Shown here in pieces: positions 1 to 64,000 of a stretch of DNA of 64,000 bases. This DNA is from Deltaproteobacteria bacterium (lineage in GTDB: Bacteria; Myxococcota_A; UBA9160; UBA4427), in NCBI GenBank assembly GCA_029261855.1, contig JAJDAN010000021.1, positions 193,923-257,922 on the forward strand, in the 5' to 3' direction. A program made the position numbers and the translations under genes. The notes under the pieces are model-generated. The model made no database searches. It saw only the letters and a program-made list of their open reading frames with translations, and had not been told where the DNA came from. Numbering within the stretch: position 1 is the first letter of the stretch; each line of letters begins with the position of its first letter.

Positions 1-1112
1 TCGATGGTCGCGTACTCGTTGACGTGCACGCTGCCGACCTCGGCCACCCGCCCCACGTCGTTGCGGCCGAGATCCACGAGCATCACGTGTTCGGACCGCT
101 CCTTCGGGTCCGCCAGCAGCTCGGTCTCCATCGCAACGTCGTCGTCGGGCGTGCGTCCTCGACGACGAGTGCCCGCGATCGGCCGCACGTCGACCTTGCG
201 GCCCTCGAGTCGGGTCAAGATCTCGGGTGACGACCCCACCAGCTCGGCGCCCGCCAGGCGCACGTAGAACAGGTACGGGCTGGGATTGATCGAGCGCAGG
301 TGCCGGTAGAGCCAGAACGAGTCGACCTGCTGCGGGACCCGGAACTGCTGGGCGAGCACCACCTGGAAGATGTCGCCCGCCTCGATGTAGCGCTTGCTCT
401 TCTCGACGATGCCCTGGTACTGGTCCTCGCTCATGCTGCGCTCGACGTCCATCGGCTCGCTGACGGCCTTGCGCACCGGGTCCGCGGCCAGGGGCTCTCG
501 CAACAACCGCACGGTGCCTTCGATCGCCGCGGCGGCCTCGCGGTAGCGGGCCGCGGGGTCGTCTCCGTCGCGCAGATGGACGTGACGGATGATGAGCGCC
601 GTGTGCCGGATGTTGTCGAAGACGACGACGGTCTCGGGCAGCACGAAGCTCAGGTCGGGGAGCCCGAGTTCATCGGGGTTCGGATCCGGCAGGCGCTCGA
701 CGTGGCGCACCCAGTCGTAGGCGATCATGCCGACCGCGCCGCCGATGAAGCGCGGCCACTCGCCTTCCGGCGTGACGTGGTGCAGCCCCGCCAGCTTCTC
801 GCGCAAGAACTCGAGGGGGTCCCCCGGGACGCTCACCTCTTCGGTGCGCTTGTCGCCGTCCACCCATTCGACCCACGTGACACGCGAGCCCCGAGCGGTG
901 AACGTCGCGCGCGCACCGGTCCCGAGGAAGCTGTAGCGAGCCCACTTCTCGCCGCCCTCGACCGACTCCAGCAGGAAGCTGGTGCGGCCGTCGTCCAGTC
1001 GCCGGAACAGCGAGAGGGGGGTGTCCAGGTCGGCGAGGACCTCGCGCGCGACCGGGATCAGGTTGCCGCGCTGCGCGAGGGATTCGAACTCTTCGAGGGA
1101 CGGGCGGAGCAC
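1..1112 (-). CDS. trpE: Anthranilate synthase component I, N-terminal ~370 codons (3' end lies beyond window start)
   Basis: The minus-strand frame is open from GTG (1112-1110) to position 1. It is absent from the ORF track because it has no stop in the window. My translation reads VLRPSLEEFESLAQRGNLIPVAREVLADLDTPLSLF...GDIFQVVLAQQF...INPSPYLFYV...PIAGTRRRG...ELLADPKERSEHVMLVDLGRNDVGRVAEVGSV, which are the conserved TrpE/chorismate-binding blocks. The + ORF 300..1256 is its antisense shadow. Confidence 0.9.
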   Translation of the reverse strand, partial: MLRPSLEEFESLAQRGNLIPVAREVLADLDTPLSLFRRLDDGRTSFLLESVEGGEKWARYSFLGTGARATFTARGSRVTWVEWVDGDKRTEEVSVPGDPLEFLREKLAGLHHVTPEGEWPRFIGGAVGMIAYDWVRHVERLPDPNPDELGLPDLSFVLPETVVVFDNIRHTALIIRHVHLRDGDDPAARYREAAAAIEGTVRLLREPLAADPVRKAVSEPMDVERSMSEDQYQGIVEKSKRYIEAGDIFQVVLAQQFRVPQQVDSFWLYRHLRSINPSPYLFYVRLAGAELVGSSPEILTRLEGRKVDVRPIAGTRRRGRTPDDDVAMETELLADPKERSEHVMLVDLGRNDVGRVAEVGSVHVNEYATI

Positions 1113-1155
1113 CCCAGCCTCTGGGTTTGGGGAGAGAAAGGTGAAGGAAATCCGG

Positions 1156-1184
1156 TTGTTACCAGAGCCCCGGGGGACCGTCAA
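1156..1184 (-). promoter_or_regulatory. Candidate sigma70-type promoter for trpE
   Basis: On the minus strand the region reads TTGACG (1184-1179), a 17-nt spacer, then TAACAA (1161-1156), about 45 nt upstream of the trpE GTG. The -10 is weak (last base A). This is a motif match only. Confidence 0.25.
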
Positions 1185-1252
1185 CTCGGGTGCGGGGCGG
1201 TCGCGCCTCGAGACACGCGCCGAGAGGCCGCCAGACGGGCAGCGGCGGCGGG

Positions 1253-3766
1253 CTAGAAGAGCCCGGTCCCGAACATGCCGCCGTCCTTGAACGGGTTCTC
1301 GCGGTCCATCCCGAAGCCGAGGAAGGTGAAGTTGAGGCCGTAGCGCAGTCCCTGGACCCGGTTGTCGTCCACCAGGGCCTGGATCGCCCAACAGCGGCAC
1401 TCCGAGGTGTACTCGATGGCGCCGCGGTTGGTGAGCAGGATGTCGCGGTGAAAGCTGTAGCCGGCCTGGTACTGCAGGGCCCACTGCTCGCTGAGGCGCA
1501 GGCGGGTACCGGCGGTCAGCTGGTCGATGCGGGTGAACGAGGAACGGAAGCGACCGAAGCTGCCGCTGGCATTCTCGACCTGCTCGAGCCCCTTGAAGTT
1601 CTCGAAGAACAGCCCGACCGCCTGGCGGTAGCGATACCCGACACTCAGACGGCTGTGCCGCTGCAGGCCCGGCAACCGGTCTACGGGCAGCGAGATGTCC
1701 ACCGAGCCCTGGTCGACCCGCGTCTTGTCGAGGTCGTAGGCGACCCCGAAGCTGGTGACCACGCCATTCCAGGGCATCGTGCGACCCTCGGCGATGGCGA
1801 GGCCGAACTCGCCACTGCCGCGGAAGTCATAGCCGACGGACAGGTCCAGCTCGCCCAGCAGCTGCGGCCCCGTTTCCGTCTGGCGATAGAAGTGGTTCCC
1901 GAAGCCGAGAGTCACCACGTTCGCCGGGTCGATGCGGTCCGCATCGTCGAGCACCAGGTTGTCGAGGCTCAGCTGGCGCAAGCGCTTCTGGGGAACTTTC
2001 GTCGCCGGGACGAAGAACGGGTTCTGGGCCTGACTCGTCTTCTCGATGTAGGCCCAGCCCGCCCGGGGCTCGAGCAGATGAATGAGGGGCGGCAGCCCGG
2101 GCAGATCGAACTGGCCTCGCAGCTGGCTCTGGATGTCCACGCGACCGGTGACGAAGCCGCGATCGGCGAAGTTCTGGGCGGCGGTGGAATAGAGGGTCTG
2201 GTGCCAGCCGACCTCGGGTCGCACGTCGAGGGCGTCGAAGAGCCGGAACGAATGGCCGACGTGCGGATTCAGGACGAGGCGCTGCCCCTTGTCGTTGATG
2301 GGCTCGCCTTCCTGGAAGACGAGGTCGTCGACGCCGAGCTTCTGGCGCTGGTTCGGGTCCATGAAGGGATCCCCGCCCAGGGACGGGATGCCGATGTCGA
2401 CGAAGCGATTGTCACCGACCACGCCTCCCGAGGTCGGTGTCAGCTGCAGGACGGTGCTCGCACGCTTGTAGGCGTAGAAATTCGCGTAATCGACCTCGAA
2501 GCCGAACTCGACCCCCGCGACGTCCTCGAGCCGGGTCGGCAGCCAGGCCAGCTGTGCGGCGCCAGCCCGGTTCAGCAGGTACTCGTCGCGGTCCACCCGG
2601 TCCGGGTTCTGCCGGTCGTCCCGGTAGACGGCGGCGACCACCGCGCCGAAGGACTCGTCCTCGCCGAAGTGATCGAAGCCGAAAGCCGTCGACTGGGCGA
2701 AGCGGTCGCGACGGCGATCCGCAAACTCGTCGAAGTCCCGGTAGTACTCGTTGTCCGAGGCCACCTCGATGTCCGACCGCAGGCGGGGGCCGAAGGGAAG
2801 CACGATGTCGTTGTCGAGGCCCACGCCCCAGCGGTCCGGGTGGTACAGGTTCTTCTGCTGGTTGAGCGGGTCGGGCTGTGCGCCAGGGACCGGGTTCGGT
2901 GTCTGGGTCTGGCTGCTGAAGGTGTCGGGATTCTGGTCGCGCAGGTAGCTCAGGAACAGATCCGTCGAGGACGCCTGGCCGTAGACGGTCTCGACCAGCA
3001 GCTCGGGCTTGAAGCCGCCCTCGCTCATGTAGCGGGGTGTGAAGATCACGTTCACGTTGTCGCGCGCGGCCCAGAAGAAGGGCACGGCGACCTCGACGCC
3101 GTTGCGACCGCCCATCCGCAGCTCCGGCGGCAGCAGGCCTGTCGCGCGATCGGTCTTCACCGGGAACGCTGCCCAGGGCAGCCAGACCGCCGGCACGCCG
3201 AGGACGTCGATCGTCGAGTTCGTCACCGTCGCATAGCCGCCGATCTCGACGTCGGCCTCGTCGGCGTTGATCACCCAGGGCAGGCGGTCGGCATCGTCGG
3301 GACAGCGACACGTCGTCATGCTGACGTCGCTCCCCTCGTAGCTGTCCGCGGACGTCTTCACGAGTTCACCCGCGGCGACCCGGAAGTCCGCCTCGCCCAG
3401 GTCGAGGCGACCCGACAGCACGAGCCCCTGCTGCGCCGTGTTGTCGAACTCGATGAAGCGCGCCTCGAGGACGTCCCCACCTTCGACGGCGCGCACATTG
3501 CCGGCCGCGATCCCTCGCCGGGTCAGACGGTTGAAGACGATCCAGTCGGCATCGATGCGGCGGCCTTCCTGGACGACCCGGACCGACCCCTCGGCGACGT
3601 AGACCTGCCGGGCGTTCTCGTAGACGATCTGATCCGCGGTGATCTCGATGGGCGCGTCCCGGCGCAGATCGCGCTCGGCGGACCGGGCCGACCCGGGCGG
3701 GCCGAGCACGCAGGCCGCCGCCAGGAGCAGCCCTGAGAACCTACGCAGCGACAAGTGTCCCCCCAC
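1253..3766 (-). CDS. lptD: LPS-assembly outer-membrane protein LptD (OstA/Imp)
   Basis: 837-aa ORF with a signal-like N-terminus (LLLAAACVLGPPG). It has an OstA-like N-domain (IEITADQIVYENARQVYVAEGSVRVVQEGRRIDADWIVFN) and a long beta-barrel-type C-terminus ending in an aromatic residue (GTGLF). The start is GTG at 3766; a nearby TTG is also possible. Confidence 0.9.
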   Translation of the reverse strand: MGGHLSLRRFSGLLLAAACVLGPPGSARSAERDLRRDAPIEITADQIVYENARQVYVAEGSVRVVQEGRRIDADWIVFNRLTRRGIAAGNVRAVEGGDVLEARFIEFDNTAQQGLVLSGRLDLGEADFRVAAGELVKTSADSYEGSDVSMTTCRCPDDADRLPWVINADEADVEIGGYATVTNSTIDVLGVPAVWLPWAAFPVKTDRATGLLPPELRMGGRNGVEVAVPFFWAARDNVNVIFTPRYMSEGGFKPELLVETVYGQASSTDLFLSYLRDQNPDTFSSQTQTPNPVPGAQPDPLNQQKNLYHPDRWGVGLDNDIVLPFGPRLRSDIEVASDNEYYRDFDEFADRRRDRFAQSTAFGFDHFGEDESFGAVVAAVYRDDRQNPDRVDRDEYLLNRAGAAQLAWLPTRLEDVAGVEFGFEVDYANFYAYKRASTVLQLTPTSGGVVGDNRFVDIGIPSLGGDPFMDPNQRQKLGVDDLVFQEGEPINDKGQRLVLNPHVGHSFRLFDALDVRPEVGWHQTLYSTAAQNFADRGFVTGRVDIQSQLRGQFDLPGLPPLIHLLEPRAGWAYIEKTSQAQNPFFVPATKVPQKRLRQLSLDNLVLDDADRIDPANVVTLGFGNHFYRQTETGPQLLGELDLSVGYDFRGSGEFGLAIAEGRTMPWNGVVTSFGVAYDLDKTRVDQGSVDISLPVDRLPGLQRHSRLSVGYRYRQAVGLFFENFKGLEQVENASGSFGRFRSSFTRIDQLTAGTRLRLSEQWALQYQAGYSFHRDILLTNRGAIEYTSECRCWAIQALVDDNRVQGLRYGLNFTFLGFGMDRENPFKDGGMFGTGLF

Positions 3767-3892
3767 ACCCGGATCGAGCGTGGGGCGAAGCTATCAGAGG
3801 CGTTCGCGCAGGGGCAACGCAGGCTCCAGCGTCCCGCCACAGGCGCGCGAGGCCAGGGCCTGTGGGCCGTGGAGGGCGAGCGCTGTCCGCGA

Positions 3893-4525
3893 TCAGGCCG
3901 GTGCGTCGAGGCAGGCCGACAGCTTCTCCACGTCCGGTGTCGTCAGGACGTCGTCCACCAGGCGGACCAGCTTCTGGTCCAGCAGCTGGTGCAGCGCCCG
4001 GTGTGCTTCGAGCATGGTGAGGCCGGATTCCCGGGCCAGGCTGCGGAGGGTTCCCGCGATGGTAAAGCCCCCGTCGCCCTGCGCCGCGTTGCGGACCAGA
4101 GCCCGGACGACCGGGCGCAGCAGGTCGTCGACCCCCAGGGCCGACAGTCTCCGCTCGGAATCGATCAGCCGGTCCGTCAGGCGTCGGATGATGCGGATCG
4201 CGATCTCCGGACGCTCCACGCACATCGCTTCGAGGGTGGCGCCGTCCAGCTCCAGCAGGCGACAGGGCGTGATGGCTACGGCGCGGGCCGTGCGCGGCTC
4301 GCTCACGACGACGCTCATCTCCCCGAAGAACTCGCCGCATCCCAGGCGCGCCACGGCCTGGCGCCCCATCAAGCCGAGGCGGGTCAGCTCGACCTCGCCG
4401 GACTGGATGACGAACAGGACTTCTCCAGGGTCGCCCTCCTCGAAGATGACGGCACCTGCATCGAAGCTGCGCTCGTAGGTATTTCGAACCAGAATCTGGG
4501 TGCTCTCGACAGCCAACGGTCCCAT
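3893..4525 (-). CDS. Cyclic nucleotide-binding domain protein (Crp/Fnr-like, no obvious canonical HTH)
   Basis: It has a canonical cNMP phosphate-binding cassette, GEFFGEMSVVVSEPRTARAVA, preceded by FEEGDPGEVLFVIQSGEVEL. Length 210 aa. Confidence 0.8.
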   Translation of the reverse strand: MGPLAVESTQILVRNTYERSFDAGAVIFEEGDPGEVLFVIQSGEVELTRLGLMGRQAVARLGCGEFFGEMSVVVSEPRTARAVAITPCRLLELDGATLEAMCVERPEIAIRIIRRLTDRLIDSERRLSALGVDDLLRPVVRALVRNAAQGDGGFTIAGTLRSLARESGLTMLEAHRALHQLLDQKLVRLVDDVLTTPDVEKLSACLDAPA

Positions 4526-4607
4526 CGCCTCCCCACGCCTGGGATCGTCCCGCCGGATGGCCCGCTTTAGGGACTCTTTCGCGGGGCCCCTCGGGCCGGC
4601 AGCGAGG

Positions 4608-5180
4608 CTACGAGCCCGACCGAAGCCGGGTCACGAGACTCTCGAGGTCAGCCACCTCGATGAGCCCGACATGCTCCATTTCGATGGTGCCGTCGGGCGC
4701 GAGGACGTACAGGGTGGGAAAGCCGAGCGCCCCGAAGCGCCGGGCGAGCTCCTCGCCCCCCACCAGGACGTCGTACTGCACGTCCTTCTGCGTGACCCAT
4801 TCCCCGACGACCTCCGGACCTTCCACGTCCACGGAAACCCCCAGGACGACGACGTCGGGTTCGCTGGCGTGGGACTCGCGAAAGGCGTTGAGCTCGGGCA
4901 CCTGGAATTCGCACGGCGGACACCAGGTCGCCCAGAAATCGAGCACCACGATCTTGCCGCGCAGCTCGTCGGACCGGACGAGGTCGCCGTCGAGGTTCGC
5001 CAGCGCGAACTCCGGCGCGGCGCGACGTTCCGCGGCAGCGGTCGGCTCTGGCTCGGTCTCCGGCGCCAAGGCTGCAGCCGGAAGGCCCTCCGCTTCGACG
5101 GGGGCATCCACCGGTTCGGCCGCACTGCATGCGAGCAGCAGCGAGATCAGCAAGACCAGAACGAGGGTCGCAAGCCTCAT
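4608..5180 (-). CDS. TlpA/redoxin-family thiol:disulfide oxidoreductase, lipoprotein
   Basis: It carries the thioredoxin motif FWATWCPPC. I start it at the internal ATG 5180 (MRLATLVLVLLISLLLAC, lipobox LLAC) rather than the track start at 5321. Confidence 0.85.
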   Translation of the reverse strand: MRLATLVLVLLISLLLACSAAEPVDAPVEAEGLPAAALAPETEPEPTAAAERRAAPEFALANLDGDLVRSDELRGKIVVLDFWATWCPPCEFQVPELNAFRESHASEPDVVVLGVSVDVEGPEVVGEWVTQKDVQYDVLVGGEELARRFGALGFPTLYVLAPDGTIEMEHVGLIEVADLESLVTRLRSGS

Positions 5181-5348
5181 GAAACCTCGGGCGTCCGGGA
5201 GAAAGGCGTGCAAAAGCAAGGCGTACCCAGGAGGGTCGCCATTCGGGCGGAGTCCCGCCAGTGTTCGTGCCCGCGACAGGGACGTGGCGCTGGATCGCTC
5301 ATCCCGAGCGGCCAGCAGCACGTCCCAGCGCAGATGGATCAGGCGCTA

Positions 5349-5377
5349 CCGTGCCTGGTCCGACCTACCAGGCACGG
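5349..5377 (-). terminator. Strong hairpin just downstream of the 5384..5806 gene (terminator-like, no U-tract)
   Basis: CCGTGCCTGGT (5349-5359) and ACCAGGCACGG (5367-5377) form a perfect 11-bp inverted repeat around a 7-nt loop. It begins 6 nt after the TAG stop on the minus strand. No T-run follows. Confidence 0.4.
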
Positions 5378-5396
5378 TCCGGCCTACCAGGCCTGG
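5349..5396. repeat. About 2.5 copies of a 19-nt tandem repeat spanning the stop codon of the 5384..5806 gene
   Basis: On the plus strand, TCCGACCTACCAGGCACGG (5359-5377) and TCCGGCCTACCAGGCCTGG (5378-5396) match at 16/19 positions. A partial copy, CCGTGCCTGG, lies at 5349-5358. Both full copies contain CTA (TAG on the coding strand). Confidence 0.6.
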
Positions 5397-5806
5397 TCAT
5401 AGTCCGGCTCGACCGGCGCCGCCGCGACGTCGAGGTTCTCTTCCTCGGCGTACTTCGGATGGCGCCCGAAGAATTCCAGGCTGTCCTCGCCCGTCAGGAT
5501 GTTCGGCGTGATCACGTAGTCGCCGAGCACACTCGGCGTCAGGACCACCATGGCGACCTCGTTGTCGCCACCCGAGAACGCCCAGGCGAGGCCACCGACC
5601 ACCAGGCCGCCGACCGCGTAGCAGAGCTTCACCGGTGCGTAGACGAGGCTTGCGAAGGCCGAGCCCACGCCGATCCCGGCGCTCTTCCCCATGCTTTCGG
5701 ATTCCTCGGCGAGTGCCGTGACCGGCGCCAACGCGAGCAGCACGCACAGGATTGCGCTGGCAGTCGCCAGACGCGTGTTTCGTTTCTTGGATGTACGGGT
5801 GTCCAT
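5384..5806 (-). CDS. Hypothetical secreted/membrane protein (Gly-zipper-like hydrophobic core, acidic C-terminus)
   Basis: The ORF has the SD AAGGAGAGG 5 nt upstream of ATG 5806. The N-terminus is signal-like (RLATASAILCVLLALAPVTALA). A GxxxG-rich segment (VGGLVVGGLAWAF) is present. I recognise no family. Confidence 0.6.
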   Translation of the reverse strand: MDTRTSKKRNTRLATASAILCVLLALAPVTALAEESESMGKSAGIGVGSAFASLVYAPVKLCYAVGGLVVGGLAWAFSGGDNEVAMVVLTPSVLGDYVITPNILTGEDSLEFFGRHPKYAEEENLDVAAAPVEPDYDQAW

Positions 5807-5934
5807 AACCTCTCCTTGGGCCACTCGAATGTGGCCTCGAACGGCGGTCTAAACCGCTGTTTCCCCCGGTGCGGAGTCTGACGCGTCCGGCGACGGAGAG
5901 CAAGCGCGCCGCGTCACAGAACGGCAGCCACGTG

Positions 5935-6372
5935 TCACACGTCGACGAGCAGGGTCACGGGCCCGTCGTTGGTGAGGTGGACCTGCATGTGCGCCCCGAA
6001 GCGACCGGTGATGACGGACACACCCTCCTGTCGCGCCGTGTCGATCAGTCTCGAGAGGAGCGGCTCCGCCACCTCGGGAGGGGCCGCTTCGCCAAAGAAC
6101 GGACGTCGACCCTTGCTGCAGTCCCCGTACAGGGTGAACTGTGAGACGACGCCGAGTGTGCCTCCCGCGTCCAGCAGCGACCGGTTCATGCGGCCCTCCG
6201 CGTCGGGCAGCACGCGCAGATGGACGAGCTTGCGCGCCATCTCGTCGGCGCGCGCGAGGTCGTCCCCCTGCTTGACGGCGACCAGGCACAGCAGCCCGGA
6301 GGACATGACTCCGACGACTTCGTCGTCCACCACCACCCGCGCCGATGCCACGCGCTGGACCACCGCGCGCAC
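5935..6372 (-). CDS. dtd: D-aminoacyl-tRNA deacylase
   Basis: 145 aa. MRAVVQRVASARVVVD...GLLCLVAV...SQFTLYGDCSKGRRPFF...GRFGAHMQVHLTNDGPVT matches the Dtd family throughout. GTG start. Confidence 0.9.
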   Translation of the reverse strand: MRAVVQRVASARVVVDDEVVGVMSSGLLCLVAVKQGDDLARADEMARKLVHLRVLPDAEGRMNRSLLDAGGTLGVVSQFTLYGDCSKGRRPFFGEAAPPEVAEPLLSRLIDTARQEGVSVITGRFGAHMQVHLTNDGPVTLLVDV

Positions 6373-6376
6373 CCGG

Positions 6377-6889
6377 TCAGATCTCGTCCTGGGCCGCGAA
6401 GCGTCCCTGGTACACGGCCGCCCCTTCGGTTCGCATCAGCACGAGCTGGCAGACCCGCACGCCCGCGTGGATGCGGAGCGAGCGACTGGAGACGTTGCTC
6501 ATCTCGAGCACCTGTCGGTTCTGCACGCCGGGCTGCACGAAGGCCGACGTGACGTGGACCATCAGCCCGAGCCGCGCGAAGCGACTTCGGCCTTCGAGGA
6601 AGCCGCAGAGATTGCTCGGCAGGGTCACCCGTTCGCACGTGATCCCGTGGATCGTGACGCCGGGCTCGAGCACGTAGGACTCGCGCAGGGAGCGCACTTC
6701 GGTGTGATCGCGGAAGTCGGTCTCGTCCCGGATCTCGATGGGCTCGCCGCCCGTCTCGATCACGCGGATCTCGTCGCCGAGAGTGAGATCGACGGACGCA
6801 ACGCCGATCTGATCGCTGGCGAGCGGGTCGATGATCACGCGCCCGGACTCGATCTCGCGCAGGATCACGTCTCGGGTCAGGACGGCCAT
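6377..6889 (-). CDS. dcd: dCTP deaminase
   Basis: MAVLTRDVILREIESGRVIIDP...ASVDLTLG...GFLEGRSRFARLGL is the typical Dcd pattern. I chose ATG 6889 by analogy with the Dcd N-terminus. ATG 6901 and GTG 6925 are alternatives, and GTG 6925 would overlap the divergent gene. Confidence 0.8.
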   Translation of the reverse strand: MAVLTRDVILREIESGRVIIDPLASDQIGVASVDLTLGDEIRVIETGGEPIEIRDETDFRDHTEVRSLRESYVLEPGVTIHGITCERVTLPSNLCGFLEGRSRFARLGLMVHVTSAFVQPGVQNRQVLEMSNVSSRSLRIHAGVRVCQLVLMRTEGAAVYQGRFAAQDEI

Positions 6890-6916
6890 CGGGGGCCGCA
6901 TGTTATCGTAAACGCG

Positions 6917-7756
6917 ATGTCCCACCCGTACTTCGGCTCATTCGACGCGCGACGGCCGATGATCCTCGGCCACCGGGGCGCCGCCGGGAACGCCCCCGAG
7001 AACACGCTCGCCGCCTTCGAACGCTGCCTCGCCGTCGGCGCCGACGCCATCGAGAGCGACGTCCAGGTCACCGCGGACGGTGTCCCGGTGCTGCTCCACG
7101 ACGCGCACCTCGATCGCGTCTCGGACCACTCCGGCGCGGTGTCTTCGCTGACCCTCGCGGACCTGGACGAGATCGACGCCGGCTATCACTTCGGGATCGA
7201 AGATCGCGGCCCCGCCGAGCCCCCGAACGACGCCGCCTTTCGGGGCCAGGGGCACCGGGTTCCCAGTGTCGAGGCCGCGTTTCGGGCTTTTCCGGACGCC
7301 CGTTTCAACCTCGAGATCAAGACATCCGAGCACGCGGCGATCGAGAAGGTCGTGGGGCTCGTCGCAGCCCTCGACCGCGCGGACCGCAGCCTGCTCGTCG
7401 CCGGTGACGACGCGATCATGCGACTGCTGCGAGAAGAGATCTCGCGGCAGGGGGTTCCGGTGGCCACCAGCGCCTCGCTCTCGGAAATCGTGGCGGTGGT
7501 GAAGTCGGCGGTCGAGGGCACACCGCCTCCGCCCGAGATCGAAGCCCTGCAGATCCCCGCTCATTTCGGCGGCGGAGAACTCGTCACGCCCGGGCTGATC
7601 GAGCACGCACACCGCCACGACGTCAAGATCCATGTCTGGACGGTGAACGAGGTCGAGGAGATGGAGCGTCTGCTCGACCTCGGCGTCGACGGACTCGTGA
7701 CGGACTTCCCCGAACGCACCGCCCTTCTGGTCGCGAAACGCACCGCGTCCCGGTGA
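6917..7756 (+). CDS. Glycerophosphodiester phosphodiesterase (GlpQ/UgpQ family)
   Basis: The true start is the internal ATG 6917 of track ORF 5969..7756. MILGHRGAAGNAPENTLAAFERCLAVGADAIESDVQVTADGVPVLLHD gives the GDPD HRG...ENT...E-D motifs. Confidence 0.85.
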   Translation: MSHPYFGSFDARRPMILGHRGAAGNAPENTLAAFERCLAVGADAIESDVQVTADGVPVLLHDAHLDRVSDHSGAVSSLTLADLDEIDAGYHFGIEDRGPAEPPNDAAFRGQGHRVPSVEAAFRAFPDARFNLEIKTSEHAAIEKVVGLVAALDRADRSLLVAGDDAIMRLLREEISRQGVPVATSASLSEIVAVVKSAVEGTPPPPEIEALQIPAHFGGGELVTPGLIEHAHRHDVKIHVWTVNEVEEMERLLDLGVDGLVTDFPERTALLVAKRTASR

Positions 7757-7820
7757 GCCCCGGCATTCCGCACTACCTCGTGAGTCCGGACACCGAACCC
7801 AGCCGGTTGGGTGCAGCCAG

Positions 7821-8348
7821 GTGAGCGAAGCGGCATCGTTCTTTGCGCAACACCGCGACGCCCTGCGCGAAGCCTGCGCACGGGGCCCCCTCGTCGATCT
7901 CGCCTGTGGCCGGGGGCGGCACGCCCTCGCCGCCGCGCGGGACGGCATCGCGACCGTCGCCATCGATCGCAACCCGGACTTCCTTGGCGAGCTGGCTCGG
8001 CAAGCGCGCAGCGAAGAGCTCCCCCTGCAGCCCGTGCGCTTCGACCTCGAACGCGGACACGCGCTGCCCTTGCGCGACCGCAGCTGCGCGGCCGCGCTGG
8101 TCTTCCGCTACCTCCACCGCCCCCTCGCCCCCGCCATTGCCCGGCTCTTGATGCCCGGCGGCTGGCTGCTCTACGAAACTTTCACCCGGGACCAGCTCGC
8201 GCGTGAAGGCGGCCCGCGCAACCCGGACTTCCTGCTCGAGCCCGGCGAGCTTCCCCGGCTGTTTCCCGGGCTCGAGATCGTCGCCCACGAAGAGGGTGTG
8301 CACGACGGCGCCGCGACCGCCCGCCTGCTGGCCCGGGCTCCCGCCTGA
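7821..8348 (+). CDS. Class I SAM-dependent methyltransferase (small, TehB-like)
   Basis: SAM-binding motif I is LVDLACGRGRHALAAARDG, followed by an acidic loop (AIDRN). 175 aa. Confidence 0.7.
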   Translation: MSEAASFFAQHRDALREACARGPLVDLACGRGRHALAAARDGIATVAIDRNPDFLGELARQARSEELPLQPVRFDLERGHALPLRDRSCAAALVFRYLHRPLAPAIARLLMPGGWLLYETFTRDQLAREGGPRNPDFLLEPGELPRLFPGLEIVAHEEGVHDGAATARLLARAPA

Positions 8349-8351
8349 GGC

Positions 8352-9424
8352 TCAGCGCGCGTCGATCCGTTCGAGCGCCCAGCGTGCGTGGGCGGCGAGA
8401 TCCGCATCCTCGTCGGCGGCGAGCTGGGCGACCCGCGGCCGCACGGAGGCATCGGCCCGGTTGCCTGCGACGACGAGGGCGTTGCGCAGCAGGCCCCGCC
8501 GCTTCGCGCGCCGCAGCGCAGACCGGCGAGTGGCCGCCTGCCAGGCCCCCTCGTCCAGCCCCAGCACCCAGTCGAGCGACGGCGTCTGCCATTCGGAACG
8601 CGCCGAGAGGCGCACTCGCAGGCCCAGTGGATCCGGCAGAGCCGCCCGCCCGTCCCGGGCGTTGCGTGCGTTGCGCTCGTTGAAAGGACACACGTCCTGG
8701 CACACGTCGCAGCCGAACAGCCAGTCCCCCTGCCCGTCCCGCAGCGACTCGGGGATCGGCGCCGGGCTCTCGATCGTCGTGTACGAGATGCAGCGCGTGG
8801 CGTCGAGTACGTGGGGCGCGACGAAGGCGTCGGTGGGACAGGCGTCCAGGCACGCCCGACAGGTTCCGCAGTGGTCGGGCTCGCGTGCGTCCGGGGTCAT
8901 GTCCAGGTCCGTCAGGAGGACTCCCAGAAAGACGTGGGACCCGTGGGCGGGATGGATCAGCATCGTGTTCTTCCCGATCCATCCGAGCCCGGCGTCGGCC
9001 GCGAAGGCGCGTTCCTGGACGGGACCCGTGTCGACGTAGCAACGCGTGTCCAGGGCGCGGCCGTGGAAGGCTTCGAGGCCGGCGGCCAGGGCGCGCAGGC
9101 GATCGAGCAGCACGTCGTGGTAGTCGTCACCCCGGGCGTAGCGCGCGATGCGGGGGCCCGTGGCCGGCGGACTGCCGTCGTCGAACACGAAGCCCACCGC
9201 CACCACGCTGCGTGCACCCGGCAAGACCCGACGCGGATCCTCGCGCTCGTCGAGCCGGCGCAGGACGTAGTCGAGCGGGCCGCCCTCCGGACCGCCGTAG
9301 CCGTCGGCCGCCCAACTCCTCACGAAGCGCGTCTCGTCGCTGGCCCGCGCCGCCGCCACACCGGCGAGATCGAAGCCCACGGCGCGCGCCAGGCGCTTCG
9401 CCGCTTCCGCCGATCGGTCGGGGT

Positions 9425-9428
<4 letters not shown>
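8352..9428 (-). CDS. queG: Epoxyqueuosine reductase (tRNA queuosine biosynthesis)
   Basis: It has two 4Fe-4S ferredoxin motifs (CGTCRACLDACPTDAF, CDVCQDVCPFN), CISYTTIE, and C-terminal HEAT-like ALVVAGN. I start it at GTG 9428, which forms a GTGA overlap with the exosortase stop. The track start at 9512 would overlap that gene by 88 nt. Confidence 0.9.
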
Positions 9429-11786
<2,358 letters not shown>

Positions 11787-11883
11787 TGGGACCCCTTGAC
11801 TGAACGCGGGCTGACGGTCGGCCGAAGAGACCCTACAGCCCGTCGCCGAAGACCCAACCCTCGTTGAACCCAGGAGCCCCCGG

Positions 11884-12897
11884 GTGCAAGACAAGCTGCT
11901 CTTCCTGATCGGACCGCCCCGTTCCGGGTCGACCCTGCTCACGCGCATGCTGGGCAGCCACAGCGCGGTCCATGCGCCCGACGAGCCGCACCTCCTGACT
12001 CCCCTCGCGCATCTCGGGGTCTTCGCCAAGGTCGACCGCGCCCCCTACGACCCGATCATCACGGAGCTGGCCATGCGCGAGCTCGTGAAGGCGCTGCCCG
12101 GCGGTGAGCAGGACTACCTCGCCGCCCTGCGCGGCATGACCGATGCGCTCTACGAGAAGCTGCTGGCGCCGAGCGGCCGCCAGATGCTGCTCGACAAGAC
12201 ACCCGCCTATTCGCTGGTGCTCGACTTCGCGGCGAAGCTCTATCCCGAAGCGCACTACATCGTCCTGACCCGACAGCCCCTGGCCGTCTGGTCGTCGTAC
12301 GTCGAGTCGTTCTTCGACGGGGACGAAGGGGCGGCACACCGCCACCAGCCGCTGCTCGAGCGCTACGTCCCCGCCATCGCGCGCTTCCTGCGCGAACGTC
12401 CCGCCCCGGTCTGCCACGTCCGCTACGAGGACCTGGTGAAGGACCCCGAGACCGAAGTGGCCCGCATCTGCTCCTTCGCGGGCCTGCCCTTCGAGCCGGA
12501 CATGATCGACTACGGGAAGAAGCCCGAAGGTGCAAAAGAATCGGCCCGGGGACTGGGCGACCCCATGACCGTCGCCAAGCAGAGCCGCCCCACCACCGCG
12601 TCCCTCGACAAGTGGACCGAGGCGCTATCGGGGCAGCCGGCCAAGATCGCCCAGTGCCAGGAGATCCTGGCCTCCCTCGCAGACGAAGACCTCGAAACCT
12701 GGGGCTACACCCGGGGCGACCTCGAGGCCGAGCTCGCCGGCATCGACCCGGGCGGCCCCCGGAAGCCGCGTCCCAAGCTCACCCGCTACCGCCTGGAGCG
12801 CCTGGCGGTCACGCGGCTGCGCAAGAACATCCACCACAACGCCCTCGGGGCACTCCTCCGTCGCATCCGCTGGGCCTGCGACGTGCTGCTGCGCTGA
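11884..12897 (+). CDS. Sulfotransferase, TPST/RaxST-like (Sulfotransfer_3-type) by eye
   Basis: GTG start with SD AGGAG 7 nt upstream. The PAPS 5'-phosphosulfate loop is LIGPPRSGSTLLTRML, and a 3'-PB-like segment reads IVLTRQPLAVWSS. The blocks LLDKTPAYSLVLDFAAKLYPEA, VRYEDLVKDPE and ASLDKW align by eye with tyrosylprotein sulfotransferases. Confidence 0.8.
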   Translation: MQDKLLFLIGPPRSGSTLLTRMLGSHSAVHAPDEPHLLTPLAHLGVFAKVDRAPYDPIITELAMRELVKALPGGEQDYLAALRGMTDALYEKLLAPSGRQMLLDKTPAYSLVLDFAAKLYPEAHYIVLTRQPLAVWSSYVESFFDGDEGAAHRHQPLLERYVPAIARFLRERPAPVCHVRYEDLVKDPETEVARICSFAGLPFEPDMIDYGKKPEGAKESARGLGDPMTVAKQSRPTTASLDKWTEALSGQPAKIAQCQEILASLADEDLETWGYTRGDLEAELAGIDPGGPRKPRPKLTRYRLERLAVTRLRKNIHHNALGALLRRIRWACDVLLR

Positions 12898-12934
12898 AGC
12901 GAGCACGATCCCAGAAGTGCTATAGGTCTTCGCC

Positions 12935-13066
12935 ATGAACGAGAACACCGCCCGAACCGAGACCGCCGAGTCCTCGCGCTACGAGTCGCCGACCATCGAG
13001 CTGATCTCCCTGGATTGTGAGATCTCCTCCTATGCGCCGGACGATGGGGACATGCCGCTCTTCTAG
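12935..13066 (+). CDS. Unlisted 43-aa acidic Tyr-containing peptide (candidate sulfotransferase substrate / RiPP-like precursor)
   Basis: The ORF runs from ATG 12935 to TAG 13064-13066, same strand and 37 nt after the sulfotransferase stop. It is below the ORF-track size cut-off. Translation: MNENTARTETAESSRYESPTIELISLDCEISSYAPDDGDMPLF. By hand count, 38 of 43 codons end in G/C (coding-like here), with 10 D/E versus 2 R. There is no good SD. Confidence 0.45.
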   Translation: MNENTARTETAESSRYESPTIELISLDCEISSYAPDDGDMPLF

Positions 13067-13217
13067 CGTCGCGACCGGCGGTTCGCCGCATGGGTCCGAA
13101 TCGAAGCGCGCCCAACAGCGCGTCGGATGTCTGTGCGTTTCCTAGACGCGCGCCGTCTGCTCCTGCAGTCCTGTCCGCGCCGATGAGCCACGGGCGCTTT
13201 CCCGGGCGGAGCCGATC

Positions 13218-13946
13218 ATGCTGAAGCGAATCTGGCAGGCCATCTACCGCGTCGTCCGGACCTACTTCGTCGCCGGCTTGCTGGCCTTCGCGCCCATCGG
13301 CATCACGTTCTGGGCCATCGCCTGGATCATCACCCGGCTCGACAACCTGCTGCTGCCCCGGGTGATCCAGTGGGTCTCTCCCGGCCTCGACCAGCCGCCG
13401 GACATTCCGCCCCTGGTCGGCGCGCTGTTCACCTTCCTGGTGATCCTGATGGCCGGCGTCATCGTGCGGCACTTCTTCGGCCAGGAAGTCGTGCGCCTGT
13501 GGGAAGCCCTGCTGTCTCGAGTGCCCGTCGCGCGAACGATCTACGGCGCCGTCAAGCAGCTTCTCGACGCGGTCCTGCAGACGGGCGACACGAACTTCAA
13601 TCGCGTCGTGCTGATCGAATACCCGCGCAAGGGGATCTGGGCACTGGCCTTCACCACCGGGCAGACCCGCGGTGCGGTCGCGGCCGCCATCCCCGACAAG
13701 AAGCTGATCAACTGCTTCCTGCCGACGACGCCGAACCCGACCTCTGGCTTCTACCTCGCGATCCCGGAAGAGGACATCACCGAGGTCGCGATCAGTGTCG
13801 AGGACGCCTTCAAGGTGATCATGTCCGCCGGCCTCGTGACCCCGGGCCTCGCGAACACGGGCCGCAACGGAGGCGGTCGTCTACCGGCGGGCGCGACGCC
13901 CACGCAGCCTGCCCCGACTGCGCCCGGGTCCGAACCCGAGTCCTGA
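13218..13946 (+). CDS. DUF502-family membrane protein
   Basis: The N-terminal TM pair (YFVAGLLAFAPIGITFWAIAWI), VPVARTIYGAVKQL, VLIEYPRKGIWALAF and LPTTPNPTSGFY are typical of DUF502. SD GGAG is upstream. Confidence 0.8.
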   Translation: MLKRIWQAIYRVVRTYFVAGLLAFAPIGITFWAIAWIITRLDNLLLPRVIQWVSPGLDQPPDIPPLVGALFTFLVILMAGVIVRHFFGQEVVRLWEALLSRVPVARTIYGAVKQLLDAVLQTGDTNFNRVVLIEYPRKGIWALAFTTGQTRGAVAAAIPDKKLINCFLPTTPNPTSGFYLAIPEEDITEVAISVEDAFKVIMSAGLVTPGLANTGRNGGGRLPAGATPTQPAPTAPGSEPES

Positions 13947-13954
13947 TCCCGCGA

Positions 13955-14911
13955 TCAGCGGCGGGAAACCTTCGCCACCAGATCCTGGACCCCCTCGTGC
14001 TGGAACAGCCCCAGGGTGTCTCCGTTCTCGAGCATGGACGTCACCTCGGGGTCCTGAGCCAGGGCCTGGAGATCCGGGTCGTCGACCAGCCCCTTCACGC
14101 GCGGGCCGACTTCGGCGAGCACCTCCCCGAAATGCCGCTCGAAGGCGGCCGGGTCATCGATCGTGGCCTCGGGGACCACGCCCACGTCGACGAAGCGCGA
14201 ACGCATCTCCGGGTCGCTCGAGATGGCGCGGAAGCTCTGGCGGTTCATGGCGCGGGGGTAGGCACCGTTCTCGATCAGCGTCCAGAAGAAGCGATCCTGC
14301 TGCAGGGCCTCGATGCGCGGGTCGGCGAGAATCGCCTGCACACTCGTGACGGCGACTCCCGGTCGCGACGCGAGTCGCGCCATGACGTCCGCCGTCGCCA
14401 CGTCTGCATCCACCGTCGCACTCACGGCCTTCTCGACGAGCTTCTCGGTGACCTTTGCGGCGGACGAGATGCGGATGTCCGGCACGGCCTCGAGCCCGTC
14501 GACGGCACCGGTCTGCTTCGCCGCGTCGAGCCAGATCACGAGGTAGGACACGAGCACGACCACCAGCGCACCGCGGACGGCGCCGATCACGCCACCGACC
14601 CAACGGTTGGCCACGCCGAGTGACGAGTCGCCCCGCAGCCGGTTCGTCGCATGGCGGATCACGGCGCCGAGCCCGCCCACCACGAGCGCCGTGACGAAGA
14701 AGCCGACGGTGCCGGCGACGACCGGGGCGAGCAGAGGCGAGAAGCCGGTCTTGTCGGCAAGCGACGCACCCAGGTTCTGGGCCGCCCACACCGCACCGGC
14801 ATACGAGGCGATGAGGGTGAACAGGCCGAGGGCGCTGGCCACGCCGCCGCGCAGCGCGCCGATCAGCGCGAAGATGGCGAGGATCGCCAGGGCGACGAGA
14901 TCGAGAATCAT
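13955..14911 (-). CDS. cvpA: CvpA-family membrane protein with C-terminal extension
   Basis: The N-terminus MILDLVALAILAIFALIGALRGGV plus four TM segments is typical of CvpA. A ~170-aa soluble tail follows. Confidence 0.75.
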   Translation of the reverse strand: MILDLVALAILAIFALIGALRGGVASALGLFTLIASYAGAVWAAQNLGASLADKTGFSPLLAPVVAGTVGFFVTALVVGGLGAVIRHATNRLRGDSSLGVANRWVGGVIGAVRGALVVVLVSYLVIWLDAAKQTGAVDGLEAVPDIRISSAAKVTEKLVEKAVSATVDADVATADVMARLASRPGVAVTSVQAILADPRIEALQQDRFFWTLIENGAYPRAMNRQSFRAISSDPEMRSRFVDVGVVPEATIDDPAAFERHFGEVLAEVGPRVKGLVDDPDLQALAQDPEVTSMLENGDTLGLFQHEGVQDLVAKVSRR

Positions 14912-15005
14912 GGGTCCTTATCGACCGAGCGGGTCGCGGCCTGAACGCGGCCCCCCCCGCCCGCGCGCAGGCCCCGCGCAGGTCAGGCGCAACCGCCCCA
15001 CAGCC

Positions 15006-16577
15006 TCACGGAGCGTCCAGGAAACGCCTCGCGACATCGCCGGGGGACTCGCCGTCGTGGTCGACCGCGGCGTTCATCGCCTGCATCTGCGCCTCGTCGA
15101 TACGGTCGTTCAGCTCGGCCAGGGCGGCCACCACGTCCGGAGCCCGCCGCACGAGGTCCGGGCTCACCAGTACGATGGCGTCATAGGGCGGCACCACCCC
15201 GCGATCATCCTCCACCAGGGCCAGGTCCAGGGACGCGATGCGTCCGTCCGTCGAGTACGCGCTGATGACGTCGACCTCCCCAGAGGCCACCGCCTGGTAC
15301 ATGAGTGCCGAATCCATCGCGCGCTCCTCGCGGAATGCCAGGCCGTAGACGGACTCGAGGGCGCGCCATTCCGCGCGCGCGAAGAACTCGTAGTCGCCAC
15401 CGATGGACAGGTTCGGCGCGTGACGCGCGAGATCGCCGATCGTCCCGATACGCCGGGCCTGCGCGTCCCCTCGCCGCATCGCCAGCGCGTAGGTGTTCTC
15501 GAAGCCGAGCCCGCCGACGACACGGACCCCGTGCTCGGCCGCGAGGAACGCCTCGACGCCGGCGAGGACGTCGGCGCGGTCCTCGGGTAGATCCTTGCGC
15601 TGCATGATCGTTGCCCACGTGGTGCCCGTGTACTCGACGTAGACGTCGATCTCTCCGGCCCGCAGCGCATCGAAGGCGACTGTCGATCCCAGGGACTGGA
15701 TGAGCCGGGTCTCGCGGCCTGTTTCCCGGGCAATCTGCTCGGCGAGTAGCTCCGACAGGATGTACTGCTCGGTGAAGGTCTTGGCCCCGATCCGGATCGG
15801 CCGCGCGCCGGCCCCGCTCGCCGACACGACGAAGGCCCCGGCCGCGTACGCGCACAGCGCGATCCCCAGCGCGGCGGCGATTCCGATACGCCACCTCGAC
15901 CGCTCGACGAGCCCGCGCTCGAGCATCCGGACGAGGGCGTCGAGCCCGATGGCGAGGAGCGCCGCCGCGAGGCTTCCGACGAGCACCGCCGTGTAGTTGC
16001 GGGTCTGCAGACCACTGAAGATGTAATTGCCGAGGCTCGTCGCTCCGACCGGGGTCGCCAGGGTCGCCGTGCCCACGACCCAGACCGTCGCGGTGCGAAC
16101 CCCCGCGACGATGACGGGCAGCGCCAGCGGCAGCTCGACCCGGACCAGCCGCTGCCGATCCGTCATCCCGACCCCGCGCGCCGCCTCGACCAGCGCCGGA
16201 TCGACGCCGGCTACACCGGTGACTGTGTTCCGCAGGATGGGAAGGATGCTGTAGAGGCTGAGTGCGACGACGGCGGGCAGGAAGCCGATGCTTCGCAGCT
16301 CGATCCCCAGGCCCGAGAGCAACACTCCCAACCCCGCGAGCAGCGGCACCATCAGTGCCAGCAATGCCAGGCTGGGGACCGTCTGCAGCACGCTGGCCGC
16401 GCCGAGCACCGCGGGCTCGAGACGAGGATTTCGGGTAATCCAGACGCCCAGGGGCACACTGAACGCCACTCCGCAGAAGAGCGCCGTCAGGGACAGCTGC
16501 AGGTGCGCCGTCCCGTAGTCCGGGAGCAACGACAGCTGCTGGATCAGCGCTTCAGACACCCTCACCTCTCGGGCCAT
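15006..16577 (-). CDS. Osmoprotectant (glycine betaine/choline-type) ABC transporter, fused permease and substrate-binding protein
   Basis: The N-terminal half is a BPD-type permease (EAARGVGMTDRQRLVRVELPLALP, an EAA loop). The C-terminal half is an OpuAC-like binding domain (IRIGAKTFTEQYILSEL...VYVEYTGT). The start may be GTG 16559 instead of 16577. Confidence 0.85.
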   Translation of the reverse strand: MAREVRVSEALIQQLSLLPDYGTAHLQLSLTALFCGVAFSVPLGVWITRNPRLEPAVLGAASVLQTVPSLALLALMVPLLAGLGVLLSGLGIELRSIGFLPAVVALSLYSILPILRNTVTGVAGVDPALVEAARGVGMTDRQRLVRVELPLALPVIVAGVRTATVWVVGTATLATPVGATSLGNYIFSGLQTRNYTAVLVGSLAAALLAIGLDALVRMLERGLVERSRWRIGIAAALGIALCAYAAGAFVVSASGAGARPIRIGAKTFTEQYILSELLAEQIARETGRETRLIQSLGSTVAFDALRAGEIDVYVEYTGTTWATIMQRKDLPEDRADVLAGVEAFLAAEHGVRVVGGLGFENTYALAMRRGDAQARRIGTIGDLARHAPNLSIGGDYEFFARAEWRALESVYGLAFREERAMDSALMYQAVASGEVDVISAYSTDGRIASLDLALVEDDRGVVPPYDAIVLVSPDLVRRAPDVVAALAELNDRIDEAQMQAMNAAVDHDGESPGDVARRFLDAP

Positions 16578-17340
16578 CCGGAGCCAGCCCCAGCAGATCG
16601 TCGACGATCCGCGCCTGTCGCTGGGGCGTCTCCATCAGCTCGGCGACCCCGTCGTCGGCGGGGTTGCGCAACAGCTCTGCGGGCGTCCCCAGCTGAACCA
16701 GTCGGCCCTCGCGAAGCACGGCGATGCGGTCGCCCAGCAACAGGGCTTCCACCATGTCGTGGGTCACGAAGACGACCGTCAGCGCGAGCTCGCGACGGAT
16801 CCATTGCAGCGACTGCTGCAGGTGGTCCCGTGTGAGTGGGTCGAGCGCGCCGAAGGGCTCGTCGAGCAGCAGCAGCGCTGGCTCTGCGGCCAGCGCCCGA
16901 GCGATCCCCACGCGCTGCTGCTCCCCGCCCGAAAGCTCGGCGGGATCGCGCGCACGGAAGAGGTCCGGGTCGAGCTGGACCATCTCGAGCAGCGCGTCCA
17001 CCCGCGCCCGGATGCGCGTGGGGTCCCAGCCGAGCAGGCTCGGCGTGACCGCAATGTTCTCGCCGACGCTCAGGTGCGGGAACAGACCGACCTGCTGGAA
17101 CCCGTATCCGATGCGGCGGCGCAGGACGTGGCCCGGCAACCCGCGCGTGTCCTCGCCCCCGATCCGGACCGTCCCGGCGCTGGGCTCGATCAGCCGGTTG
17201 ATCATCTTGAGCGTCGTGGTCTTGCCGGACCCGGAGCCGCCGAGCAACACCAGCAGCTCGCCTTCGGGCACCGTGAAGCTCACCCCGTCGACCACGGCCC
17301 GACCGTCGTAGCGCTTCGAAAGGTCGCGGACCTCGATCAC
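16552..17340 (-). CDS. ABC transporter ATP-binding protein (osmoprotectant uptake type)
   Basis: Walker A GGSGSGKTT, Q-loop, signature LSGGEQQRVGIARAL and Walker B LLLLDEPFGALD are present. It is adjacent to, and overlaps, the permease gene. Confidence 0.9.
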   Translation of the reverse strand: MIEVRDLSKRYDGRAVVDGVSFTVPEGELLVLLGGSGSGKTTTLKMINRLIEPSAGTVRIGGEDTRGLPGHVLRRRIGYGFQQVGLFPHLSVGENIAVTPSLLGWDPTRIRARVDALLEMVQLDPDLFRARDPAELSGGEQQRVGIARALAAEPALLLLDEPFGALDPLTRDHLQQSLQWIRRELALTVVFVTHDMVEALLLGDRIAVLREGRLVQLGTPAELLRNPADDGVAELMETPQRQARIVDDLLGLAPDGPRGEGV

Positions 17341-17903
17341 GAAAGCCTCCGCTCTCGCTGCGCGAGCGCCTGCAGCTGGTCAGCAAGCGCCAGGACCTCG
17401 TCGCTCTCCGCATCGAGACCCGGCTGCAGCTCTCGCAGCGCCTCCGCCAGGCGGGTGACGTACTCGAGATTCGGTCCGCTCGGACCGGCACTGGCCAGCA
17501 CCTGGCGCGCGATGGCATCGAGCGAGGCCGGCCCCAGATAGTTCGGATTGCCCGGCGTCGCGAGATACAGCAACGCGGCACGCGAGCCCGCAGCCGGGTC
17601 ATCGAAGTGCAGGTCCACGTCGACCCGCTCGTAGCCCCCCTTTTCCCGGTGATCGAGCTGCTCGACGACGCCGTCGACATCCTCGGGCGCCACCTCGTAG
17701 GCCATCCCGAAGCAACGTACGTCCGGCTCGCGCACCAGGGTCACCACGCGCCCAGGCCGCCCCGGCACGCCCCGGTGGTCCGTCGAGCCCTGCCAGAAGC
17801 GGCGCCGAAAGCCGTGGACCCAGGCCGGCCGGCGACTGCGATGGACGAATGCCGGGCGCCAGACGAGGGAGCCGTACCCGAAGATCCAGAGGGGGTCCTT
17901 CAT
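17337..17903 (-). CDS. chaC: ChaC-family gamma-glutamylcyclotransferase
   Basis: IFGYGSLVWRPAF...GRPGRVVTL...GMAYEV...LDHREKGGY are the characteristic ChaC motifs. It shares an ATGA overlap with the downstream ABC ATPase gene. Confidence 0.8.
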   Translation of the reverse strand: MKDPLWIFGYGSLVWRPAFVHRSRRPAWVHGFRRRFWQGSTDHRGVPGRPGRVVTLVREPDVRCFGMAYEVAPEDVDGVVEQLDHREKGGYERVDVDLHFDDPAAGSRAALLYLATPGNPNYLGPASLDAIARQVLASAGPSGPNLEYVTRLAEALRELQPGLDAESDEVLALADQLQALAQRERRLS

Positions 17904-17913
17904 CGGGGCCCCA

Positions 17914-18468
17914 TCACGCGTCCTCGCCCGGCGGGTCGTAGCGGATGGCGACGATCGCGATCGTGGCTTCTCCCCGGGGTCGTCGGAAGCTGAACTCGTC
18001 GCCCTCCTCCCTGCCGAGCAGCGCCTTGCCGAGGGGGGAGTCCATGCTGATGAAGCGGCGGTCGGGGTCGAACTCGTCGGGACCCACGATACGGTAGGTG
18101 CTGGCTTCGCCGTCCTCGTCCTCGACGGTCACCCAGGCGCCGAAGAAGACCTTGTCGGTCCGGTCGGGGGGCCGGTCGACGACGGCCAGGTCGTCGGTGC
18201 GTTTCTGCAAGAAGCGCAAGCGGCTGTCGATCTCGCGCAGACGTTTCTTGCCGTAGATGTAGTCCGCGTTCTCGCTGCGATCGCCGAGGGCCGCCGCCCG
18301 CGACACGGCCTCGGTCACCTTGGGACGCTCGACCCGCCAGAGCAGGTCGAGTTCCTGCTGCAGACGCGCGAAGCCTTCCGGCGTGATGTAATCGCTCTTG
18401 CGAGCGCCACCCTTCGCTCCCTCGCGTCCGGTCCCGCGTTCGGAGCCTCTGGCACGTCGCACCGCCAC
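17914..18468 (-). CDS. greB: Transcription elongation factor GreB
   Basis: ITPEGFARLQQELDLLW...ALGDRSENADYIYGKKRLREIDSRLRFL...VFFGAWVTVEDEDGE...YRIVGPDE...ISMDSPLGKALLG aligns along its whole length with E. coli GreB. There is a ~25-aa basic N-terminal extension. Confidence 0.9.
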   Translation of the reverse strand: MAVRRARGSERGTGREGAKGGARKSDYITPEGFARLQQELDLLWRVERPKVTEAVSRAAALGDRSENADYIYGKKRLREIDSRLRFLQKRTDDLAVVDRPPDRTDKVFFGAWVTVEDEDGEASTYRIVGPDEFDPDRRFISMDSPLGKALLGREEGDEFSFRRPRGEATIAIVAIRYDPPGEDA

Positions 18469-18471
18469 CGA

Positions 18472-19902
18472 TCACTCCGGCGTGCGGATGACGAGCAGGC
18501 GGACCTCGCTCATGTCTTCCATGGCGAAGCGGATCCCCTCACGACCGAGGCCGCTCTCCTTTACGCCGCCGTAGGGCATGTGGTCCACTCGCCAGGACGG
18601 AACGTCTCCGATGACGACGCCGCCGACGTCGAGCACGTCCCAGGCCTTCTGCATCTTGTAGAGATCGCGGGTGAAGATGCCGGCCTGCAGGCCGAAGACC
18701 GAATCGTTGACGCTCGCGAGTGCGTCCTCGAAGTGTGTGAAGCGCGAGAGCACGGCCACCGGGCCGAAGGCTTCCTGGCACACGACGTCCTCCGCCTTCG
18801 GGACGTCCTCGAGCAGGGTCGCTTCGAGCATGTTTCCGTCGCGCTTGCCCCCGCACAAGAGCTTCGCGCCGTTCGCGACCGCCGACTCGATCCAGCCGTG
18901 CAGGCGCTCGGCTTCGCCCACGGAGATCATCGGCCCGATGAAGGTGTCCTCGTCGCGCGGGTTCCCCATCTTGAGGGTGCCGGTCTTCGCGACGAGCTTC
19001 TGCCGCAGTTCGTCGTAGAGCGATTCATGCGCCAGGATGCGCTGCACGCCGATGCAGCTCTGTCCGCTCTGGTAGAAGGCGCCGAACACGATCCGCTCGA
19101 CCGCGTCGTCGAGGTCCGCATCCGCATCGACGATCACCGCCGCGTTGCCGCCCAACTCGAGCACCACGGGCTTCTTGCCCGCCCGCGCCTTCAGGTCCCA
19201 GCCCACGCCGGGCGAGCCGGTGAACGAGAGCAGCTTCAGGCGCTCATCCTCGGTGAAGAGCCGCGCGCCGTCGCGCTTGCAAGGCAGCACTGAGAAGGCG
19301 CCCGCCGGCAGATCCGTCTCGGCGAGCACTTCTCCGATGACCAGCGCGCCGATGGGCGTGAGGCTCGCTGGCTTCAGCACGAAAGGACAACCCATGGCGA
19401 GCGCCGGCGCGACCTTGTGGGCGGCGAGGTTCAACGGAAAGTTGAACGGAGCGATGAACGAGCACGGACCGATGGGCACGCGCTTCCACATCCCCGAATA
19501 GCCACGCGCCCTGGGACTGATGTCCAGGGGCAGCACCTCTCCGGTGATGCGGACCGATTCCTCGGCGGCCACCCGGAAGGTGTCGATCAAGCGCCCGACC
19601 TCTCCGCGGCTGTCCTTGATCGGCTTGCCGGCCTCGATGCAGAGGGCCTCGGCAAGCTCTTCGGCGCGCTCCTGGAAGCGAGCGACACAGTGCATCAGCA
19701 CGGCCTGGCGCTCGTAGGCGGCCATCCTCGCCATGGGCTCGGCGGCGGCCACCGACGCCGCGATGGCCCGATCGATGGCGGCCTCGTCCGCCATGGCGAC
19801 CCGGGTCGCTACCTCGCCGCTGAACTTGTCGCGAACCTCGAGGTCCTGATTCGGGGCCTCGGGTCGATTGGCCAGGTAGTAGGGATAGCTTTCGCGCAGC
19901 AT
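18472..19902 (-). CDS. NAD(P)-dependent aldehyde dehydrogenase family protein (GapN/lactaldehyde DH-like)
   Basis: 476 aa. It carries FTGSPGVGW, LELGGNAAVIV (catalytic Glu) and GQSCIGVQR (catalytic Cys). Confidence 0.9.
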   Translation of the reverse strand: MLRESYPYYLANRPEAPNQDLEVRDKFSGEVATRVAMADEAAIDRAIAASVAAAEPMARMAAYERQAVLMHCVARFQERAEELAEALCIEAGKPIKDSRGEVGRLIDTFRVAAEESVRITGEVLPLDISPRARGYSGMWKRVPIGPCSFIAPFNFPLNLAAHKVAPALAMGCPFVLKPASLTPIGALVIGEVLAETDLPAGAFSVLPCKRDGARLFTEDERLKLLSFTGSPGVGWDLKARAGKKPVVLELGGNAAVIVDADADLDDAVERIVFGAFYQSGQSCIGVQRILAHESLYDELRQKLVAKTGTLKMGNPRDEDTFIGPMISVGEAERLHGWIESAVANGAKLLCGGKRDGNMLEATLLEDVPKAEDVVCQEAFGPVAVLSRFTHFEDALASVNDSVFGLQAGIFTRDLYKMQKAWDVLDVGGVVIGDVPSWRVDHMPYGGVKESGLGREGIRFAMEDMSEVRLLVIRTPE

Positions 19903-19915
19903 GCGAGGGCTCCTG

Positions 19916-21571
19916 TCAGATCGGGCAGACGATGTTGCCGAGCCGCTCGGTCAGCAGTGCGTTCTCGCGATAGTCGATGGGCACCACCACCAGCGCCGGC
20001 CCATCGCATTCGAAGGCGCGCTCGAGCACACCGCGCAGGTCCTTCGACTCGTCGCAGTGGAAGCCGGACCAGCCGAAGGCGTCGGCGAGCTTCATGAAGT
20101 CCGGGTTCGAGAACGCGAGCGGGGTGTGGTGGCCAAACTCGTTGTCCTGCTTCCAGGCGATCAGTCCGTAGGCGCCGTCCTCCCAAACCATCACGACGAT
20201 CTTCGTGCCGAGACGCTTCGCCGTCTCCATTTCATGGACGTTCATGAGGAAGCCACCGTCGCCGCAGATGGCCAGCACGCGACGCTCCGGGTGGACGAGC
20301 TTCGCGCTGATGGCTCCCGGCAACGCAAACCCCATGGAACAGAAGCCGTTCGAGATGAGACAGGTATTCGGCTCGTCGCACTGGTAGTAGCGGGCGATCC
20401 ACATCTTGTGAGCGCCCACGTCCGAGAGCAGGATGTCTTCGGGACCCATCACTTCGCGAACGTCCCACAGCACCTTCTGCGGCCGGATCGTCCCCTCGGA
20501 CAGATCGTCCTTGTACTCGGCGAAGTCCTTGAGCATCGCGGCCCGCACCTCGCGCTGCGCGGGCAGGTCGAAGAGCGGTTGGTCACCGCCACCGGCGCTG
20601 AGCTTCTCGTTCAGCATCCACAGCGTGTGCGCCACGTCGCCCACGATCTCGCATGCCGCGGGGTAGTGGGCATCCACCTCCGCCGGCAGGAAGTCGATGT
20701 GGATGATCTTCTTGTCGTTGTCCGGGTTCCACAGCTTCGGGTGGTACTCGACCATGTCGTAGCCGAGGCAGATCACCACGTCCGCGGCATCCATCGCGTA
20801 GGACACCCAGTCCTTTGCCTGCAGTCCGATGGTGAAAAGGCTGTAGGGCGAGTTGCGATCGACGCAGCCCTTGGCCATGAAGGTGCTGACGACGCCGATG
20901 CCCGTCAGCTCCGTGAAGCTCCGCAGCTGCTTGCTGGCCCGCTTCCGGATGGTGCCGTTGCCCGCGAGGATGATCGGGTTGCGGGCGTTCCGGATCAGCT
21001 CGACGGCCTGGTCCACGATCTTGTCGGCGGGCACCGCTCGCCGGGTCTTGTCCGGCGGAAGGGGCAGGCTGCCCGTCTCCTCCTGAGCGATGTCCTCGGG
21101 CAGCTCGATGTGACAGGCGCCGGGCTTCTCGGCCAGTGCCAGCTTGCAGGCCTTGCGGATCACTTCGGGGATGTTGTTGGCGCGCTTCAGCGACCAGGCC
21201 CACTTCGTGATCGGCTCGAACATGGCGACCACGTCCATGTTCTGGTGACTCTCCTTGTGGAGGCGGTCGCTGTCCGCCTGCCCGGTCAACACCAGCATCG
21301 GCGCCCGGTCCATGTTGCCGTCGGCGACGCCCGTCACGAGATTCGCGGCGCCGGGACCGAGCGTGCCGAGGCACGCGCTCAGCTCGCCGGTCAGGCGCCC
21401 GTGTACGTCTGCCATGAAGGCAGCGCTCTGCTCGTGGCGCGTCAGGATGAAGTCGATCTTCGAATCCTGGAGCGACATCATGAAATGGGCGTTCTCCTCA
21501 CCGGGAACGCCGAAAATGCGCTCGACCCCTTCATTCTCGAGACAGCGCACGAACAGATCCGAAGCTTTCAC
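19916..21571 (-). CDS. Thiamine-diphosphate enzyme, catabolic acetolactate synthase (AlsS)-like
   Basis: The start is GTG 21571 with SD GGAGG 8 nt upstream (the track ORF extends to 21820). ASDLFVRCLENEGVERIFGVPGEEN...TRHEQSAAFMADVHGRLTG...GPGAANLVTG and the TPP motif GDGGFLMN are present. Confidence 0.85.
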   Translation of the reverse strand: MKASDLFVRCLENEGVERIFGVPGEENAHFMMSLQDSKIDFILTRHEQSAAFMADVHGRLTGELSACLGTLGPGAANLVTGVADGNMDRAPMLVLTGQADSDRLHKESHQNMDVVAMFEPITKWAWSLKRANNIPEVIRKACKLALAEKPGACHIELPEDIAQEETGSLPLPPDKTRRAVPADKIVDQAVELIRNARNPIILAGNGTIRKRASKQLRSFTELTGIGVVSTFMAKGCVDRNSPYSLFTIGLQAKDWVSYAMDAADVVICLGYDMVEYHPKLWNPDNDKKIIHIDFLPAEVDAHYPAACEIVGDVAHTLWMLNEKLSAGGGDQPLFDLPAQREVRAAMLKDFAEYKDDLSEGTIRPQKVLWDVREVMGPEDILLSDVGAHKMWIARYYQCDEPNTCLISNGFCSMGFALPGAISAKLVHPERRVLAICGDGGFLMNVHEMETAKRLGTKIVVMVWEDGAYGLIAWKQDNEFGHHTPLAFSNPDFMKLADAFGWSGFHCDESKDLRGVLERAFECDGPALVVVPIDYRENALLTERLGNIVCPI

Positions 21572-21631
21572 GCGGGCACCTCCAGGTCCGGAGCGTAGGC
21601 CGGCCCTGTGTGCGCTGCTATGCTGCTCGCC

Positions 21632-21940
21632 ATGTCGCAGGGGCACGACGATCAGAAGCGCGCCGCCGATCAAGCGGATGCAGCCGGGGACGCCGAGAAC
21701 GCCGACCTGGAAGAGCGCGTCGAGACGCCCTTCGATCACCCGCTCTTCTTGCCCGCCGTGTTGCTCGGATTGTCCCTGTGGTTCCTGTGGGACGGCTTCA
21801 TCGTCCCGATGGAAGACCATCTGACCTTCAACCGCGTGGGCTTCGCGGTGCTCGCGGTCGCGACACTCTGGTTCGGCTACAAGGGCCTGCAGGAAATGCG
21901 CGCGGATCCGGAGTCCGGCCGCGACTCGGAATCGAGCTGA
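21632..21940 (+). CDS. Hypothetical small membrane protein (2 predicted TM)
   Basis: It has an acidic N-terminus followed by LFLPAVLLGLSLWFLWDGF and VGFAVLAVATLWFGY. I recognise no family. The ATG 21632 start was chosen within track ORF 21608..21940. Confidence 0.5.
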   Translation: MSQGHDDQKRAADQADAAGDAENADLEERVETPFDHPLFLPAVLLGLSLWFLWDGFIVPMEDHLTFNRVGFAVLAVATLWFGYKGLQEMRADPESGRDSESS

Positions 21941-22050
21941 ACGCGCGCTTCGTTCTCGTTCTTGCTGTTTCCGTCGTGCTGTAACTCAAGCAGCGACACT
22001 GCATCCGAGCTGCGACTGGCCCCGTCTCGGGGCGATCCCTGCTCTGAATT

Positions 22051-22068
22051 GTGGGTGCGCGCACCCAC
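22051..22068. promoter_or_regulatory. Perfect 18-bp palindrome upstream of the Ser/Thr kinase gene
   Basis: GTGGGTGCGCGCACCCAC is self-complementary. It could be a 7-bp stem plus CGCG loop in RNA, or a dimeric-TF operator. It lies 36 nt before ATG 22104 and 110 nt after the upstream stop. Confidence 0.3.
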
Positions 22069-22103
22069 AGTCGCGACGCCGTCCTGCCGATGAGTCGGGG
22101 GCC

Positions 22104-23579
22104 ATGTCACATCGCGCCCCCCCGAATCGGGTCGAGCCGGACTCGAAGACTGCCGCCGCCCATCCGCCGGGCGAGGCCGACGCGCGCGTCTCGACCGAAA
22201 GCCTCGACGAAAGCGAAGAAGCCAAGGAGGCGGTTCCGGCGAACGTCCATCGCAAGCCGGTGCCGGGTGACATCCTCGAAGCGCGCCATCGCTACCGCCT
22301 GGTCCGGCGCCTGGGCAAGGGCGGCTTCGGGTCCGTGTTCCTCGCCGATTCACTCGACACGCGCAACGGTCCGGGCGGCCCGCCGCCGCAGGTCGCCGTC
22401 AAAGTCATCGGGTCGACACGTGACCGACAGGCGCGCATCTCGCTGAAGCGCGAGCTGGCTGCGCTGCTCGCCATCGAGCACGACCGCATCCCGAAGCTCT
22501 ATGACTGGACCCTCGACGGCGAGCAGGCCTTCGTCGCGATGCAGCACTTCCCCGCCGGCAGCCTCGCGGACGCACGTCCGTTCATCGGACGCTTCGACGA
22601 GGAACAGACCTGGCGCCTCATCACCGACCTGCTCACGGCGCTGACCGCGGCGCACCGGGCCTCGATCCTCCACCTCGACGTCAAGCCCTCGAACGTGCTG
22701 CTGGACGGCAATGGCGGCTTCGCGCTGACGGACTTCGGCGTGTCCCATTCGTCGCGCATGTCGAAGGGACTGCTCCACCAGGGCCAGATCGCCGTCGGGC
22801 TCGGCACGCACGGCTACCGGGCGCCGGAACAGGACAGCGTCACCATCCAGTCCTTCGACCTGCGCACGGACCTCTGGGGCGTCGGCGCGACGGCCTGGTC
22901 GCTCTACACGGGGATCGACCTCAACAAGCGACAGGACGTCCTGCGCCGCAAGGAATCCGGCAACGTCTTCGGCCTGCCGCGACTGTCGGATGTAGCGCTG
23001 CGCTGCCCGCCGCCCCTCGAAGAGGTCGTGATGGGCATGCTGTACATCGACCCGACCCAGCGACCCGGCGGCGCCACGGAGGTCTTGACCCAGGTCAAGG
23101 CCATCGTCTCGGGCTTCGGCCTCGACTCGGCGACGCTCACCATGGCCCACCGGGCCAACGCCGACCCCGCCGTCATCCGCCAGGTGATCGATTCCCTGGT
23201 CGATCCGTTGTGGGCGTCGATCTGTCGCTCGCCGGGCTTCGACCGCTTCTTCGCCCGCTTCGAAGACGGCGAGGTCCTGTCCAGCGCCGACGACCGGGCG
23301 CACCACACGCTGCTGCTGCTGAGCGGCCGCGTGCGCGTCGAGCGCGGCGACCGCCTCGTCGACATCGAGAGTCGCGAAGGCGCCATGCTCGGCGCCATCT
23401 CCACCCTGACGGGCGCTCCGCGCAGCGTCACCTTGCGGGCCGATGGCACGGTCTGGGCCTGCATCTTCAACGAGGCCGAACTCGAGCAGCTCGTGACCTG
23501 CAACCCCTCGATCGCGGTTCGCATGATCCGGAACATGTCGGGCCGGATCGCGTCCGGGCCCGCGCGGCACGGGGACTGA
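22104..23579 (+). CDS. Ser/Thr protein kinase fused to a C-terminal cyclic-nucleotide-binding-like domain
   Basis: The Hanks motifs are GKGGFGSV, VAVKVI, HLDVKPSNVLL, DFG and YRAPEQ. The C-terminal ~130 aa has a cNMP-domain pattern (LLLLSGRVRVER...EGAMLGAISTLTGAPRSVTLRA). Confidence 0.9.
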   Translation: MSHRAPPNRVEPDSKTAAAHPPGEADARVSTESLDESEEAKEAVPANVHRKPVPGDILEARHRYRLVRRLGKGGFGSVFLADSLDTRNGPGGPPPQVAVKVIGSTRDRQARISLKRELAALLAIEHDRIPKLYDWTLDGEQAFVAMQHFPAGSLADARPFIGRFDEEQTWRLITDLLTALTAAHRASILHLDVKPSNVLLDGNGGFALTDFGVSHSSRMSKGLLHQGQIAVGLGTHGYRAPEQDSVTIQSFDLRTDLWGVGATAWSLYTGIDLNKRQDVLRRKESGNVFGLPRLSDVALRCPPPLEEVVMGMLYIDPTQRPGGATEVLTQVKAIVSGFGLDSATLTMAHRANADPAVIRQVIDSLVDPLWASICRSPGFDRFFARFEDGEVLSSADDRAHHTLLLLSGRVRVERGDRLVDIESREGAMLGAISTLTGAPRSVTLRADGTVWACIFNEAELEQLVTCNPSIAVRMIRNMSGRIASGPARHGD

Positions 23580-23630
23580 GACCGGCGACGGTTGCCCGCA
23601 GCGTGTGAGAGCGGTATCCCCTCGCACACG

Positions 23631-24416
23631 ATGATCCTCGATCGATTCCGGATGGACGAGAAGGTGGCGATCGTCACGGGCGCGGGCCGCGGCATTGGCC
23701 AGGGCTGCGCGCTGGCGCTCGCCGAAGTAGGCGTGCACGTCGTGTGTGCGGCGCGCACCCCGGAGCAGATCGACGAGACCGCCGCGCGAGCCACCGCCCT
23801 GGGTCCGCGCGCGGTCGCCGTGCCCTGCGATGTCAGCGAGCGCGGTCAGCTCGAGAACGTCATCGACACCGCCATGCGCGAGTTCGGCCGCATCGATGTG
23901 CTCGTCAACAACGCCGGCGGCTCGCCGCCGCGCGAAGCCCTGAAGACCAGCGAAGCGATGTTCAACCAGGCCTTCCAGTTCAACGTCACCACGGCCTTCC
24001 TGATGTCGCGCTTTGCCGCGCCGCACATGCTGGCCGGGGACGGCGGCTCGATCGTCAACATCTCCTCCGCTGCGGGCCGCCTGCCCCAGCCGGGCTTCGC
24101 CGCGTATGGAACCGCCAAGGCCGCCCTGTCGGCGATGACCCGAATGTTGGGCAGCGAGTTCGCGCCCCGGATCCGCGTCAACGCCATCGCCGTCGGCTCG
24201 GTGCTGACCTCCGCGCTCACCCAGTTCCTCGATGACGACACCCGGTCGCAGATGGAAGCGCTGACGCCGATGAAGCGACTGGGAGAAGTCGAGGACATCG
24301 CGCTGATGGCGCTGTACCTCGCATCGCCCGCATCGTCGTGGGTCACCGGGAAGATCATGGAGGTCGACGGCGGGACCGAGGCCACGAACTGGCCTTTTTC
24401 CTTCCCGACGATCTAG
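23631..24416 (+). CDS. Short-chain dehydrogenase/reductase (SDR)
   Basis: TGAGRGIGQG (the TGxxxGxG motif), NNAG, and the catalytic S...YxxxK (YGTAKAAL) are present. The start is the internal ATG 23631. Confidence 0.9.
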   Translation: MILDRFRMDEKVAIVTGAGRGIGQGCALALAEVGVHVVCAARTPEQIDETAARATALGPRAVAVPCDVSERGQLENVIDTAMREFGRIDVLVNNAGGSPPREALKTSEAMFNQAFQFNVTTAFLMSRFAAPHMLAGDGGSIVNISSAAGRLPQPGFAAYGTAKAALSAMTRMLGSEFAPRIRVNAIAVGSVLTSALTQFLDDDTRSQMEALTPMKRLGEVEDIALMALYLASPASSWVTGKIMEVDGGTEATNWPFSFPTI

Positions 24417-24527
24417 TCACAACCCAACCGGCAGCGGGCAAGCAACGCGTCGGCAATGCGCGCGCGGATCGCCGTGATACCGGCCCTGCCCCCTCAAGCC
24501 GACTGTCCGCGGGCTCGATGCGTCAGC

Positions 24528-25745
24528 ATGCGCATTGCACTGGCTGTCGACGGAACCCGGGGCGACGTACACCCCATGCTCGCTCTGGCCGATCACCTCC
24601 GGAATGGCGGTCACCACGTCGTCATCTGCGGCCCCCCGGACGCGGAGGACGACTGCCGGGACCGGGGTTTCGAGCTGCGGCCCATGGGTGTCGCAGTGCG
24701 GCAGTTCATGGACCAGGAGGCCGAGGGGATTGCGCGCGGACGCCTGGGCTTCGCACTCGCGGGTCAGCGCTATTTCAACGCGACCCTCGCGCGGCAGTTC
24801 GAGCGGCTGCCCGACGCCACATCCGACGTCGACGCCATCTTCGGTGCCGGTCTGTGTTTCGCGGGGGGATCCGCCGCCGAGCTGCACGGTATCCCCTATC
24901 GCCTGATCACGTACTGCCCGGTGCTGCTGCCGTCTTCCGAACACGCACCCTTCATCGTCCCCGGCGCGAACACCCCACGCTGGCTCAATCGCTTGCTGTG
25001 GAGCTGCGTCGTGCCGGTCTTCTCCAGCATGGTCGGGCTTCGCATCAATCAACACCGTCGACGGCTGGGCCTGCCCCGACGGGGCGACTTCTATCGCTCC
25101 CTGCTCTCCGACCGTCCCATTCTGTCGGCGAACCCCCTGCTCGCTCCCGTCCCGAAGGACTGCGCGGTTCCCGTGACGACGATCCCCTACCTGCACGCGC
25201 CGCCGGGTCCGGCCCTTCCCGAGAAGCTCGACGCGTTCCTGAACGCGGGGTCGCCGCCGGTCTACATCGGGTTCGGCAGCATGACCGACCCCGAACCCGG
25301 GAAGACCACGCGGGGGATCGTCGAGGCAGTGGAAGCCGCGGGCTGCCGGGCGGTCCTGTCCGCCGGCTGGGCGGGGCTCGGCGAAGGCCCCCTGCCCGAG
25401 ACGGTCTTCCGCACCGGGCCCGTCGACCACGCGCGTCTGTTCCGACGGGTCGCAGCGGTGGTGCACCACGGCGGTGCGGGCACCACGACCACCAGCGCGC
25501 GCGCGGGCGCGCCTCAGATCATCGTTCCCCATGGCGTCGACCAGTACTACTGGGGGGAGCGGGTGCAGGCTCTCGGCGTGGCGCCGCCGACCCTGGCGCG
25601 CCACCGCATGAACCCCGAACGGCTTGCGGGCGCACTGCGTGCGGTGCTCGACAACGAGATGGTGGCCGAACGGGCGTGCGAGCTGGGCGTCCGCATCCGG
25701 CAGGACGAAACGCCGCTACCCGACGTACAGACGCTGCTCGCCTGA
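24528..25745 (+). CDS. GT1-family (MGT/UDP-glycosyltransferase-like) glycosyltransferase
   Basis: MRIALAVDGTRGDVHPMLALADHLRNGGHHV is a GT-B N-domain, and the C-terminal donor-binding region reads VVHHGGAGTTTTSARAGAPQIIVPHGVDQYYW. The start is ATG 24528 within the track ORF. Confidence 0.8.
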   Translation: MRIALAVDGTRGDVHPMLALADHLRNGGHHVVICGPPDAEDDCRDRGFELRPMGVAVRQFMDQEAEGIARGRLGFALAGQRYFNATLARQFERLPDATSDVDAIFGAGLCFAGGSAAELHGIPYRLITYCPVLLPSSEHAPFIVPGANTPRWLNRLLWSCVVPVFSSMVGLRINQHRRRLGLPRRGDFYRSLLSDRPILSANPLLAPVPKDCAVPVTTIPYLHAPPGPALPEKLDAFLNAGSPPVYIGFGSMTDPEPGKTTRGIVEAVEAAGCRAVLSAGWAGLGEGPLPETVFRTGPVDHARLFRRVAAVVHHGGAGTTTTSARAGAPQIIVPHGVDQYYWGERVQALGVAPPTLARHRMNPERLAGALRAVLDNEMVAERACELGVRIRQDETPLPDVQTLLA

Positions 25746-25813
25746 AGCAGCCGGCCACTCGGTAGCCGGTTCCGGCGTGGTACATTGCCCGGCGCCCCCG
25801 TTCCCGATCGAGG

Positions 25814-27643
25814 TTGCGATTGAGCGCGTGTAGATGTGTGGCTGCTGTTCTCGCGCTGGCGTTCTGCGCGGTCCCCGGACACGCGGCGGACCGTGCGGGG
25901 GAGCTCGCCCGGGAACGACTGCTCGAATCGCTTCGCGACAGCGGGCGGGTGAGCGACGCCCTGCTCGCCGCCTATGCGGAGTCCGACCGCGTCCCCGTCA
26001 TCGTCACCCTCGAGGTTCCCGAACGGCACGCCCTGACCCGGCGAGCGCGGCGCGACCGCATCCGAGAGCGCGCCGACGATGCCCTGGCAGACTGCGCGCC
26101 GGCGGACTTCCGGTTGCGCCACCGCTTTCGTCACGCCGCCGGCTTCGCGGGCGAACTGCACCTGCGCGCGGTCCGGGGTCTACTCCGGAATCCCGCCGTG
26201 CGCGACATCGATCTCGACGGCGGGGGCCACGGCGCGCTGTACGAGAGCATGGGCCTGACCGGCGGCTACACGGCGAGCACCGCCGGCTTCAGTGGCGCGG
26301 GGATCACCGTCGCCGTTCTCGATTCGGGCGTCGACACGGACCACCCGGACTTCGCGGGCGCCCTCGTCGACGAGCACTGCATCTGCCCGGGTTGCTGCCC
26401 GAACGGCCAGGGCGTACAGACGGGGCCCGGCGCCGCCGAGGACGACAACGGCCACGGCAGCCTGGTCGCCGGGGTCGTGCTGTCTCGCGGCAATGTCGCG
26501 TCCATCGGGATGGCACCCGCCGCCGATCTCGTGGCCGTGAAGGTTCTCGACGACGGATTGGCGTTTGCGGCCACCTCGGACATCGTCGACGCCCTCGACT
26601 GGGTGATCGACAACTACACCGCCGCGCCGCCGACACCGTCGACGGTGCGCGTGGTGAACATGAGCCTCGCCACGGGAGCGACCTTCCCGGACACGTCCCC
26701 CAACGACTGCGGCGACGGCGGCGGTGCGGTTTCCCTGCTCGGACAGGCGGTCGACGAGCTCGAATCCCGCGGCGTACTCGTCGTCGCCGCGGCAGGCAAC
26801 ACGGCGAACAAGACTGCACTTCCGGCTCCGGCCTGTCTCTCGAACGTGGTCTCCGTGGGCGCCACCTGGGACCAGGACCTGGGACCGGAGCCGACGCCCT
26901 TCGGCTGCAGCGAGACCGGAACGATGCCGGACCAGATCACCTGCTTCTCGAACGCGCCGGCGCACATGAACGTGTTGGCACCGGGGGCGCGCATCACCGG
27001 TCCGAATCTGGAAGGCGTGCTCGGCGTGTCGCTCGGCACTTCCTTCGCGTCCCCCGCGGTGGCGGGCTGCGCGGCGCTGCTCATCGCCCAGGACGACATG
27101 CGCACACCTGCCGAAGTCGCCGGGCTGATTCTGGCATCCCCCGTCCTCGTGACGGACCCCGCGACGATGTTCGGCTTCCCGCGCCTCGACTGCGCGAATG
27201 CCCTGGGACTGTTGCCGGGAGACGACGACTCGGACTTCGACGGCATCACCGTCGATGACGGCGACAACTGTCCGGCGGACTTCAACCCGGCTCAGGGAGA
27301 CATCGAGGACGACATCGTGAATGCCAGTGCGGGCGACGGCGTCGGCGACCGCTGCGACGTCTGCGTCTTCGTCATCGACCCGGACCAGACCGACAGCGAC
27401 CAGGACGGCCTCGGCGACGCCTGCGTGTGCACCGGTCCGGATCTGTGGCCCGGCGACGTGGACGGCAACGGTGAAGTCGACGACCAGAGCGACATCTTCA
27501 TCCTGGGCTTCAACTTCGGAAACAGCGGTGGCGTCACCCCCGCCCAGGGCGACCAGAACTGCGACGACGTGATCGACGGCGCGGACTACACGCTGTGGGC
27601 CGACCACTTCGGCCGCCTCTCGAGTGAGGCCGACCTGCCCTGA
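25814..27643 (+). CDS. Secreted subtilisin-like S8 serine protease with C-terminal TSP3-like and dockerin-like Ca-binding repeats
   Basis: The signal peptide is VAAVLALAFCAVPGHA. The catalytic triad motifs are VAVLDSGVD, NGHGSLVAG and GTSFASPAVAG. The C-terminus has DSDFDGITVDDGDNCP, DPDQTDSDQDGLGDAC, GDVDGNGEVDD and CDDVIDGADYTLW. TTG start, uncertain. Confidence 0.9.
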   Translation: MRLSACRCVAAVLALAFCAVPGHAADRAGELARERLLESLRDSGRVSDALLAAYAESDRVPVIVTLEVPERHALTRRARRDRIRERADDALADCAPADFRLRHRFRHAAGFAGELHLRAVRGLLRNPAVRDIDLDGGGHGALYESMGLTGGYTASTAGFSGAGITVAVLDSGVDTDHPDFAGALVDEHCICPGCCPNGQGVQTGPGAAEDDNGHGSLVAGVVLSRGNVASIGMAPAADLVAVKVLDDGLAFAATSDIVDALDWVIDNYTAAPPTPSTVRVVNMSLATGATFPDTSPNDCGDGGGAVSLLGQAVDELESRGVLVVAAAGNTANKTALPAPACLSNVVSVGATWDQDLGPEPTPFGCSETGTMPDQITCFSNAPAHMNVLAPGARITGPNLEGVLGVSLGTSFASPAVAGCAALLIAQDDMRTPAEVAGLILASPVLVTDPATMFGFPRLDCANALGLLPGDDDSDFDGITVDDGDNCPADFNPAQGDIEDDIVNASAGDGVGDRCDVCVFVIDPDQTDSDQDGLGDACVCTGPDLWPGDVDGNGEVDDQSDIFILGFNFGNSGGVTPAQGDQNCDDVIDGADYTLWADHFGRLSSEADLP

Positions 27644-27662
27644 CTCCCCTCTGGCTATCCGG

Positions 27663-28700
27663 TCACGGCTGCACCAGGTAGAACGCGTTCACCGGATGTC
27701 CGAAGTCGATGGGCTGGAACTTCCCGAAGCCCGCGTCGTGGACCATGTCCTCGAGCAGCGCGGGGTGCAGCCCGAGGGTTCCCAGTCCCGCACCTCCCGG
27801 CTCGGACAAGGCGGACGACATGCAGGTCATGACCGAGGTGCCGTACATCATGGCCGCCATGGGATTCTCGGCCACGTTTGCCTCGTAGCTGCCATGACAC
27901 TTGATGTCGGCGATCAACCAGCGACCCGCCGGCGCGATCGCCTTCCGGATGCCTGCGACGATGGACGCCGGATCGGTCATGTCGTGCAGGCAGTCGAAGG
28001 TCGTGACGAAGTCGAAGCGCTCGTCCTCGGGCAGCGGCTCCTCGCGGACATGGTGGAAGCGGACGTTGTCCGCCCCCGCCTCCGCCGCGTTGGCCCGGCC
28101 GCGGGCAATGGCGTGGTTCGACAGCTCGTAGCCGTGGAAGTCCGTCTTCGGGAAGGCCTTCGCCATCTCGATCATGGCGACTCCGGTGCCGCAGCCCACG
28201 TCCGCTACCTGGATGCCAGCCTCCAATCCCTCGACCAGCCCGTCGATCCGAGGCAGCGCGACGGGTACCAGCAGGCTGCGGAACCAGGGCGCGAAGCCGC
28301 GCTCGACGCCGACGGCTCCCTCGGCGCCGAAGGCGTCGTAGGGCAGACCGAGCCCGCTCTCGAAGGCCTCGGGCAGGCGCTCGGCGATGGCCATGGTCTG
28401 GGGGAAGTGGGAGAAGAAGCCCGCCCCGAAGGCCGGGTGCCGCTCGTCCGCCAGCACCGCCCCAGCTTCCGGTGACAGCGAGAAGCGGTCGCCTCCCTCG
28501 TGCGCGAGGACTCCCGCGGCACCCTGCTGATGCAGCCACTCGCGCAGCCAGCGCTCCGACAGCCCGGTCCGCTTGGCCAGCTCTTCGCTATTGACGGCGC
28601 CGGTCTCGGCGAGCGACCGGTACAGGCCGAGCCGATCTCCCAGGTAGATCATCGCGGACGTGACGGCGCCGCTGTAGGCACCGAACACCGTGCGCGCCAT
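27663..28700 (-). CDS. Class I SAM-dependent methyltransferase with N-terminal winged-helix-like domain
   Basis: The start is the internal ATG 28700. The N-terminus reads LGLYRSLAETGAVNSEELAKRTGLSERWLREWL, and SAM motif I is VADVGCGTGVAMIEMA. Confidence 0.8.
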   Translation of the reverse strand: MARTVFGAYSGAVTSAMIYLGDRLGLYRSLAETGAVNSEELAKRTGLSERWLREWLHQQGAAGVLAHEGGDRFSLSPEAGAVLADERHPAFGAGFFSHFPQTMAIAERLPEAFESGLGLPYDAFGAEGAVGVERGFAPWFRSLLVPVALPRIDGLVEGLEAGIQVADVGCGTGVAMIEMAKAFPKTDFHGYELSNHAIARGRANAAEAGADNVRFHHVREEPLPEDERFDFVTTFDCLHDMTDPASIVAGIRKAIAPAGRWLIADIKCHGSYEANVAENPMAAMMYGTSVMTCMSSALSEPGGAGLGTLGLHPALLEDMVHDAGFGKFQPIDFGHPVNAFYLVQP

Positions 28701-28859
28701 GGCGCGAAGTCGATCAGAATCGAGGGGGGTCTCCGGGGCCAAGGTCGCATCCTCCTGTCTTTCGAGTGGGGCTTCGTGGAAAGGGTTCGAGTGGAAAGGG
28801 GTCGCTAGACTACCGCGCTCCCGGGCGATCGACTCCTGGGTGCTCGAGAAGGAGCCTGC

Positions 28860-29960
28860 ATGCGCGCCGCGCTGTTCGAAACCCCCGGTCAGCCGCTCAC
28901 GATCGTGAATGACATCGACATCGCCGACCCTGGCCCGGGCCACGTCCGCGTCGCCGTGTCGTACTGCGGGGTGTGTCATTCAGACCTCAGCATCGTCAAC
29001 GGCAGCTTTCCCGCCGAGCCGCCCATCGTGCTGGGGCACGAGGCCACGGGCATCGTCGACGCCGTCGGTCCCGGCGTCACCATGCTGGCACCTGGCGACC
29101 CCGTCGTGCTGACACCGGCGCCCCCCTGCGGTCGTTGTTACGGGTGCATTCGCGGCGAGCCCGGCACCTGCGTCAACACGGCGGCCCTGTTCGGCAACAG
29201 CCTCCCGGACGGGACCACGCCGCTGTCCCGCAAGGGCGCGCCCGTCAAGCGCGGTGTCGGTGTTGCGGCCTTTGCGGAATACGTGATCACGCCCGAGACC
29301 GGCGCGGTCAAGATCCCGGCCGATGTGCCCCTCGAGGTCGCCTGCGTGATCGGGTGTGCGGTCCAGACCGGCGTCGGCGCCGTCCTGAACACTGCGGGCG
29401 TCGAGGAAGGCGCGACGGTGCTGGTGATGGGCCTCGGCGGGATCGGCATCTCCGTCGTGCAGGGCGCCCGGGTCGCCGGGGCGGCGCGCATCATCGTGTC
29501 GGACCCGGTGCTCGAGCGTCGCGCCGCCGCGCAACAACTCGGCGCCACCCATCTCCTCGACCCGAATAGCGACGACGTGATCACCGCCTCCCGGGACCTG
29601 ACGGGCGGCATCGGAGTCGACTACGCGTTCGAATGCGCAGGCGCTGCGGCGCTCATCAACGTCGGCATCCACGCCAGCCGTGCCGGTGGCACCACCGTGT
29701 GCGTGGGCGCGCCTCCCCTCGACCAGAACATCGAGATCTCGCCGGCGGTCCTCTTTGGCGTCGCCGAAAAGAAGCTCCTCGGATGTCTGCTCGGCAGCTC
29801 GAACTCGCTGCTCGAGATCCCGCGACTGGTGTCCCTGTGGCAAACCGGGCAGCTCGATCTCGAGGCCCTCATCAGCAACCAGCGACCCCTCGCGGAAATC
29901 AACGAGGCCATGGACGACCTCGCCGCGGGCAAGGGCATCCGGACGGTGCTCGCCATCTAG
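28860..29960 (+). CDS. Zinc-dependent alcohol dehydrogenase (MDR family)
   Basis: SD AAGGAG is upstream. GVCHSDL and GHEATGIV are the catalytic Zn ligands, a structural Zn Cys cluster (CGRCYGC) is present, and the Rossmann motif is VMGLGGIG. Confidence 0.9.
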   Translation: MRAALFETPGQPLTIVNDIDIADPGPGHVRVAVSYCGVCHSDLSIVNGSFPAEPPIVLGHEATGIVDAVGPGVTMLAPGDPVVLTPAPPCGRCYGCIRGEPGTCVNTAALFGNSLPDGTTPLSRKGAPVKRGVGVAAFAEYVITPETGAVKIPADVPLEVACVIGCAVQTGVGAVLNTAGVEEGATVLVMGLGGIGISVVQGARVAGAARIIVSDPVLERRAAAQQLGATHLLDPNSDDVITASRDLTGGIGVDYAFECAGAAALINVGIHASRAGGTTVCVGAPPLDQNIEISPAVLFGVAEKKLLGCLLGSSNSLLEIPRLVSLWQTGQLDLEALISNQRPLAEINEAMDDLAAGKGIRTVLAI

Positions 29961-29979
29961 CTCTGATCCGTCAGCGGAC

Positions 29980-30006
29980 CCGGGCGCGACCCCAGTTCGC
30001 GCCCGG
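29980..30006. terminator. GC-rich hairpin between convergent genes (bidirectional terminator candidate)
   Basis: CCGGGCGCGA (29980-29989) and TCGCGCCCGG (29997-30006) form a perfect 10-bp stem with a 7-nt loop. It starts 20 nt after the ADH TAG. There is no U-tract. Confidence 0.45.
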
Positions 30007-30095
30007 AATCGCGCGACGCTCCGTCTCACGCGGCGATTTGGCTCCTGGCACCCGAGTTGGGTATGGGAGATCCCGCCGACGCGCAGGGGCTCCGA

Positions 30096-30890
30096 TCAAG
30101 AGCGCTTGCGCAGCTTCCAGACCTGCTCGCTCGGGTAGTCGTGCGCCCAGTCGGCGTCCACGAAGAAGCGCACCTCGGACCCGCGAGCGGGCGAACGCAG
30201 CTCGTGGTAGGCGACGACGTCGAAGCCGGTGCGGTCGAACAGCGACAGCCATTCGGAGATCGGAAGGTTGAATTCCGTGCCGGTGCTGCCGTCGGGTTCG
30301 CGCCAGTCCATCCGGTGCATTCCGAAGTAGGGATTTCGCAGGGTGTGGTCCACGGGTGCGTCGGAATCGAGCGCCTGGCTCAGCATTGCGAAGGGATGAT
30401 TGCCGAGGAACACGAGCTGTCCGCCCGGCGCCAGCAGACGCCAGGCTTCCGGGATCCACACGAAGGGGTCCGCCCAGATCGCGGCGCCGTACTCGGAGAT
30501 CGCGAAGTCGAAGGACGCGTCCGGGCGCGGGACCCGTTCGGCGTTGCCATGGAGGAGCTCGAGGTCGACGCCGTGTTCCCCTGCGAGACGACGGGCCGTG
30601 GCGAGCTGGCCTTCCGAGTTGTCGATGCCGAGCACCGTCGCGCCCCGGCGGATCATCCACGACGACACGTAGCCCGTGCCACAGCCCAGCTCGATGGCGC
30701 GCATGCCGTTCATGTCTTCGGGCAGCATTCCCAGCTCGGTCTCCGGGATGTGCCAGATGCCCCACTCGGGATCGCCCCGCCAGGAGCGTTCGCCGGCCGC
30801 CACCCAGTCCGCCGCCTGGGCGTCCCAGAGCGCGCGGTTCTTCAGGACGTAGTCGGGCGGGACGGCGACACCTTCCGCGTCACCGGCCAC
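30096..30890 (-). CDS. Class I SAM-dependent methyltransferase
   Basis: Motif I is AIELGCGTGYVSSWMIRRG and motif II is VLGIDNSEGQL. GTG 30890 was chosen as the start. The track start at 30956 would overlap the upstream gene by 77 nt. Confidence 0.8.
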   Translation of the reverse strand: MAGDAEGVAVPPDYVLKNRALWDAQAADWVAAGERSWRGDPEWGIWHIPETELGMLPEDMNGMRAIELGCGTGYVSSWMIRRGATVLGIDNSEGQLATARRLAGEHGVDLELLHGNAERVPRPDASFDFAISEYGAAIWADPFVWIPEAWRLLAPGGQLVFLGNHPFAMLSQALDSDAPVDHTLRNPYFGMHRMDWREPDGSTGTEFNLPISEWLSLFDRTGFDVVAYHELRSPARGSEVRFFVDADWAHDYPSEQVWKLRKRS

Positions 30891-32082
30891 CCAGCGCCTC
30901 GTCGATCTCGTCAGGCGTGAGGCCGACTTCCGCGAGCACCTCGCGCGAGTGCTCACCGAGCCCGGGCGCCGGCACGTCGCTCGTGAGGTCGGAGCCCGAC
31001 ATGCGCAACGGCGCGGCCACCGAACGGAAGCTCCCCGCAGTCGGGTGATTCACCTCGACGAAGGCGCCCGCTTCCTCTGCCGCGGGCTCGGCGACGGCCT
31101 CCTGCAGGGTGAGCACCGGAGCCCAGATCAGGCGGTGGTCGGCGAAGACCTTTCGCCATTCGTCGAGGCTGCGCTCGCCGATGCGTTCGGCCAGGCGCGC
31201 TGTCAACTCCTCGGACCCGCGGTAGCGCTCGACCGGGCCGCTGAATCGCTCGTCGGCCGCGAGATCCTCGAGGCCCAGCGCCTTGCAGAGCGTCGGCCAG
31301 TAGCGGTCCGATTCGATCATCACGAGGAAGATCCAGCGGCCGTCCCGTGTCTGGTAGTGGTTCCACAGGGGGTTCCGCGGTCGACTGCGGTCGTGCCGCG
31401 GAGGCGCCTCGCCCGTGGCCAGGGCCTGGGCGGCATCGTTGCCCTGGATGTAGAGGCCCACGTGGAGCAGGTTGACGTCCACGACCTGTCCGGCCCCTGT
31501 CTTGTCTCGCACGCGCAAAGCGGCCAGCACGCCGGTCACGACGGACAGCGCGAGCGCGTGATCGCCGACGCCACCGCGCAGAAAGGAAGGCGGCACGCCT
31601 TCGTCGCGCATCTGGTCCATGAAGCCCGCACGCGCCCAGTACGCGGTGTAGTCGAAGGCCGGCTCGTCGGCATTCGCGCCGTCGGGCCCGTAGCCACTGA
31701 CGCGCGCGCAGATGAGCTCAGGACGGTCTGCACGCAGGGTGGCCGGGTCGAGGCCGTACTTCACGAGACGTCCGGGCAACATGTTCGTGATCACGATGTC
31801 CGCCTGCGCGATCAGACGCGTGAGCGCGCGACGCGCGGGCGCTCGCGTCACGTCGAGGGTCAGGGACCGTTTGCCGCGGTTGTCCATCTGGAAGTGCGCC
31901 GCCTCGGGGAACGGGTGGCGGATGCCGTTCGTCCGGGGCGTCGAATGCCGATAGATCTCGCCGTGGGGCACCTCGACCTTCACGACGTCGGCGCCGAGGT
32001 CGCGCAGCAGCGCTCCCGCGGCCGGCGCCGCCACGTAGCTCGCGATCTCGACGACGCGGATCCCCTCGAGCGGTGCGGTCAT
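30880..32082 (-). CDS. Family III CoA-transferase (CaiB/BaiF)
   Basis: PLEGIRVVEIASYVAAPAAGALLRDLGADVVKVE is the typical N-terminus. 400 aa. Confidence 0.9.
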   Translation of the reverse strand: MTAPLEGIRVVEIASYVAAPAAGALLRDLGADVVKVEVPHGEIYRHSTPRTNGIRHPFPEAAHFQMDNRGKRSLTLDVTRAPARRALTRLIAQADIVITNMLPGRLVKYGLDPATLRADRPELICARVSGYGPDGANADEPAFDYTAYWARAGFMDQMRDEGVPPSFLRGGVGDHALALSVVTGVLAALRVRDKTGAGQVVDVNLLHVGLYIQGNDAAQALATGEAPPRHDRSRPRNPLWNHYQTRDGRWIFLVMIESDRYWPTLCKALGLEDLAADERFSGPVERYRGSEELTARLAERIGERSLDEWRKVFADHRLIWAPVLTLQEAVAEPAAEEAGAFVEVNHPTAGSFRSVAAPLRMSGSDLTSDVPAPGLGEHSREVLAEVGLTPDEIDEALGGR

Positions 32083-32157
32083 GTGCGCGGACTCCTTGCG
32101 AAGGAGCCCGCGACCGTAGGCGATGCCAGGGGGTCTCGCGAGCTTCCAGGACGGGCC

Positions 32158-33498
32158 TCAGCGATAGCGATTGATGCGGTTCTCGAGCGCTTCCTGACGA
32201 CCGGACACGGGCTTCGGGTCGAGCTTGCGGTCCAGGGCCAGGTCCGCGAGCGCCGCCAGGTCGGTATCGCCGGCCAGGATGGATCGCCCCAGATCACCGC
32301 CCCAAGCCGCGTAGCGCTGCTCGACATGCTCGGCGATCGCGCCGTCCTCGATCATGGCCGCGGCGACCAGCAGCCCCCGCGCCAGGATGTCGACGCCTCC
32401 GACGTGCGCGTGGAACAGATCCACGGGTTCCACGGACTGACGCCGCAGCTTGGCGTCGAAGTTGAAGCCTCCGCTGCCGAGTCCGCCCGCTTGCAGCAGC
32501 GCGTACCAGGCGAGACTCACTTCCTCGAGGGAATTCGGAAACTGATCGGTGTCCCAGCCGAGCTGCGGATCGCCGCGATTGATGTCCAGGCTACCGAGGA
32601 GGCCGTGCGCCGCCGCGTAGGCGATCTCGTGCTGGAAGCTGTGCCCGGCCAGGGTTGCGTGGTTGACCTCGATGTTGAGCCGGATCTCGTTCTCGAGCCC
32701 GTGCTCCTGCAGGAAGGCGTGGACCGCCGCGGCGTCGAAGTCGTACTGGTGCTTCGTCGGCTCCATCGGCTTGGGTTCGATCAGGATCGCGCCCTCGAAG
32801 CCGATCTTGTGCTTGTGCTCGACCACCAGGTTCATGAAGCGACCCAGCTGCCGGTTCTCGCGCGCGAGGTCCGTATTGAGCAGCGTGTCATAACCTTCGC
32901 GGCCCCCCCAGAGCACGTAGTTGGCGCCACCGAGCCGATGGGCTGCCTCGAGGGCGTCGCGCACCTGCAGCGCAGCGCAGGCGAACACGTCGGGATCCGG
33001 GTTGGTGGCGGCGCCCGCCGCATAGCGCGGGTGGCCGAACAGGTTGGCGGTGCTCCACAGCAGCCCGACACCGGTCCGGTCCATGGCGGCCTCTGCCCGG
33101 TCGAGCATGTGCGCCAGATTCTCGTGCCCTTCCGCGAGACTCGCGCCCTCGGGTGCCAGATCGCGGTCGTGGAAGGTGTAGAACGGCGCGCCAATCTTCG
33201 AGAAGAACTCGAAGGCCACCTCGAGCTTGCGTTCGGCCTGGGCCAGGGGATCGCCCGCGCCGTGCCACGGCCTGGCGAAGACCCCCTCGCCGAAGACGTC
33301 GTCGCCCGGCCAGCAGAAGCTGTGCCAGTAGCAGACCGCGAAGCGCAGGTGATCGCGCATGGACCGGCCCAGCACGATCCGGTCCGCGTCGTAGTAGCGG
33401 TACGCCAGGGGATCGTCCGTGTCGGGCCCGGCGAAGCGGACACTCTCGATCTCGGGGAAGAAGGGGTCGGTGGAGGAAGGCTCGAGGGTTCGGGTCAT
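32158..33498 (-). CDS. xylA: Xylose isomerase
   Basis: The start is the internal ATG 33498. [25 protein letters not shown]...[13 protein letters not shown]...FHDRD...[16 protein letters not shown]...[12 protein letters not shown] matches class II XylA throughout. Confidence 0.95.
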
Positions 33499-33551
33499 CC
33501 GGCGCTCTCCAGATTGGCGACGCGTTCCTGGACGCGTTCCTGGAAGGGGTC

Positions 33552-35045
33552 CTAGAAGTGTTGCTGAAGCGAATCGTACAGACGGGCGAATCGCTCGCGA
33601 CGCCGGGCGAGAGCGTCGCGCAAGCCCGGGTCGACCGCGATGACGTCCGCCAGCGGCGGCCGGACGCACACGGCTTCCGGTGACTCACCCGTTGCGGCGA
33701 GTCGCCCGAGCCGCGCGGCACCCAGGGCGGGACCGACCTCAGCCCCGGCGATGCGCTCGAGCGGACGATCCAGGGCGGCGGCGAGTACGCGCCCCCAGGC
33801 GTCGCTGCGCGCGCCTCCGCCGATGAAGGAGACGCGTTCGACGCTCGCGCCGGTGGAGAGCACCGCGTCCTGGCCTTCAGCCAGCGCGAAGGCGACCCCC
33901 TCGAGCACGGAAGCGACGAGCTCGCCCGGCCCGGTGTCGTGGGTCATCCCGAAGAAGACTCCCTTCGCATCGGGATCGTTGTGAGGCGTCCGCTCACCCG
34001 ACAGGTACGGCAAGAAGAGCGGAATCGCCTCGCTCCGTCCCGGGGACGAGCCCTCCGCGAGCACCGGCTCTGCGACGGCGAGGGCCTGTGCTTCGTCGGC
34101 TGCACCGATCAAGTGGGACACCCAGGTGAGGCAGCTGGCCGCGCTCAGGATCACCGACATCTGGTGCCAGCGTCCGGGCAGACAGTGACAGAAGGCATGC
34201 ACCGCCCGCGCGGGATTCGGTGCGAAGGCGTCCCCTGCCACGAAGTACACACCCGACGTCCCCAGCGCGAGAGACGCGCTGCCGGACGCGATGATTCCGG
34301 CGCCGGCGGCGCCCGCCGCCTGGTCGCCGGCGCCGCCGGCCACCACGACGTCCGCCCGCATGCCGAGCCGGCGGGCGAGATCTCCGCGCAGCGTTCCCGT
34401 CGCTTCGTTGCCCTCGTACAGGCGGGGCATCGACGCGAGACGCAGCCCGCAGGCGTCCACGACGTCCGGCGACCAGGCGCGCCGCGCGACATCGAGCCAC
34501 AAGGTGCCCGACGCGTCGGACATGTCGGACGCGTGGTCGCCGGTCAGCCGCAAGCGCAGATAGTCCTTCGGCAACAAGACGCGCTCGACCCGGGCCGCCA
34601 GCTCGGGTTCGTGCTGCTGCAGCCAGACCAGCTTCGGCGCGGTGAAACCCGGCATGACGAGATTCCCGGTCACCTCGCGGATCGTCGGCACCCGCCGTTC
34701 GAGTTCGCGACAGGCATCCGCGCTGCGGCCGTCGTTCCACAGGATGGCGGGCCGCAGCACGCGGTCCGACCTGTCGAGCAGGGTCGCGCCGTGCATCTGT
34801 CCGGAGAGTCCGATGCCGCGTACCGCCGCCAGCGCAGACGGCGCACGGGCCTGCAACCTCGCGGCAGCAAGCTCCGTCGCGGCCCACCAGTCCTCCGGAT
34901 CCTGCTCGGACCAGAGCGGGCGCGGTCGGCTCACCGAGAGCGGCGCCGTTTCCTGATCGACGATCGAGCCGTCTGTGGCCAGCAGCAACAGCTTCACGCC
35001 CGAGGTCCCGAGATCGATCCCGAGGAAGGTGTCGTCGGCTACCAC
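33552..35045 (-). CDS. xylB: Xylulokinase (FGGY family)
   Basis: [28 protein letters not shown] and GGGARS are the FGGY kinase motifs. It is adjacent to xylA. Confidence 0.9.
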
Positions 35046-35052
35046 CTCCGCA

Positions 35053-36240
35053 TTATCCCCTCGTCCGCGAACCCGGCAACACCTCGGCCAGTGCGTCGGA
35101 CAACAGCTCGAGCATCTGGTCGACCTCGCTGGCAGTGACTGTCAAGGCCGGCATCAGCCGGATCAAGTCGGGCCGCGGTGCGTTCACGAGACCGCCCCGT
35201 TCGAAGCACGCGCGGACGACGTCTCCGGAAGCCGGCGTCGCCAGCCGCAGGGCCAACAAGAAGCCCCGCCCCCGGATCCCGAGGCATCCATGCGTGCGCG
35301 AGATCCGATCGAGGCCCGCAGCGAGGCGCACGGCCACCTGCAGGCGCGCCGCGACGAACGCGGGATCCAGGAGTCGCTCGAGTACGGCGAGCCCGACGGC
35401 GGCCATCAGCGGGTTGCCCGCGTAGGTACCGCCCTGATCGCCCGGCTCGAAGCAGCAGACCGCCTCCTTCGCGAGCAACGCCGCGAGCGGAACGCCCCCG
35501 CCGATTCCCTTGCCGAGGGTCATGACATCCGGCTCGATTCCGTCGGCCTGATGGGCGAACAGCGGACCCGTTCGCCCCATCCCCGTCTGCACCTCGTCGA
35601 GCATCAGCAAGACTCCGCGCCGCGCGGTCAGATCGCGGAGGTCGCGCAAGTAGCCTTCGGCGGGGACGACGACGCCACCTTCGCCCTGGATCGGCTCGAC
35701 CAGGACCGCGGCCGTCTCATCGCCGATGGCCTTGGCGACGGCGCCGACATCGCCAAAGGGAACCTTGCGGAAGCCCGGCATCGCGGGCGGAAAGATCGCG
35801 TCCCACCCGGGCTTGCCCGTGGCTGCCATGGTGGCGAGGGTGCGGCCGTGGAAGCCGCCGTGTGTGGTCACGATTTCGAAGGCCCCGCCGCGCTGCCGCT
35901 GGCCCCACTTCCGCGCGAGCTTGATGGCGCCCTCGTTGGCTTCGGCACCGGTGCTCGTAAAGAAGGCCCGATCGAGGGAGCACTGGGCCGTCAGGGCCCG
36001 AGCCAGCTCGATCTGCGGGCGATTGTGGAAGGCCGGGCTCGGGGTCAGCAGCAAGCCGGACTGGGCGGCCAGCGCGTTCTGGATCTCCGGCGGTGCATGA
36101 CCGAGGGCGTTCACCGCCCAGCCCTGGACGAAGTCCAGATAGCGCCGACCGGCTTCGTCCCACAGCCAGGATCCCTCGCCGCGCACCATCACACCGGGCG
36201 GCCGTTCGGTAACGGTCATGAGCGCATCGGGCGGATTCAT
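35053..36240 (-). CDS. argD: Class III aminotransferase, acetylornithine aminotransferase (ArgD)-like
   Basis: ATG 36240 has SD AGGAG about 10 nt upstream (the track ORF extends to 36483). FVQGWAVNALGHAPP, STGAEANEGAIKLARK and DEVQTGMGRTGPLFAHQ...TLGKGIGGGVP (PLP Lys) are present. Substrate assignment within the family is by similarity only. Confidence 0.75.
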   Translation of the reverse strand: MNPPDALMTVTERPPGVMVRGEGSWLWDEAGRRYLDFVQGWAVNALGHAPPEIQNALAAQSGLLLTPSPAFHNRPQIELARALTAQCSLDRAFFTSTGAEANEGAIKLARKWGQRQRGGAFEIVTTHGGFHGRTLATMAATGKPGWDAIFPPAMPGFRKVPFGDVGAVAKAIGDETAAVLVEPIQGEGGVVVPAEGYLRDLRDLTARRGVLLMLDEVQTGMGRTGPLFAHQADGIEPDVMTLGKGIGGGVPLAALLAKEAVCCFEPGDQGGTYAGNPLMAAVGLAVLERLLDPAFVAARLQVAVRLAAGLDRISRTHGCLGIRGRGFLLALRLATPASGDVVRACFERGGLVNAPRPDLIRLMPALTVTASEVDQMLELLSDALAEVLPGSRTRG

Positions 36241-36298
36241 TTCGTGCATTCTCCTGTTCGCCCGCCCCGGCGAGGAGGCCGGTCCGCACGAACGCACG

Positions 36299-36325
36299 AA
36301 AAAGGCCGCCTCGAGAGGGGCGGCC
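36299..36325 (-). terminator. Intrinsic-terminator-like hairpin plus T5 inside the argD 5' region (attenuator or sRNA terminator candidate)
   Basis: The minus strand reads GGCCGCC-CCTCTCGA-GGCGGCC-TTTTT (7 G:C pairs, 8-nt loop, then five T). A T5 run after a GC stem is rare in this window. It lies about 60 nt upstream of the argD ATG, with no upstream minus-strand gene to terminate. Confidence 0.6.
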
Positions 36326-36373
36326 GGGTTCCGATCGGGTTGGGTTCGGGCTCCGAGAGAACCGGAGCTGGAA

Positions 36374-36445
36374 TCAGAGGACGGACCGCCGCCGCACATG
36401 AGCACGGCGACGACGCAAGCAGCTGGGAAGGAGTGCGGTCCGCAT
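36374..36445 (-). CDS. Speculative 23-codon Arg-rich leader mini-ORF
   Basis: ATG CGG ACC GCA CTC CTT CCC AGC TGC TTG CGT CGT CGC CGT GCT CAT GTG CGG CGG CGG TCC GTC CTC TGA translates to MRTALLPSCLRRRRAHVRRRSVL, with 8 of 23 codons Arg. It lies between the candidate promoter and the terminator. Arg-rich frames also arise by chance in GC-rich DNA. Confidence 0.2.
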   Translation of the reverse strand: MRTALLPSCLRRRRAHVRRRSVL

Positions 36446-36454
36446 GATCGCGCG

Positions 36455-36483
36455 ACTGTACGGACGCTCCCGCCCACGGTCAA
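36455..36483 (-). promoter_or_regulatory. Candidate sigma70-type promoter driving the argD leader
   Basis: The minus strand reads TTGACC (36483-36478), a 17-nt spacer, then TACAGT (36460-36455). Motif match only. Confidence 0.35.
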
Positions 36484-36503
36484 CCACCCCTAGACTCTCG
36501 GCC

Positions 36504-37469
36504 ATGAACGACCCGGCAAGCCATGACAAGGTCCGTACGGAATTCGTCGACGCGGGCGGAATGCGTTTCGAGATCCACGCCAGCGGCGACGACGCCAGCG
36601 ACCGTCTGGCGCTGCTGCTGCACGGATTCCCCGAGCACGCGATCTCGTGGCGTCACCAGATCCCCATGCTCGCACGACTGGGCTACAGGGTCTGGGCGCC
36701 CAATCAGCGCGGCTACGGGCGCAGCGACAAGCCGCCGCGCATCGAGGACTACCGGCTGGACCGCCTGGTCGGCGACGTGAAGGCCCTGATCGAGGCCTCG
36801 GGCGCCCGCCACGTCACGTTGTTCGGCCACGATTGGGGCGGCGCCGTGGCCTGGGCGGCGGCCCTTGCGCACGTGCCGAAGGTCGAGCGGCTGGTGGTCA
36901 TGAACCTGCCGCATCCGCGGAAGTTCACGGAAGCGCTGCGCTCCTCGTGGCGCCAACGTCTGCGTTCCTGGTACATCCTGCTGTTCCAGATCCCGCGCCT
37001 GCCCGAGTGGCTGCTCGGCCGCAAGCGCGCGCAGCTCGTCGCAGACGCCTTCCGCAAGGCGACGGAGAACCCGGACCGTTTCCCGAACGACGTGATCGAG
37101 ATCTACCGCGAGAACGCCCTGCAGCCCGGGGCGCTGACGGGCATGGTCAACTGGTACCGCGCGGCCGCACGCACCCCGAAGGCCGACCGCGACCGCTGGC
37201 TCGGTACCGGCATCCTCGACACACCCACCTTGATGGTCTGGGGCGAGCGCGACCAGGCCCTCGGCAAGGAACTCACCTACGGCACCGAAGAGCTGGTCTC
37301 GGATTTCACGATCCGCTACCTGCCGACCTCGCACTGGGTCAACCAGGAGATGCCCGACGAGACCAATGCCATCGTCGAGGCCTGGCTCACGGGCCAACCG
37401 GTCCCGGACTTCGGCCCCGACCCGGGCTCGGAAACCCCTCGGATCACAGCAGGAGACAGAGACGCATGA
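36504..37469 (+). CDS. Alpha/beta hydrolase, epoxide hydrolase-like
   Basis: The start is ATG 36504 within the track ORF. HGFPEHAISWRHQ, the nucleophile elbow GHDWGG, and the C-terminal His region (YLPTSHWVNQE) are present. Confidence 0.85.
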   Translation: MNDPASHDKVRTEFVDAGGMRFEIHASGDDASDRLALLLHGFPEHAISWRHQIPMLARLGYRVWAPNQRGYGRSDKPPRIEDYRLDRLVGDVKALIEASGARHVTLFGHDWGGAVAWAAALAHVPKVERLVVMNLPHPRKFTEALRSSWRQRLRSWYILLFQIPRLPEWLLGRKRAQLVADAFRKATENPDRFPNDVIEIYRENALQPGALTGMVNWYRAAARTPKADRDRWLGTGILDTPTLMVWGERDQALGKELTYGTEELVSDFTIRYLPTSHWVNQEMPDETNAIVEAWLTGQPVPDFGPDPGSETPRITAGDRDA

Positions 37470-37858
37470 GCGCCAAAGGCATCCAGAAGGTCAACGTCGA
37501 TGGGCTCGGGAAGCTGCCCGCGTTCTGCCACGCCGTGGTCGCGGGAGGCTTCGTCTACGTGTCGGGAACCCTCGGCACCAAGCCGAACTCGTTCGAACTG
37601 GTGGCCGGCGGCACCGGGCCCCAGACGACCCAGACCCTGCGCAACATCGAGACGATCCTGAAGGGCTGCGGCGCGGGGATCGAGCACCTCGTCAAGGTGA
37701 ACGTCTTCCTGGCCGACATGGCGACCTTCGCCGACATGAACGCCGCCTACCTCGAGGTGATCGGCGAAGACCCGCCCGCCCGCATCACCGTGGGCCGTAC
37801 GGCGCTCGCTCTGGGTGCCGCAGTCGAGATCGACGCTATCGCTTATATCGGCGACTGA
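37466..37858 (+). CDS. ridA: RidA/YjgF-family reactive-intermediate deaminase
   Basis: It shares an ATGA overlap with the upstream stop, and SD AGGAG lies at 37451. FVYVSGTLG...TTQTLRNIETIL...LVKVNVFLADMATFADMNAAY...PARITVG...VEIDAIA is the classic RidA pattern. Confidence 0.9.
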   Translation: MSAKGIQKVNVDGLGKLPAFCHAVVAGGFVYVSGTLGTKPNSFELVAGGTGPQTTQTLRNIETILKGCGAGIEHLVKVNVFLADMATFADMNAAYLEVIGEDPPARITVGRTALALGAAVEIDAIAYIGD

Positions 37859-37986
37859 GCGGAAGCTCAGATCGCTTCGCCGCGGCGCGATCGGCGACTG
37901 AGCGGAAGCCCAGGTCGCTCGCCGCGGCGCGATCGGCGACTGAGCGGGAGCTCAGGTCGCTTCGCCGCAGCGCGATCGGCGACTGA
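37847..37986. repeat. 3.3 copies of a 42-43-nt tandem repeat, each with a GNRA-looped hairpin, filling the ridA/nqrM convergent spacer
   Basis: Units start at 37847, 37890, 37932 and 37975 (the last partial). The unit is ATCGGCGACTGAGCGGAAGCTCAGATCGCTTCGCCGCGGCGCG. Its first 12 nt are the last three ridA codons plus TGA. Each unit contains CTGAGC-GGAA/GGGA-GCTCAG and the palindrome CGCCGCGGCG. Confidence 0.9.
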
Positions 37987-37995
37987 TTCGACGCT

Positions 37996-38190
37996 TCAGC
38001 TGCCAGCCGGTGAGGCCGCGTCCCGGCGGCGCTTGAGCTCGCAGGTTTCCTGGGCGGCATCGTCGCAGGGGCAGTCCGCGCCGGGACCGCCGCAAGAGCC
38101 CTTGAGCCGCCGGCCGTGCACCATCACACCGATCGCCATCGCCGCCATGATCGCGGCGAACAGCAGGAAAGTGGCGAGGAAGGTCTGCAT
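37996..38190 (-). CDS. nqrM: Na+-NQR maturation protein NqrM
   Basis: 64 aa. It has one TM segment (FLATFLLFAAIMAAMAIGV) followed by the conserved Cys pattern GSCGG...CPC...C. It lies directly after apbE at the end of the nqr operon. Confidence 0.85.
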   Translation of the reverse strand: MQTFLATFLLFAAIMAAMAIGVMVHGRRLKGSCGGPGADCPCDDAAQETCELKRRRDAASPAGS

Positions 38191-39272
38191 CAGGGCTCCT
38201 GGGTTCGGGCCAGCACCGCCTCGAAGACCGGGGTGGCGCGAGACGAGAAGGTAGCGCCCGGCTCGCGAACGATGAAATAGGCGGCCATTCCGCGCTCCAC
38301 GGCGAGCGTGTAGCCCGCTTCTGGCCCGAGCACGTTGAGCGCCGTCGCCCAGGCGTCGGCGAGCATCGTCTGGGGATGCAGCACGGTCACCGATGCCAGG
38401 GCGTGACGGATCGGCGCTCCCGTGCGCGGATCGATGGTGTGTGAGATCCGTACGCCGTCGACCTCGTAGTAGTTGCGGTAGTCACCCGAAGTGGCCATGC
38501 CGCGGTCTTCGAGGGGGATCACCTGGTGGATCACGCGCGCGTCGTCCACGTCGGGCTCTTCGATGGCGACCTGCCAGGGCTCGCCGTCCGGGCGGCGGCC
38601 GCGTGCCCGCAGCTCGCCGCCGATCTCGACCAGGTGGTTGGCATGACCGAGACGCATGAGATCGTCGGAGACCGCGTCCACCCCGTAGCCCTTCGCCAGG
38701 GCCGACAGGTCGATCACGACGTCGGGCCGCAGTTTCACCAGCGCGTCGCCGACCACGGACACGCGCTCCCACCCGACGCGCTCGCGCAGGCTCTTCAGCT
38801 CCGCGGGTCCGGGGCCACCCGGAATGCGGGCACCGTCCCCGAAGCCCCAGGCCTGGACCAGCGGGCGGATCGTGACGTCGAACGCGCCGCCCGATGCCTG
38901 CGCGACCCAGCGCGCCGCGGCGACGACCCCGGCCGTCTCGGGGGACACCGGGAAGGGCGCCGTCGCGGCGTGGCGGTTGAAGCGCGAGATCTCTGACTCC
39001 GGGTCCCAGGTGGACATCTGCGCGTTGACGGCCGTGAGCCGTTCGACGATGGCCTCGCCCACCGCGGCGTGCTCGTCCTGGGTCAGGGACGGCGCAGCCA
39101 CCTTGACGAGGAAGCGCGTGCCCATGGTCTCGCCCGAGAACTCGAACTCGGGACCGGGCAGATCCGCGAAAACCAGCCGGTGCAGCGAAGCCGTCACCAG
39201 AACGACGGCCGAGACCGCCAGGATCACGATCGCGCGCGGGGTCAGGGCTCCCTTGCCGAGCGGAGCTCCCAT
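38190..39272 (-). CDS. apbE: FAD:protein FMN transferase ApbE
   Basis: The start is the internal ATG 39272 (the track ORF extends into nqrF). ETMGTRFLVKV, LAKGYGVD, MATSGDYRNY and SHTIDPRTG are ApbE motifs. Confidence 0.9.
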   Translation of the reverse strand: MGAPLGKGALTPRAIVILAVSAVVLVTASLHRLVFADLPGPEFEFSGETMGTRFLVKVAAPSLTQDEHAAVGEAIVERLTAVNAQMSTWDPESEISRFNRHAATAPFPVSPETAGVVAAARWVAQASGGAFDVTIRPLVQAWGFGDGARIPGGPGPAELKSLRERVGWERVSVVGDALVKLRPDVVIDLSALAKGYGVDAVSDDLMRLGHANHLVEIGGELRARGRRPDGEPWQVAIEEPDVDDARVIHQVIPLEDRGMATSGDYRNYYEVDGVRISHTIDPRTGAPIRHALASVTVLHPQTMLADAWATALNVLGPEAGYTLAVERGMAAYFIVREPGATFSSRATPVFEAVLARTQEP

Positions 39273-39285
39273 GCAGGAAACGCGA

Positions 39286-40512
39286 TCAGCCGCCGAAGTC
39301 GTCGAACATGACGTTCTCGGGCTCGACACCCAGGTCGGTCAGCATCTGGATGACGGCGTCGTTCATCATGGGCGGACCGCAGATGTAGTACTCGCAGTCC
39401 TCCGGCGCCTCGTGGTCCTTGAGATAGTTGTCGAAGAGGACCTGGTGGATGAAGCCCGTCAGGCCGGCCCAGTTGTCTTCCGGCTGCGGCTCTGAGAGCG
39501 CCAGATGCCACTCGAAGTTCTCGTTCTCTGCGGCGATCGAATCGAAGTCCTCGACATAGAACGCCTCGCGCAGGCTCCGCGCGCCGTACCAGAAGCTGAC
39601 CTTGCGATTCGTGTGCAGGCGGCGGAACTGATCAAAGATGTGCGAGCGCATCGGCGCCATGCCGGCGCCGCCACCGATGAAGATCATCTCGTTCTCGGTG
39701 GGCTTGGCGAAGAACTCGCCGTACGGCCCCGAGATGACGACGTCGTCGCCCGGCTTGAGGCCGAACATGTACGAAGACATGATCCCCGGCGGCACGTCGG
39801 GCATGCGCGGCGGCGGCGATGCGATCCGCACGTTGAGCATGATGATGCCCTTCTCGTCCGGATAGTTCGCCATCGAATAGGCGCGTTCGACGGTCTCCTC
39901 GACCTTGGAGATGTACTGCCACTGGTTGAACTTGTCCCAGTCGCCCCGGTACTCGTCCTCGATCTCGAAATTCTTGTAGGCAACCTCGTGAGGTGGGCAC
40001 TCGATCTGGATGTAACCACCGGCGCGGAACGGGACCTCTTCACCGGCGGGTAGCTCGAGCACGAGCTCCTTGATGAAGGTCGCGACGTTGTGGTTCGAAC
40101 GGACCTTGCAGGTCCATTTCCGGACGTGGAAGACCTCCGCGGGGATCTCGATCTTCATGTCCTGCTTGACCTTCACCTGGCAGGACAGTCGGCAACCCTC
40201 CCGGGCCTCGCCTCGGCTGATGTGCGTGAGCTCGGTGGGCAGGATCTCGCCCCCGCCTTCGAGCACCTTCACCTCGCACACCCCGCAGGTCCCCTGCCCG
40301 CCGCATGCGGACGGGATGAAGATCTGGTTGTTGGCGAGGGTGTTGAGCAGGGTCCCACCCGCCGCCGTGGTGAGGGAGTTCTCGGGGTCGTCGTTGATGT
40401 TGATCGTGACGTCGCCGCTCTGCACAAGGCGACCCTTCGCGACGAGCAACACACCCACGAGGATGAGGATCGTAACGGTGAAGCCAACGACGCCGAAGAG
40501 GACGGTTTCCAT
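39286..40512 (-). CDS. nqrF: Na+-NQR subunit F
   Basis: It has an N-terminal TM segment, a 2Fe-2S motif ([12 protein letters not shown]...C), FAD-binding RAYSMANYP and an NAD-binding GGGAGMAPM. Confidence 0.95.
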
Positions 40513-40524
40513 ATCAAGAGCTTC

Positions 40525-40590
40525 CTAGAGCTGAGTCCCGGAACTGCTAGAGCTGAATGCCCGAACTGCTAGAGCTGAATGCCCGAAAAG
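40525..40590. repeat. Three tandem 22-nt copies of the nqrE 3' end including its stop codon, filling the nqrE-nqrF spacer
   Basis: The plus-strand units are ctagagctgagtcccggaactg (40525-40546), ctagagctgaatgcccgaactg (40547-40568) and ctagagctgaatgcccgaaaag (40569-40590). The last unit carries the true nqrE stop and final codons (FSGIQL*). Confidence 0.85.
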
Positions 40591-41180
40591 GCCATGAAGC
40601 CGACGGACATCAGGCCCACGACGATGAAGGTGGCCCCCAACCCGCGCAGTGCCGGGGGCATGTTGCTGTACCGGAGCTTTTCGCGAATCGCCGCGAGCGC
40701 CGCGATGGCCAGCGCCCAGCCGATCCCCGAACCGAGACCGAAGACCGTGGCCTCGCCCAGGCTGTAGTCGCGCTCGACCATGAAGAGCGAGGCGCCGAGA
40801 ATGGCGCAGTTCACCGCGATCAGGGGCAGGAAGACGCCCAGTGCGTTGTAGAGCCCGGGTGAGTAGCGGTCCAGCGCCATCTCGACGATCTGCACCGTCG
40901 CCGCGATCGTCCCGATCAGCACGAGGAAGCTCAGGAAGCCGAGGTCGACGTCCGGCAACCCCATCCACGCCAGCGACCCTTCCCCGAGGAATTTGGTGCT
41001 CAAGAATTGGTTGAGCGGAGTCGTGACGGTCAAGACGAAGATGACCGCACCACCGAGCCCGATTGCTGTGTCGACCTTCTTCGAGACGGCTAGGAAGCTG
41101 CACATCCCGAGGAAGAAGGCCAGAGCCATGTTCTCAACGAAGATTGCCTTCGTGGCCAGGCTCAAGTAGTGCTCCAACAT
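40569..41180 (-). CDS. nqrE: Na+-NQR subunit E
   Basis: [35 protein letters not shown] is near-identical in pattern to Vibrio NqrE. 203 aa. Confidence 0.95.
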
Positions 41181-41805
41181 GGAACTCCTCCTCCACTTGC
41201 TCAGGCTTCCAACTGCGAACCACCCAGATGAAGCCGCCGATCAGAAAAAATGCTGCCGGGGCGAGGACCATCAGGCCATTCGGCACGTACCAGCCGCCCT
41301 CGTTCACCGTCTGTAGGATCGTTACGCCGAAGAGCTTCCCGCTGCCGAACAGCTCACGCACGAAGGCGACGACGATCAGGATGATCGCGTAGCCGAAGCC
41401 GTTCCCCAGCGCGTCCATCAGGGACATCTTCACCGTGTTCTGCATCGCGAACGCCTCGGCGCGCCCCATGATGATGCAGTTCGTGATGATCAGGCCGACG
41501 AAGACCGAGAGCTGCTTCGAGACGTCGAACACGAAGGCCTTGAGGATCTGGTCGGTCACGATCACCAGCGACGCGATGATCGTCAGCTGCACGATGATGC
41601 GGATGCTGGACGGAATCTGGTTGCGAATCGCACTGATGGCGACGTTCGAACCGATCAGCACTGCGATCACTGCCAGACTCATGACGAGCGAAGTCTCGAG
41701 CTTGGTGGTCACCGCCAGCGCCGAGCAGATGCCCAGCACCTGCAGCGCGATCGGATTGTTGTTGAACAGCGGGTCGAGCAGTGCTTCTCGTTCGGCCTTC
41801 GCCAT
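41134..41805 (-). CDS. nqrD: Na+-NQR subunit D (C-terminus extends 47 nt into nqrE)
   Basis: The start is the internal ATG 41805. [23 protein letters not shown]...[17 protein letters not shown]...KPEQVEEE is present. The frame then continues for 15 extra residues past the usual end. Confidence 0.9.
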
Positions 41806-42584
41806 CAGGTACTCCCTCCCGCTCGCTGCGTGTCCAGATAGGGCCCGAAGCCGTCCTGCCCCAGCCAGAAGCGCACCAGGTTCCCGACGCCGCGGCTGGT
41901 AATGGTCGCGCCCGAGAGCCCGTCGACGTTGTACGGGTCGGTCTCCGGAGGCCCGGCCATGCCCTTCTTGACGGCGATCACCGGCTTGCCCCGCTTGTCG
42001 AAGGCCTTGCGACCCTTCCACAGGGCCTTCCAGCGCGGATTGTCGACCTCACCGCCCAGGCCCGGGGTTTCACCGTGCTCGTAGAACGTGATCCCGTCGA
42101 TGGTCTCCAGGTCCGCATCGATCGCGATGTAGCCGTAGAGCGTGGACCACAGCCCGGCGCCGGAAATCGGAATGATGATCGACTGCAGGCGCCCGTCGGT
42201 GACCACCTGGAAGACCTGCCCCTGGTTCGGCAGCCGCTGCACCTTCGCCGCGTTCGTCGGCGCCGGGTGACTGGCTTCGGGGTCCTTCGCGGCCTTGCGC
42301 TGATCGAAGCTCGACGCGTCGACGCCCTCGAGCACGACGCCCGTCTCGAGGTCGACGATCACCGGCACGATGTTGGTCTCGAAGCGCTTGGCCACCTCGA
42401 CGCGCGAGAGGCTCTCGCCCTCTTCCATCAGACCCGCGACGACGAGCACCTTCTTCTGGCGATCCAGCTCGACGTTCGCCTGCTGCCGCTCTTCGAGAAG
42501 TACCGAGGCCCCGGACACGAAGACGGAGCAGACGGCACAGACCGCCGCCGCGAAGAGCAGGATGTAGCTCGTACTATGTTGCAT
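41805..42584 (-). CDS. nqrC: Na+-NQR subunit C
   Basis: It has an N-terminal TM segment, [20 protein letters not shown] and the FMN-attachment site [11 protein letters not shown]. Confidence 0.95.
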
Positions 42585-43791
42585 AGCCGGCCTCGCGCCT
42601 GCGGATGTTCGCCTGGACGATGAAGTGGTCGATCAACGGCGCGAACATGTTCATGAAGAGGATCGAGAGCATCATGCCCTCGGGATAGGCCGGGTTCACG
42701 ACCCGGATCAGGATGCAGAGCACGCCGATCCCGATGCCGTAGTACATCTTGCCGACGTCCGTGAACGCGGACGAGACCGGGTCGGTGGCCATGAAGACCA
42801 TGCCGAACGCCCAGCCGCCGAGGACGAAGTGCCAGTAGAAGGGAACGGCGAAGAGCGGGTTCGTGGCGGAACCCGCCAGATTCAGGACCAGCGCCATGCC
42901 GATCGTCCCGACGACGACACCGAGCATCGTGCGCCAGGACCCGATGCGAGTCACCAACAACAGCCCCGCCCCCAACAGGCAGGCAAAGGTCGATGTCTCA
43001 CCCATCGACCCGGGGATGAGCCCGAAGAAGCTCTTCCACCAACTCGCGGCTTCCAGGGCGCCGGAGGTGACTGCGGCCTGGGCGAGTAGCGTCGCGCCCG
43101 TGAACGAGTCGACGCCCGAGAAGTTCGCCGCGATCCAGGGGGCGTCGCCGCTCATGTACGCGGGATAGGCGAAGAAGAGGAACGCACGTCCGACCAGGGC
43201 CGGGTTCAGGAAGTTCATCCCCGTCCCGCCGAACACCTCCTTGCCGAAGATGATCCCGAACGCGATGCCGATGAAGACCATCCAGAGCGGAATCGTCGGC
43301 GGCAGGGTCAGGGGGAACAGCATACCGCTGACCAGGAAGCCCTCGTTGACCTCGTGCCCGCGGATCGAGGCGGAGGTGACTTCGACCAGGCCACCCGCAG
43401 CCATGGTCGTGATCAGCACGGGCAGGTAGTAGAGCGACCCGTGGATCACGCACAGGATCGGGTTCGTGTTCCTGAACGAGAAGCCGAGCTCGTGGAGGAG
43501 CCAGCTCTGCCAGTTGTCGAGGGGCAGCGCGCCGCTCGCGATGGCGAACTGGGCCTGGTAGCCGGTGTTGTACATGGCCCACAGGATGCAAGGGATGAGC
43601 GCGATGACGACGCTGAACATCATCCGCTTGAGATCCATCCCATCGCGCACGTGGGACGAGGTTTGCGTGACCTCCCCCGGCGTGTAGAGGATGGTGTCGT
43701 GCATCTCGTACAGGGGATAGAGCTTCTCGAGCCGCCCCCCCTTTTCGAAGAGCGGCGCGGCCTTGTCGAGAGCGTCGCGAATCGGATCCAT
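42574..43791 (-). CDS. nqrB: Na+-NQR subunit B
   Basis: The start is the internal ATG 43791 (TGATG junction with nqrA). It is a polytopic membrane protein with FTGATLLAQ and GSMGETS, typical of NqrB/RnfD. Confidence 0.95.
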   Translation of the reverse strand: MDPIRDALDKAAPLFEKGGRLEKLYPLYEMHDTILYTPGEVTQTSSHVRDGMDLKRMMFSVVIALIPCILWAMYNTGYQAQFAIASGALPLDNWQSWLLHELGFSFRNTNPILCVIHGSLYYLPVLITTMAAGGLVEVTSASIRGHEVNEGFLVSGMLFPLTLPPTIPLWMVFIGIAFGIIFGKEVFGGTGMNFLNPALVGRAFLFFAYPAYMSGDAPWIAANFSGVDSFTGATLLAQAAVTSGALEAASWWKSFFGLIPGSMGETSTFACLLGAGLLLVTRIGSWRTMLGVVVGTIGMALVLNLAGSATNPLFAVPFYWHFVLGGWAFGMVFMATDPVSSAFTDVGKMYYGIGIGVLCILIRVVNPAYPEGMMLSILFMNMFAPLIDHFIVQANIRRREAGYAT

Positions 43792-45194
43792 CAGCCTTCC
43801 TTTTCCAGGATCTCGAGGTTCGCGCGGAGGATGGGGCCGTAGTTCGTCTTCCCCGGGCACACGAAGGTGCAGAGCGCGAGATCTTCCTCGTCCAGCTCGA
43901 GGGCCCCGAGCCGCTCCGCCTGCTCGACGTCACCGATGATCAGTGAACGCAGCAGGAAGGTGGGCAGGATGTCGAAGGGCAGGACGCTCTCGTACATGCC
44001 GATGGGCACCATGGCGCGGGGCGAGCCGTTGACGTTCGTCGAGAGCGCGAAGCGCTTCTTCGAGAAGAGCTTCGAGAGATAGATGGGGAAGATCGAGAAG
44101 GCATCGAAGCCCGGCGTGAGCCAGCCCAGGAGCACCCGCTCCGTCCCCTCGCGCAGGACGCTCACCTGCCGGTCGTAGCGACCGAGGTAGCCGAACACGT
44201 CTCCCATGGCCTTCTTGCCGGACAGCACCGATCCGGCGATCAAGCGGACGTCCAGGTCGCCCTCCGGACCGCGACAGCCGTCGCCAGCCACGTCGGCGAC
44301 GTCGGCGCCCCGACGCGTGCGGACGAGCCCGGCGTCCTGCACGGGCGGACCGGCCACGGACACGATGCGCTCGACGTCGAGCTTTCCGGTCGCGAACAGC
44401 GCACCGATCGCCGCGACGTCCGCGTAGCCCAGATGCCACACCACGCGCGCTCGGCCCACCGCGCACAGGGTGTGGATGTGGAAGCCGACGGTGCCCGACG
44501 GATGGGGCCCCGTGAAGTGCTCGACCTGCACCGGCGCGGTCACACCCTTCTCGATGCCCGACACAGGGTCGACGCAGAGATAGGTGGGCCCCTCGGTCAG
44601 CTTGCAGACGACCTGAAGGCCGCGCTCGAAATCCGCCGCGCGACCGTCGAGAGCGATCTCCGGGAGCGGGGCCAAGGGATTGGTATCGGTCGCCGTGACG
44701 AAGATCGCAGCCGGCGCCGAATCGATCGCAGGCACCTTGCTGTACGGGCGTGCGCGAAGCGCCGTCCACTCACCGGACTCGACGAGTAGCGCCACGATCT
44801 CATCGCGCGTCAGGCTGGCGACGGGCTTGCCCGTGAAGTGCTCGAACGTGACCCGCTCGGAATCCGGTACTTCGTTCGGGTGGGCCGCATCGCGCTCGGC
44901 GGGCGACAGATCGATCACCACGGACTGGAGCGCTCGCCTTGCGCCCCGGTTCACGCCGATGACACGACCCGCACCCGGTGCGGTGAAACGCACACCCGGG
45001 TTCTTGCGATCCTCGAACAGGACCTGGCCGCGCTTGACCGAGTCGCCTTCCTTTACCTGCATCGCGGGCTTCATGCCCGGGAAGTCGTCGGCCATGATCG
45101 CGATGCGCTGGGGTCTCACCTGCCCGCGCACGACCTGGATGGGCGCGCCGCTAATGGGGAGGTCGAGCCCCTTCTCAGTTTTGTGAAGAGCCAT
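43791..45194 (-). CDS. nqrA: Na+-NQR subunit A
   Basis: The N-terminus MALHKTEKGLDLPISGAP is typical of NqrA. 467 aa, first gene of the operon. Confidence 0.95.
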   Translation of the reverse strand: MALHKTEKGLDLPISGAPIQVVRGQVRPQRIAIMADDFPGMKPAMQVKEGDSVKRGQVLFEDRKNPGVRFTAPGAGRVIGVNRGARRALQSVVIDLSPAERDAAHPNEVPDSERVTFEHFTGKPVASLTRDEIVALLVESGEWTALRARPYSKVPAIDSAPAAIFVTATDTNPLAPLPEIALDGRAADFERGLQVVCKLTEGPTYLCVDPVSGIEKGVTAPVQVEHFTGPHPSGTVGFHIHTLCAVGRARVVWHLGYADVAAIGALFATGKLDVERIVSVAGPPVQDAGLVRTRRGADVADVAGDGCRGPEGDLDVRLIAGSVLSGKKAMGDVFGYLGRYDRQVSVLREGTERVLLGWLTPGFDAFSIFPIYLSKLFSKKRFALSTNVNGSPRAMVPIGMYESVLPFDILPTFLLRSLIIGDVEQAERLGALELDEEDLALCTFVCPGKTNYGPILRANLEILEKEG

Positions 45195-45224
45195 TGGGCA
45201 GGGTTCTCAGGGCTGGAATTTCGA

Positions 45225-45239
45225 GAGTGCGCCGCACTC
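45225..45239. promoter_or_regulatory. 15-bp palindrome in the nqrA 5' UTR/operator region
   Basis: GAGTGCG-C-CGCACTC lies 31 nt upstream of the nqrA ATG and downstream of the candidate promoter. Confidence 0.25.
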
Positions 45240-45264
45240 GGGGGGGCGGGCGGCGGCGGGGCAG

Positions 45265-45293
45265 AGATTAGGGGGACCCCGGCAATCCGACAA
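45265..45293 (-). promoter_or_regulatory. Candidate sigma70-type promoter for the nqr operon
   Basis: The minus strand reads TTGTCG (45293-45288), a 17-nt spacer, then TAATCT (45270-45265). Motif match only. Confidence 0.3.
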
Positions 45294-45364
45294 CGTATCT
45301 CCCCGACCAAAATGGCGATTTCCGGGCATCCAGGCCGGAAACCGCCGGGGATCTCATTCGCCGC

Positions 45365-45394
45365 TTGGCTTCGCGGCTCCCCGAGGCGTAGAGT
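45365..45394 (+). promoter_or_regulatory. Candidate promoter for the CBS-domain gene
   Basis: TTGGCT (45365-45370), an 18-nt spacer, then TAGAGT (45389-45394). SD GGAGG precedes ATG 45474. Motif match only. Confidence 0.25.
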
Positions 45395-45473
45395 GGAGCC
45401 GTCCCAGGGGCACCGCTCGGCCTCCCCGGCCGTTCGGGTCGACCGACGGTGCTGAGGCAGGAGGCACCGGACC

Positions 45474-45962
45474 ATGCCCGACGCCGCACAGCTCTCGACA
45501 CACGGATCTCCCCATAGCCACCATGTCCCCACCGCGCGGGACGTGATGACCCACTCCCTGATCACGATCTCGTCGGACTCGACAATCTTCGAGGCGATCC
45601 GCCTGCTGGTGGCGCGCAAGATCTCCGGCGCCCCGGTTCTCGACCCGGACGGCGAGATGGTCGGGATGTTGTCGGAGATCGACTGCCTGGGCGTGCTGGC
45701 TTCCGATCAGTTCCACGCCGACGGCCAGATCCACCCGGTCACGGACTACATGTCACGCGAGTTCGAGACAGTCACGCCGGACACCGACATCTACCGCCTG
45801 GCGCTCTACTTCCGGGACAAGCCCGTCCGACGCTTCCCGGTCGTCGAAGACGGCCGCCTGCTCGGGCAGGTCAGTCGTCGGGACGTGCTGCGGGGCATCG
45901 ACGAGATGCGGCGGAAGCTGACCCCGCGCAAGCGCTATCCGGACTATCGGGGGCCCGCCTAG
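45474..45962 (+). CDS. CBS-domain pair protein
   Basis: It has two CBS repeats (ARDVMTHSLITISSDSTIFEAIRLL...SGAPVLDPDGEMVGMLSEID and VTDYMSREFETVTPDTDI...RRFPVVEDGRLLGQVSRRDVL). Confidence 0.85.
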   Translation: MPDAAQLSTHGSPHSHHVPTARDVMTHSLITISSDSTIFEAIRLLVARKISGAPVLDPDGEMVGMLSEIDCLGVLASDQFHADGQIHPVTDYMSREFETVTPDTDIYRLALYFRDKPVRRFPVVEDGRLLGQVSRRDVLRGIDEMRRKLTPRKRYPDYRGPA

Positions 45963-45970
45963 CGGCATCC

Positions 45971-48568
45971 ATGCGCTGCGTGCTGGTTTCTCACACCCAC
46001 TGGGACCGGGAGTGGTACCGGACCTTCCAGTCGTTCCGCGCCCGCCTCGTCGACACGATCGACCGGGTTCTCGACCTGGTCGCGGAAGATCCCGGCTTCC
46101 ACTTCCAGCTCGACGGCCAGACCATCGTGCTCGAGGACTACGCGGCGATCCGTCCAGGACGAGCCGCGGAGCTGGCGGCGGCCTGCGGCGCCGGCCGCAT
46201 CGCCATCGGGCCCTGGTACGTCCAACCCGATTCGTTCCTGCCTTCCGGCGAGGCCCACATCCGCAACCTGCTCGAAGGTCGACGTGTTGCCCGGGATTGG
46301 GGACCCTGCGCTCGGGTCGCGTACACGCCGGACTCGTTCGGACACCCGGCCCAGTTCCCCCAGCTCTTCGCCGGCTTCGATCTCGGCCCCTTCGTGTACT
46401 GGCGGGGCAACGGCAACGAGATCGCCGAGCTGCCGGCCGAGTACCTGTGGGTGGCACCCGACGGCAGCGAAGTGGTCTGTTGCCACCTCGGGCGCGGCTA
46501 CTTCAACGCCAACGGACTGCCCGCAGACATCGATGCCGCCGTGGCGCGCCTCGAGAAGATGACCCTGGCGCTCGCAGAGCGGGCGCCCCGCCCGTGCGTG
46601 CTGCTGATGAACGGCGTCGACCACATGCTGCCCGACGAGAACACCGGGCCGGTCGCCCGGGCCCTGGCCGAACGGACCGGCTGGCAGGTCGAACGCGGGC
46701 TCCTCGACGACTACACGAACGGTGCAGCACCCACCGCCCGGTTCTCGGGAGAGCTGTGCGGCGGCCGGGTCGCGAACCTGCTGCCCGGGGTCTGGTCGAC
46801 GCGCAGCTATCTCAAGCTGCGCAATCGGCGCTGCGAACGCGGGCTCGAAGGCTGGGCCGAGCCGTGGGCCGCGGCGGGCGCGGCGCTCGGAGCGCCGGAC
46901 GAACGGCCCGCGATCCGACTCGCCTGGCGGGAGCTGCTGGCCAACCAGGCGCACGACTCCATCTGCGGCTGCTCCCAGGACCGCGTTCACGACCAGATGC
47001 TGGCGCGCTACGACGCCAGCGAGGAACTCGCACACGAGACCACCCTGCGACTGCTCGAGCGCATCGCCGGTCTCGGGACGGACCGCCAGCCGCCGCGCAC
47101 GAACGAAGCCGGCGAGCGTCTGAAAACGGTCCGCATCGCGGTCTTCAACCCGTCCCCCCATCCGCGCAGCGATCTCGTACGTCTGCCTCTCGACGGCTTT
47201 CCGACGGCAACCGCCGCGGGCGTGAACCCGTTGCTGTCGAAGAATCACTTCGCGACGACGACTCGCGACCGGGGCTTCACCGTCGACGGTGAACCGGCGC
47301 GCTTGATCCCGGACGACGGCCGGATTCGTCCGCGTCTCGCGCCCGACCAGCCGGTTCACGATGTGGAGTTCGTGGCCAGGGACCTACCGCCCTTCGGCTG
47401 GAAGTCCTTCGAGCTCGCGCGTTCGCCCGACTGGCCCGAGACATCGGACGCAGAACGCGAGATTGCGTGCGACGGGATCGCCCTGCGCGCGGCGGACGAC
47501 GGGTCCTTCACCCTCGAAGCAGCCGGGCGGCGCTTCAGCGGCCTGCTCGGCTTCGAGGATACGGGCGATCGGGGGGATACCTACGACTACGACCCGGCAC
47601 CCCCGGCCCCGGGGACCCGGGACCTGCAGAGCGTCCCGGCAACGATCACACGCCACCTGCATCCGAACGGCGTCCAGCGGCTGGTCGTCGAGCGCGTGCT
47701 GCAGGTACCGGCGGGCCTCTGCGACGACCGCAGCCACCGCAGCGACGAGACCGTCGCGCTGCCGCTGCAGGTCGAAGCCCGACTCTGGCCCGGATGTCGC
47801 TTCGCAGAGCTGTCCCTCCACCTCGACAACACGGCGAAGGACCACCGCTTGCGCGCGTTGTTCCCGTGCGGCGGCGAGCGCGAAGACCGGGACCCGGGGT
47901 TCCACGCGGCGACCACCTTCGACACGGCGGCCCGCCGCCGCGGCCGGGCGGACGATCGGGATTGGATCCACCCGGCCCCCGACACCTTCGTCCACCAGGG
48001 TTGGGTGGCCCGGAACGGGCTCCTCGTGATCGCACCGGGCCTGAACGAGGCAGAGGTCACAGCCACTGGCGAGATCGCGGTGACGCTATTGCGCGCCACG
48101 GGCTGGCTGTCCCGGCCCGATCTGTCGAGCCGCCCGGGTGACGCAGGGCCGGCGCTTCCGACACCTGCCGCACAGTGCCCTGGCGAGCTGACGCTGCGAA
48201 TCGCCCTGGCCGTCGCGGAGCCCGCCGAAGCACCGCAGTTCAGCCACGACTTCGAACTCGGGCTCCAGGCCGTCGCGGCCGGGCCCGAACCGCTGTGGCC
48301 CGAGGGCCAGGCGCTGCTGAGCCTCGAACCCGCGTCCGTCGTGCTGTCTGCCTGGAAGCCGGCAGAGAACGGCGACGGCAGCGTGCTGCGGCTGTCCAAC
48401 CCGAGCGACGAGCCGGTGACGGCCAGGGTCCGGCTGGGACTTCGCGTCGCCCAGCCCCAGCCGGTACGTCTCGACGAGACCCCGGAAGGAGCTTCGCTTC
48501 CCGTCCGCGATGGAGGTTTCGAAGTCGTGCTGCCGCCGCACGCCCTGCGTTCGATCCGGCTTTCTTGA
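45971..48568 (+). CDS. GH38-family alpha-mannosidase-like glycoside hydrolase
   Basis: The N-terminal motif VSHTHWDREWY plus GPWYVQPD and PDSFGH are typical of GH38. 865 aa. Confidence 0.85.
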   Translation: MRCVLVSHTHWDREWYRTFQSFRARLVDTIDRVLDLVAEDPGFHFQLDGQTIVLEDYAAIRPGRAAELAAACGAGRIAIGPWYVQPDSFLPSGEAHIRNLLEGRRVARDWGPCARVAYTPDSFGHPAQFPQLFAGFDLGPFVYWRGNGNEIAELPAEYLWVAPDGSEVVCCHLGRGYFNANGLPADIDAAVARLEKMTLALAERAPRPCVLLMNGVDHMLPDENTGPVARALAERTGWQVERGLLDDYTNGAAPTARFSGELCGGRVANLLPGVWSTRSYLKLRNRRCERGLEGWAEPWAAAGAALGAPDERPAIRLAWRELLANQAHDSICGCSQDRVHDQMLARYDASEELAHETTLRLLERIAGLGTDRQPPRTNEAGERLKTVRIAVFNPSPHPRSDLVRLPLDGFPTATAAGVNPLLSKNHFATTTRDRGFTVDGEPARLIPDDGRIRPRLAPDQPVHDVEFVARDLPPFGWKSFELARSPDWPETSDAEREIACDGIALRAADDGSFTLEAAGRRFSGLLGFEDTGDRGDTYDYDPAPPAPGTRDLQSVPATITRHLHPNGVQRLVVERVLQVPAGLCDDRSHRSDETVALPLQVEARLWPGCRFAELSLHLDNTAKDHRLRALFPCGGEREDRDPGFHAATTFDTAARRRGRADDRDWIHPAPDTFVHQGWVARNGLLVIAPGLNEAEVTATGEIAVTLLRATGWLSRPDLSSRPGDAGPALPTPAAQCPGELTLRIALAVAEPAEAPQFSHDFELGLQAVAAGPEPLWPEGQALLSLEPASVVLSAWKPAENGDGSVLRLSNPSDEPVTARVRLGLRVAQPQPVRLDETPEGASLPVRDGGFEVVLPPHALRSIRLS

Positions 48569-48611
48569 AACCGCCTCGCCCGAAGCCGCCTGCCCTGAGA
48601 CCGCCCGAAGC

Positions 48612-51600
48612 TCAGCTGCGTTGGGTGAGGAGCGCTTCGAGTGCGTGGGCGAGCTCTTCCTGACGGAACGGCTTGCACAGGATCCGGGCGCCCGGGAGGC
48701 TGACGTCGTCCTCGGCGCGACCTGTCACGAGCAGCACCCGCAGGGTCGGTCGCCGCTCGAGCATCCGCCGCCCCAACTCCACGCCGCCCATTCCGGGCAT
48801 CGACACGTCGCTGACCAGCAGGTCGATGTCTCCGGGGTGCGCTTCGCCCAGCCGCAATGCTTCTTCGCCATCCGCGGCCTGGAGCACCTGGAAGCCCATG
48901 CGGCCGAGCATCCGTCGCATCAGCCTGCGAACGCTCGCATCGTCGTCCACCAGGAGCAGGGTTTCGCCCCCCTGCACGCCGTCGTTCCCAGGTGTCGCCA
49001 TGTCTTCGTCTGCCCCACTCGCTCGCGGCAGAAACAGCCGGAATGTGGTCCCGATGCCCAGCTCGCTGTCGGCGAAGATCGACCCGCCGCTCTCCCGCAA
49101 GATGCCGTAGACCGTCGCCAGCCCGAGTCCGGTTCCCTTGCCCGGCTCCTTCGTGGTGAAGAAGGGCTCGAAGATGCGACCGATGGTGTTCTCATCCATC
49201 CCGAAGCCGGTGTCCGTCACCACGAACTCCACGAACTCGCCCGGCCCCGGCAGTTCGAGTCGGACCGCTTCGGTTGCACTGAGCAGCCGTAGCTCGGTGG
49301 TGATCGACAGATTGCCGCCATCCGGCATCGCGTCGCGCGCATTGACGACCAGGTTGACGAGCACCTGCTGGAGCTGGGTCCGGTCCGCGTAGACGGCATC
49401 GAACTCGTCGTGGGCGGTCGCCTCGAAACGGATGCTGCTCGACAACAGCGGTCCGGTCAGCTCGGCGACGTCTCGCAGCACCTTCGACACGCAGGTGGCG
49501 CGCGGCTCCGCGGGTACGTGACGGCTGAACGACAGCAACTGACGAGTCAGCTGCGCGCAGTACTCCGCCGCGCGCTCCAGGTCCGTGAGCGCTTCGGACA
49601 TGTCCTCGTCGGACGACACCTGCCCGTGCACGAAGCGCGCGTTCCCGAGGATGACGCTCAGCTGGTTGTTGAAGTCATGCGCGACGCCCCCGGCCAGGGT
49701 GCCGACGGCCTCCATCTTCTGCGCTTGCAACAGCTGCCCCCGGCTCTCCCGCAGGGCCTGCTCTGCCCGCTTCCGGGACACCGCGCTGGCGAAGACCTCG
49801 CCGCCGAGTCGCAACAGGGCGATCGCCTCGTCGTTCCAGTCGTGCTCACGGCCGACCATCTCGAAACCGATGGCCCCGACGACTTCGCGCTTGGACAACA
49901 GCGGGATCACGAGCAGGGCCGTGACACCGCGCCGTCTCAGGAAGCACGTCTCCGGCGCGTCTTCCGGAAGCTCGGACCCGGGCGCGATCAGTAGCTCGCG
50001 CCCGGCTTCGAACAGCGAGCGTGCGTGCGGATATTGCTCGAGGGACACGTCCTTCAGCGGCTCCCGGGGTTCGGCGACGCCGTCGTCGGTCCATTCCCAC
50101 GCGTCCTGTCCACCGCTGACGGGGTCCGCGGCGATCAGCCAGGAACGGTCAGCACCGGAGATCGGCAGCAGTGACGCGAGGCCGTCAGTGACACCGCCGT
50201 CCATCTCGTCGAGCCCGAGGGCGAGCAGATCGCGGGCCATGTTGGCAATGCGCTTCTGGTTCTCGAGACGTCTACGCATCGACTGCTGCGACAGCTCGCG
50301 ATCGGTGACGTCGCGAATCACCCCGGCGCTACGGGCCTCGCCGCTGGCGGTGCGGTAGAGCCGACCGTTGGCCTCGAGCCAGACCAGACGACCGTCCCGA
50401 TGCCGGCCGCGGTAGAGGAAGGTGCCGGAGAAGCTCGGCCCGAGGTCCCCGCGCAAGAAGGCGCTGTGGGCCGACTTCACTCGCGCGAGATCCTCCGGAT
50501 GCATGAAGTCGAACGAGCTCATGTCTGCGGCGCTCTCGGCGTCGTAGCCGTGCACCTCGTAGAAGTGGGGGTTGGCGTAGAGGATCGTTCCGTCCTCGAG
50601 ATCGTTCTCGCAGATGGCATCCTGGGCGGACTCGGCGAGCGCCCGAAGACGCTGCTCGCCTTCGTGCAGCGCCTCTTCGGCCTCACGGCGCCGGAGCGCG
50701 CTGGCCAGGATCTCCGCGACGAGACGCAACAGCGCCAGCTCGTGCTCGCTCCAGTCGCGCTCGCTGCTCAGCATCTGGAAGCCGAGCAGAGCCGTGACGT
50801 GGCCGTCCACCCGAACGGGGATCACGCAATACGAACGGATGCCCCGCGAAAGCATGTGGTCCCGGGTCGGTGCATACTCGTCCGGAAGGTCCGCCGGACG
50901 CGGGATCCGGACGATCTCTCCCTGCATGAGTCGGTCGCGCATCCACGCGTTGCGGGCGGCATCCCTGGAATCGGTCTCGAGCACCCAGGGCTCGAAGCCC
51001 TCGCGCTGCCAGGCCCAGCTTCGGATCTCGGCGCTGCGCACCGAAGGAAACGCCATCAGGTAGCAACGGTCCGCGCTCACCATCGTCCCCGCGGCCTCGA
51101 TCGCTTCCCCGATGGCCTCCTCGAACCCCTCGCCGCCGAGTTCGATGAAACGGCGGGACAGCTTGCCGACGCGGGCCTCGGCCAGACGCTGGCCGAGTGC
51201 GGCGTCCTCGGCCCGCACACGGCTCTCGACATTGCGCCCGGTAACGACGCCCCGCCGGCCCCCGGACGCGACCGGCACGACGCTTCCGTGCAGCTCGCTC
51301 CAGAACCAGCCGCCGTCGGCGTGTTTCAATCGGCACAGCAGTTCGCCGGCTTCCCCCGTCGCGAGGGCCTGCTCTGCGGCTGCGCAGACGTGCTCCCAGT
51401 CGTCGGGATGGACGAGCGTCGCCGGGTCGCTGCTGCGCAAGGCGCCCACGTCGCGACCGAGCTCTTCGCAGAGTCTGTGGTTGGCGAACTCGATGAGCCC
51501 GCCCGGCCCCAGGGTCGCGACCATCTCCCGGGAGCTCTCGGCAAAAGCAGCGAAGAGATCCTGGGCCTCTTGCAGATCCACCCGCACCTGATCCCGTCGG

Positions 51601-52013
51601 GCAGCCGAGAGCTCGTCAGCAGCTTCGAGCAACAGGCCTTCGAGAGCAACGACCTCGCCATCGGAGTCGGTGACGGCGACGCCTTCCTCGCGCACGCAGC
51701 GGTCGGGACCGTCGCTGGACTGCAGCCGATAGCTGACGCAGTAGGTCGTCGTCTTCCGGATCGCCTCCTCGAGCGCGGCCAACACCCGGCGCCGATCGTC
51801 GGGATCCACACGGGTCCAGAACGAGTAGGCGTCCCCGGTGAGCGTGGCTTTCGAGAGTCCGGTCCGTTCGGCGCAGGGACCCTCGACTTCGAGGAAGCGC
51901 AGGGTCGAATCGGCGGCACGCCGGAACACCACGGCTCCGAGGCTCCGGACGAGACCGGACACACCGAGCCCCGGTGCAGACCCCCGCTTCGGATCCCTGG
52001 ACGCGTCGCCCAA
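48612..52013 (-). CDS. Hybrid sensor histidine kinase/response regulator with multiple PAS and GAF domains
   Basis: The H-box is HDFNNQLSVILGNARF. The N/G boxes are NLVVNARDAM, DTGFGMD and GKGTGLGLATV. The C-terminal receiver reads LLLVDDDASVRRL...DLLVSDVSMPGMGG. A long N-terminus carries repeated PAS/GAF-like segments. The TTG start at 52013 is uncertain. Confidence 0.9.
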   Translation of the reverse strand: MGDASRDPKRGSAPGLGVSGLVRSLGAVVFRRAADSTLRFLEVEGPCAERTGLSKATLTGDAYSFWTRVDPDDRRRVLAALEEAIRKTTTYCVSYRLQSSDGPDRCVREEGVAVTDSDGEVVALEGLLLEAADELSAARRDQVRVDLQEAQDLFAAFAESSREMVATLGPGGLIEFANHRLCEELGRDVGALRSSDPATLVHPDDWEHVCAAAEQALATGEAGELLCRLKHADGGWFWSELHGSVVPVASGGRRGVVTGRNVESRVRAEDAALGQRLAEARVGKLSRRFIELGGEGFEEAIGEAIEAAGTMVSADRCYLMAFPSVRSAEIRSWAWQREGFEPWVLETDSRDAARNAWMRDRLMQGEIVRIPRPADLPDEYAPTRDHMLSRGIRSYCVIPVRVDGHVTALLGFQMLSSERDWSEHELALLRLVAEILASALRRREAEEALHEGEQRLRALAESAQDAICENDLEDGTILYANPHFYEVHGYDAESAADMSSFDFMHPEDLARVKSAHSAFLRGDLGPSFSGTFLYRGRHRDGRLVWLEANGRLYRTASGEARSAGVIRDVTDRELSQQSMRRRLENQKRIANMARDLLALGLDEMDGGVTDGLASLLPISGADRSWLIAADPVSGGQDAWEWTDDGVAEPREPLKDVSLEQYPHARSLFEAGRELLIAPGSELPEDAPETCFLRRRGVTALLVIPLLSKREVVGAIGFEMVGREHDWNDEAIALLRLGGEVFASAVSRKRAEQALRESRGQLLQAQKMEAVGTLAGGVAHDFNNQLSVILGNARFVHGQVSSDEDMSEALTDLERAAEYCAQLTRQLLSFSRHVPAEPRATCVSKVLRDVAELTGPLLSSSIRFEATAHDEFDAVYADRTQLQQVLVNLVVNARDAMPDGGNLSITTELRLLSATEAVRLELPGPGEFVEFVVTDTGFGMDENTIGRIFEPFFTTKEPGKGTGLGLATVYGILRESGGSIFADSELGIGTTFRLFLPRASGADEDMATPGNDGVQGGETLLLVDDDASVRRLMRRMLGRMGFQVLQAADGEEALRLGEAHPGDIDLLVSDVSMPGMGGVELGRRMLERRPTLRVLLVTGRAEDDVSLPGARILCKPFRQEELAHALEALLTQRS

Positions 52014-52189
52014 CAGTCGTTCCCCCGCAGTCGCCCCAGAGTCCCGACCGGGGCGCGTCTCCTCTCATCGGCCGACCGCCGCAGGAGCTTTTCGACCGTC
52101 CTGCCCGCTCGGGCGTCTGAACCCGGGAACTCGACCCCCTGCGGCACACTCCAACACCGGAGGCGGCAACCGGGAGGCAACACACAGGC

Positions 52190-53026
52190 ATGTCGAGACT
52201 CGACGACCCCGCGGCGGTCGCGGAGCAGTACGCAGGACCCGGCAACTTCGACGCCCGGGTGCGGATCTATCGGCTGTACGCCCGCGCCCATCCCAGCTGG
52301 ATCGAGTGGCTGTGGGACCAGATCGGCCTGGTGGACGGCGAGCGGGTGCTCGAGGCGGGGGTCGGGACCGGAAATCTCTGGATCGAGAACGCGAGCCGCC
52401 TGCCCCGGTCGAGCCCGATCGTGCTGACGGATCTCTCTGCGGGCATGCTGGCGACCGCGCGCGGCCGCCTCGCCGGGCTCGACGGCTTCGAGGCCCACGC
52501 CCGCTTCCAGCGCGCCGACGTCCAACACCTCCCCTTCCCCGACGCGTGCTTCGACGTCGCGATCGCGTGTCACATGCTCTATCACGTGCCCGACCGCGCG
52601 CGCGGCATCGCCGAACTCGCCCGGGTGCTAGCGCCGGGCGGGCGCTGCTGCGTCGGCACCAACGACTGGACGCACCAGATCGAGCTGCGCGAGCTGATCG
52701 CGCGCTTCCAGGTCGACAGCACCATGATGCGGATCGGCCGGGACAGCGCGGCGTTCGATCTCGAGACCGCTGCAGACGAGCTGGCGCCGGCGTTCGGCTC
52801 CCTACGCGTCGCCCAGAGACAGGATCGTCTCGACGTGACCGACGCCACGGCCGTCGGCGACTACGTGCGCTCCGCCTGTCCGAACACCCCGGACAATCTC
52901 GAGCGCATCGCCGCCCTCGAGGATCACGTCGCCCGTCGGATCCAACGCGAGGGCCTTTTCCGGCTGACCGTGTCGGCGGGCCTGGTGGTGGGCTCGGTGG
53001 CGGGAGACGGAAGCGTCGCGGGCTAG
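52190..53026 (+). CDS. Class I SAM-dependent methyltransferase
   Basis: Motif I is VLEAGVGTGNLW. The acidic loop LTDLS and the post-I/II regions (FDVAIACHMLYHV, LAPGG) are present. Confidence 0.8.
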   Translation: MSRLDDPAAVAEQYAGPGNFDARVRIYRLYARAHPSWIEWLWDQIGLVDGERVLEAGVGTGNLWIENASRLPRSSPIVLTDLSAGMLATARGRLAGLDGFEAHARFQRADVQHLPFPDACFDVAIACHMLYHVPDRARGIAELARVLAPGGRCCVGTNDWTHQIELRELIARFQVDSTMMRIGRDSAAFDLETAADELAPAFGSLRVAQRQDRLDVTDATAVGDYVRSACPNTPDNLERIAALEDHVARRIQREGLFRLTVSAGLVVGSVAGDGSVAG

Positions 53027-53029
53027 CTG

Positions 53030-53047
53030 GCGAAGCGTAGGCTTCGC
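53030..53047. terminator. Small hairpin between convergent genes
   Basis: GCGAAGC-GTAG-GCTTCGC (7-bp stem, tetraloop) lies 3 nt after the TAG of the 52190..53026 gene and is followed by TT only. Confidence 0.3.
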
Positions 53048-53093
53048 TTGCGACGGAAGCCGAGATCCCGAGACGGAGTCTTGGGTCGGCCTC

Positions 53094-54074
53094 CTAGGGG
53101 ACCGGCAGGTGCGGACGCACCTCGCGCTCGAACCGTTGCAGCATCTGCCAGGAGAAGCCCGGGTCGATCCCGGCGAGCAGGGGATTCAGATAGAGGACGC
53201 TGTCGGGCCCGAGCCGCTCTGCCAGCGCCAGCACCTGCTCGGGGGTGAGCACCTGGTAGGCGTCGCCCTGGCGAACGGTTTCGGCAGTCAGCCCGCGCAC
53301 GTAGGGGCCGGCGGGCCGCCCGAAGGCCTCTGCGGTCCACTCGGCGTAGGACCGAAGCTGGTGAAGCACGTGGGGCATCAATCGTTCCCAGTCGCGATCC
53401 GGGTCGGCCGAAACCCACAGGAAGATCGGTCCCTGTGCGGGATACGGCCCCGGGTCCGGCTTGCCCAGCCGCTCGCATTCGTCGCGGTACGGCGCCCATA
53501 GCCGCGGGTCCAGGGGCGGGAACCAGCCGTCGGCGATGCGTGCCGCGCGGCGGGCGGCCGCGGGGCTGCTGCCGCCCAGCAGGATCGGCGGCGGGGGATC
53601 GGGGCGCGGTGTGACGAGACAGCGACGCCCCTGCCAGTCGAAGGGCTCTCCCTTCCAGGCCAGGCGCAGCAGCTCGATGATCTCACCGATCAAGCGCCAA
53701 CGATCCTCCAGGCGCACTCCGAACATCTCGAACTCTGATGGGCGATAGCCGCCGCCGATCCCCAAAACCAGGCGGCCACCCGTCGCCAACTGGGTGACGG
53801 CGGCGTCTTCTGCCAGCTTGATCGGATCGTAGAGCGGGGCCAGCAACACCGACGGACGAAAACGGATCCGCCGGGTTCGTCCCGCCAGCGCCGCAGACAT
53901 CACCAGGGGCGAAGGGTCGTAGCCGTCGGGAGAGGCGTGGTGCTCGCCGAGACCGACCACATCGAAGCCCTGCTCGTCCGCCCACTCCACCTGGTCGAGT
54001 GCCGCTGCGTAGAGCTCACGCGCGGGCGCCCCAAAATCTGGCGCCCGCATGTCGTAGGTGACGACGAGCTCCAT
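53094..54074 (-). CDS. Luciferase-like (LLM class) flavin/F420-dependent oxidoreductase
   Basis: GFDVVGLGEHHASPDGY, LATGGRLVLGIGGGY and the TIM-barrel LLM pattern are present. 326 aa. Confidence 0.85.
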   Translation of the reverse strand: MELVVTYDMRAPDFGAPARELYAAALDQVEWADEQGFDVVGLGEHHASPDGYDPSPLVMSAALAGRTRRIRFRPSVLLAPLYDPIKLAEDAAVTQLATGGRLVLGIGGGYRPSEFEMFGVRLEDRWRLIGEIIELLRLAWKGEPFDWQGRRCLVTPRPDPPPPILLGGSSPAAARRAARIADGWFPPLDPRLWAPYRDECERLGKPDPGPYPAQGPIFLWVSADPDRDWERLMPHVLHQLRSYAEWTAEAFGRPAGPYVRGLTAETVRQGDAYQVLTPEQVLALAERLGPDSVLYLNPLLAGIDPGFSWQMLQRFEREVRPHLPVP

Positions 54075-54078
54075 GCGC

Positions 54079-54777
54079 CTAGTGCAAGGCTTCTTCGCGC
54101 AGCTCGGCGCGCTCGATGATCACCTCGTCGAGCGGCGTGCCGTCCTCGCTGCCGCGCACCTCGATCCCCCGGAGCGTGCCCATTCCCTCGACGACCTGGC
54201 CGAAGATCGTGTGCTTGCCGTCGAGGTGAGGCGCCTCCTTGAACAGGATGAAGAACTGGCTTCCGTCGGTGCGCGGCCCGGAGTTGGCCATGCTCAGGAC
54301 GCCGCGGGCATCGTGCTTGGGAGCGCCCCGCTTCGGGAACTCGCCCGCGTACTTGAAGCCCGGACCGCCGGTCCCCGTGCCTGTGGGATCACCTCCCTGG
54401 GCCATGAAGCCGGGAATGATCCGGTGGAACACCAGCCCGTCGAAGAAGCCGAGTCGCGTCAGGTACATCATGGTGCTGACATGGCGCGGCGCCTTGTCGG
54501 CGAGGAATTCGATCTTGATGAGTCCCTGGTTGGTGTACAGCAGCCAGTAATACTTGCGGTCCGGCGTGAAGCGGAGCGGTGCGGGCCGCGGTACCTGCTG
54601 CCTCCATTCTGGAGCCGTCGTATCCACCGGGTGCGCCTCGATCATGGCGTCGAGGGCCGCAAGCGCCGACGCAGAAGGCGGAGCCGGGCGAGACACAGCT
54701 GGCCCCGGCTCGGAGGCACAGCCGACGAGCGCGGCGCTTGCCACCACCCAGGCGAACCATCGGATCCTGCTGCTCAC
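54079..54777 (-). CDS. Cyclophilin-type peptidyl-prolyl cis-trans isomerase, lipoprotein
   Basis: The lipobox is AALVGCAS. The cyclophilin core reads FFDGLVFHRIIPGFMAQGGDPTGTGTGGPG...LSMANSGPRTDGSQFFI. Confidence 0.9.
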   Translation of the reverse strand: MSSRIRWFAWVVASAALVGCASEPGPAVSRPAPPSASALAALDAMIEAHPVDTTAPEWRQQVPRPAPLRFTPDRKYYWLLYTNQGLIKIEFLADKAPRHVSTMMYLTRLGFFDGLVFHRIIPGFMAQGGDPTGTGTGGPGFKYAGEFPKRGAPKHDARGVLSMANSGPRTDGSQFFILFKEAPHLDGKHTIFGQVVEGMGTLRGIEVRGSEDGTPLDEVIIERAELREEALH

Positions 54778-54872
54778 GGGCGCTCCCTCTCCTTCGCCGT
54801 TTTCGGGTCGGCGATTGTGGTTCGCCCGAAAGCCGGAAGCAAATCACGGCCCCGTCGCTACGATCACCCGCC

Positions 54873-55676
54873 GTGAGCGACCTGCACCCGATCGAAGCCT
54901 CGACGCTCCACGCACGCCGCGAGCGCGTATTCCTCGTCCTGGCGGGGCTCTTCCTCGGCTCGATGACGATGCTCAACATCCTGGGCATCTCGCGCTTCAT
55001 CGACCTTTCCTTCGACGTGGGCGGCATCCGAATCCCGATGGCGTTGGCGGTGGGCGTCCTGCCCTACCCCATCACCTTCCTGTGCACGGACTTCATCAGC
55101 GAGTTGTACGGACGCAAGCGCGCAAGCTTCGTCGTGTGGGTCGGCCTGGGCCTGAACCTGTGGGTGGTCGCCTTCCTGTGGCTCGGCGGTGCCCTGCCCC
55201 CGGTGCCCACCCTCGACCCGGCGACGGGCCTTCCCCCCACGGACGCCTACGACTTCCCGTTCTACCGCATCCGCATGTTGACCCAGGGCGCCGTGGTCGC
55301 GTCGATGATCGCGTACCTGGCCGCCCAGATGTGCGACGTCTTCCTGTTCCATTTCTGGAAGCGGCTCACACAGGGGCGGCACCTGTGGCTGCGCAACAAC
55401 GGCTCGACCCTGGTGTCCCAGTTCGTCGACACCTTCGCGGTCATCACCATCACGCATTTCTACGCGAAGGGACTTCCCGTCGACGCGGCGCTACCCATCT
55501 GGCCCCAGCTGTGGGTCTACATCGGATCGGGCTACGTGTTCAAGATGGTCATCGCGTTCCTGGACACCGGCCCCTTCTATCTCGGGGTCCACTACCTCAG
55601 CCGCTTCCTCGACATCGATCCCTATCAGGAGCACTCCCGCGACGAGGAAGTGATCGGCTTCGAGCCGCCGCACTGA
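54873..55676 (+). CDS. yhhQ: Queuosine-precursor transporter (YhhQ/DUF165, VUT family)
   Basis: The start is GTG 54873 inside track ORF 54579..55676. LPYPITFLCTDFISELYG and STLVSQFVDTFAVITI are characteristic. Confidence 0.8.
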   Translation: MSDLHPIEASTLHARRERVFLVLAGLFLGSMTMLNILGISRFIDLSFDVGGIRIPMALAVGVLPYPITFLCTDFISELYGRKRASFVVWVGLGLNLWVVAFLWLGGALPPVPTLDPATGLPPTDAYDFPFYRIRMLTQGAVVASMIAYLAAQMCDVFLFHFWKRLTQGRHLWLRNNGSTLVSQFVDTFAVITITHFYAKGLPVDAALPIWPQLWVYIGSGYVFKMVIAFLDTGPFYLGVHYLSRFLDIDPYQEHSRDEEVIGFEPPH

Positions 55677-55709
55677 CCGGACTCCGCGGGCCTGCGGCCG
55701 TGACCGGCG

Positions 55710-56525
55710 TCAGGGCAGATCGAGCACCCACGCCGGGTCGGAGAACCACTTCTCGCGCAGCTGATCGAGCAGCCCGGTGCCCTCGAGGCTGGTCAGGTAG
55801 TTCTGCACCAGGTTCACGAAGAGCATGTCATCGGCGGAGAGCGCGATCCCGATGGGCTCGAAGGTGAACGGAGACACGACGGTCATCAGTCCCGCCCCGG
55901 GGTTTCGGAGCAACGCGACCGCGCAGACGGGGTAGTCGGCGACCATGGCGTCCGCAGTCCCACCCACCACCATGGCGATGGCCTCGTCGTAGGTCGCCGT
56001 CGTGATCAGGTTGGCAGTGGGCACTGCGTTCTTCACGTAGCCTTCACTCGTCGTGCCGGCGAGAGCCACGAGCTTGACCGACGGGCGGTCGAGCACGGAC
56101 GGACCACTCGCGCGAGCGAGGCTCTCGGAACGCGTGAGCACCGCCTTGCCCGAAACGAAGTACGGCCCGGCGAACGCGATCCGCATGTTGCGCTCGGGCG
56201 TCATCGTGATGCCGGCCATCGCCACGTCGACGTCGCCGTCCTCTACGGCGGCAACCAGGTCCTTGAACGGCATGCGGACCAGCTCGAGCTTCACCCCGAG
56301 CGTCGCGGCCAGAGCGGTCGCCAGATCGGCCTCCATGCCGATCATCTGGTCGTTGCGGTCGAGGATGCTCAGCGGCGGATAGTCGCCAGTCATGGCCACG
56401 CGCAGCTCCCCGGTGCTGCGAATGCGATCGAGCACGGGCGAGTCCGAGCCCAGACCGAGGTGGCTGCAGCCACCGGTCGACACGACCAGGCCGAGCGCGA
56501 GAAGCCAGAAGCGGAAGCGCTTCAT
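55710..56525 (-). CDS. Family-3 (amino-acid type) ABC substrate-binding lipoprotein, orphan
   Basis: The lipobox is VVSTGGCS, followed by LRVAMTGDYPPLS...GMEADLA...VDVAMAGITMTPER. No cognate permease or ATPase is adjacent. Confidence 0.85.
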   Translation of the reverse strand: MKRFRFWLLALGLVVSTGGCSHLGLGSDSPVLDRIRSTGELRVAMTGDYPPLSILDRNDQMIGMEADLATALAATLGVKLELVRMPFKDLVAAVEDGDVDVAMAGITMTPERNMRIAFAGPYFVSGKAVLTRSESLARASGPSVLDRPSVKLVALAGTTSEGYVKNAVPTANLITTATYDEAIAMVVGGTADAMVADYPVCAVALLRNPGAGLMTVVSPFTFEPIGIALSADDMLFVNLVQNYLTSLEGTGLLDQLREKWFSDPAWVLDLP

Positions 56526-56708
56526 GAAGGATCCCCTCGAGAGAGTGAATCGCGGGTTGCTAGCAGAGTCGCCACGCCCCGAGCAACGCAGGACCCTGGA
56601 CGTTTCGATTCACCATTGGGGTAGACTGCGCAACGTGGCTCGCCGGTCGGCAAGGACCCGTATCTCGCGATCATCGCGGTGGACCCTGGCCGCCCGCGCT
56701 GAGAACCC

Positions 56709-59024
56709 GTGAGCGCCCCGACCGCGGCAGAAACGGTCAACGGCGAGGGCGGTGGGGCCGGACGCTTGCTCGCGACCGCCGTCGCTGCCGCGGGTGGACT
56801 CGCCGCCTTCGAGATCGCCGCGCTCTCCGCCCGCGACGGCCTGTTCCTTTCCCAGCTACCCGCCGCCGACCTGCCGTGGGTGATGCTTGCCGCGGCCGGC
56901 GTGTCGCTGGTCGCGACGCTCGGGCTTTCGCAGTGGATGCGCGTCGCCCGACCGGACCGCGTCGCGCCGATCGCCCTGCTCTTCTCAGCGGCGTGCCTGG
57001 CCGGCATCGGCGTCACCATCGATTCGGCGCCGATTCCGGCGGCGCTGCTGCTGTACGTGCAGGTGACGGGGATCGGTCCCGTCGTCGCCTCGTCGTTCTG
57101 GTCGGTGGTCAACGAGCGCTTCGACCCCTACGAGGCGAAGCGCGTGGTGGCGCGGATGGCGGCGGCGGGTGCCCTCGGCGGCGTCGCGGGCGGCGGCCTC
57201 GCCGAGCGTCTGGCGACCTGGGCCGGCATCCCCAGCCTGCTCTTCGTGCTCGCGGGGATCGCCTGCGCGTGCGCATGGGCGACGCGGTCCATCGGCGCGC
57301 GTCCGGCACCGAACGCGGATCGCGCGACGACAGCGGGACGTGGCGAATCCGGGCTCGCGCTATTGCGCCGCATCTCGCTGCTGCGGCAGATGGCCGCCCT
57401 GATGCTCGTACTCGCGGTGGTCGAGACCCTCGTCGAGTACGCGCTCAAGGCCGAGGCCGCGCGCAACTTCCAGACGGACGAGAGCCTCGTCCGCTTCTTT
57501 GCGTTCTTCTATACGAGCTGCGGGCTGCTGGCGTTCGGCATCCAGTCGCTCGCAGGCGATCGCTTCCTGCGGCGCTTCGGCCTGGCGGGCGCCGTCGCGG
57601 TGCTGCCGGGAAGCGTGGCGCTGCTGGGTTCCCCGGGCGTACTGGTCGCGAAACTCTGGACCGTCGCCCTGGCGCGCGGGGCCGAGACGGTGGCGTCGGT
57701 CGCGTTCTTCCGGGCGGGCTTCCAACTGCTCTACACCCCGATGGCCGTCGGCGTGAAGCGACCCGCCAAGGTCTGGGTCGATGTGGCCTCCGGCAGCATC
57801 GGCGAAATGCTGGGTGCAGCCCTGGTTCTCGGTCTGCTCGTCACGGTGCCGGACCTGCCGACGCAGCTCGTGATGATCACCGCCGTCGTCGGCAGCGTGG
57901 TCGCGCTCGCCATCGTACGCCGGGTCCACAAGGGCTACGTCTCGGAGCTCAGTGACAGCCTGCGTCGGGGTCGCATCGAGATCCGTGCAGAGGACGCCCT
58001 CGACAAGACCACGCTGCAGACGGTCGTCCACAGCCAGATGGCCCTCAGTCGCAGCAGCCTGCTCGAGCAGGTCCGAGCCTTCGATGAGGGCCAGAAGGCA
58101 ACGCAGGGGGAATCGGCCCGCGCGACCACGGACGGGTCCGTGACTCAGCAGAAGCCGGCTGGCTCCATTCGGCTGTCCCCGCATGACGATCCCTGTCTCG
58201 ACTGGATCGAAGTGCTCTCGTCGAACGACGCGAGCGCGATCCGCAGCGCGCTCCGCGGCGGCATCGACGGGAGTCCGGGTGCGACCCCCGAACGCCGTCG
58301 TCGCCTCGTCGCCTGGGTGATTCCACTGCTCGCAGACGACGCTCTGGCCCGGGAAGCCCGCGACTACCTGCACCCGATCGCACCCCGTGCAGTCGGGCAA
58401 CTCGTCGACGTGCTCCTCGACGAGAGCCAGCCGGAGGTCGTCCGCACGCGCGTGGCGTGGATCCTCGGCGGAATCGACGACCCGCGGGCCTTCGACGGCC
58501 TCTGGCGCGGCGCGAGCGACGAGCGCTTCGGGGTTCGCGTCGCCTGCGGTCGCGCGGCCGCCCGCATCGTCGCACGTGTCCCGGAAGCGAAGCCCGACGT
58601 GGACGCGGTCCACGCCGCCGTCCTGGCAGAGCTCGACGTCGACGAAGCTGTCTGGACCCGACAGCCACGCCGAACCGACGAACGCATCGGCGAGGGCTCC
58701 GTGTTGATCAGCCGCAAGGCCGTCACGACGGTGCAGCCGAGCCTCGAGCACGTCTTCACGCTGCTCGCGATCTCCTATGAACGCGAGCTGATCGCTTCGG
58801 CTCTCGCGGGGCTCGCGAGTCGCGACGAGGGCCTGCGGGGCACGGCCCTCGAGCTGCTCGAATCCGTGCTGCCGGCGACGCTGCGCAAGCAACTCTGGCC
58901 TCGTCTCCACGCCCCCGCAGCGATGCGCGAGCACCACCGCAACCCGCAGCAGATCGCCGCCGAGTTGCTCGAGACGACGGCCGGCGCCGTGCTCGACCGG
59001 GAGTCCTTGTTCAAGGACTCGTGA
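56709..59024 (+). CDS. TLC (ATP/ADP-translocase)-like polytopic transporter domain fused to a C-terminal HEAT-repeat domain
   Basis: The N-terminal ~400 aa is multi-TM with the TLC-family signature FWSVVNERFDPYEAKRVVARMAAAGALGGVAGG. The C-terminal ~330 aa is soluble with HEAT/PBS-lyase-like repeats (VRTRVAWILGGIDDPRAFDGL..., GVRVACGRAAARI). GTG start. Confidence 0.7.
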   Translation: MSAPTAAETVNGEGGGAGRLLATAVAAAGGLAAFEIAALSARDGLFLSQLPAADLPWVMLAAAGVSLVATLGLSQWMRVARPDRVAPIALLFSAACLAGIGVTIDSAPIPAALLLYVQVTGIGPVVASSFWSVVNERFDPYEAKRVVARMAAAGALGGVAGGGLAERLATWAGIPSLLFVLAGIACACAWATRSIGARPAPNADRATTAGRGESGLALLRRISLLRQMAALMLVLAVVETLVEYALKAEAARNFQTDESLVRFFAFFYTSCGLLAFGIQSLAGDRFLRRFGLAGAVAVLPGSVALLGSPGVLVAKLWTVALARGAETVASVAFFRAGFQLLYTPMAVGVKRPAKVWVDVASGSIGEMLGAALVLGLLVTVPDLPTQLVMITAVVGSVVALAIVRRVHKGYVSELSDSLRRGRIEIRAEDALDKTTLQTVVHSQMALSRSSLLEQVRAFDEGQKATQGESARATTDGSVTQQKPAGSIRLSPHDDPCLDWIEVLSSNDASAIRSALRGGIDGSPGATPERRRRLVAWVIPLLADDALAREARDYLHPIAPRAVGQLVDVLLDESQPEVVRTRVAWILGGIDDPRAFDGLWRGASDERFGVRVACGRAAARIVARVPEAKPDVDAVHAAVLAELDVDEAVWTRQPRRTDERIGEGSVLISRKAVTTVQPSLEHVFTLLAISYERELIASALAGLASRDEGLRGTALELLESVLPATLRKQLWPRLHAPAAMREHHRNPQQIAAELLETTAGAVLDRESLFKDS

Positions 59025-59043
59025 TGCGTGCGTTCAGGAGCTG

Positions 59044-59670
59044 CTAACGCCGGCGCGCGACGAGTTCCTCGAGGACCACCGCGTTCTCGTCTTCGCGCTC
59101 GGCCGCGGCCAGCAGGGCGGCCTTGGCTTCCGGGTCCGTCTCCTGTCCCGCCCAGCCGCGGTAGAGGGCACCCCCGGATCGTTCGAGGCGCGCCAGCAGG
59201 TCCTGCCGGTCGAGCGTCCCGCCGTCGGCGAAGAGTGCTCCCAGCTGCTCTTCGGCGGACACCTCACGCGGCAGCACGATCTGCGTCTGGGTGACGAGTG
59301 CGACGAGACGACCGTCCTCGCGCGTGATCCGCGTCTGCCAGACCATCGTGCGCCGTCCCTTGTGCAGGGGCCGGCACTCTCCCCGCACCTTCGCCTGGCT
59401 CGGCGCCTTCGAGAAGAAGTTCGTCTTCGACTCGATGGTCGTGGTTCCGTCGCCCGGGCTCAGGCTCAGCACTGTCCCGTAGGCACCCAGGGTGTCTGCG
59501 AAGGCCATGATGGCGCCCCCGTGCATGACGCCCGGCGTGGTGCAGAGCGCTTCGGTGACGAAGAGCTCCGCCTCGATGCAGTCGGGTTCGGCGCGGAGAA
59601 ACTGGACACCGAGGGTCTCCGGAAGGAGACCCTGGGTGGTCTGCTGCACGGTCGCGAGATCCATTTCCAT
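59044..59670 (-). CDS. PaaI/hotdog-fold thioesterase with ~65-aa C-terminal extension
   Basis: The start is the internal ATG 59670. LGVQFLRAEPDCIEAELFVTEALCTTPGVMHGGAIMAFADTLG...ESKTNFF is typical of the PaaI family. Confidence 0.8.
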   Translation of the reverse strand: MEMDLATVQQTTQGLLPETLGVQFLRAEPDCIEAELFVTEALCTTPGVMHGGAIMAFADTLGAYGTVLSLSPGDGTTTIESKTNFFSKAPSQAKVRGECRPLHKGRRTMVWQTRITREDGRLVALVTQTQIVLPREVSAEEQLGALFADGGTLDRQDLLARLERSGGALYRGWAGQETDPEAKAALLAAAEREDENAVVLEELVARRR

Positions 59671-59761
59671 CGCGCAAGGGAACCCCAGATCGCACGTCGC
59701 GACAGGGCCCATTCCGCCAGAAATCAGGGGACCAATCCGGGGCGCCGATCCGAACGCGACA

Positions 59762-60262
59762 TCAGGGCTCCCAGGCGCACAGTCGCACCCGATCCCGCGG
59801 CGGGTTCGAGAACCCGGCCCCGGGCTTCCAGCCACTTTCCTTCATGACTTCGAGCATGTGCACCATGTTGATCAGGTCCTGCTCGAAGCTGAATTTGCCA
59901 TCCCCGGCGTATCGGATGCGGGACATGCCGGGTACCTGGTAGTAGCTGCCGTCCGGCCGATGGCCGGGAAGACGGTTCTGCCAGCCCGTGATCAGGCAAT
60001 CGCCTTCGAAGGCGATCCATTCCAGCGGGAAGGTCCAGTCTTCGAGGCCGCGCATGCTGTCCTCGAGAAACTGGACGATGGCATCGAGACCATCGACCCG
60101 GCCCCAGGCCGGGTCGACGAAGGTGGCGTCCGACGTGAAGTGGTCGCGCAGTGCGTCCCACCAGAGTTCGCCGGCGTCGATGCGCTCGCGGGTCTTCTTG
60201 TAGGCCTCGTAGGCCTGTGCGAGCTCCTCCTGCTGGAACCTTGCCTGCGCGGAACCTGCCAT
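59762..60262 (-). CDS. NTF2/SnoaL-like fold protein (tentative)
   Basis: ATG 60262 has SD GGAGGAGG upstream. The length (~166 aa) and pattern (TFVDPAWGRVDGLDAIVQFLEDSM...WIAFEGDCLITGW) resemble SnoaL_2/NTF2-family proteins. This is a by-eye call only. Confidence 0.5.
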   Translation of the reverse strand: MAGSAQARFQQEELAQAYEAYKKTRERIDAGELWWDALRDHFTSDATFVDPAWGRVDGLDAIVQFLEDSMRGLEDWTFPLEWIAFEGDCLITGWQNRLPGHRPDGSYYQVPGMSRIRYAGDGKFSFEQDLINMVHMLEVMKESGWKPGAGFSNPPRDRVRLCAWEP

Positions 60263-60337
60263 GGCGTCTCCTCCTCCCGCGGGACGATAGGCCAATCGGC
60301 CCAGGGCTCGGCTGCGAGACGAGGTAATCTCGGGGAC

Positions 60338-61654
60338 ATGCGCGCAGCCGCCGTCGCCTTGGTCGTCGCCCTTGCCGTCTCCCTGGCAGCCCTTGCAGGC
60401 TGCGTCGCCACCACGCCCATGGTCGACGACGTGCCCCCGGGAACGCCCGCCGCCATCGACGGGCTGTGGCTCGACACGACGGCCAACGTCCGGGTCCAGA
60501 TCGGGGCCGGCCGCATGTGGGCGGACGAGGCCTACACCAGCGGCATCTGGCGCAACCGCAAGGGCCAGATCCAGGCCGTCAACGTGCGCCGCACGGGCCC
60601 CCGCAAGTTCGAGGGCTGGAACCCCGGCTACCAGGGGCCGTACTACTTCTACGTGCAGGACGACGGCCGCCTGGCCTTGTTGCTACGCACCAAGTTGTTC
60701 GGCGACTACCAGGCGTTCCTCGAGCGGCTTTCCCTCGACGACGAAGCTGCCTACGCGGCAGAAGAAACCCAGGCGGATCCGGGACTCCCGTGGCAGGACC
60801 CGGCCGTGATGAAGACACAGCTCGCTACGGCGGCGACGCCAGCGACAGCCCCGACTCCGCCGACACCACCGACGTCGCCGGCGTCGTCGCCGGGCGGGAG
60901 CGCCCTTGCGCCGACGCCCTTCCAGGCGCCGGCGGATGTCGACTTCGGCCGCTACTACGCGCTGCTCATCGGGAACAACGGCTACAAACATCTCCCGCGT
61001 CTGGTGTCGGCCGAGTCCGACGTGGATGCCATCGAGAAGGTGCTCGAGAACCGATACGGCTTCGAGACGCGCGTGCTCGGCGACGCGTCCCGGGACGATG
61101 TCCTGCTGGCGCTCGAGCAGTACCGGCGCCAACTTACCCCCCGCGACAACCTGCTGATCTACTACGCCGGTCACGGTTGGCTCGACGAGGACGCAGACGA
61201 GGGATACTGGCTGCCCGTGGACGCGACCGCCGAGAGCAGCATCAATTGGATCCCCAACGCGACCCTCACCTCCGCGCTGAAGGCCATCCAGGCGAAGCAC
61301 GTCCTGGTCGTCGCGGACAGCTGCTATTCCGGCAAGCTCACCCGTGGCATCTCCGTGCGAGCGAACCGCCCGCCGGACCATTTCGCGCGCATGGCGGGCA
61401 AGCGAGCGCGCATGGTGATCTCGTCCGGCGGGCTCGAGCCGGTGCTCGACGGCGGCCGCGGGAATCACTCGGTGTTCGCGGGCGCCTTCCTCGACGCGCT
61501 CGAGCAGAATGACGGCATCGTGGACACGACCACGCTCTTCTCGCGCATTCGCCGGGACGTCATGCTGCACGCGGACCAGACCCCTGAGCTGGCAGACATC
61601 CGCAAGTCCGGCCACGAGGGAGGCGACTTCCTCTTCGTCCCGAAGGACCGTTGA
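60338..61654 (+). CDS. Caspase-fold (peptidase C14) lipoprotein
   Basis: The start is the internal ATG 60338 of track ORF 59492..61654. The lipobox is LAALAGCV. A Pro/Thr-rich linker follows. The C14 domain has YALLIGNNGY, the catalytic His (LIYYAGHG) and the catalytic Cys (VVADSCYSG). Confidence 0.85.
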   Translation: MRAAAVALVVALAVSLAALAGCVATTPMVDDVPPGTPAAIDGLWLDTTANVRVQIGAGRMWADEAYTSGIWRNRKGQIQAVNVRRTGPRKFEGWNPGYQGPYYFYVQDDGRLALLLRTKLFGDYQAFLERLSLDDEAAYAAEETQADPGLPWQDPAVMKTQLATAATPATAPTPPTPPTSPASSPGGSALAPTPFQAPADVDFGRYYALLIGNNGYKHLPRLVSAESDVDAIEKVLENRYGFETRVLGDASRDDVLLALEQYRRQLTPRDNLLIYYAGHGWLDEDADEGYWLPVDATAESSINWIPNATLTSALKAIQAKHVLVVADSCYSGKLTRGISVRANRPPDHFARMAGKRARMVISSGGLEPVLDGGRGNHSVFAGAFLDALEQNDGIVDTTTLFSRIRRDVMLHADQTPELADIRKSGHEGGDFLFVPKDR

Positions 61655-62964
61655 CCTTGGCCCGCAACCCTGCCCACAGCCTGTTCTCGTCGTTTCCCTT
61701 CCCCCGTTCCGGTCGCTGCCCGGTCCCCGAGGACCTTTCCGAGGTGCTGTCGGTCGGCGACGAGGTGTCGGCGGCTCGGGCCGGCTGCCAGCCCGGCGGC
61801 CCCGAAGAGGTCTGGAGCAGGGCCGAGGCTCTCTACCGCAGTGGGGTGACACCTGCCCTGCAGCTCTGCGTTCGCTACCGGGGCCACGTCGTGCTCGACC
61901 GCTGCCTCGGACACGCGCGGGGCAACGCGCCGACGGACCCGGCCGACGGACCCAAGCCCCTCGCGACGACCCACACGCCGATGAACGTCTTCTCGTCCGC
62001 GAAGCTCGTGACGGCCATGCTCATCCACAAGCTCGACGAGCAGGGCCAGCTGCACCTGGAGGACCGGGTCAGCGACTACATCCCGGAATTCGGTCGTCAC
62101 GGCAAGCGCTGGATCACCTTCCGTCACCTGCTCTCGCACCGGGCGGGCATCCCGAATCTGCCTCCTGAGGCACTGGATCTCGACCTGCTGGCGGACCCGG
62201 ATCTCATGTGCGAGATGATCTGCGGGCTCAAGCGCGCAGGACGGCCGGGGCGCTTCGTCGCCTACCACGCCATCAGTACGGGCTTCGTGTTCGCCGAAGT
62301 CGTGCGTCGCATCACGGGACAGACGATCCGCGAGGTCCTGCAGAAGGAATTCCGCGAGCCTCTCGGACTCGAGTGGTTGCACTACGGCGTCGCGCCCGAA
62401 GACGTCGAGCGGGTTGCGCAAAACGCCGCCACCGGGCCGCCCATCCCCTACCCGATGGCCCGTATGCTCGAGCGCGCCCTCGGGAGGCCCTGGACCGACA
62501 TCATCGACATGTCGAACGATCCGCGCTTCCTGACGGGCATCGTCCCGGCGGGTTGCCTGCTCACCACGGCCCGGGACCTGTCGGCGTTCCTGCAGTGCAT
62601 GCTCAACGACGGCGAACTCGACGGCGCGCGCGTCTTCGAGCCGCGCACGATCCACCACGCCCTGAACGAGGCCAGCTACCGCAAGATCGACATGACCCTC
62701 TTCATGCCGTTGCGCTACGGACTCGGCCCGATGCTCGGCGACGATCCAATCGGCATCTTCGGCCCCAATAGCCGCCACGCCTTCGGTCACGTCGGGTTGT
62801 CGAACGTCTTTCCCTGGGCGGACGCGGATCGCGACATCGCGGTCACGTTGATTACGACGGGGAAGGCGATCGTCAGCCCCCACGTGATCCCGCTGTGGCA
62901 GCTCCTGTCGACCATCGGCCGGGTCTTCCCGCGGCTCCGCAAGAAGCGGCCGCAGTTCAACTAG
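61651..62964 (+). CDS. Beta-lactamase-fold serine hydrolase (class C/EstB-like)
   Basis: The SxxK motif is FSSAKLVTAML, and a YxN-like region and LLSHRAGI are present. The TTG 61651 start (TTGA overlap with the caspase stop) is uncertain; GTG 61744 is an alternative. Confidence 0.85.
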   Translation: MTLARNPAHSLFSSFPFPRSGRCPVPEDLSEVLSVGDEVSAARAGCQPGGPEEVWSRAEALYRSGVTPALQLCVRYRGHVVLDRCLGHARGNAPTDPADGPKPLATTHTPMNVFSSAKLVTAMLIHKLDEQGQLHLEDRVSDYIPEFGRHGKRWITFRHLLSHRAGIPNLPPEALDLDLLADPDLMCEMICGLKRAGRPGRFVAYHAISTGFVFAEVVRRITGQTIREVLQKEFREPLGLEWLHYGVAPEDVERVAQNAATGPPIPYPMARMLERALGRPWTDIIDMSNDPRFLTGIVPAGCLLTTARDLSAFLQCMLNDGELDGARVFEPRTIHHALNEASYRKIDMTLFMPLRYGLGPMLGDDPIGIFGPNSRHAFGHVGLSNVFPWADADRDIAVTLITTGKAIVSPHVIPLWQLLSTIGRVFPRLRKKRPQFN

Positions 62965-62975
62965 ACCGGGTCTTG

Positions 62976-64000
62976 ATGAGCAGCCCGAGCATCCGTATCG
63001 ACGACCTCGCGAACCCGGTCCTCACCCGGCTCCAGCGCGCCGCGCGGGAGGGTGCGGAACAGATCCCGGTCGACCTCAGCGTCGAGGGCATCCTCGACCA
63101 GGCCGCCCAGCAGACGGGGCTCACGGACTTCGGACCGGACGACTTCCGCGAACGCCTTGGCGTGTGGCTACAGAGCATCGGTGAAGACCACAATCTGAGC
63201 GCCGTCGGCCGGGTCGGCGCCTTCCGCGAGTGCCTGCGATACGCGGTCGCCCGCCTGCGCATCGAGGACTTCGTCCGCCAGAACCCCGGCATCCACGACG
63301 TCGAGATCGAACGCCCGATCATCGTCGTCGGGCTGCCGCGGTCGGGCACCACCCACCTGCTGAACCTGATGGCCGCGGACACCCGGCTGCGTTCGATGCC
63401 GTACTGGGAAAGCCTCGAGCCGGTGCCGACGCCGGGCGAGGCCCCGGGAAGCGACGGCGTCGATCCGCGCCTGGCCCGTTGTCGCAAGGGCTACGAGATG
63501 CAGTGCAAGCTTCTCCCCCTGCTGAAGAACATGCACGACATGGCCCCCGAGCACGTCCACGAAGAGATCGAGCTGATGGGCCCGGACTTCAGCGCCTACA
63601 TGATCGAGTGGGTGGTGCGCGTGCCGCGCTGGCGCGACTACTACTACGCCCGCGATCAGCGCCCCCACTACGCGTACTTGAAGCGCGCGCTACAGGTCCT
63701 GCAGTACCAGCGCGGCCCGAACCGCTGGGTGCTGAAGTCGCCGGGCCATCTCGAGCAACTCGGCCCCCTGATGGACACCTTCCCCGACGCCACGGTCGCC
63801 TTCACGCACCGGGACCCGGTGTCCGTGATCGCGTCCGCGATCACCATGCTGACCTACGGAGACCGCCTTCGCTGCAAGCACCCGGACCCGGCGGACAACG
63901 CCCGCTACTGGACCGACCGCGTCGAACGCCTGCTGCGGAAGTGCGTGGAGGACCGCGCGCGGGTGCCCGAAGACCAGAGCCTGGACGTCCTGTTCCACGA
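62976..64000 (+). CDS. Sulfotransferase-family protein (partial; continues past window end)
   Basis: The frame is open from ATG 62976 to the window end, so it is not in the ORF track. My translation includes the PAPS loop PIIVVGLPRSGTTHLLNLMAAD and WVLKSPGHLEQL...AFTHRDPVSVIAS (3'-PB-like). Confidence 0.8.
   Translation, partial: MSSPSIRIDDLANPVLTRLQRAAREGAEQIPVDLSVEGILDQAAQQTGLTDFGPDDFRERLGVWLQSIGEDHNLSAVGRVGAFRECLRYAVARLRIEDFVRQNPGIHDVEIERPIIVVGLPRSGTTHLLNLMAADTRLRSMPYWESLEPVPTPGEAPGSDGVDPRLARCRKGYEMQCKLLPLLKNMHDMAPEHVHEEIELMGPDFSAYMIEWVVRVPRWRDYYYARDQRPHYAYLKRALQVLQYQRGPNRWVLKSPGHLEQLGPLMDTFPDATVAFTHRDPVSVIASAITMLTYGDRLRCKHPDPADNARYWTDRVERLLRKCVEDRARVPEDQSLDVLFH

Follow-up and report, generated by a model that had tools for sequence, protein, structure and literature searches.

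In the 64-kb window (the whole stretch of DNA that we analyzed), a short open reading frame lies just downstream of a sulfotransferase gene. Is this open reading frame a gene, and if so, is its product the substrate of the neighboring enzyme? An earlier note, made from the DNA sequence of the window, had proposed that the two form a dedicated pair in which the enzyme sulfates a tyrosine of the peptide.

The open reading frame is a genuine gene

The open reading frame spans positions 12935..13066 (+ strand, stop codon included) and encodes 43 amino acids, MNENTARTETAESSRYESPTIELISLDCEISSYAPDDGDMPLF. It starts 37 nt after the TGA stop codon of the sulfotransferase, which is also on the + strand, just where the earlier note had placed it. 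Our recounts also agree with that note: 38 of the 43 codons end in G or C (G or C is found at codon position 1 in 22/43 and at position 2 in 20/43), the spacers on either side have no codon-position periodicity, and the peptide contains 10 acidic residues (Asp or Glu) and 2 basic residues (Lys or Arg), with tyrosines at positions 16 and 33. Just 2 of the 101 ATG-initiated reading frames of 35-60 amino acids in the window combine a GC3 of at least 0.88 with a GC2 of at most 0.5.

The reading frame is present and intact in 138 loci, which were retrieved by using either the sulfotransferase or the peptide as the anchor. It is found on the same strand as the enzyme in 57 of the 80 loci retrieved via the sulfotransferase, and also in 80 loci retrieved via the peptide itself. 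The gene-calling pipeline of Logan called it as well. Purifying selection, which the earlier note had proposed to look for, can be seen in the codons for the invariant residues P19, C28, E29, A34, and P35: across 58 orthologs, their diversity is zero at codon positions 1 and 2 and 0.22-0.59 at position 3. Because of this pattern, we conclude that the comparison of orthologs shows a genuine gene under purifying selection. The databases contain about 1,485 related proteins, which form about 100 clusters when grouped at 50% identity, and the best 120 of these are all unnamed or "hypothetical protein." The family is found only in one group of Myxococcota-type MAGs. The reading frame is short, and all sources annotate it at most as a hypothetical protein, as might be expected if it were open by chance or belonged to a non-coding element of the spacer, but that is extremely improbable given the codon-position pattern of substitutions, the intact frame in 138 loci, the roughly 1,485 relatives in about 100 clusters, and the absence of any Rfam match (a scan of 11500-14000 gave sub-threshold noise only); the comparative data across loci rule it out.

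The peptide has three parts. The hydrophilic N-terminal region (amino acids 1-15; 12935..12979, + strand) varies in length and sequence with the lineage, and only the initial Met is conserved in the alignment. (One sub-clade has its own conserved N-terminal motif, MEERIxRPATSFGD.) The core (amino acids 16-35, YESPTIELISLDCEISSYAP; 12980..13039, + strand) has an aromatic-x-x-P element, an invariant Cys28-Glu29, and Tyr33 four residues past the glutamate. Across the family, this core is 20-26 residues long and reads aromatic-x-x-P-x-x-E-x-I-x-L-x-C-E-I-S/T-A/S-Y-A-P. Glu29 and Pro19 are each present in 58/58 orthologs, Tyr33 is present in 57/58, and position 16 is aromatic in 54/58 (Phe in 22, Trp in 19, and Tyr in 13). 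The residue preceding Tyr33 is Ala in 51 orthologs, Ser in 7, and acidic in none. Finally, the acidic C-terminal tail (amino acids 36-43, DDGDMPLF; 13040..13063, + strand) is specific to the family and has the consensus D-x-x-D-x-P-L-F at the C-terminus. Within it, P41 and L42 do not vary, and conservation exceeds 90% at D36 and F43. The earlier note had stressed two tyrosines in acidic contexts. For Tyr33, this stands in part, as it is near-invariant and is followed by an acidic, Pro/Gly-rich tail, but with Ala or Ser in front of it; Tyr16 is mostly replaced by Phe or Trp.

The core of the peptide is related to PqqA

We then asked what kind of peptide this is. PqqA is the peptide from which the cofactor PQQ is made. 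When scanned directly against Pfam and NCBIfam, the window peptide gave no matches, and it did not hit the PqqA models (PF08042 and TIGR02107) at E <= 10. Among 43 family members, however, these two were the sole families matched by more than two members (PF08042 by 7/43 and TIGR02107 by 10/43, with a best E of 0.0054; the best E for PF08042 was 0.044). The best sister sequences score 13-16.6 bits against TIGR02107, versus a cutoff of 20, and their matches are in register over about the full 21-position model (positions 1-19/20).

Profile comparisons gave a clearer relationship. As a reference set, we used eight proteobacterial PqqAs from plasmid sequences (six annotated as pqqA and two unannotated PqqA reading frames). 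With hhalign, the family aligned to this set at 90.7%, with 20 columns in register and a score of 28.3; 60 column shuffles scored 7.0 +/- 1.7, with a maximum of 12.4. With the family profile as the query, an exhaustive hmmsearch of 1.84e9 proteins found peptides of the type ...WTTPxFEEISLNCEINSYAxAEL at E values of 1e-5 to 1e-3. Six of the 10 retrieved peptides that we tested pass the TIGR02107 cutoff (21-34.8 bits), and those that pass sit directly upstream of PqqB-PqqC-PqqD-PqqE. Against such operon-validated PqqAs, the family aligned at 98.5% (hhalign; E = 3.8e-15). The two groups share the core SLxCEIxxYA, and one of the operon-validated peptides (P0350, from a pqqABCD operon) has an octapeptide, CEISAYAP, that is identical to the family's. 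As judged from profiles and shared motifs, these results show that the peptide's core is homologous to the bona fide PqqAs of pqqABCDE operons. The earlier note had remarked in passing that YESPTIELISL is leader-like and that E29-x3-Y33 mimics the cross-linked pair of PqqA, and the profile comparisons bear this out by placing the family in the PqqA superfamily. Its broader view, that the small gene looks like a RiPP-type precursor, is likewise supported by the conservation and by the homology to PqqA. (Searching plasmids with one family member by tblastn did not retrieve any PqqA, and our literature search found nothing relevant on a PqqA-like family or on PQQ synthesis in Myxococcota.)

Like PqqA, the window peptide is a small ribosomal peptide with an aromatic residue, x-x-P, nine residues, a Glu, and a Tyr four residues later. 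Its Cys before the Glu is also found in a sub-group of PqqAs, ...W-T-x-P-x-F-E-E-I-S-L-N-C-E-I-N/S-x-Y-A-x-A-E-L. Unlike PqqA, the family scores below both curated cutoffs, has an N-terminal extension of 15-40 residues and a conserved, acidic tail with PLF at its end, adjoins pqqB-E in 0/138 loci, and is limited to that one group of MAGs. The tail (APDxxDxPLF) has no counterpart in canonical PqqAs. The same is true of the longer N-terminus and of the sub-clade's MEERIxRPATSFGD, and these features suggest an additional partner or a different one.

No PQQ synthesis genes near the peptide

If the peptide is a precursor of PQQ, where are the other genes? The earlier note had seen no partner enzymes for a PqqA-like peptide, and three kinds of searches agree with it. 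First, tblastn at E < 1e-3 found no homologs of PqqB, PqqC, PqqD, or PqqE in the window or in 160 loci (1.67 Mb), and neither pqqB-E nor radical-SAM genes are found within 8-10 kb of the peptide at any of its 138 copies. Second, no reading frame in the window contains the radical-SAM motif CX3CX2C. Third, Pfam annotation of about 45 reading frames in the window identified no maturase and no quinoprotein.

There is precedent for a pqqA that lies away from pqqBCDE and is transcribed separately: pqqA2 and pqqA3 of Methylorubrum extorquens AM1, and the five copies in Methylovorus sp. MP688 (PMC11317620). In addition, a Methylocystis plasmid carries an annotated pqqA by itself. The window gene resembles these orphan genes of methylotrophs in being a pqqA-type gene that is unlinked to pqqBCDE. 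But theirs are ordinary short PqqAs in known producers of PQQ, while the window family is strongly diverged.

The peptide gene has a fixed location but variable neighbors

The peptide gene occupies a fixed slot in a block of about 20 kb, which consists of housekeeping genes that are inherited vertically. On its left, the slot has a constant boundary, an exosortase of the EpsH family (9425..10480, - strand; PF09721, E = 1e-59), which is divergent from the peptide gene. On the right are a DUF502 membrane protein (13218..13946, + strand; PF04367, E = 5e-34), which is the usual same-strand downstream neighbor, and a CvpA-family membrane protein (13955..14911, - strand; PF02674, E = 2e-18), which is convergent with the peptide gene and forms the constant right edge. 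The same long gene order is found in two other loci (L170 and L171). Some contents of the slot come and go: the sulfotransferase, an M50 protease, and a GH1 beta-glucosidase, which in the window lies 5' of the sulfotransferase (10434..11786, + strand; PF00232, E = 6e-147) and was also called in L169. In 12 loci, the GH1 gene is straight before the peptide gene with no sulfotransferase between them, and in 15 other peptide loci, the gene directly upstream is mostly the divergent exosortase. Could the peptide be a substrate of the exosortase? We rejected this, as it has no PEP-CTERM-like motif or transmembrane tail.

Downstream, DUF502 directly follows the peptide gene in 35 of 70 peptide-anchored loci, with a gap of 6-235 nt (median 72). 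CvpA comes next in 23/70 loci, which lack DUF502, and other genes in 12. The spacer between the peptide gene and DUF502 has no terminator and no significant folded structure (z = +1.3), and DUF502 may be co-transcribed with the peptide. We also considered a regulatory upstream reading frame or arrest peptide for DUF502, and put this idea aside: the peptide persists without DUF502, and the spacer ranges from 6 to 235 nt.

The sulfotransferase immediately precedes the peptide gene in 47 of 77 enzyme-anchored loci and in 42 of 72 peptide-anchored loci. In 20 of the 77 syntenic loci, the sulfotransferase is kept with intact catalytic motifs and the peptide is absent. These absences fall into at least seven independent groups, one of which is a clade of 10-11 loci. 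In two of the absences (L041 and L043), a decayed remnant of the peptide gene lies beside an intact sulfotransferase. Conversely, 27 of the 72 peptide loci have GH1 or another gene immediately upstream instead of the sulfotransferase, and the core of the peptide is unchanged. For example, the core is the same in L082, without the sulfotransferase, as in L002 and L081, with it. The earlier note would have given up the pairing if the reading frame were lost or disrupted where the sulfotransferase stays, and this is partly what we see: it is absent from the 20 loci and decayed in L041 and L043.

A conserved TGCTATAGG box resembling an extended -10 element (TGn + TATAGG) lies at 12918..12926 (+ strand) and ends 8 nt before the ATG of the peptide. 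In 109 of 131 loci, the 260 nt that precede the core contain TGCTA, versus 3.1% of random windows, and in 84 of these 109, the ATG follows the hexamer by 6-8 nt. Across all of the loci examined, this spacing was found for 85 of 13,646 ATGs. (A strict scan of 12600-13400 for sigma-70 promoters and intrinsic terminators gave nothing; the box is seen only by comparing loci.) From this geometry, we infer that the TGCTATAGG/TGCTATA box is probably the peptide gene's own promoter and that the mRNA is leaderless or nearly so. In two loci that are missing the peptide (L008 and L039), the box lies directly ahead of DUF502.

What might the peptide do?

On balance, we favor a functional small gene for a divergent precursor of the PqqA superfamily, whose Glu29 and Tyr33 are processed in the manner of PqqA by enzymes encoded elsewhere, with the sulfotransferase next to it by inheritance. 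The peptide gene would be transcribed from its own promoter as a leaderless mRNA. By analogy with PqqA, a PqqD-type chaperone would bind the aromatic-x-x-P...I-x-L segment. By analogy with the orphan pqqA genes, a PqqE-type radical-SAM enzyme, whose gene would lie elsewhere in the genome, would then cross-link the invariant Glu29 and Tyr33, and the pathway would yield PQQ or a compound like it. The neighboring sulfotransferase would have a different substrate of its own, and its adjacency would reflect inherited gene order. Several observations count against this explanation: the curated PqqA models do not match the window peptide, and its sisters reach at most 16.6 bits of the 20 required; there is no pqqB-E in 1.67 Mb and no maturase or quinoprotein among the annotated reading frames of the window; and the tail, the longer N-terminus, and MEERIxRPATSFGD are foreign to PqqA.

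Alternatively, a peptide derived from PqqA might have taken on a new role unrelated to PQQ, in hosts that lack pqqBCDE, and be either unmodified or modified by an unrecognized enzyme. It would act with the DUF502 and CvpA membrane proteins or elsewhere in the cell, with the tail and the N-terminus carrying the function. Several observations fit: no pqq or radical-SAM gene is near any of the 138 copies, the tail and N-terminal features are conserved and foreign to PqqA, the location within the housekeeping block is fixed, with a same-strand DUF502 gene following the peptide in half of the loci (at short gaps and with no terminator), and the box lies directly ahead of DUF502 in L008 and L039, which lack the peptide. 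But the strongest constraint is on the residues that are chemically important in PqqA (the Glu and Tyr four apart and the aromatic-x-x-P), the peptide persists without DUF502 (23 loci where CvpA follows and 12 where other genes do), and no candidate partner co-varies with the peptide. We consider this role possible, though it is doubtful. Rather less probable still is that, in hosts without pqqBCDE, the peptide is the precursor of a different product, such as a new cofactor or peptide derived from Glu, Tyr, and Cys by an unrecognized maturase; the sulfotransferase might also act on it in the lineages that carry both.

Genes for PqqA are routinely missed or left as "hypothetical," and here a whole sub-family (about 1,485 sequences) has gone unrecognized. 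If the hosts have pqqBCDE elsewhere, then the family supplies the missing PQQ precursor gene of an uncultured group of Myxococcota, and it would be an example of a pqqA that keeps to one unlinked location and has a leaderless promoter. If the hosts lack pqqBCDE, then a PqqA-derived peptide has been put to a new use, which would be of interest to biochemists who study RiPPs or cofactors.

The sulfotransferase and the sulfation hypotheses

The upstream gene (11884..12897, + strand) encodes a PAPS-type sulfotransferase of 337 amino acids from the Sulfotransfer_3 family (PF13469, E = 7e-35), a frequent but facultative neighbor of the peptide gene. Its PPRSGST loop (the PAPS-binding 5'-PSB) is invariant among its relatives. 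In NCBIfam, its sole and best match is NoeE (98.5 bits, which is below the cutoff). The single sequence is much more similar to the CurM and OLS sulfotransferases (E = 6e-19) than to TPST2 (2e-3), and the profile of the enzyme family ranks them in the same way (CurM ST, E = 9e-27; OLS ST, E = 1e-25; TPST1, E = 5e-10). In sequence, then, as these scores indicate, the enzyme is nearer to the CurM/OLS sulfotransferases and NoeE than to TPST. The best Foldseek matches of an AlphaFold2 model (pLDDT 74) were the CurM sulfotransferase, TPST1, and TPST2, with TM scores of 0.59/0.71 to TPST1 (5wrj), 0.52-0.57 to TPST2, and 0.3-0.4 to cytosolic SULTs. This comparison does not separate TPST-like from CurM-like enzymes, and it places the enzyme in the TPST/CurM-ST structural branch. 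The earlier note had described the enzyme as TPST/RaxST-like. The PPRSGST loop and the fold fit that description, but its nearest relatives in sequence are the CurM/OLS sulfotransferases, with NoeE as the best match in NCBIfam.

Does this enzyme sulfate Tyr33 (or perhaps Tyr16) of the peptide to form a RaxX-like sulfated RiPP? The two genes are on the same strand with a gap of 37 nt, the enzyme is immediately upstream in 47/77 and 42/72 loci, it shares a Pfam family and a fold branch with TPST1/2 (TM of 0.59/0.71 to 5wrj), and Tyr33 is near-invariant and precedes an acidic, Pro/Gly-rich tail. Bacterial precedents for the sulfation of RiPPs are RaxST, MbnS, and SslST (PMC11143521). Nevertheless, we think that this is quite unlikely. 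Either gene is commonly and stably found without the other: a whole clade and at least six further groups have the enzyme but not the peptide, sometimes with a decayed remnant of the peptide gene beside the enzyme, and the peptide without the enzyme keeps an identical core. The peptide gene has its own promoter-like box. The sequence similarities of the enzyme point to CurM/OLS and NoeE (6e-19 versus 2e-3 for TPST2), Tyr16 is not kept as Tyr, and the near-invariance of Tyr33 is accounted for by the homology to PqqA. In the RaxX/PSY sulfation motif, D-Y, an acidic residue immediately precedes the sulfated Tyr, but in the window family, the residue before Tyr33 is Ala or Ser and never acidic. 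A signal peptide, a GG leader, a peptidase-exporter, and a gene for PAPS synthesis are all absent from the window, and nothing points specifically to peptide sulfation. In particular, as the earlier note had already observed for the GG motif and for RaxA/RaxB-type exporters, no RaxB-type leader-cleaving peptidase-exporter is found among the annotated genes of the window; the N-terminus of the peptide is hydrophilic.

What the window shares with RaxX and RaxST of Xanthomonas is a small peptide gene that adjoins a PAPS-type sulfotransferase, and the two enzymes belong to one broad family. The window system differs in the residue before Tyr, in lacking a GG leader and a peptidase-exporter, in its facultative pairing, and in that the enzyme's only NCBIfam match is NoeE; the earlier note, judging by eye, also saw no likeness between the peptide and RaxX. 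The earlier proposal of a dedicated pair is not supported, given the enzyme alone in 20/77 loci, the peptide alone in 27/72 with its core unchanged, and the box of its own. Since about 60-75% of loci have the sulfotransferase directly upstream, it is conceivable that the enzyme interacts facultatively with the peptide. A more general caution is that a small acidic tyrosine-containing peptide that tightly adjoins a TPST-like enzyme, and is conserved in most relatives, can be there through the inheritance of gene order rather than as one half of a functional pair.

It is very improbable that the enzyme instead performs a CurM-type "activating" sulfation of Ser31/Thr31 or Tyr33, creating a leaving group for elimination or for cyclization with Cys28. 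The enzyme's nearest characterized relatives are the activating CurM and OLS sulfotransferases, and the core has an invariant Cys with a Ser or Thr three residues later. But the peptide and sulfotransferase genes are decoupled, and C-E-I-(N/S/T) is also found in ordinary PqqAs from pqq operons with no sulfotransferase. The window enzyme shares the PSB loop, an E-x-H motif, and the overall fold with TPST1/2 and with the polyketide "activating" sulfotransferases CurM ST (PDB 4gbm; about 26% identity) and OLS ST (4gox). Unlike these enzymes, it stands alone and is not a PKS domain, and it has an extra pair of conserved basic helices at its C-terminus (residues 301-336).

An unannotated peptide gene with coding conservation

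The earlier note had pointed to an unannotated ORF of 43 codons (12935-13066, + strand; it encodes MNENTARTETAESSRYESPTIELISLDCEISSYAPDDGDMPLF) that starts 37 nt past the TGA of a 337-aa sulfotransferase ORF (11884-12897), and we confirmed this. Its composition counts were also correct: G or C occupies the first, second, and third positions of 22, 20, and 38 of the 43 codons (the window is about 68.6% G+C), and the peptide has 10 acidic (D/E) and 2 basic (K/R) residues. Among the 101 ATG-initiated ORFs of 35-60 aa in the window, 2 have a comparable codon-position profile.

We examined two sets of 80 related loci. The first, from Myxococcota-type MAGs throughout, was fetched via the sulfotransferase (57-83% identity), and an HMM built from the peptide found the ORF downstream on the same strand in 57 of them. 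The second was fetched from metagenomes via the peptide itself, and all 80 contain the ORF. The note had proposed a test for selection, and across 58 orthologues the pooled dN/dS is about 0.4 (20 codons). The codons for the invariant residues P19, C28, E29, A34, and P35 vary solely at position 3 (nucleotide diversity of zero at positions 1 and 2, and 0.22-0.59 at position 3). The Logan gene caller also predicts the ORF, and an Rfam search at the ORF gave no match. At E ≤ 10, about 1,485 family members occur in a collection of 5.8 billion proteins, the best 120 of them all unnamed or "hypothetical"; an exhaustive profile search gave about 100 clusters at 50% identity. The ORF is a real gene.

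The peptides resemble PqqA

PqqA is the sole family matched by more than two of the peptides (PF08042, 7/43; TIGR02107, 10/43). These matches span the full model in register, at 13-16.6 bits versus a cutoff of 20. As references, we took eight PqqAs from plasmid records, six of which are annotated as pqqA. Aligning the peptide family to these with hhalign gave 90.7% and a score of 28.3, as compared to 7.0 ± 1.7 (maximum 12.4) for 60 column-shuffled controls. When the family profile was used in an exhaustive hmmsearch, peptides matching ...WTTPxFEEISLNCEINSYAxAEL came out below the family proper (E = 1e-5 to 1e-3). Of 10 tested, six score above the TIGR02107 cutoff (21.0-34.8 bits), and PqqB, PqqC, PqqD, and PqqE are encoded directly downstream of those. 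This sub-group shares with our family a cysteine preceding the glutamate, and P0350, a peptide in a pqqABCD operon, has the octapeptide CEISAYAP found in most of the family. Against the validated PqqAs, hhalign gave 98.5% (E = 3.8e-15, 26 columns). From the hhalign scores and the operon-located matches, we conclude that the family is a divergent branch of PqqA.

The same search retrieved three long repeat proteins with 4-11 matches each (P0341, 995 aa; P0344, 854 aa; P0345, 1556 aa; repeats such as SDISHPYKSPEIEGISLV or NPSAEVISLFCERASQD), which are probably chance likenesses to the aromatic-x-x-P-x-I-E-x-I-S-L segment. Separately, on Roseomonas marmotae plasmid p1318-3 (L162, 6001-9052), pqqE and genes for a "quinoprotein relay system zinc metallohydrolase 2" and a SoxYZ-like carrier directly follow an unannotated PqqA ORF (MAWKKPRVVEVCLGMEINCYEGAEV). 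The 6 kb examined contains no pqqB, pqqC, or pqqD, an unusual arrangement for pqq genes.

Unlike canonical PqqA, the family has an N-terminal extension of 15-40 residues and a conserved C-terminal D-x-x-D-x-P-L-F. Homologues of PqqB, PqqC, PqqD, or PqqE are absent from the window and from the 160 loci (1.67 Mb in total), and no window ORF has the radical-SAM motif CX3CX2C. Methylotrophs have unlinked pqqA copies (PMC11317620), and a Methylocystis plasmid is a further case. On balance, we think that this is probably a new, independently transcribed PqqA-type precursor, which would most likely mature through a PqqD/PqqE-type route with its genes elsewhere in the genome. The main rival, that the peptide derives from PqqA but has a function unrelated to PQQ, strikes us as rather unlikely; the finding would be of greater interest if peptide-bearing genomes prove to lack pqqBCDE.

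A sub-clade with the core ISLCCEISAYAPDGDDxPLF (L033, L037, L038, L050-L052, L054, L055, L058-L060, L063, L067, L068, L071, L075, L077, and L080) has a second conserved N-terminal block, ME(E/S)RIxRPATSFGD (also given as MEERIxRPATSFGD), which is foreign to canonical PqqA and might serve in leader recognition. All of the sub-clade's enzyme-anchored loci contain the sulfotransferase as well as the peptide.

Adjacency to the sulfotransferase

The genes lie in a long, vertically inherited stretch of housekeeping genes. To the left of a variable slot are LptD, a cNMP-binding protein, a thioredoxin-like protein, GDPD, a methyltransferase, QueG, and an exosortase (opposite strand). To the right are the peptide, DUF502 (in some loci), CvpA (opposite strand), a betaine ABC transporter, ChaC, GreA, and a Ser/Thr kinase. 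The slot is occupied by various combinations of GH1, the sulfotransferase, and an M50-CBS protease. The protease is site-2-protease-like, with C-terminal CBS domains and the motifs HELGH and NLLPGxPLDGGR, and directly precedes the peptide in about 14 loci: L009, L018, L020, L030, L042, L048, L053, L056, L069, and L078 (about 1.2 kb from sulfotransferase to peptide), and L138, L143, L145, and L171. L039, L041, and L043 have the M50 gene and no intact peptide gene.

The earlier note read the two genes as a sulfated RiPP-like pair. The peptide does adjoin the enzyme in most loci: in 77 informative enzyme-fetched loci, it lies right behind the enzyme in 47 and behind an inserted M50 gene in 10. 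The other 20 lack it, and on the sulfotransferase tree they fall into one clade of 10-11 loci and at least six scattered groups. The sulfotransferases of peptide-less loci keep all the invariant motifs. In L041 (about 5990-6070) and L043 (about 10706-10798), beside intact sulfotransferase and M50 genes, the box TGCTATAC precedes a 22-codon ORF, MNVLHRHTAGESEE(R/Q)PL(H/L), which lacks the core and looks like a peptide gene with the PqqA-like core deleted. Conversely, upstream of the peptide in 72 informative peptide-fetched loci are the enzyme (42), M50 (3), GH1 without the enzyme (12), or another gene (15, mostly a divergent exosortase). The core is the same with or without an adjacent enzyme (L082 versus L002/L081: 3 differences over 29 residues). 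Each gene thus persists stably on its own, and common descent of the gene block best accounts for their adjacency. The pairing is not supported, no genes for PAPS synthesis, an exporter, or a peptidase are nearby in the window, and we consider tyrosine sulfation of the peptide by its neighbor very improbable.

The enzyme matches PF13469 (Sulfotransfer_3, E = 7e-35) and PF00685 (E = 6e-11), and an NCBIfam scan gave only a sub-threshold match to NoeE. The note's label of TPST-like holds for the fold branch: the AlphaFold2 model (pLDDT 74) fits CurM ST and TPST1/2 about equally well (TM up to 0.59/0.71), and cytosolic SULTs much more poorly. In sequence, the nearest relatives of known structure are the polyketide "activating" sulfotransferases CurM ST (4gbm, E = 9e-27) and OLS ST (4gox, E = 1e-25). 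TPST1/2 match less well (the family profile gives E = 5e-10 to 4e-8, and the window sequence alone about 2e-3), so the TPST-like label is uninformative about the acceptor. Residues 301-337 (12784-12894), at the C terminus, are modeled at low confidence as a pair of strongly basic helices that CurM ST and TPST lack; R301, R306, L312, R313, N315, I316, H317, N319, A320, G322, R329, C332, L335, and R337 are invariant. These predicted helices could bind a membrane or a partner.

Expression signal

In 109 of 131 loci, the 260 nt preceding the core contain a TGCTAT(A) box, versus 3.1% of random 260-nt windows. In 84 of these 109, the in-frame ATG comes 6-8 nt after the TAnnnn hexamer. This spacing is seen at just 85 of 13,646 ATGs across all the DNA examined, which makes it essentially exclusive to the peptide gene. 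In the window, the box (TGCTATAGG, 12918-12926) ends 8 nt before the ATG. We infer an extended -10-type promoter giving a leaderless mRNA; a strict promoter consensus scan gives the window's box no score. In a minority of loci the box is farther upstream and is followed by GGAGG. The spacer between peptide and DUF502 has no terminator or significant structure. The window's box also sits within an imperfect palindrome (GAAGTGCTATAGGTCTTC, 12914-12931), which could be an operator.

Other genes in the window

Three features are unrelated to the peptide. A Na+-translocating NADH:quinone oxidoreductase cluster (38193-45194, - strand) encodes NqrA, NqrB/RnfD-like, FMN_bind, Rnf-Nqr subunit, and NqrF-like proteins and an ApbE flavin transferase. 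A 609-aa subtilase (25814-27640, + strand) and a 720-aa protein with a C-terminal caspase (Peptidase_C14) domain (59492-61651, + strand) are also present; both types are ordinary for Myxococcota.

Follow-up and report, generated by a model that had tools for sequence, protein, structure and literature searches.

The window, by which we mean the whole 64,000-nucleotide stretch of DNA that was analysed, carries a gene for an ArgD-family aminotransferase and, divergent from it, a gene for an alpha/beta-hydrolase. In the spacer between them, a promoter, a short open reading frame (mini-ORF), a middle hairpin and an intrinsic terminator follow one another on the minus strand (Table 1). An earlier interpretation made without database searches (hereafter the sequence-only reading) had described the same promoter, mini-ORF, hairpins and terminator, and we recovered all of them where it had placed them. 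The promoter, TTGACC-17-TACAGT, is one of only two promoter-like matches between 30 and 45 kb of the window. The ATG of the mini-ORF lies 9 nt past the -10 box, with no Shine-Dalgarno (SD) sequence, and eight of the codons that follow specify arginine (CGG; CGT CGT CGC CGT; CGG CGG CGG). Between the stop codon of the mini-ORF and the terminator, the leader is rich in C and poor in G, and 64 nt separate the terminator from the ATG of the aminotransferase gene. As a whole, the leader folds somewhat more stably than shuffled versions of itself (z = -2.25).

Table 1. Elements of the argD-paralog leader and its surroundings, with positions counted from the first nucleotide of the window.
Feature	Position	Strand	Remarks
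Spacer	263 nt		From divergent alpha/beta-hydrolase ATG (36504, + strand) to argD-paralog ATG (36240, - strand)
-35 box TTGACC	36478..36483	-	TTGACC-17-TAGNCT also in orthologs L166, L171, L172, L175 and L199
-10 box TACAGT	36455..36460	-	TAGACT in most orthologs; 17 nt from -35 box
Leader mini-ORF, 23 codons + TGA, MRTALLPSCLRRRRAHVRRRSVL	36374..36445	-	ATG 36445; TGA 36376-36374
Region 1, Arg run CGT CGT CGC CGT	36404..36415	-	Within mini-ORF
Region 2, CGGCGGCGGTCCG	36382..36394	-	Pairs with region 1 or with terminator 5' arm
Middle hairpin GCTCCG-GTTCTCT-CGGAGC	36350..36368	-	
Terminator hairpin GGCCGCC-CCTCTCGA-GGCGGCC	36304..36325	-	-14.6 kcal/mol; 7-bp all-GC stem
Terminator region 3, GGCCGCC	36325-36319	-	5' arm
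Terminator region 4, GGCGGCC	36310-36304	-	3' arm
T5 tract	36299..36303	-	Predicted 3' end of attenuated transcript, ~147 nt
Shine-Dalgarno AGGAGA of argD paralog	36250..36255	-	
argD paralog (ArgD2), ArgD-family class-III aminotransferase	35053..36240	-	xylB 7 nt downstream

Since the neighbouring alpha/beta-hydrolase gene is divergent, no upstream minus-strand gene needs a terminator at this position, which bears out what the sequence-only reading had argued and rules out that the hairpin serves such a gene. Terminators of this quality are scarce in the genome, which measures 6.96 Mb at 67.6% G+C and is 98.6% complete. A strict scan of both strands, asking for a stem of 6 bp or more without mismatches, at least 70% GC and a T5 tract no more than 2 nt away, returned 8 sites in the whole genome, several of which are located at gene 3' ends. 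The hairpin had previously been considered unique in the window, and it proved to be the sole strict site on the entire 397-kb contig from which the window is taken. We also considered that GGCCGCC-N3-10-GGCGGCC might be a repeat family, which was rejected since only 8 copies exist genome-wide. When the genome was scanned for the logic of the whole arrangement (an ATG mini-ORF containing three or more CGH Arg codons, followed by a GC hairpin whose 5' arm is complementary to the ORF tail over 6 nt or more), the matches were this leader and two implausible ones inside coding sequence.

The aminotransferase is a second paralog, which we name ArgD2, because a canonical ArgD is encoded on another contig of the same genome (C16; 501 bits against TIGR00707), 30 nt behind another gene and with no leader. 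By its Pfam domain (PF00202) and its top matches, ArgD2 is a member of the ArgD family, for which the substrate assignment is putative. The NCBIfam model that fits it best is NF002985/PRK03715 'acetylornithine transaminase', with 537.8 bits for a cut-off of 568, and it scores 375.1 bits against TIGR00707 (cut-off 410) and 370.1 bits against NF002325 (cut-off 372). The 'ArgD-like gene' of the sequence-only reading is thus a member of the family, but not the only ArgD of the organism, and it falls below the curated cut-offs. Downstream of argD2 are xylB, xylA and then a CoA-transferase gene, and neither xylB nor xylA has a link to arginine. A close ArgD2 is present in only 4 of 41 relatives.

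Conservation of the mini-ORF among orthologous leaders

We compared 14 full-length leaders: that of the window, those of two species of the same Myxococcota genus (G001, leader L006, and G003, leader L005) and 11 from metagenome/Logan contigs. A partial leader (L086), from the one close relative returned by a scan of metagenome proteins, was kept outside this set. The ArgD2 proteins of the set are 66-78% identical, and the close leaders are mutually related and hence are non-independent sequences. Each of the 14 has a -10 box (mostly TAGACT), often with a TTGACC motif 17 nt upstream of it, and an ATG devoid of an SD 8-10 nt past the box. With this spacing, the mini-ORF looks leaderless or nearly so. 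Its start was located by a frame-blind regular expression in 12 of the 14 leaders and by eye in the other two (L176 and L177).

The mini-ORFs have 23-46 codons. Their N-terminal sequence is unconserved, and the part ahead of the Arg run varies between 8 and 27 codons, with at least 10 lengths represented. Across these lengths, the ATG is in frame with an L/S/P-R-R-R-(R) run in 14/14 leaders, the chance of such frame-keeping being ~(1/3)^9 when one leader is taken as the reference. The run comprises 3-5 consecutive Arg codons in all leaders except L171, where it reads R-H-R-R. Start, frame and Arg run, the conservation of which had been proposed as a check on the sequence-only reading, are thus kept throughout the set. 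Codon choice within the run also departs from that of the genome. In 12 leaders, we counted 31 CGT, 12 CGC, 2 CGA and 0 CGG, while the genome (1,549 long ORFs) uses CGT for 9% of its Arg codons, CGC for 53%, CGA for 10% and CGG for 24.5%. CGT hence makes up 69% of the codons in the runs versus 9% genome-wide. The sequence-only reading had cautioned that an Arg-rich frame might arise by chance in GC-rich DNA; this objection is answered by the conservation of the frame over at least 10 ORF lengths together with the bias toward CGT. Past the Arg run, the residues are semi-conserved (x-F-x-R-G-R).

The leader stays with argD2 even where the flanking genes are different, as in L176, L177 and L199. 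In a pattern scan of 68 species genomes from the family, the element is found only in the three of the genus to which our genome belongs, the other matches looking like chance.

Alternative RNA structures

Region 2 reads GGGGCGG(U/C)CC in most leaders and CGGCGGCGGUCCG in the window. Its hairpin with the Arg run (1:2) has a calculated energy of -22.8 kcal/mol in the window's leader, and its pairing with the 5' arm of the terminator (2:3, the antiterminator) one of -17.7 kcal/mol. Across leaders, the 1:2 duplex ranges from -16 to -27 kcal/mol and, in 12 of them, the 2:3 duplex from -15.8 to -25.4 kcal/mol. By comparison, random genome windows set against the same 5' arm give -11 to -14.6 kcal/mol, with 0.4-17% of them as good as region 2. 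The suggestion in the sequence-only reading that a run upstream might pair with the 5' arm was sound, the CGGCGGCGG/GGCCGCC pairing being real and the 1:2, 2:3 and 3:4 pairings being kept in orthologs. Compensatory variation is seen as well: region 2 is GGGGUGGCC in L171; L176 has the stem CGCCGCCCG/CGGGCGGGCG and GGGCGGCG as region 2; and L177 has the stem GAGCCAUCCG/CGGAUGGCUC. In L176 and L177, the terminator stems differ and the changes in region 2 match them.

Because MAFFT and RNAalifold misaligned the hairpin arms of 12 close leaders and returned a meaningless consensus, these comparisons rest on per-sequence folding and duplex energies. To represent the nascent RNA at the time when a ribosome stalls on the last Arg codon and the 3' arm is still absent, we folded leaders between the 3' edge of this ribosome and the terminator loop. 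In 8/8 leaders tested, the minimum free energy (MFE) structure then has region 2 paired with the terminator 5' arm. Once the 3' arm is added, the antiterminator is still the MFE structure in three of the eight, and in the others the energies of the two folds are 2-7 kcal/mol apart. In the window's leader, the antiterminator has -33.2 kcal/mol before the 3' arm exists, versus -35.0 kcal/mol for the terminator fold afterwards. Equilibrium folding of the full leader under stalled-ribosome masks never removed the terminator. Since the terminator persists under every mask, the switch, if real, would be kinetic rather than at equilibrium, as in classical attenuators.

The stop codon lies ~9-20 nt past region 2 across leaders (~10 nt in the window), so that a terminating ribosome would mask region 2. 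In the window, region 2 itself consists of the CGG CGG CGG Arg codons, and a ribosome that stalled on these would promote termination instead. The position of the middle hairpin is occupied in relatives by a hairpin of different sequence, which is shortened in L168; in G001, the hairpin derives from a 12-nt duplication that is missing in L168. The middle hairpin is therefore probably a spacer. The T-tract varies too. When the partial leader is counted with the 14 full-length ones, a run of at least 4 T is found in 8/15, that of the window included (offset or interrupted in two). Four others (L166, L175, G003 and L174) have a weak, T-poor tract, and L086, L176 and L177 have none.

Comparable leaders in Proteobacteria

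More distant homologs, with 52-63% identity, occur in Alpha-, Beta- and Gammaproteobacteria, and comparable mini-ORFs are often found upstream of their genes directly after a sigma-70 promoter (for example, TTGACA-17-CAGAAT-6-ATG). The leader peptide families, which have canonical terminators after them, include 'LRRRRIPxxGRRLCVRRRS', 'FLALVRRRRPAPATGSRLCARRRRERC' (in Hydrocarboniphaga effusa AP103) and 'MSKRxHNLVSRRRAFA'. Hydrocarboniphaga effusa AP103 and Tistlia consotensis USBA 355 are cultured organisms in which the design is present. Mini-ORFs with an RRR run precede 37/152 loci, compared to 13 when the reverse complement is scanned and 3-11 for shuffled sequences, and the combination of such a mini-ORF with a strict terminator was found at 18 loci versus 0. 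In these 18, the Arg runs are written in CGC, CGA, CGT and 3 AGG, with no CGG.

On a tree of 170 proteins (taken from tblastn HSPs), the trait is clustered, with 21 changes versus 44.5 when labels are shuffled. It is carried by all 10 proteins with at least 65% identity and is missing from a large Rhodocyclales clade. A crude test of 2:3 duplexes on the whole proteobacterial leader set was not significant. The consensus fold of 10 beta-type leaders displays the 1:2 / 2:3 / 3:4 architecture described above, and its truncated version forms a GUCUGUG:CACAGAC antiterminator.

A candidate arginine attenuator, its rivals and its known relatives

The sequence-only reading had left three possibilities side by side: an attenuator based on Arg codons, a protein-independent leader and a small RNA (sRNA). 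The comparative evidence favours the first, and we consider it probable that transcription attenuation of the trp/his type, mediated by the ribosome, operates in the argD2 leader, which would sense arginine via its Arg codons. In the mechanism that we propose, transcription would start on the ATG at 36445 or 1-3 nt upstream of it, and the mini-ORF would be translated without an SD. When tRNA-Arg is charged, the ribosome would pass CGU CGU CGC CGU, reach the UGA and cover region 2 (CGGCGGCGG...), allowing the GGCCGCC/GGCGGCC hairpin with its U5 to form. With plentiful arginine, RNA polymerase would therefore be expected to terminate around 36299, releasing a transcript of ~147 nt. When charged tRNA-Arg is limiting, the ribosome would stall on region 1 and leave region 2 free to pair with the 5' arm of the terminator as soon as it is made. 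The terminator would then be blocked, and transcription would continue into argD2 and possibly on to xylB-xylA. If there is no translation, regions 1 and 2 would pair together and the terminator would form. The charging of one tRNA may be what is sensed. ARAGORN found tRNA-Arg with the anticodons GCG, UCG, CCG, UCU and CCU in the genome and none with ACG, so that a single tRNA-Arg(GCG) would serve both CGU and CGC, the former via wobble.

The same mini-ORF might have another read-out, either Rho-dependent termination/polarity on the C-rich stretch or nascent-peptide arrest sensing free arginine or ornithine, for which SpeFL and the fungal AAP are precedents. Neither version would work through deacylated tRNA-Arg and an intrinsic terminator. 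The weakness or absence of the T-tract in 7/15 leaders in which the hairpin is kept is consistent with this, as are the C-rich, G-poor composition between stop codon and terminator in the window and the semi-conserved residues past the Arg run. In addition, Salmonella speF orf34 combines Arg codons with Rho and RNase G (PMC6386406). We nonetheless regard such a read-out as unlikely. The semi-conserved residues coincide with region 2 and are thus explained by RNA pairing, the leader of the window and seven others do have a canonical hairpin followed by at least 4 T, and the three-way complementarity would be left without any role. It is quite improbable, in our view, that the leader is a structured RNA acting independently of its peptide (a riboswitch or a protein-binding RNA), with an incidental open frame. 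Its folding beyond that of shuffled sequences and the conserved positions of the hairpins would suit such an RNA, but there is no conserved unpaired core for a ligand, and an RNA that is not translated has no need for a frame, a start codon and Arg codons kept over at least 10 ORF lengths. A search for a riboswitch-like family, which the sequence-only reading had advised, also speaks against it: at the gathering score, neither the window nor any of 20 related loci matched an Rfam family, and permissive E-values gave chance-level matches only.

One of these chance-level matches, to the Rhizobiales sRNA Atu_C7 (RF02501; 15.7 bits, E = 0.18), touches on the idea that the ~147-nt transcript is a stand-alone, trans-acting sRNA and that the argD paralog is transcribed from elsewhere or by leaky read-through. 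Promoter and terminator would indeed make up a complete short transcription unit. The score is, however, far under the gathering score of 45 bits and no Atu_C7 match was found in the alphaproteobacterial loci; moreover, there is no second promoter-like site between the terminator and argD, and the element is always directly upstream of the same gene family despite changed neighbours. A stand-alone sRNA is for these reasons very unlikely, although the attenuated transcript could moonlight as one. Finally, GC-rich DNA yields many open Arg-rich frames, and even the reverse-complement control contains RRR mini-ORFs in 13 of the 152 regions, so one might think of a chance juxtaposition with no regulatory function. 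With the whole arrangement kept in 14 leaders and recurring in several proteobacterial classes, and with strict terminators limited to 8 per genome, we find this scarcely credible.

In textbooks, arginine biosynthesis is controlled by ArgR repression and, in some Firmicutes, by T-boxes, and the examples given of leader-peptide attenuation are Trp, His, Leu, Thr, Phe and Ile/Val but not Arg. The sequence-only reading had for its part described Arg-codon attenuation as unusual, ArgR repression being the norm. An attenuator would fit a genome in which the ArgR C-terminal domain (PF02863) was not found (at 98.6% completeness, and with 8/14 control genomes positive). In the full-text literature that we searched, no description of an arginine leader-peptide attenuator was found, and in a comparative study of 2005, attenuators are given for His, Thr and Phe, and Arg appears under the T-boxes (PMC1262725).

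The argD2 leader shares much with trpL, hisL, leuL, thrL, pheL and ilvL: a promoter-adjacent short ORF with tandem codons for the amino acid of the (here putative) pathway, regions 1-4 whose 1:2, 2:3 and 3:4 pairings are mutually exclusive, an intrinsic terminator ahead of the first structural gene and a stop codon placed such that the terminating ribosome can mask region 2. It departs from these classical attenuators in using arginine, which is not among the attenuator specificities of the 2005 survey (PMC1262725), in having an apparently leaderless mini-ORF with no SD and an ATG 8-10 nt past the -10 box, in targeting a single argD paralog rather than a pathway operon, and in the degenerate U-tract of some orthologs. 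To the leader families in Rfam, it has no relation by sequence or covariance model. Like ArgR with its ARG box and the Arg T-boxes (the latter per PMC1262725), it would respond to a signal of arginine sufficiency in the same pathway, tRNA-Arg charging in the case of the T-box. It differs from them in that the genome yielded no ArgR C-terminal domain and the leader no Rfam T-box match, and sensing is proposed to take place via the translating ribosome.

Two systems come closer in their logic. In Salmonella, ribosome pausing at two consecutive Arg codons of speF orf34 signals low arginine (PMC6386406) and, as we propose for argD2, pausing selects between alternative mRNA structures. However, orf34, located at +32 in a leader of 516 nt, is provided with an SD, acts through Rho-dependent termination, RBS sequestration and RNase G decay, and controls ornithine decarboxylase (PMC6386406); the argD2 mini-ORFs have no SD and 3-5 Arg codons, the read-out would be an intrinsic terminator, and the target belongs to the ArgD family. 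Mycobacterial polycysteine sORFs, described in a preprint as attenuators (bioRxiv 10.1101/834739), are likewise leaderless 5' sORFs of a GC-rich host, in which consecutive codons for an amino acid made downstream serve as the sensor. In that account they use Cys, respond to cysteine and belong to another phylum.

What would be new in the argD2 leader is the arginine specificity, the leaderless start and the argD-paralog target. The chances seem to us evenly balanced that a leaderless Arg-codon leader with a terminator constitutes an undescribed, arginine-specific class of attenuator, which travels with one clade of argD paralogs (in Myxococcota, Alpha-, Beta- and Gammaproteobacteria) and takes over arginine sensing via one tRNA-Arg where ArgR is missing. 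The locus and its relatives offer a case, defined by sequence, in which arginine supply would be read via stalling on the CGU/CGC codons of a leaderless mini-ORF in a genome with no detectable ArgR, and the cultured carriers make the design testable at the bench. There are consequences for annotation as well, since 'ArgD' paralogs preceded by such a leader can be flagged as putatively induced by arginine starvation. The mini-ORFs themselves are unannotated, and orthologous argD2 genes have been called at 415-427 aa, the gene callers having extended the start through the leader.

Gene neighbourhood of argD2 and its junction with xylB

The ArgD-family aminotransferase gene argD2 lies in a synteny conserved across the genus (in the window and at the homologous loci L166, L170, L171, L174, and L199), in which genes for ApbE, a small ORF, RidA, and a hydrolase are divergent from the leader, argD2, and xylB; the gene after xylB is xylA2, an aldose epimerase, or a CoA-transferase. 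The pairing of an ArgD-like aminotransferase with xylulokinase and xylose isomerase genes is unexpected, and ArgD2 may therefore act on a different substrate. On the minus strand of the window, xylB starts with GTG, 7 nt past the argD2 stop codon, which is itself enclosed by a −10-like element. This junction could reflect translational coupling, or it could house an internal promoter giving rise to a leaderless xylB mRNA, which, if true, would free xylBA from attenuator control.

Upstream of argD2, its frame runs without a stop across the entire leader, and orthologs are called in public data at 415 to 427 aa. Together, these observations indicate that gene callers have over-extended the N-terminus across the terminator.

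Coordinates of the features described in this section
Feature	Sequence	Position	Strand
Conserved synteny	window	30880-36240	-
argD2-xylB junction, with −10-like GATAAT enclosing the argD2 stop TAA (TTGCCG-16-GATAAT)	window	35045-35079	-
Mechanical 476-aa argD2 ORF, opening at TTG within the −35 box	window	35053-36483	-
Atu_C7 match (cmscan)	window	36299-36407	-
12-nt tandem duplication	L006	2815-2840	
Site lacking the duplication	L168	250-262	
Strong terminators (CCCGCC-ACTN-GGCGGG-T5/6)	C23	around 4879; around 5522	

Structure of the argD leaders

The middle hairpin of the leader in G001 (locus L006), a species of the same genus, consists of a 12-nt tandem duplication (CTGACGAATCAG twice), which is missing from the otherwise near-identical L168 leader. 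When we considered the region from mini-ORF end to argD Shine-Dalgarno sequence in the proteobacterial beta-type leaders L015, L141, and L159, MFE folds showed an additional pairing, in which a GCGCACACGCAGGAG segment adjoining the Shine-Dalgarno sequence is matched by the 3′ portion of the mini-ORF (CUGUGCGUGCG). This predicted pairing may provide a second, translational layer of control. The window leader weakly matches the Rhizobiales sRNA Atu_C7 (15.7 bits, E = 0.18), with which it has CUCCGGUUCUC-CGG and a terminator in common; the score is far under the gathering score, and we took the resemblance as chance.

Arginine tRNAs and terminators in the genome

In bacteria, CGU, CGC, and CGA are usually decoded by tRNA-Arg(ACG), modified to ICG. 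Using ARAGORN on the whole genome containing the window, we found tRNA-Arg genes with anticodons GCG, TCG, CCG, TCT, and CCT; no gene with anticodon ACG was detected. CGU would be a wobble-only codon in this genome, read under the GCG anticodon. Two of the genome's eight strict terminators (perfect GC-rich hairpin followed by T5) are a near-identical pair on the short contig C23 (9.6 kb), which has a visibly lower G+C content and is possibly of phage origin or a contaminant introduced by binning.
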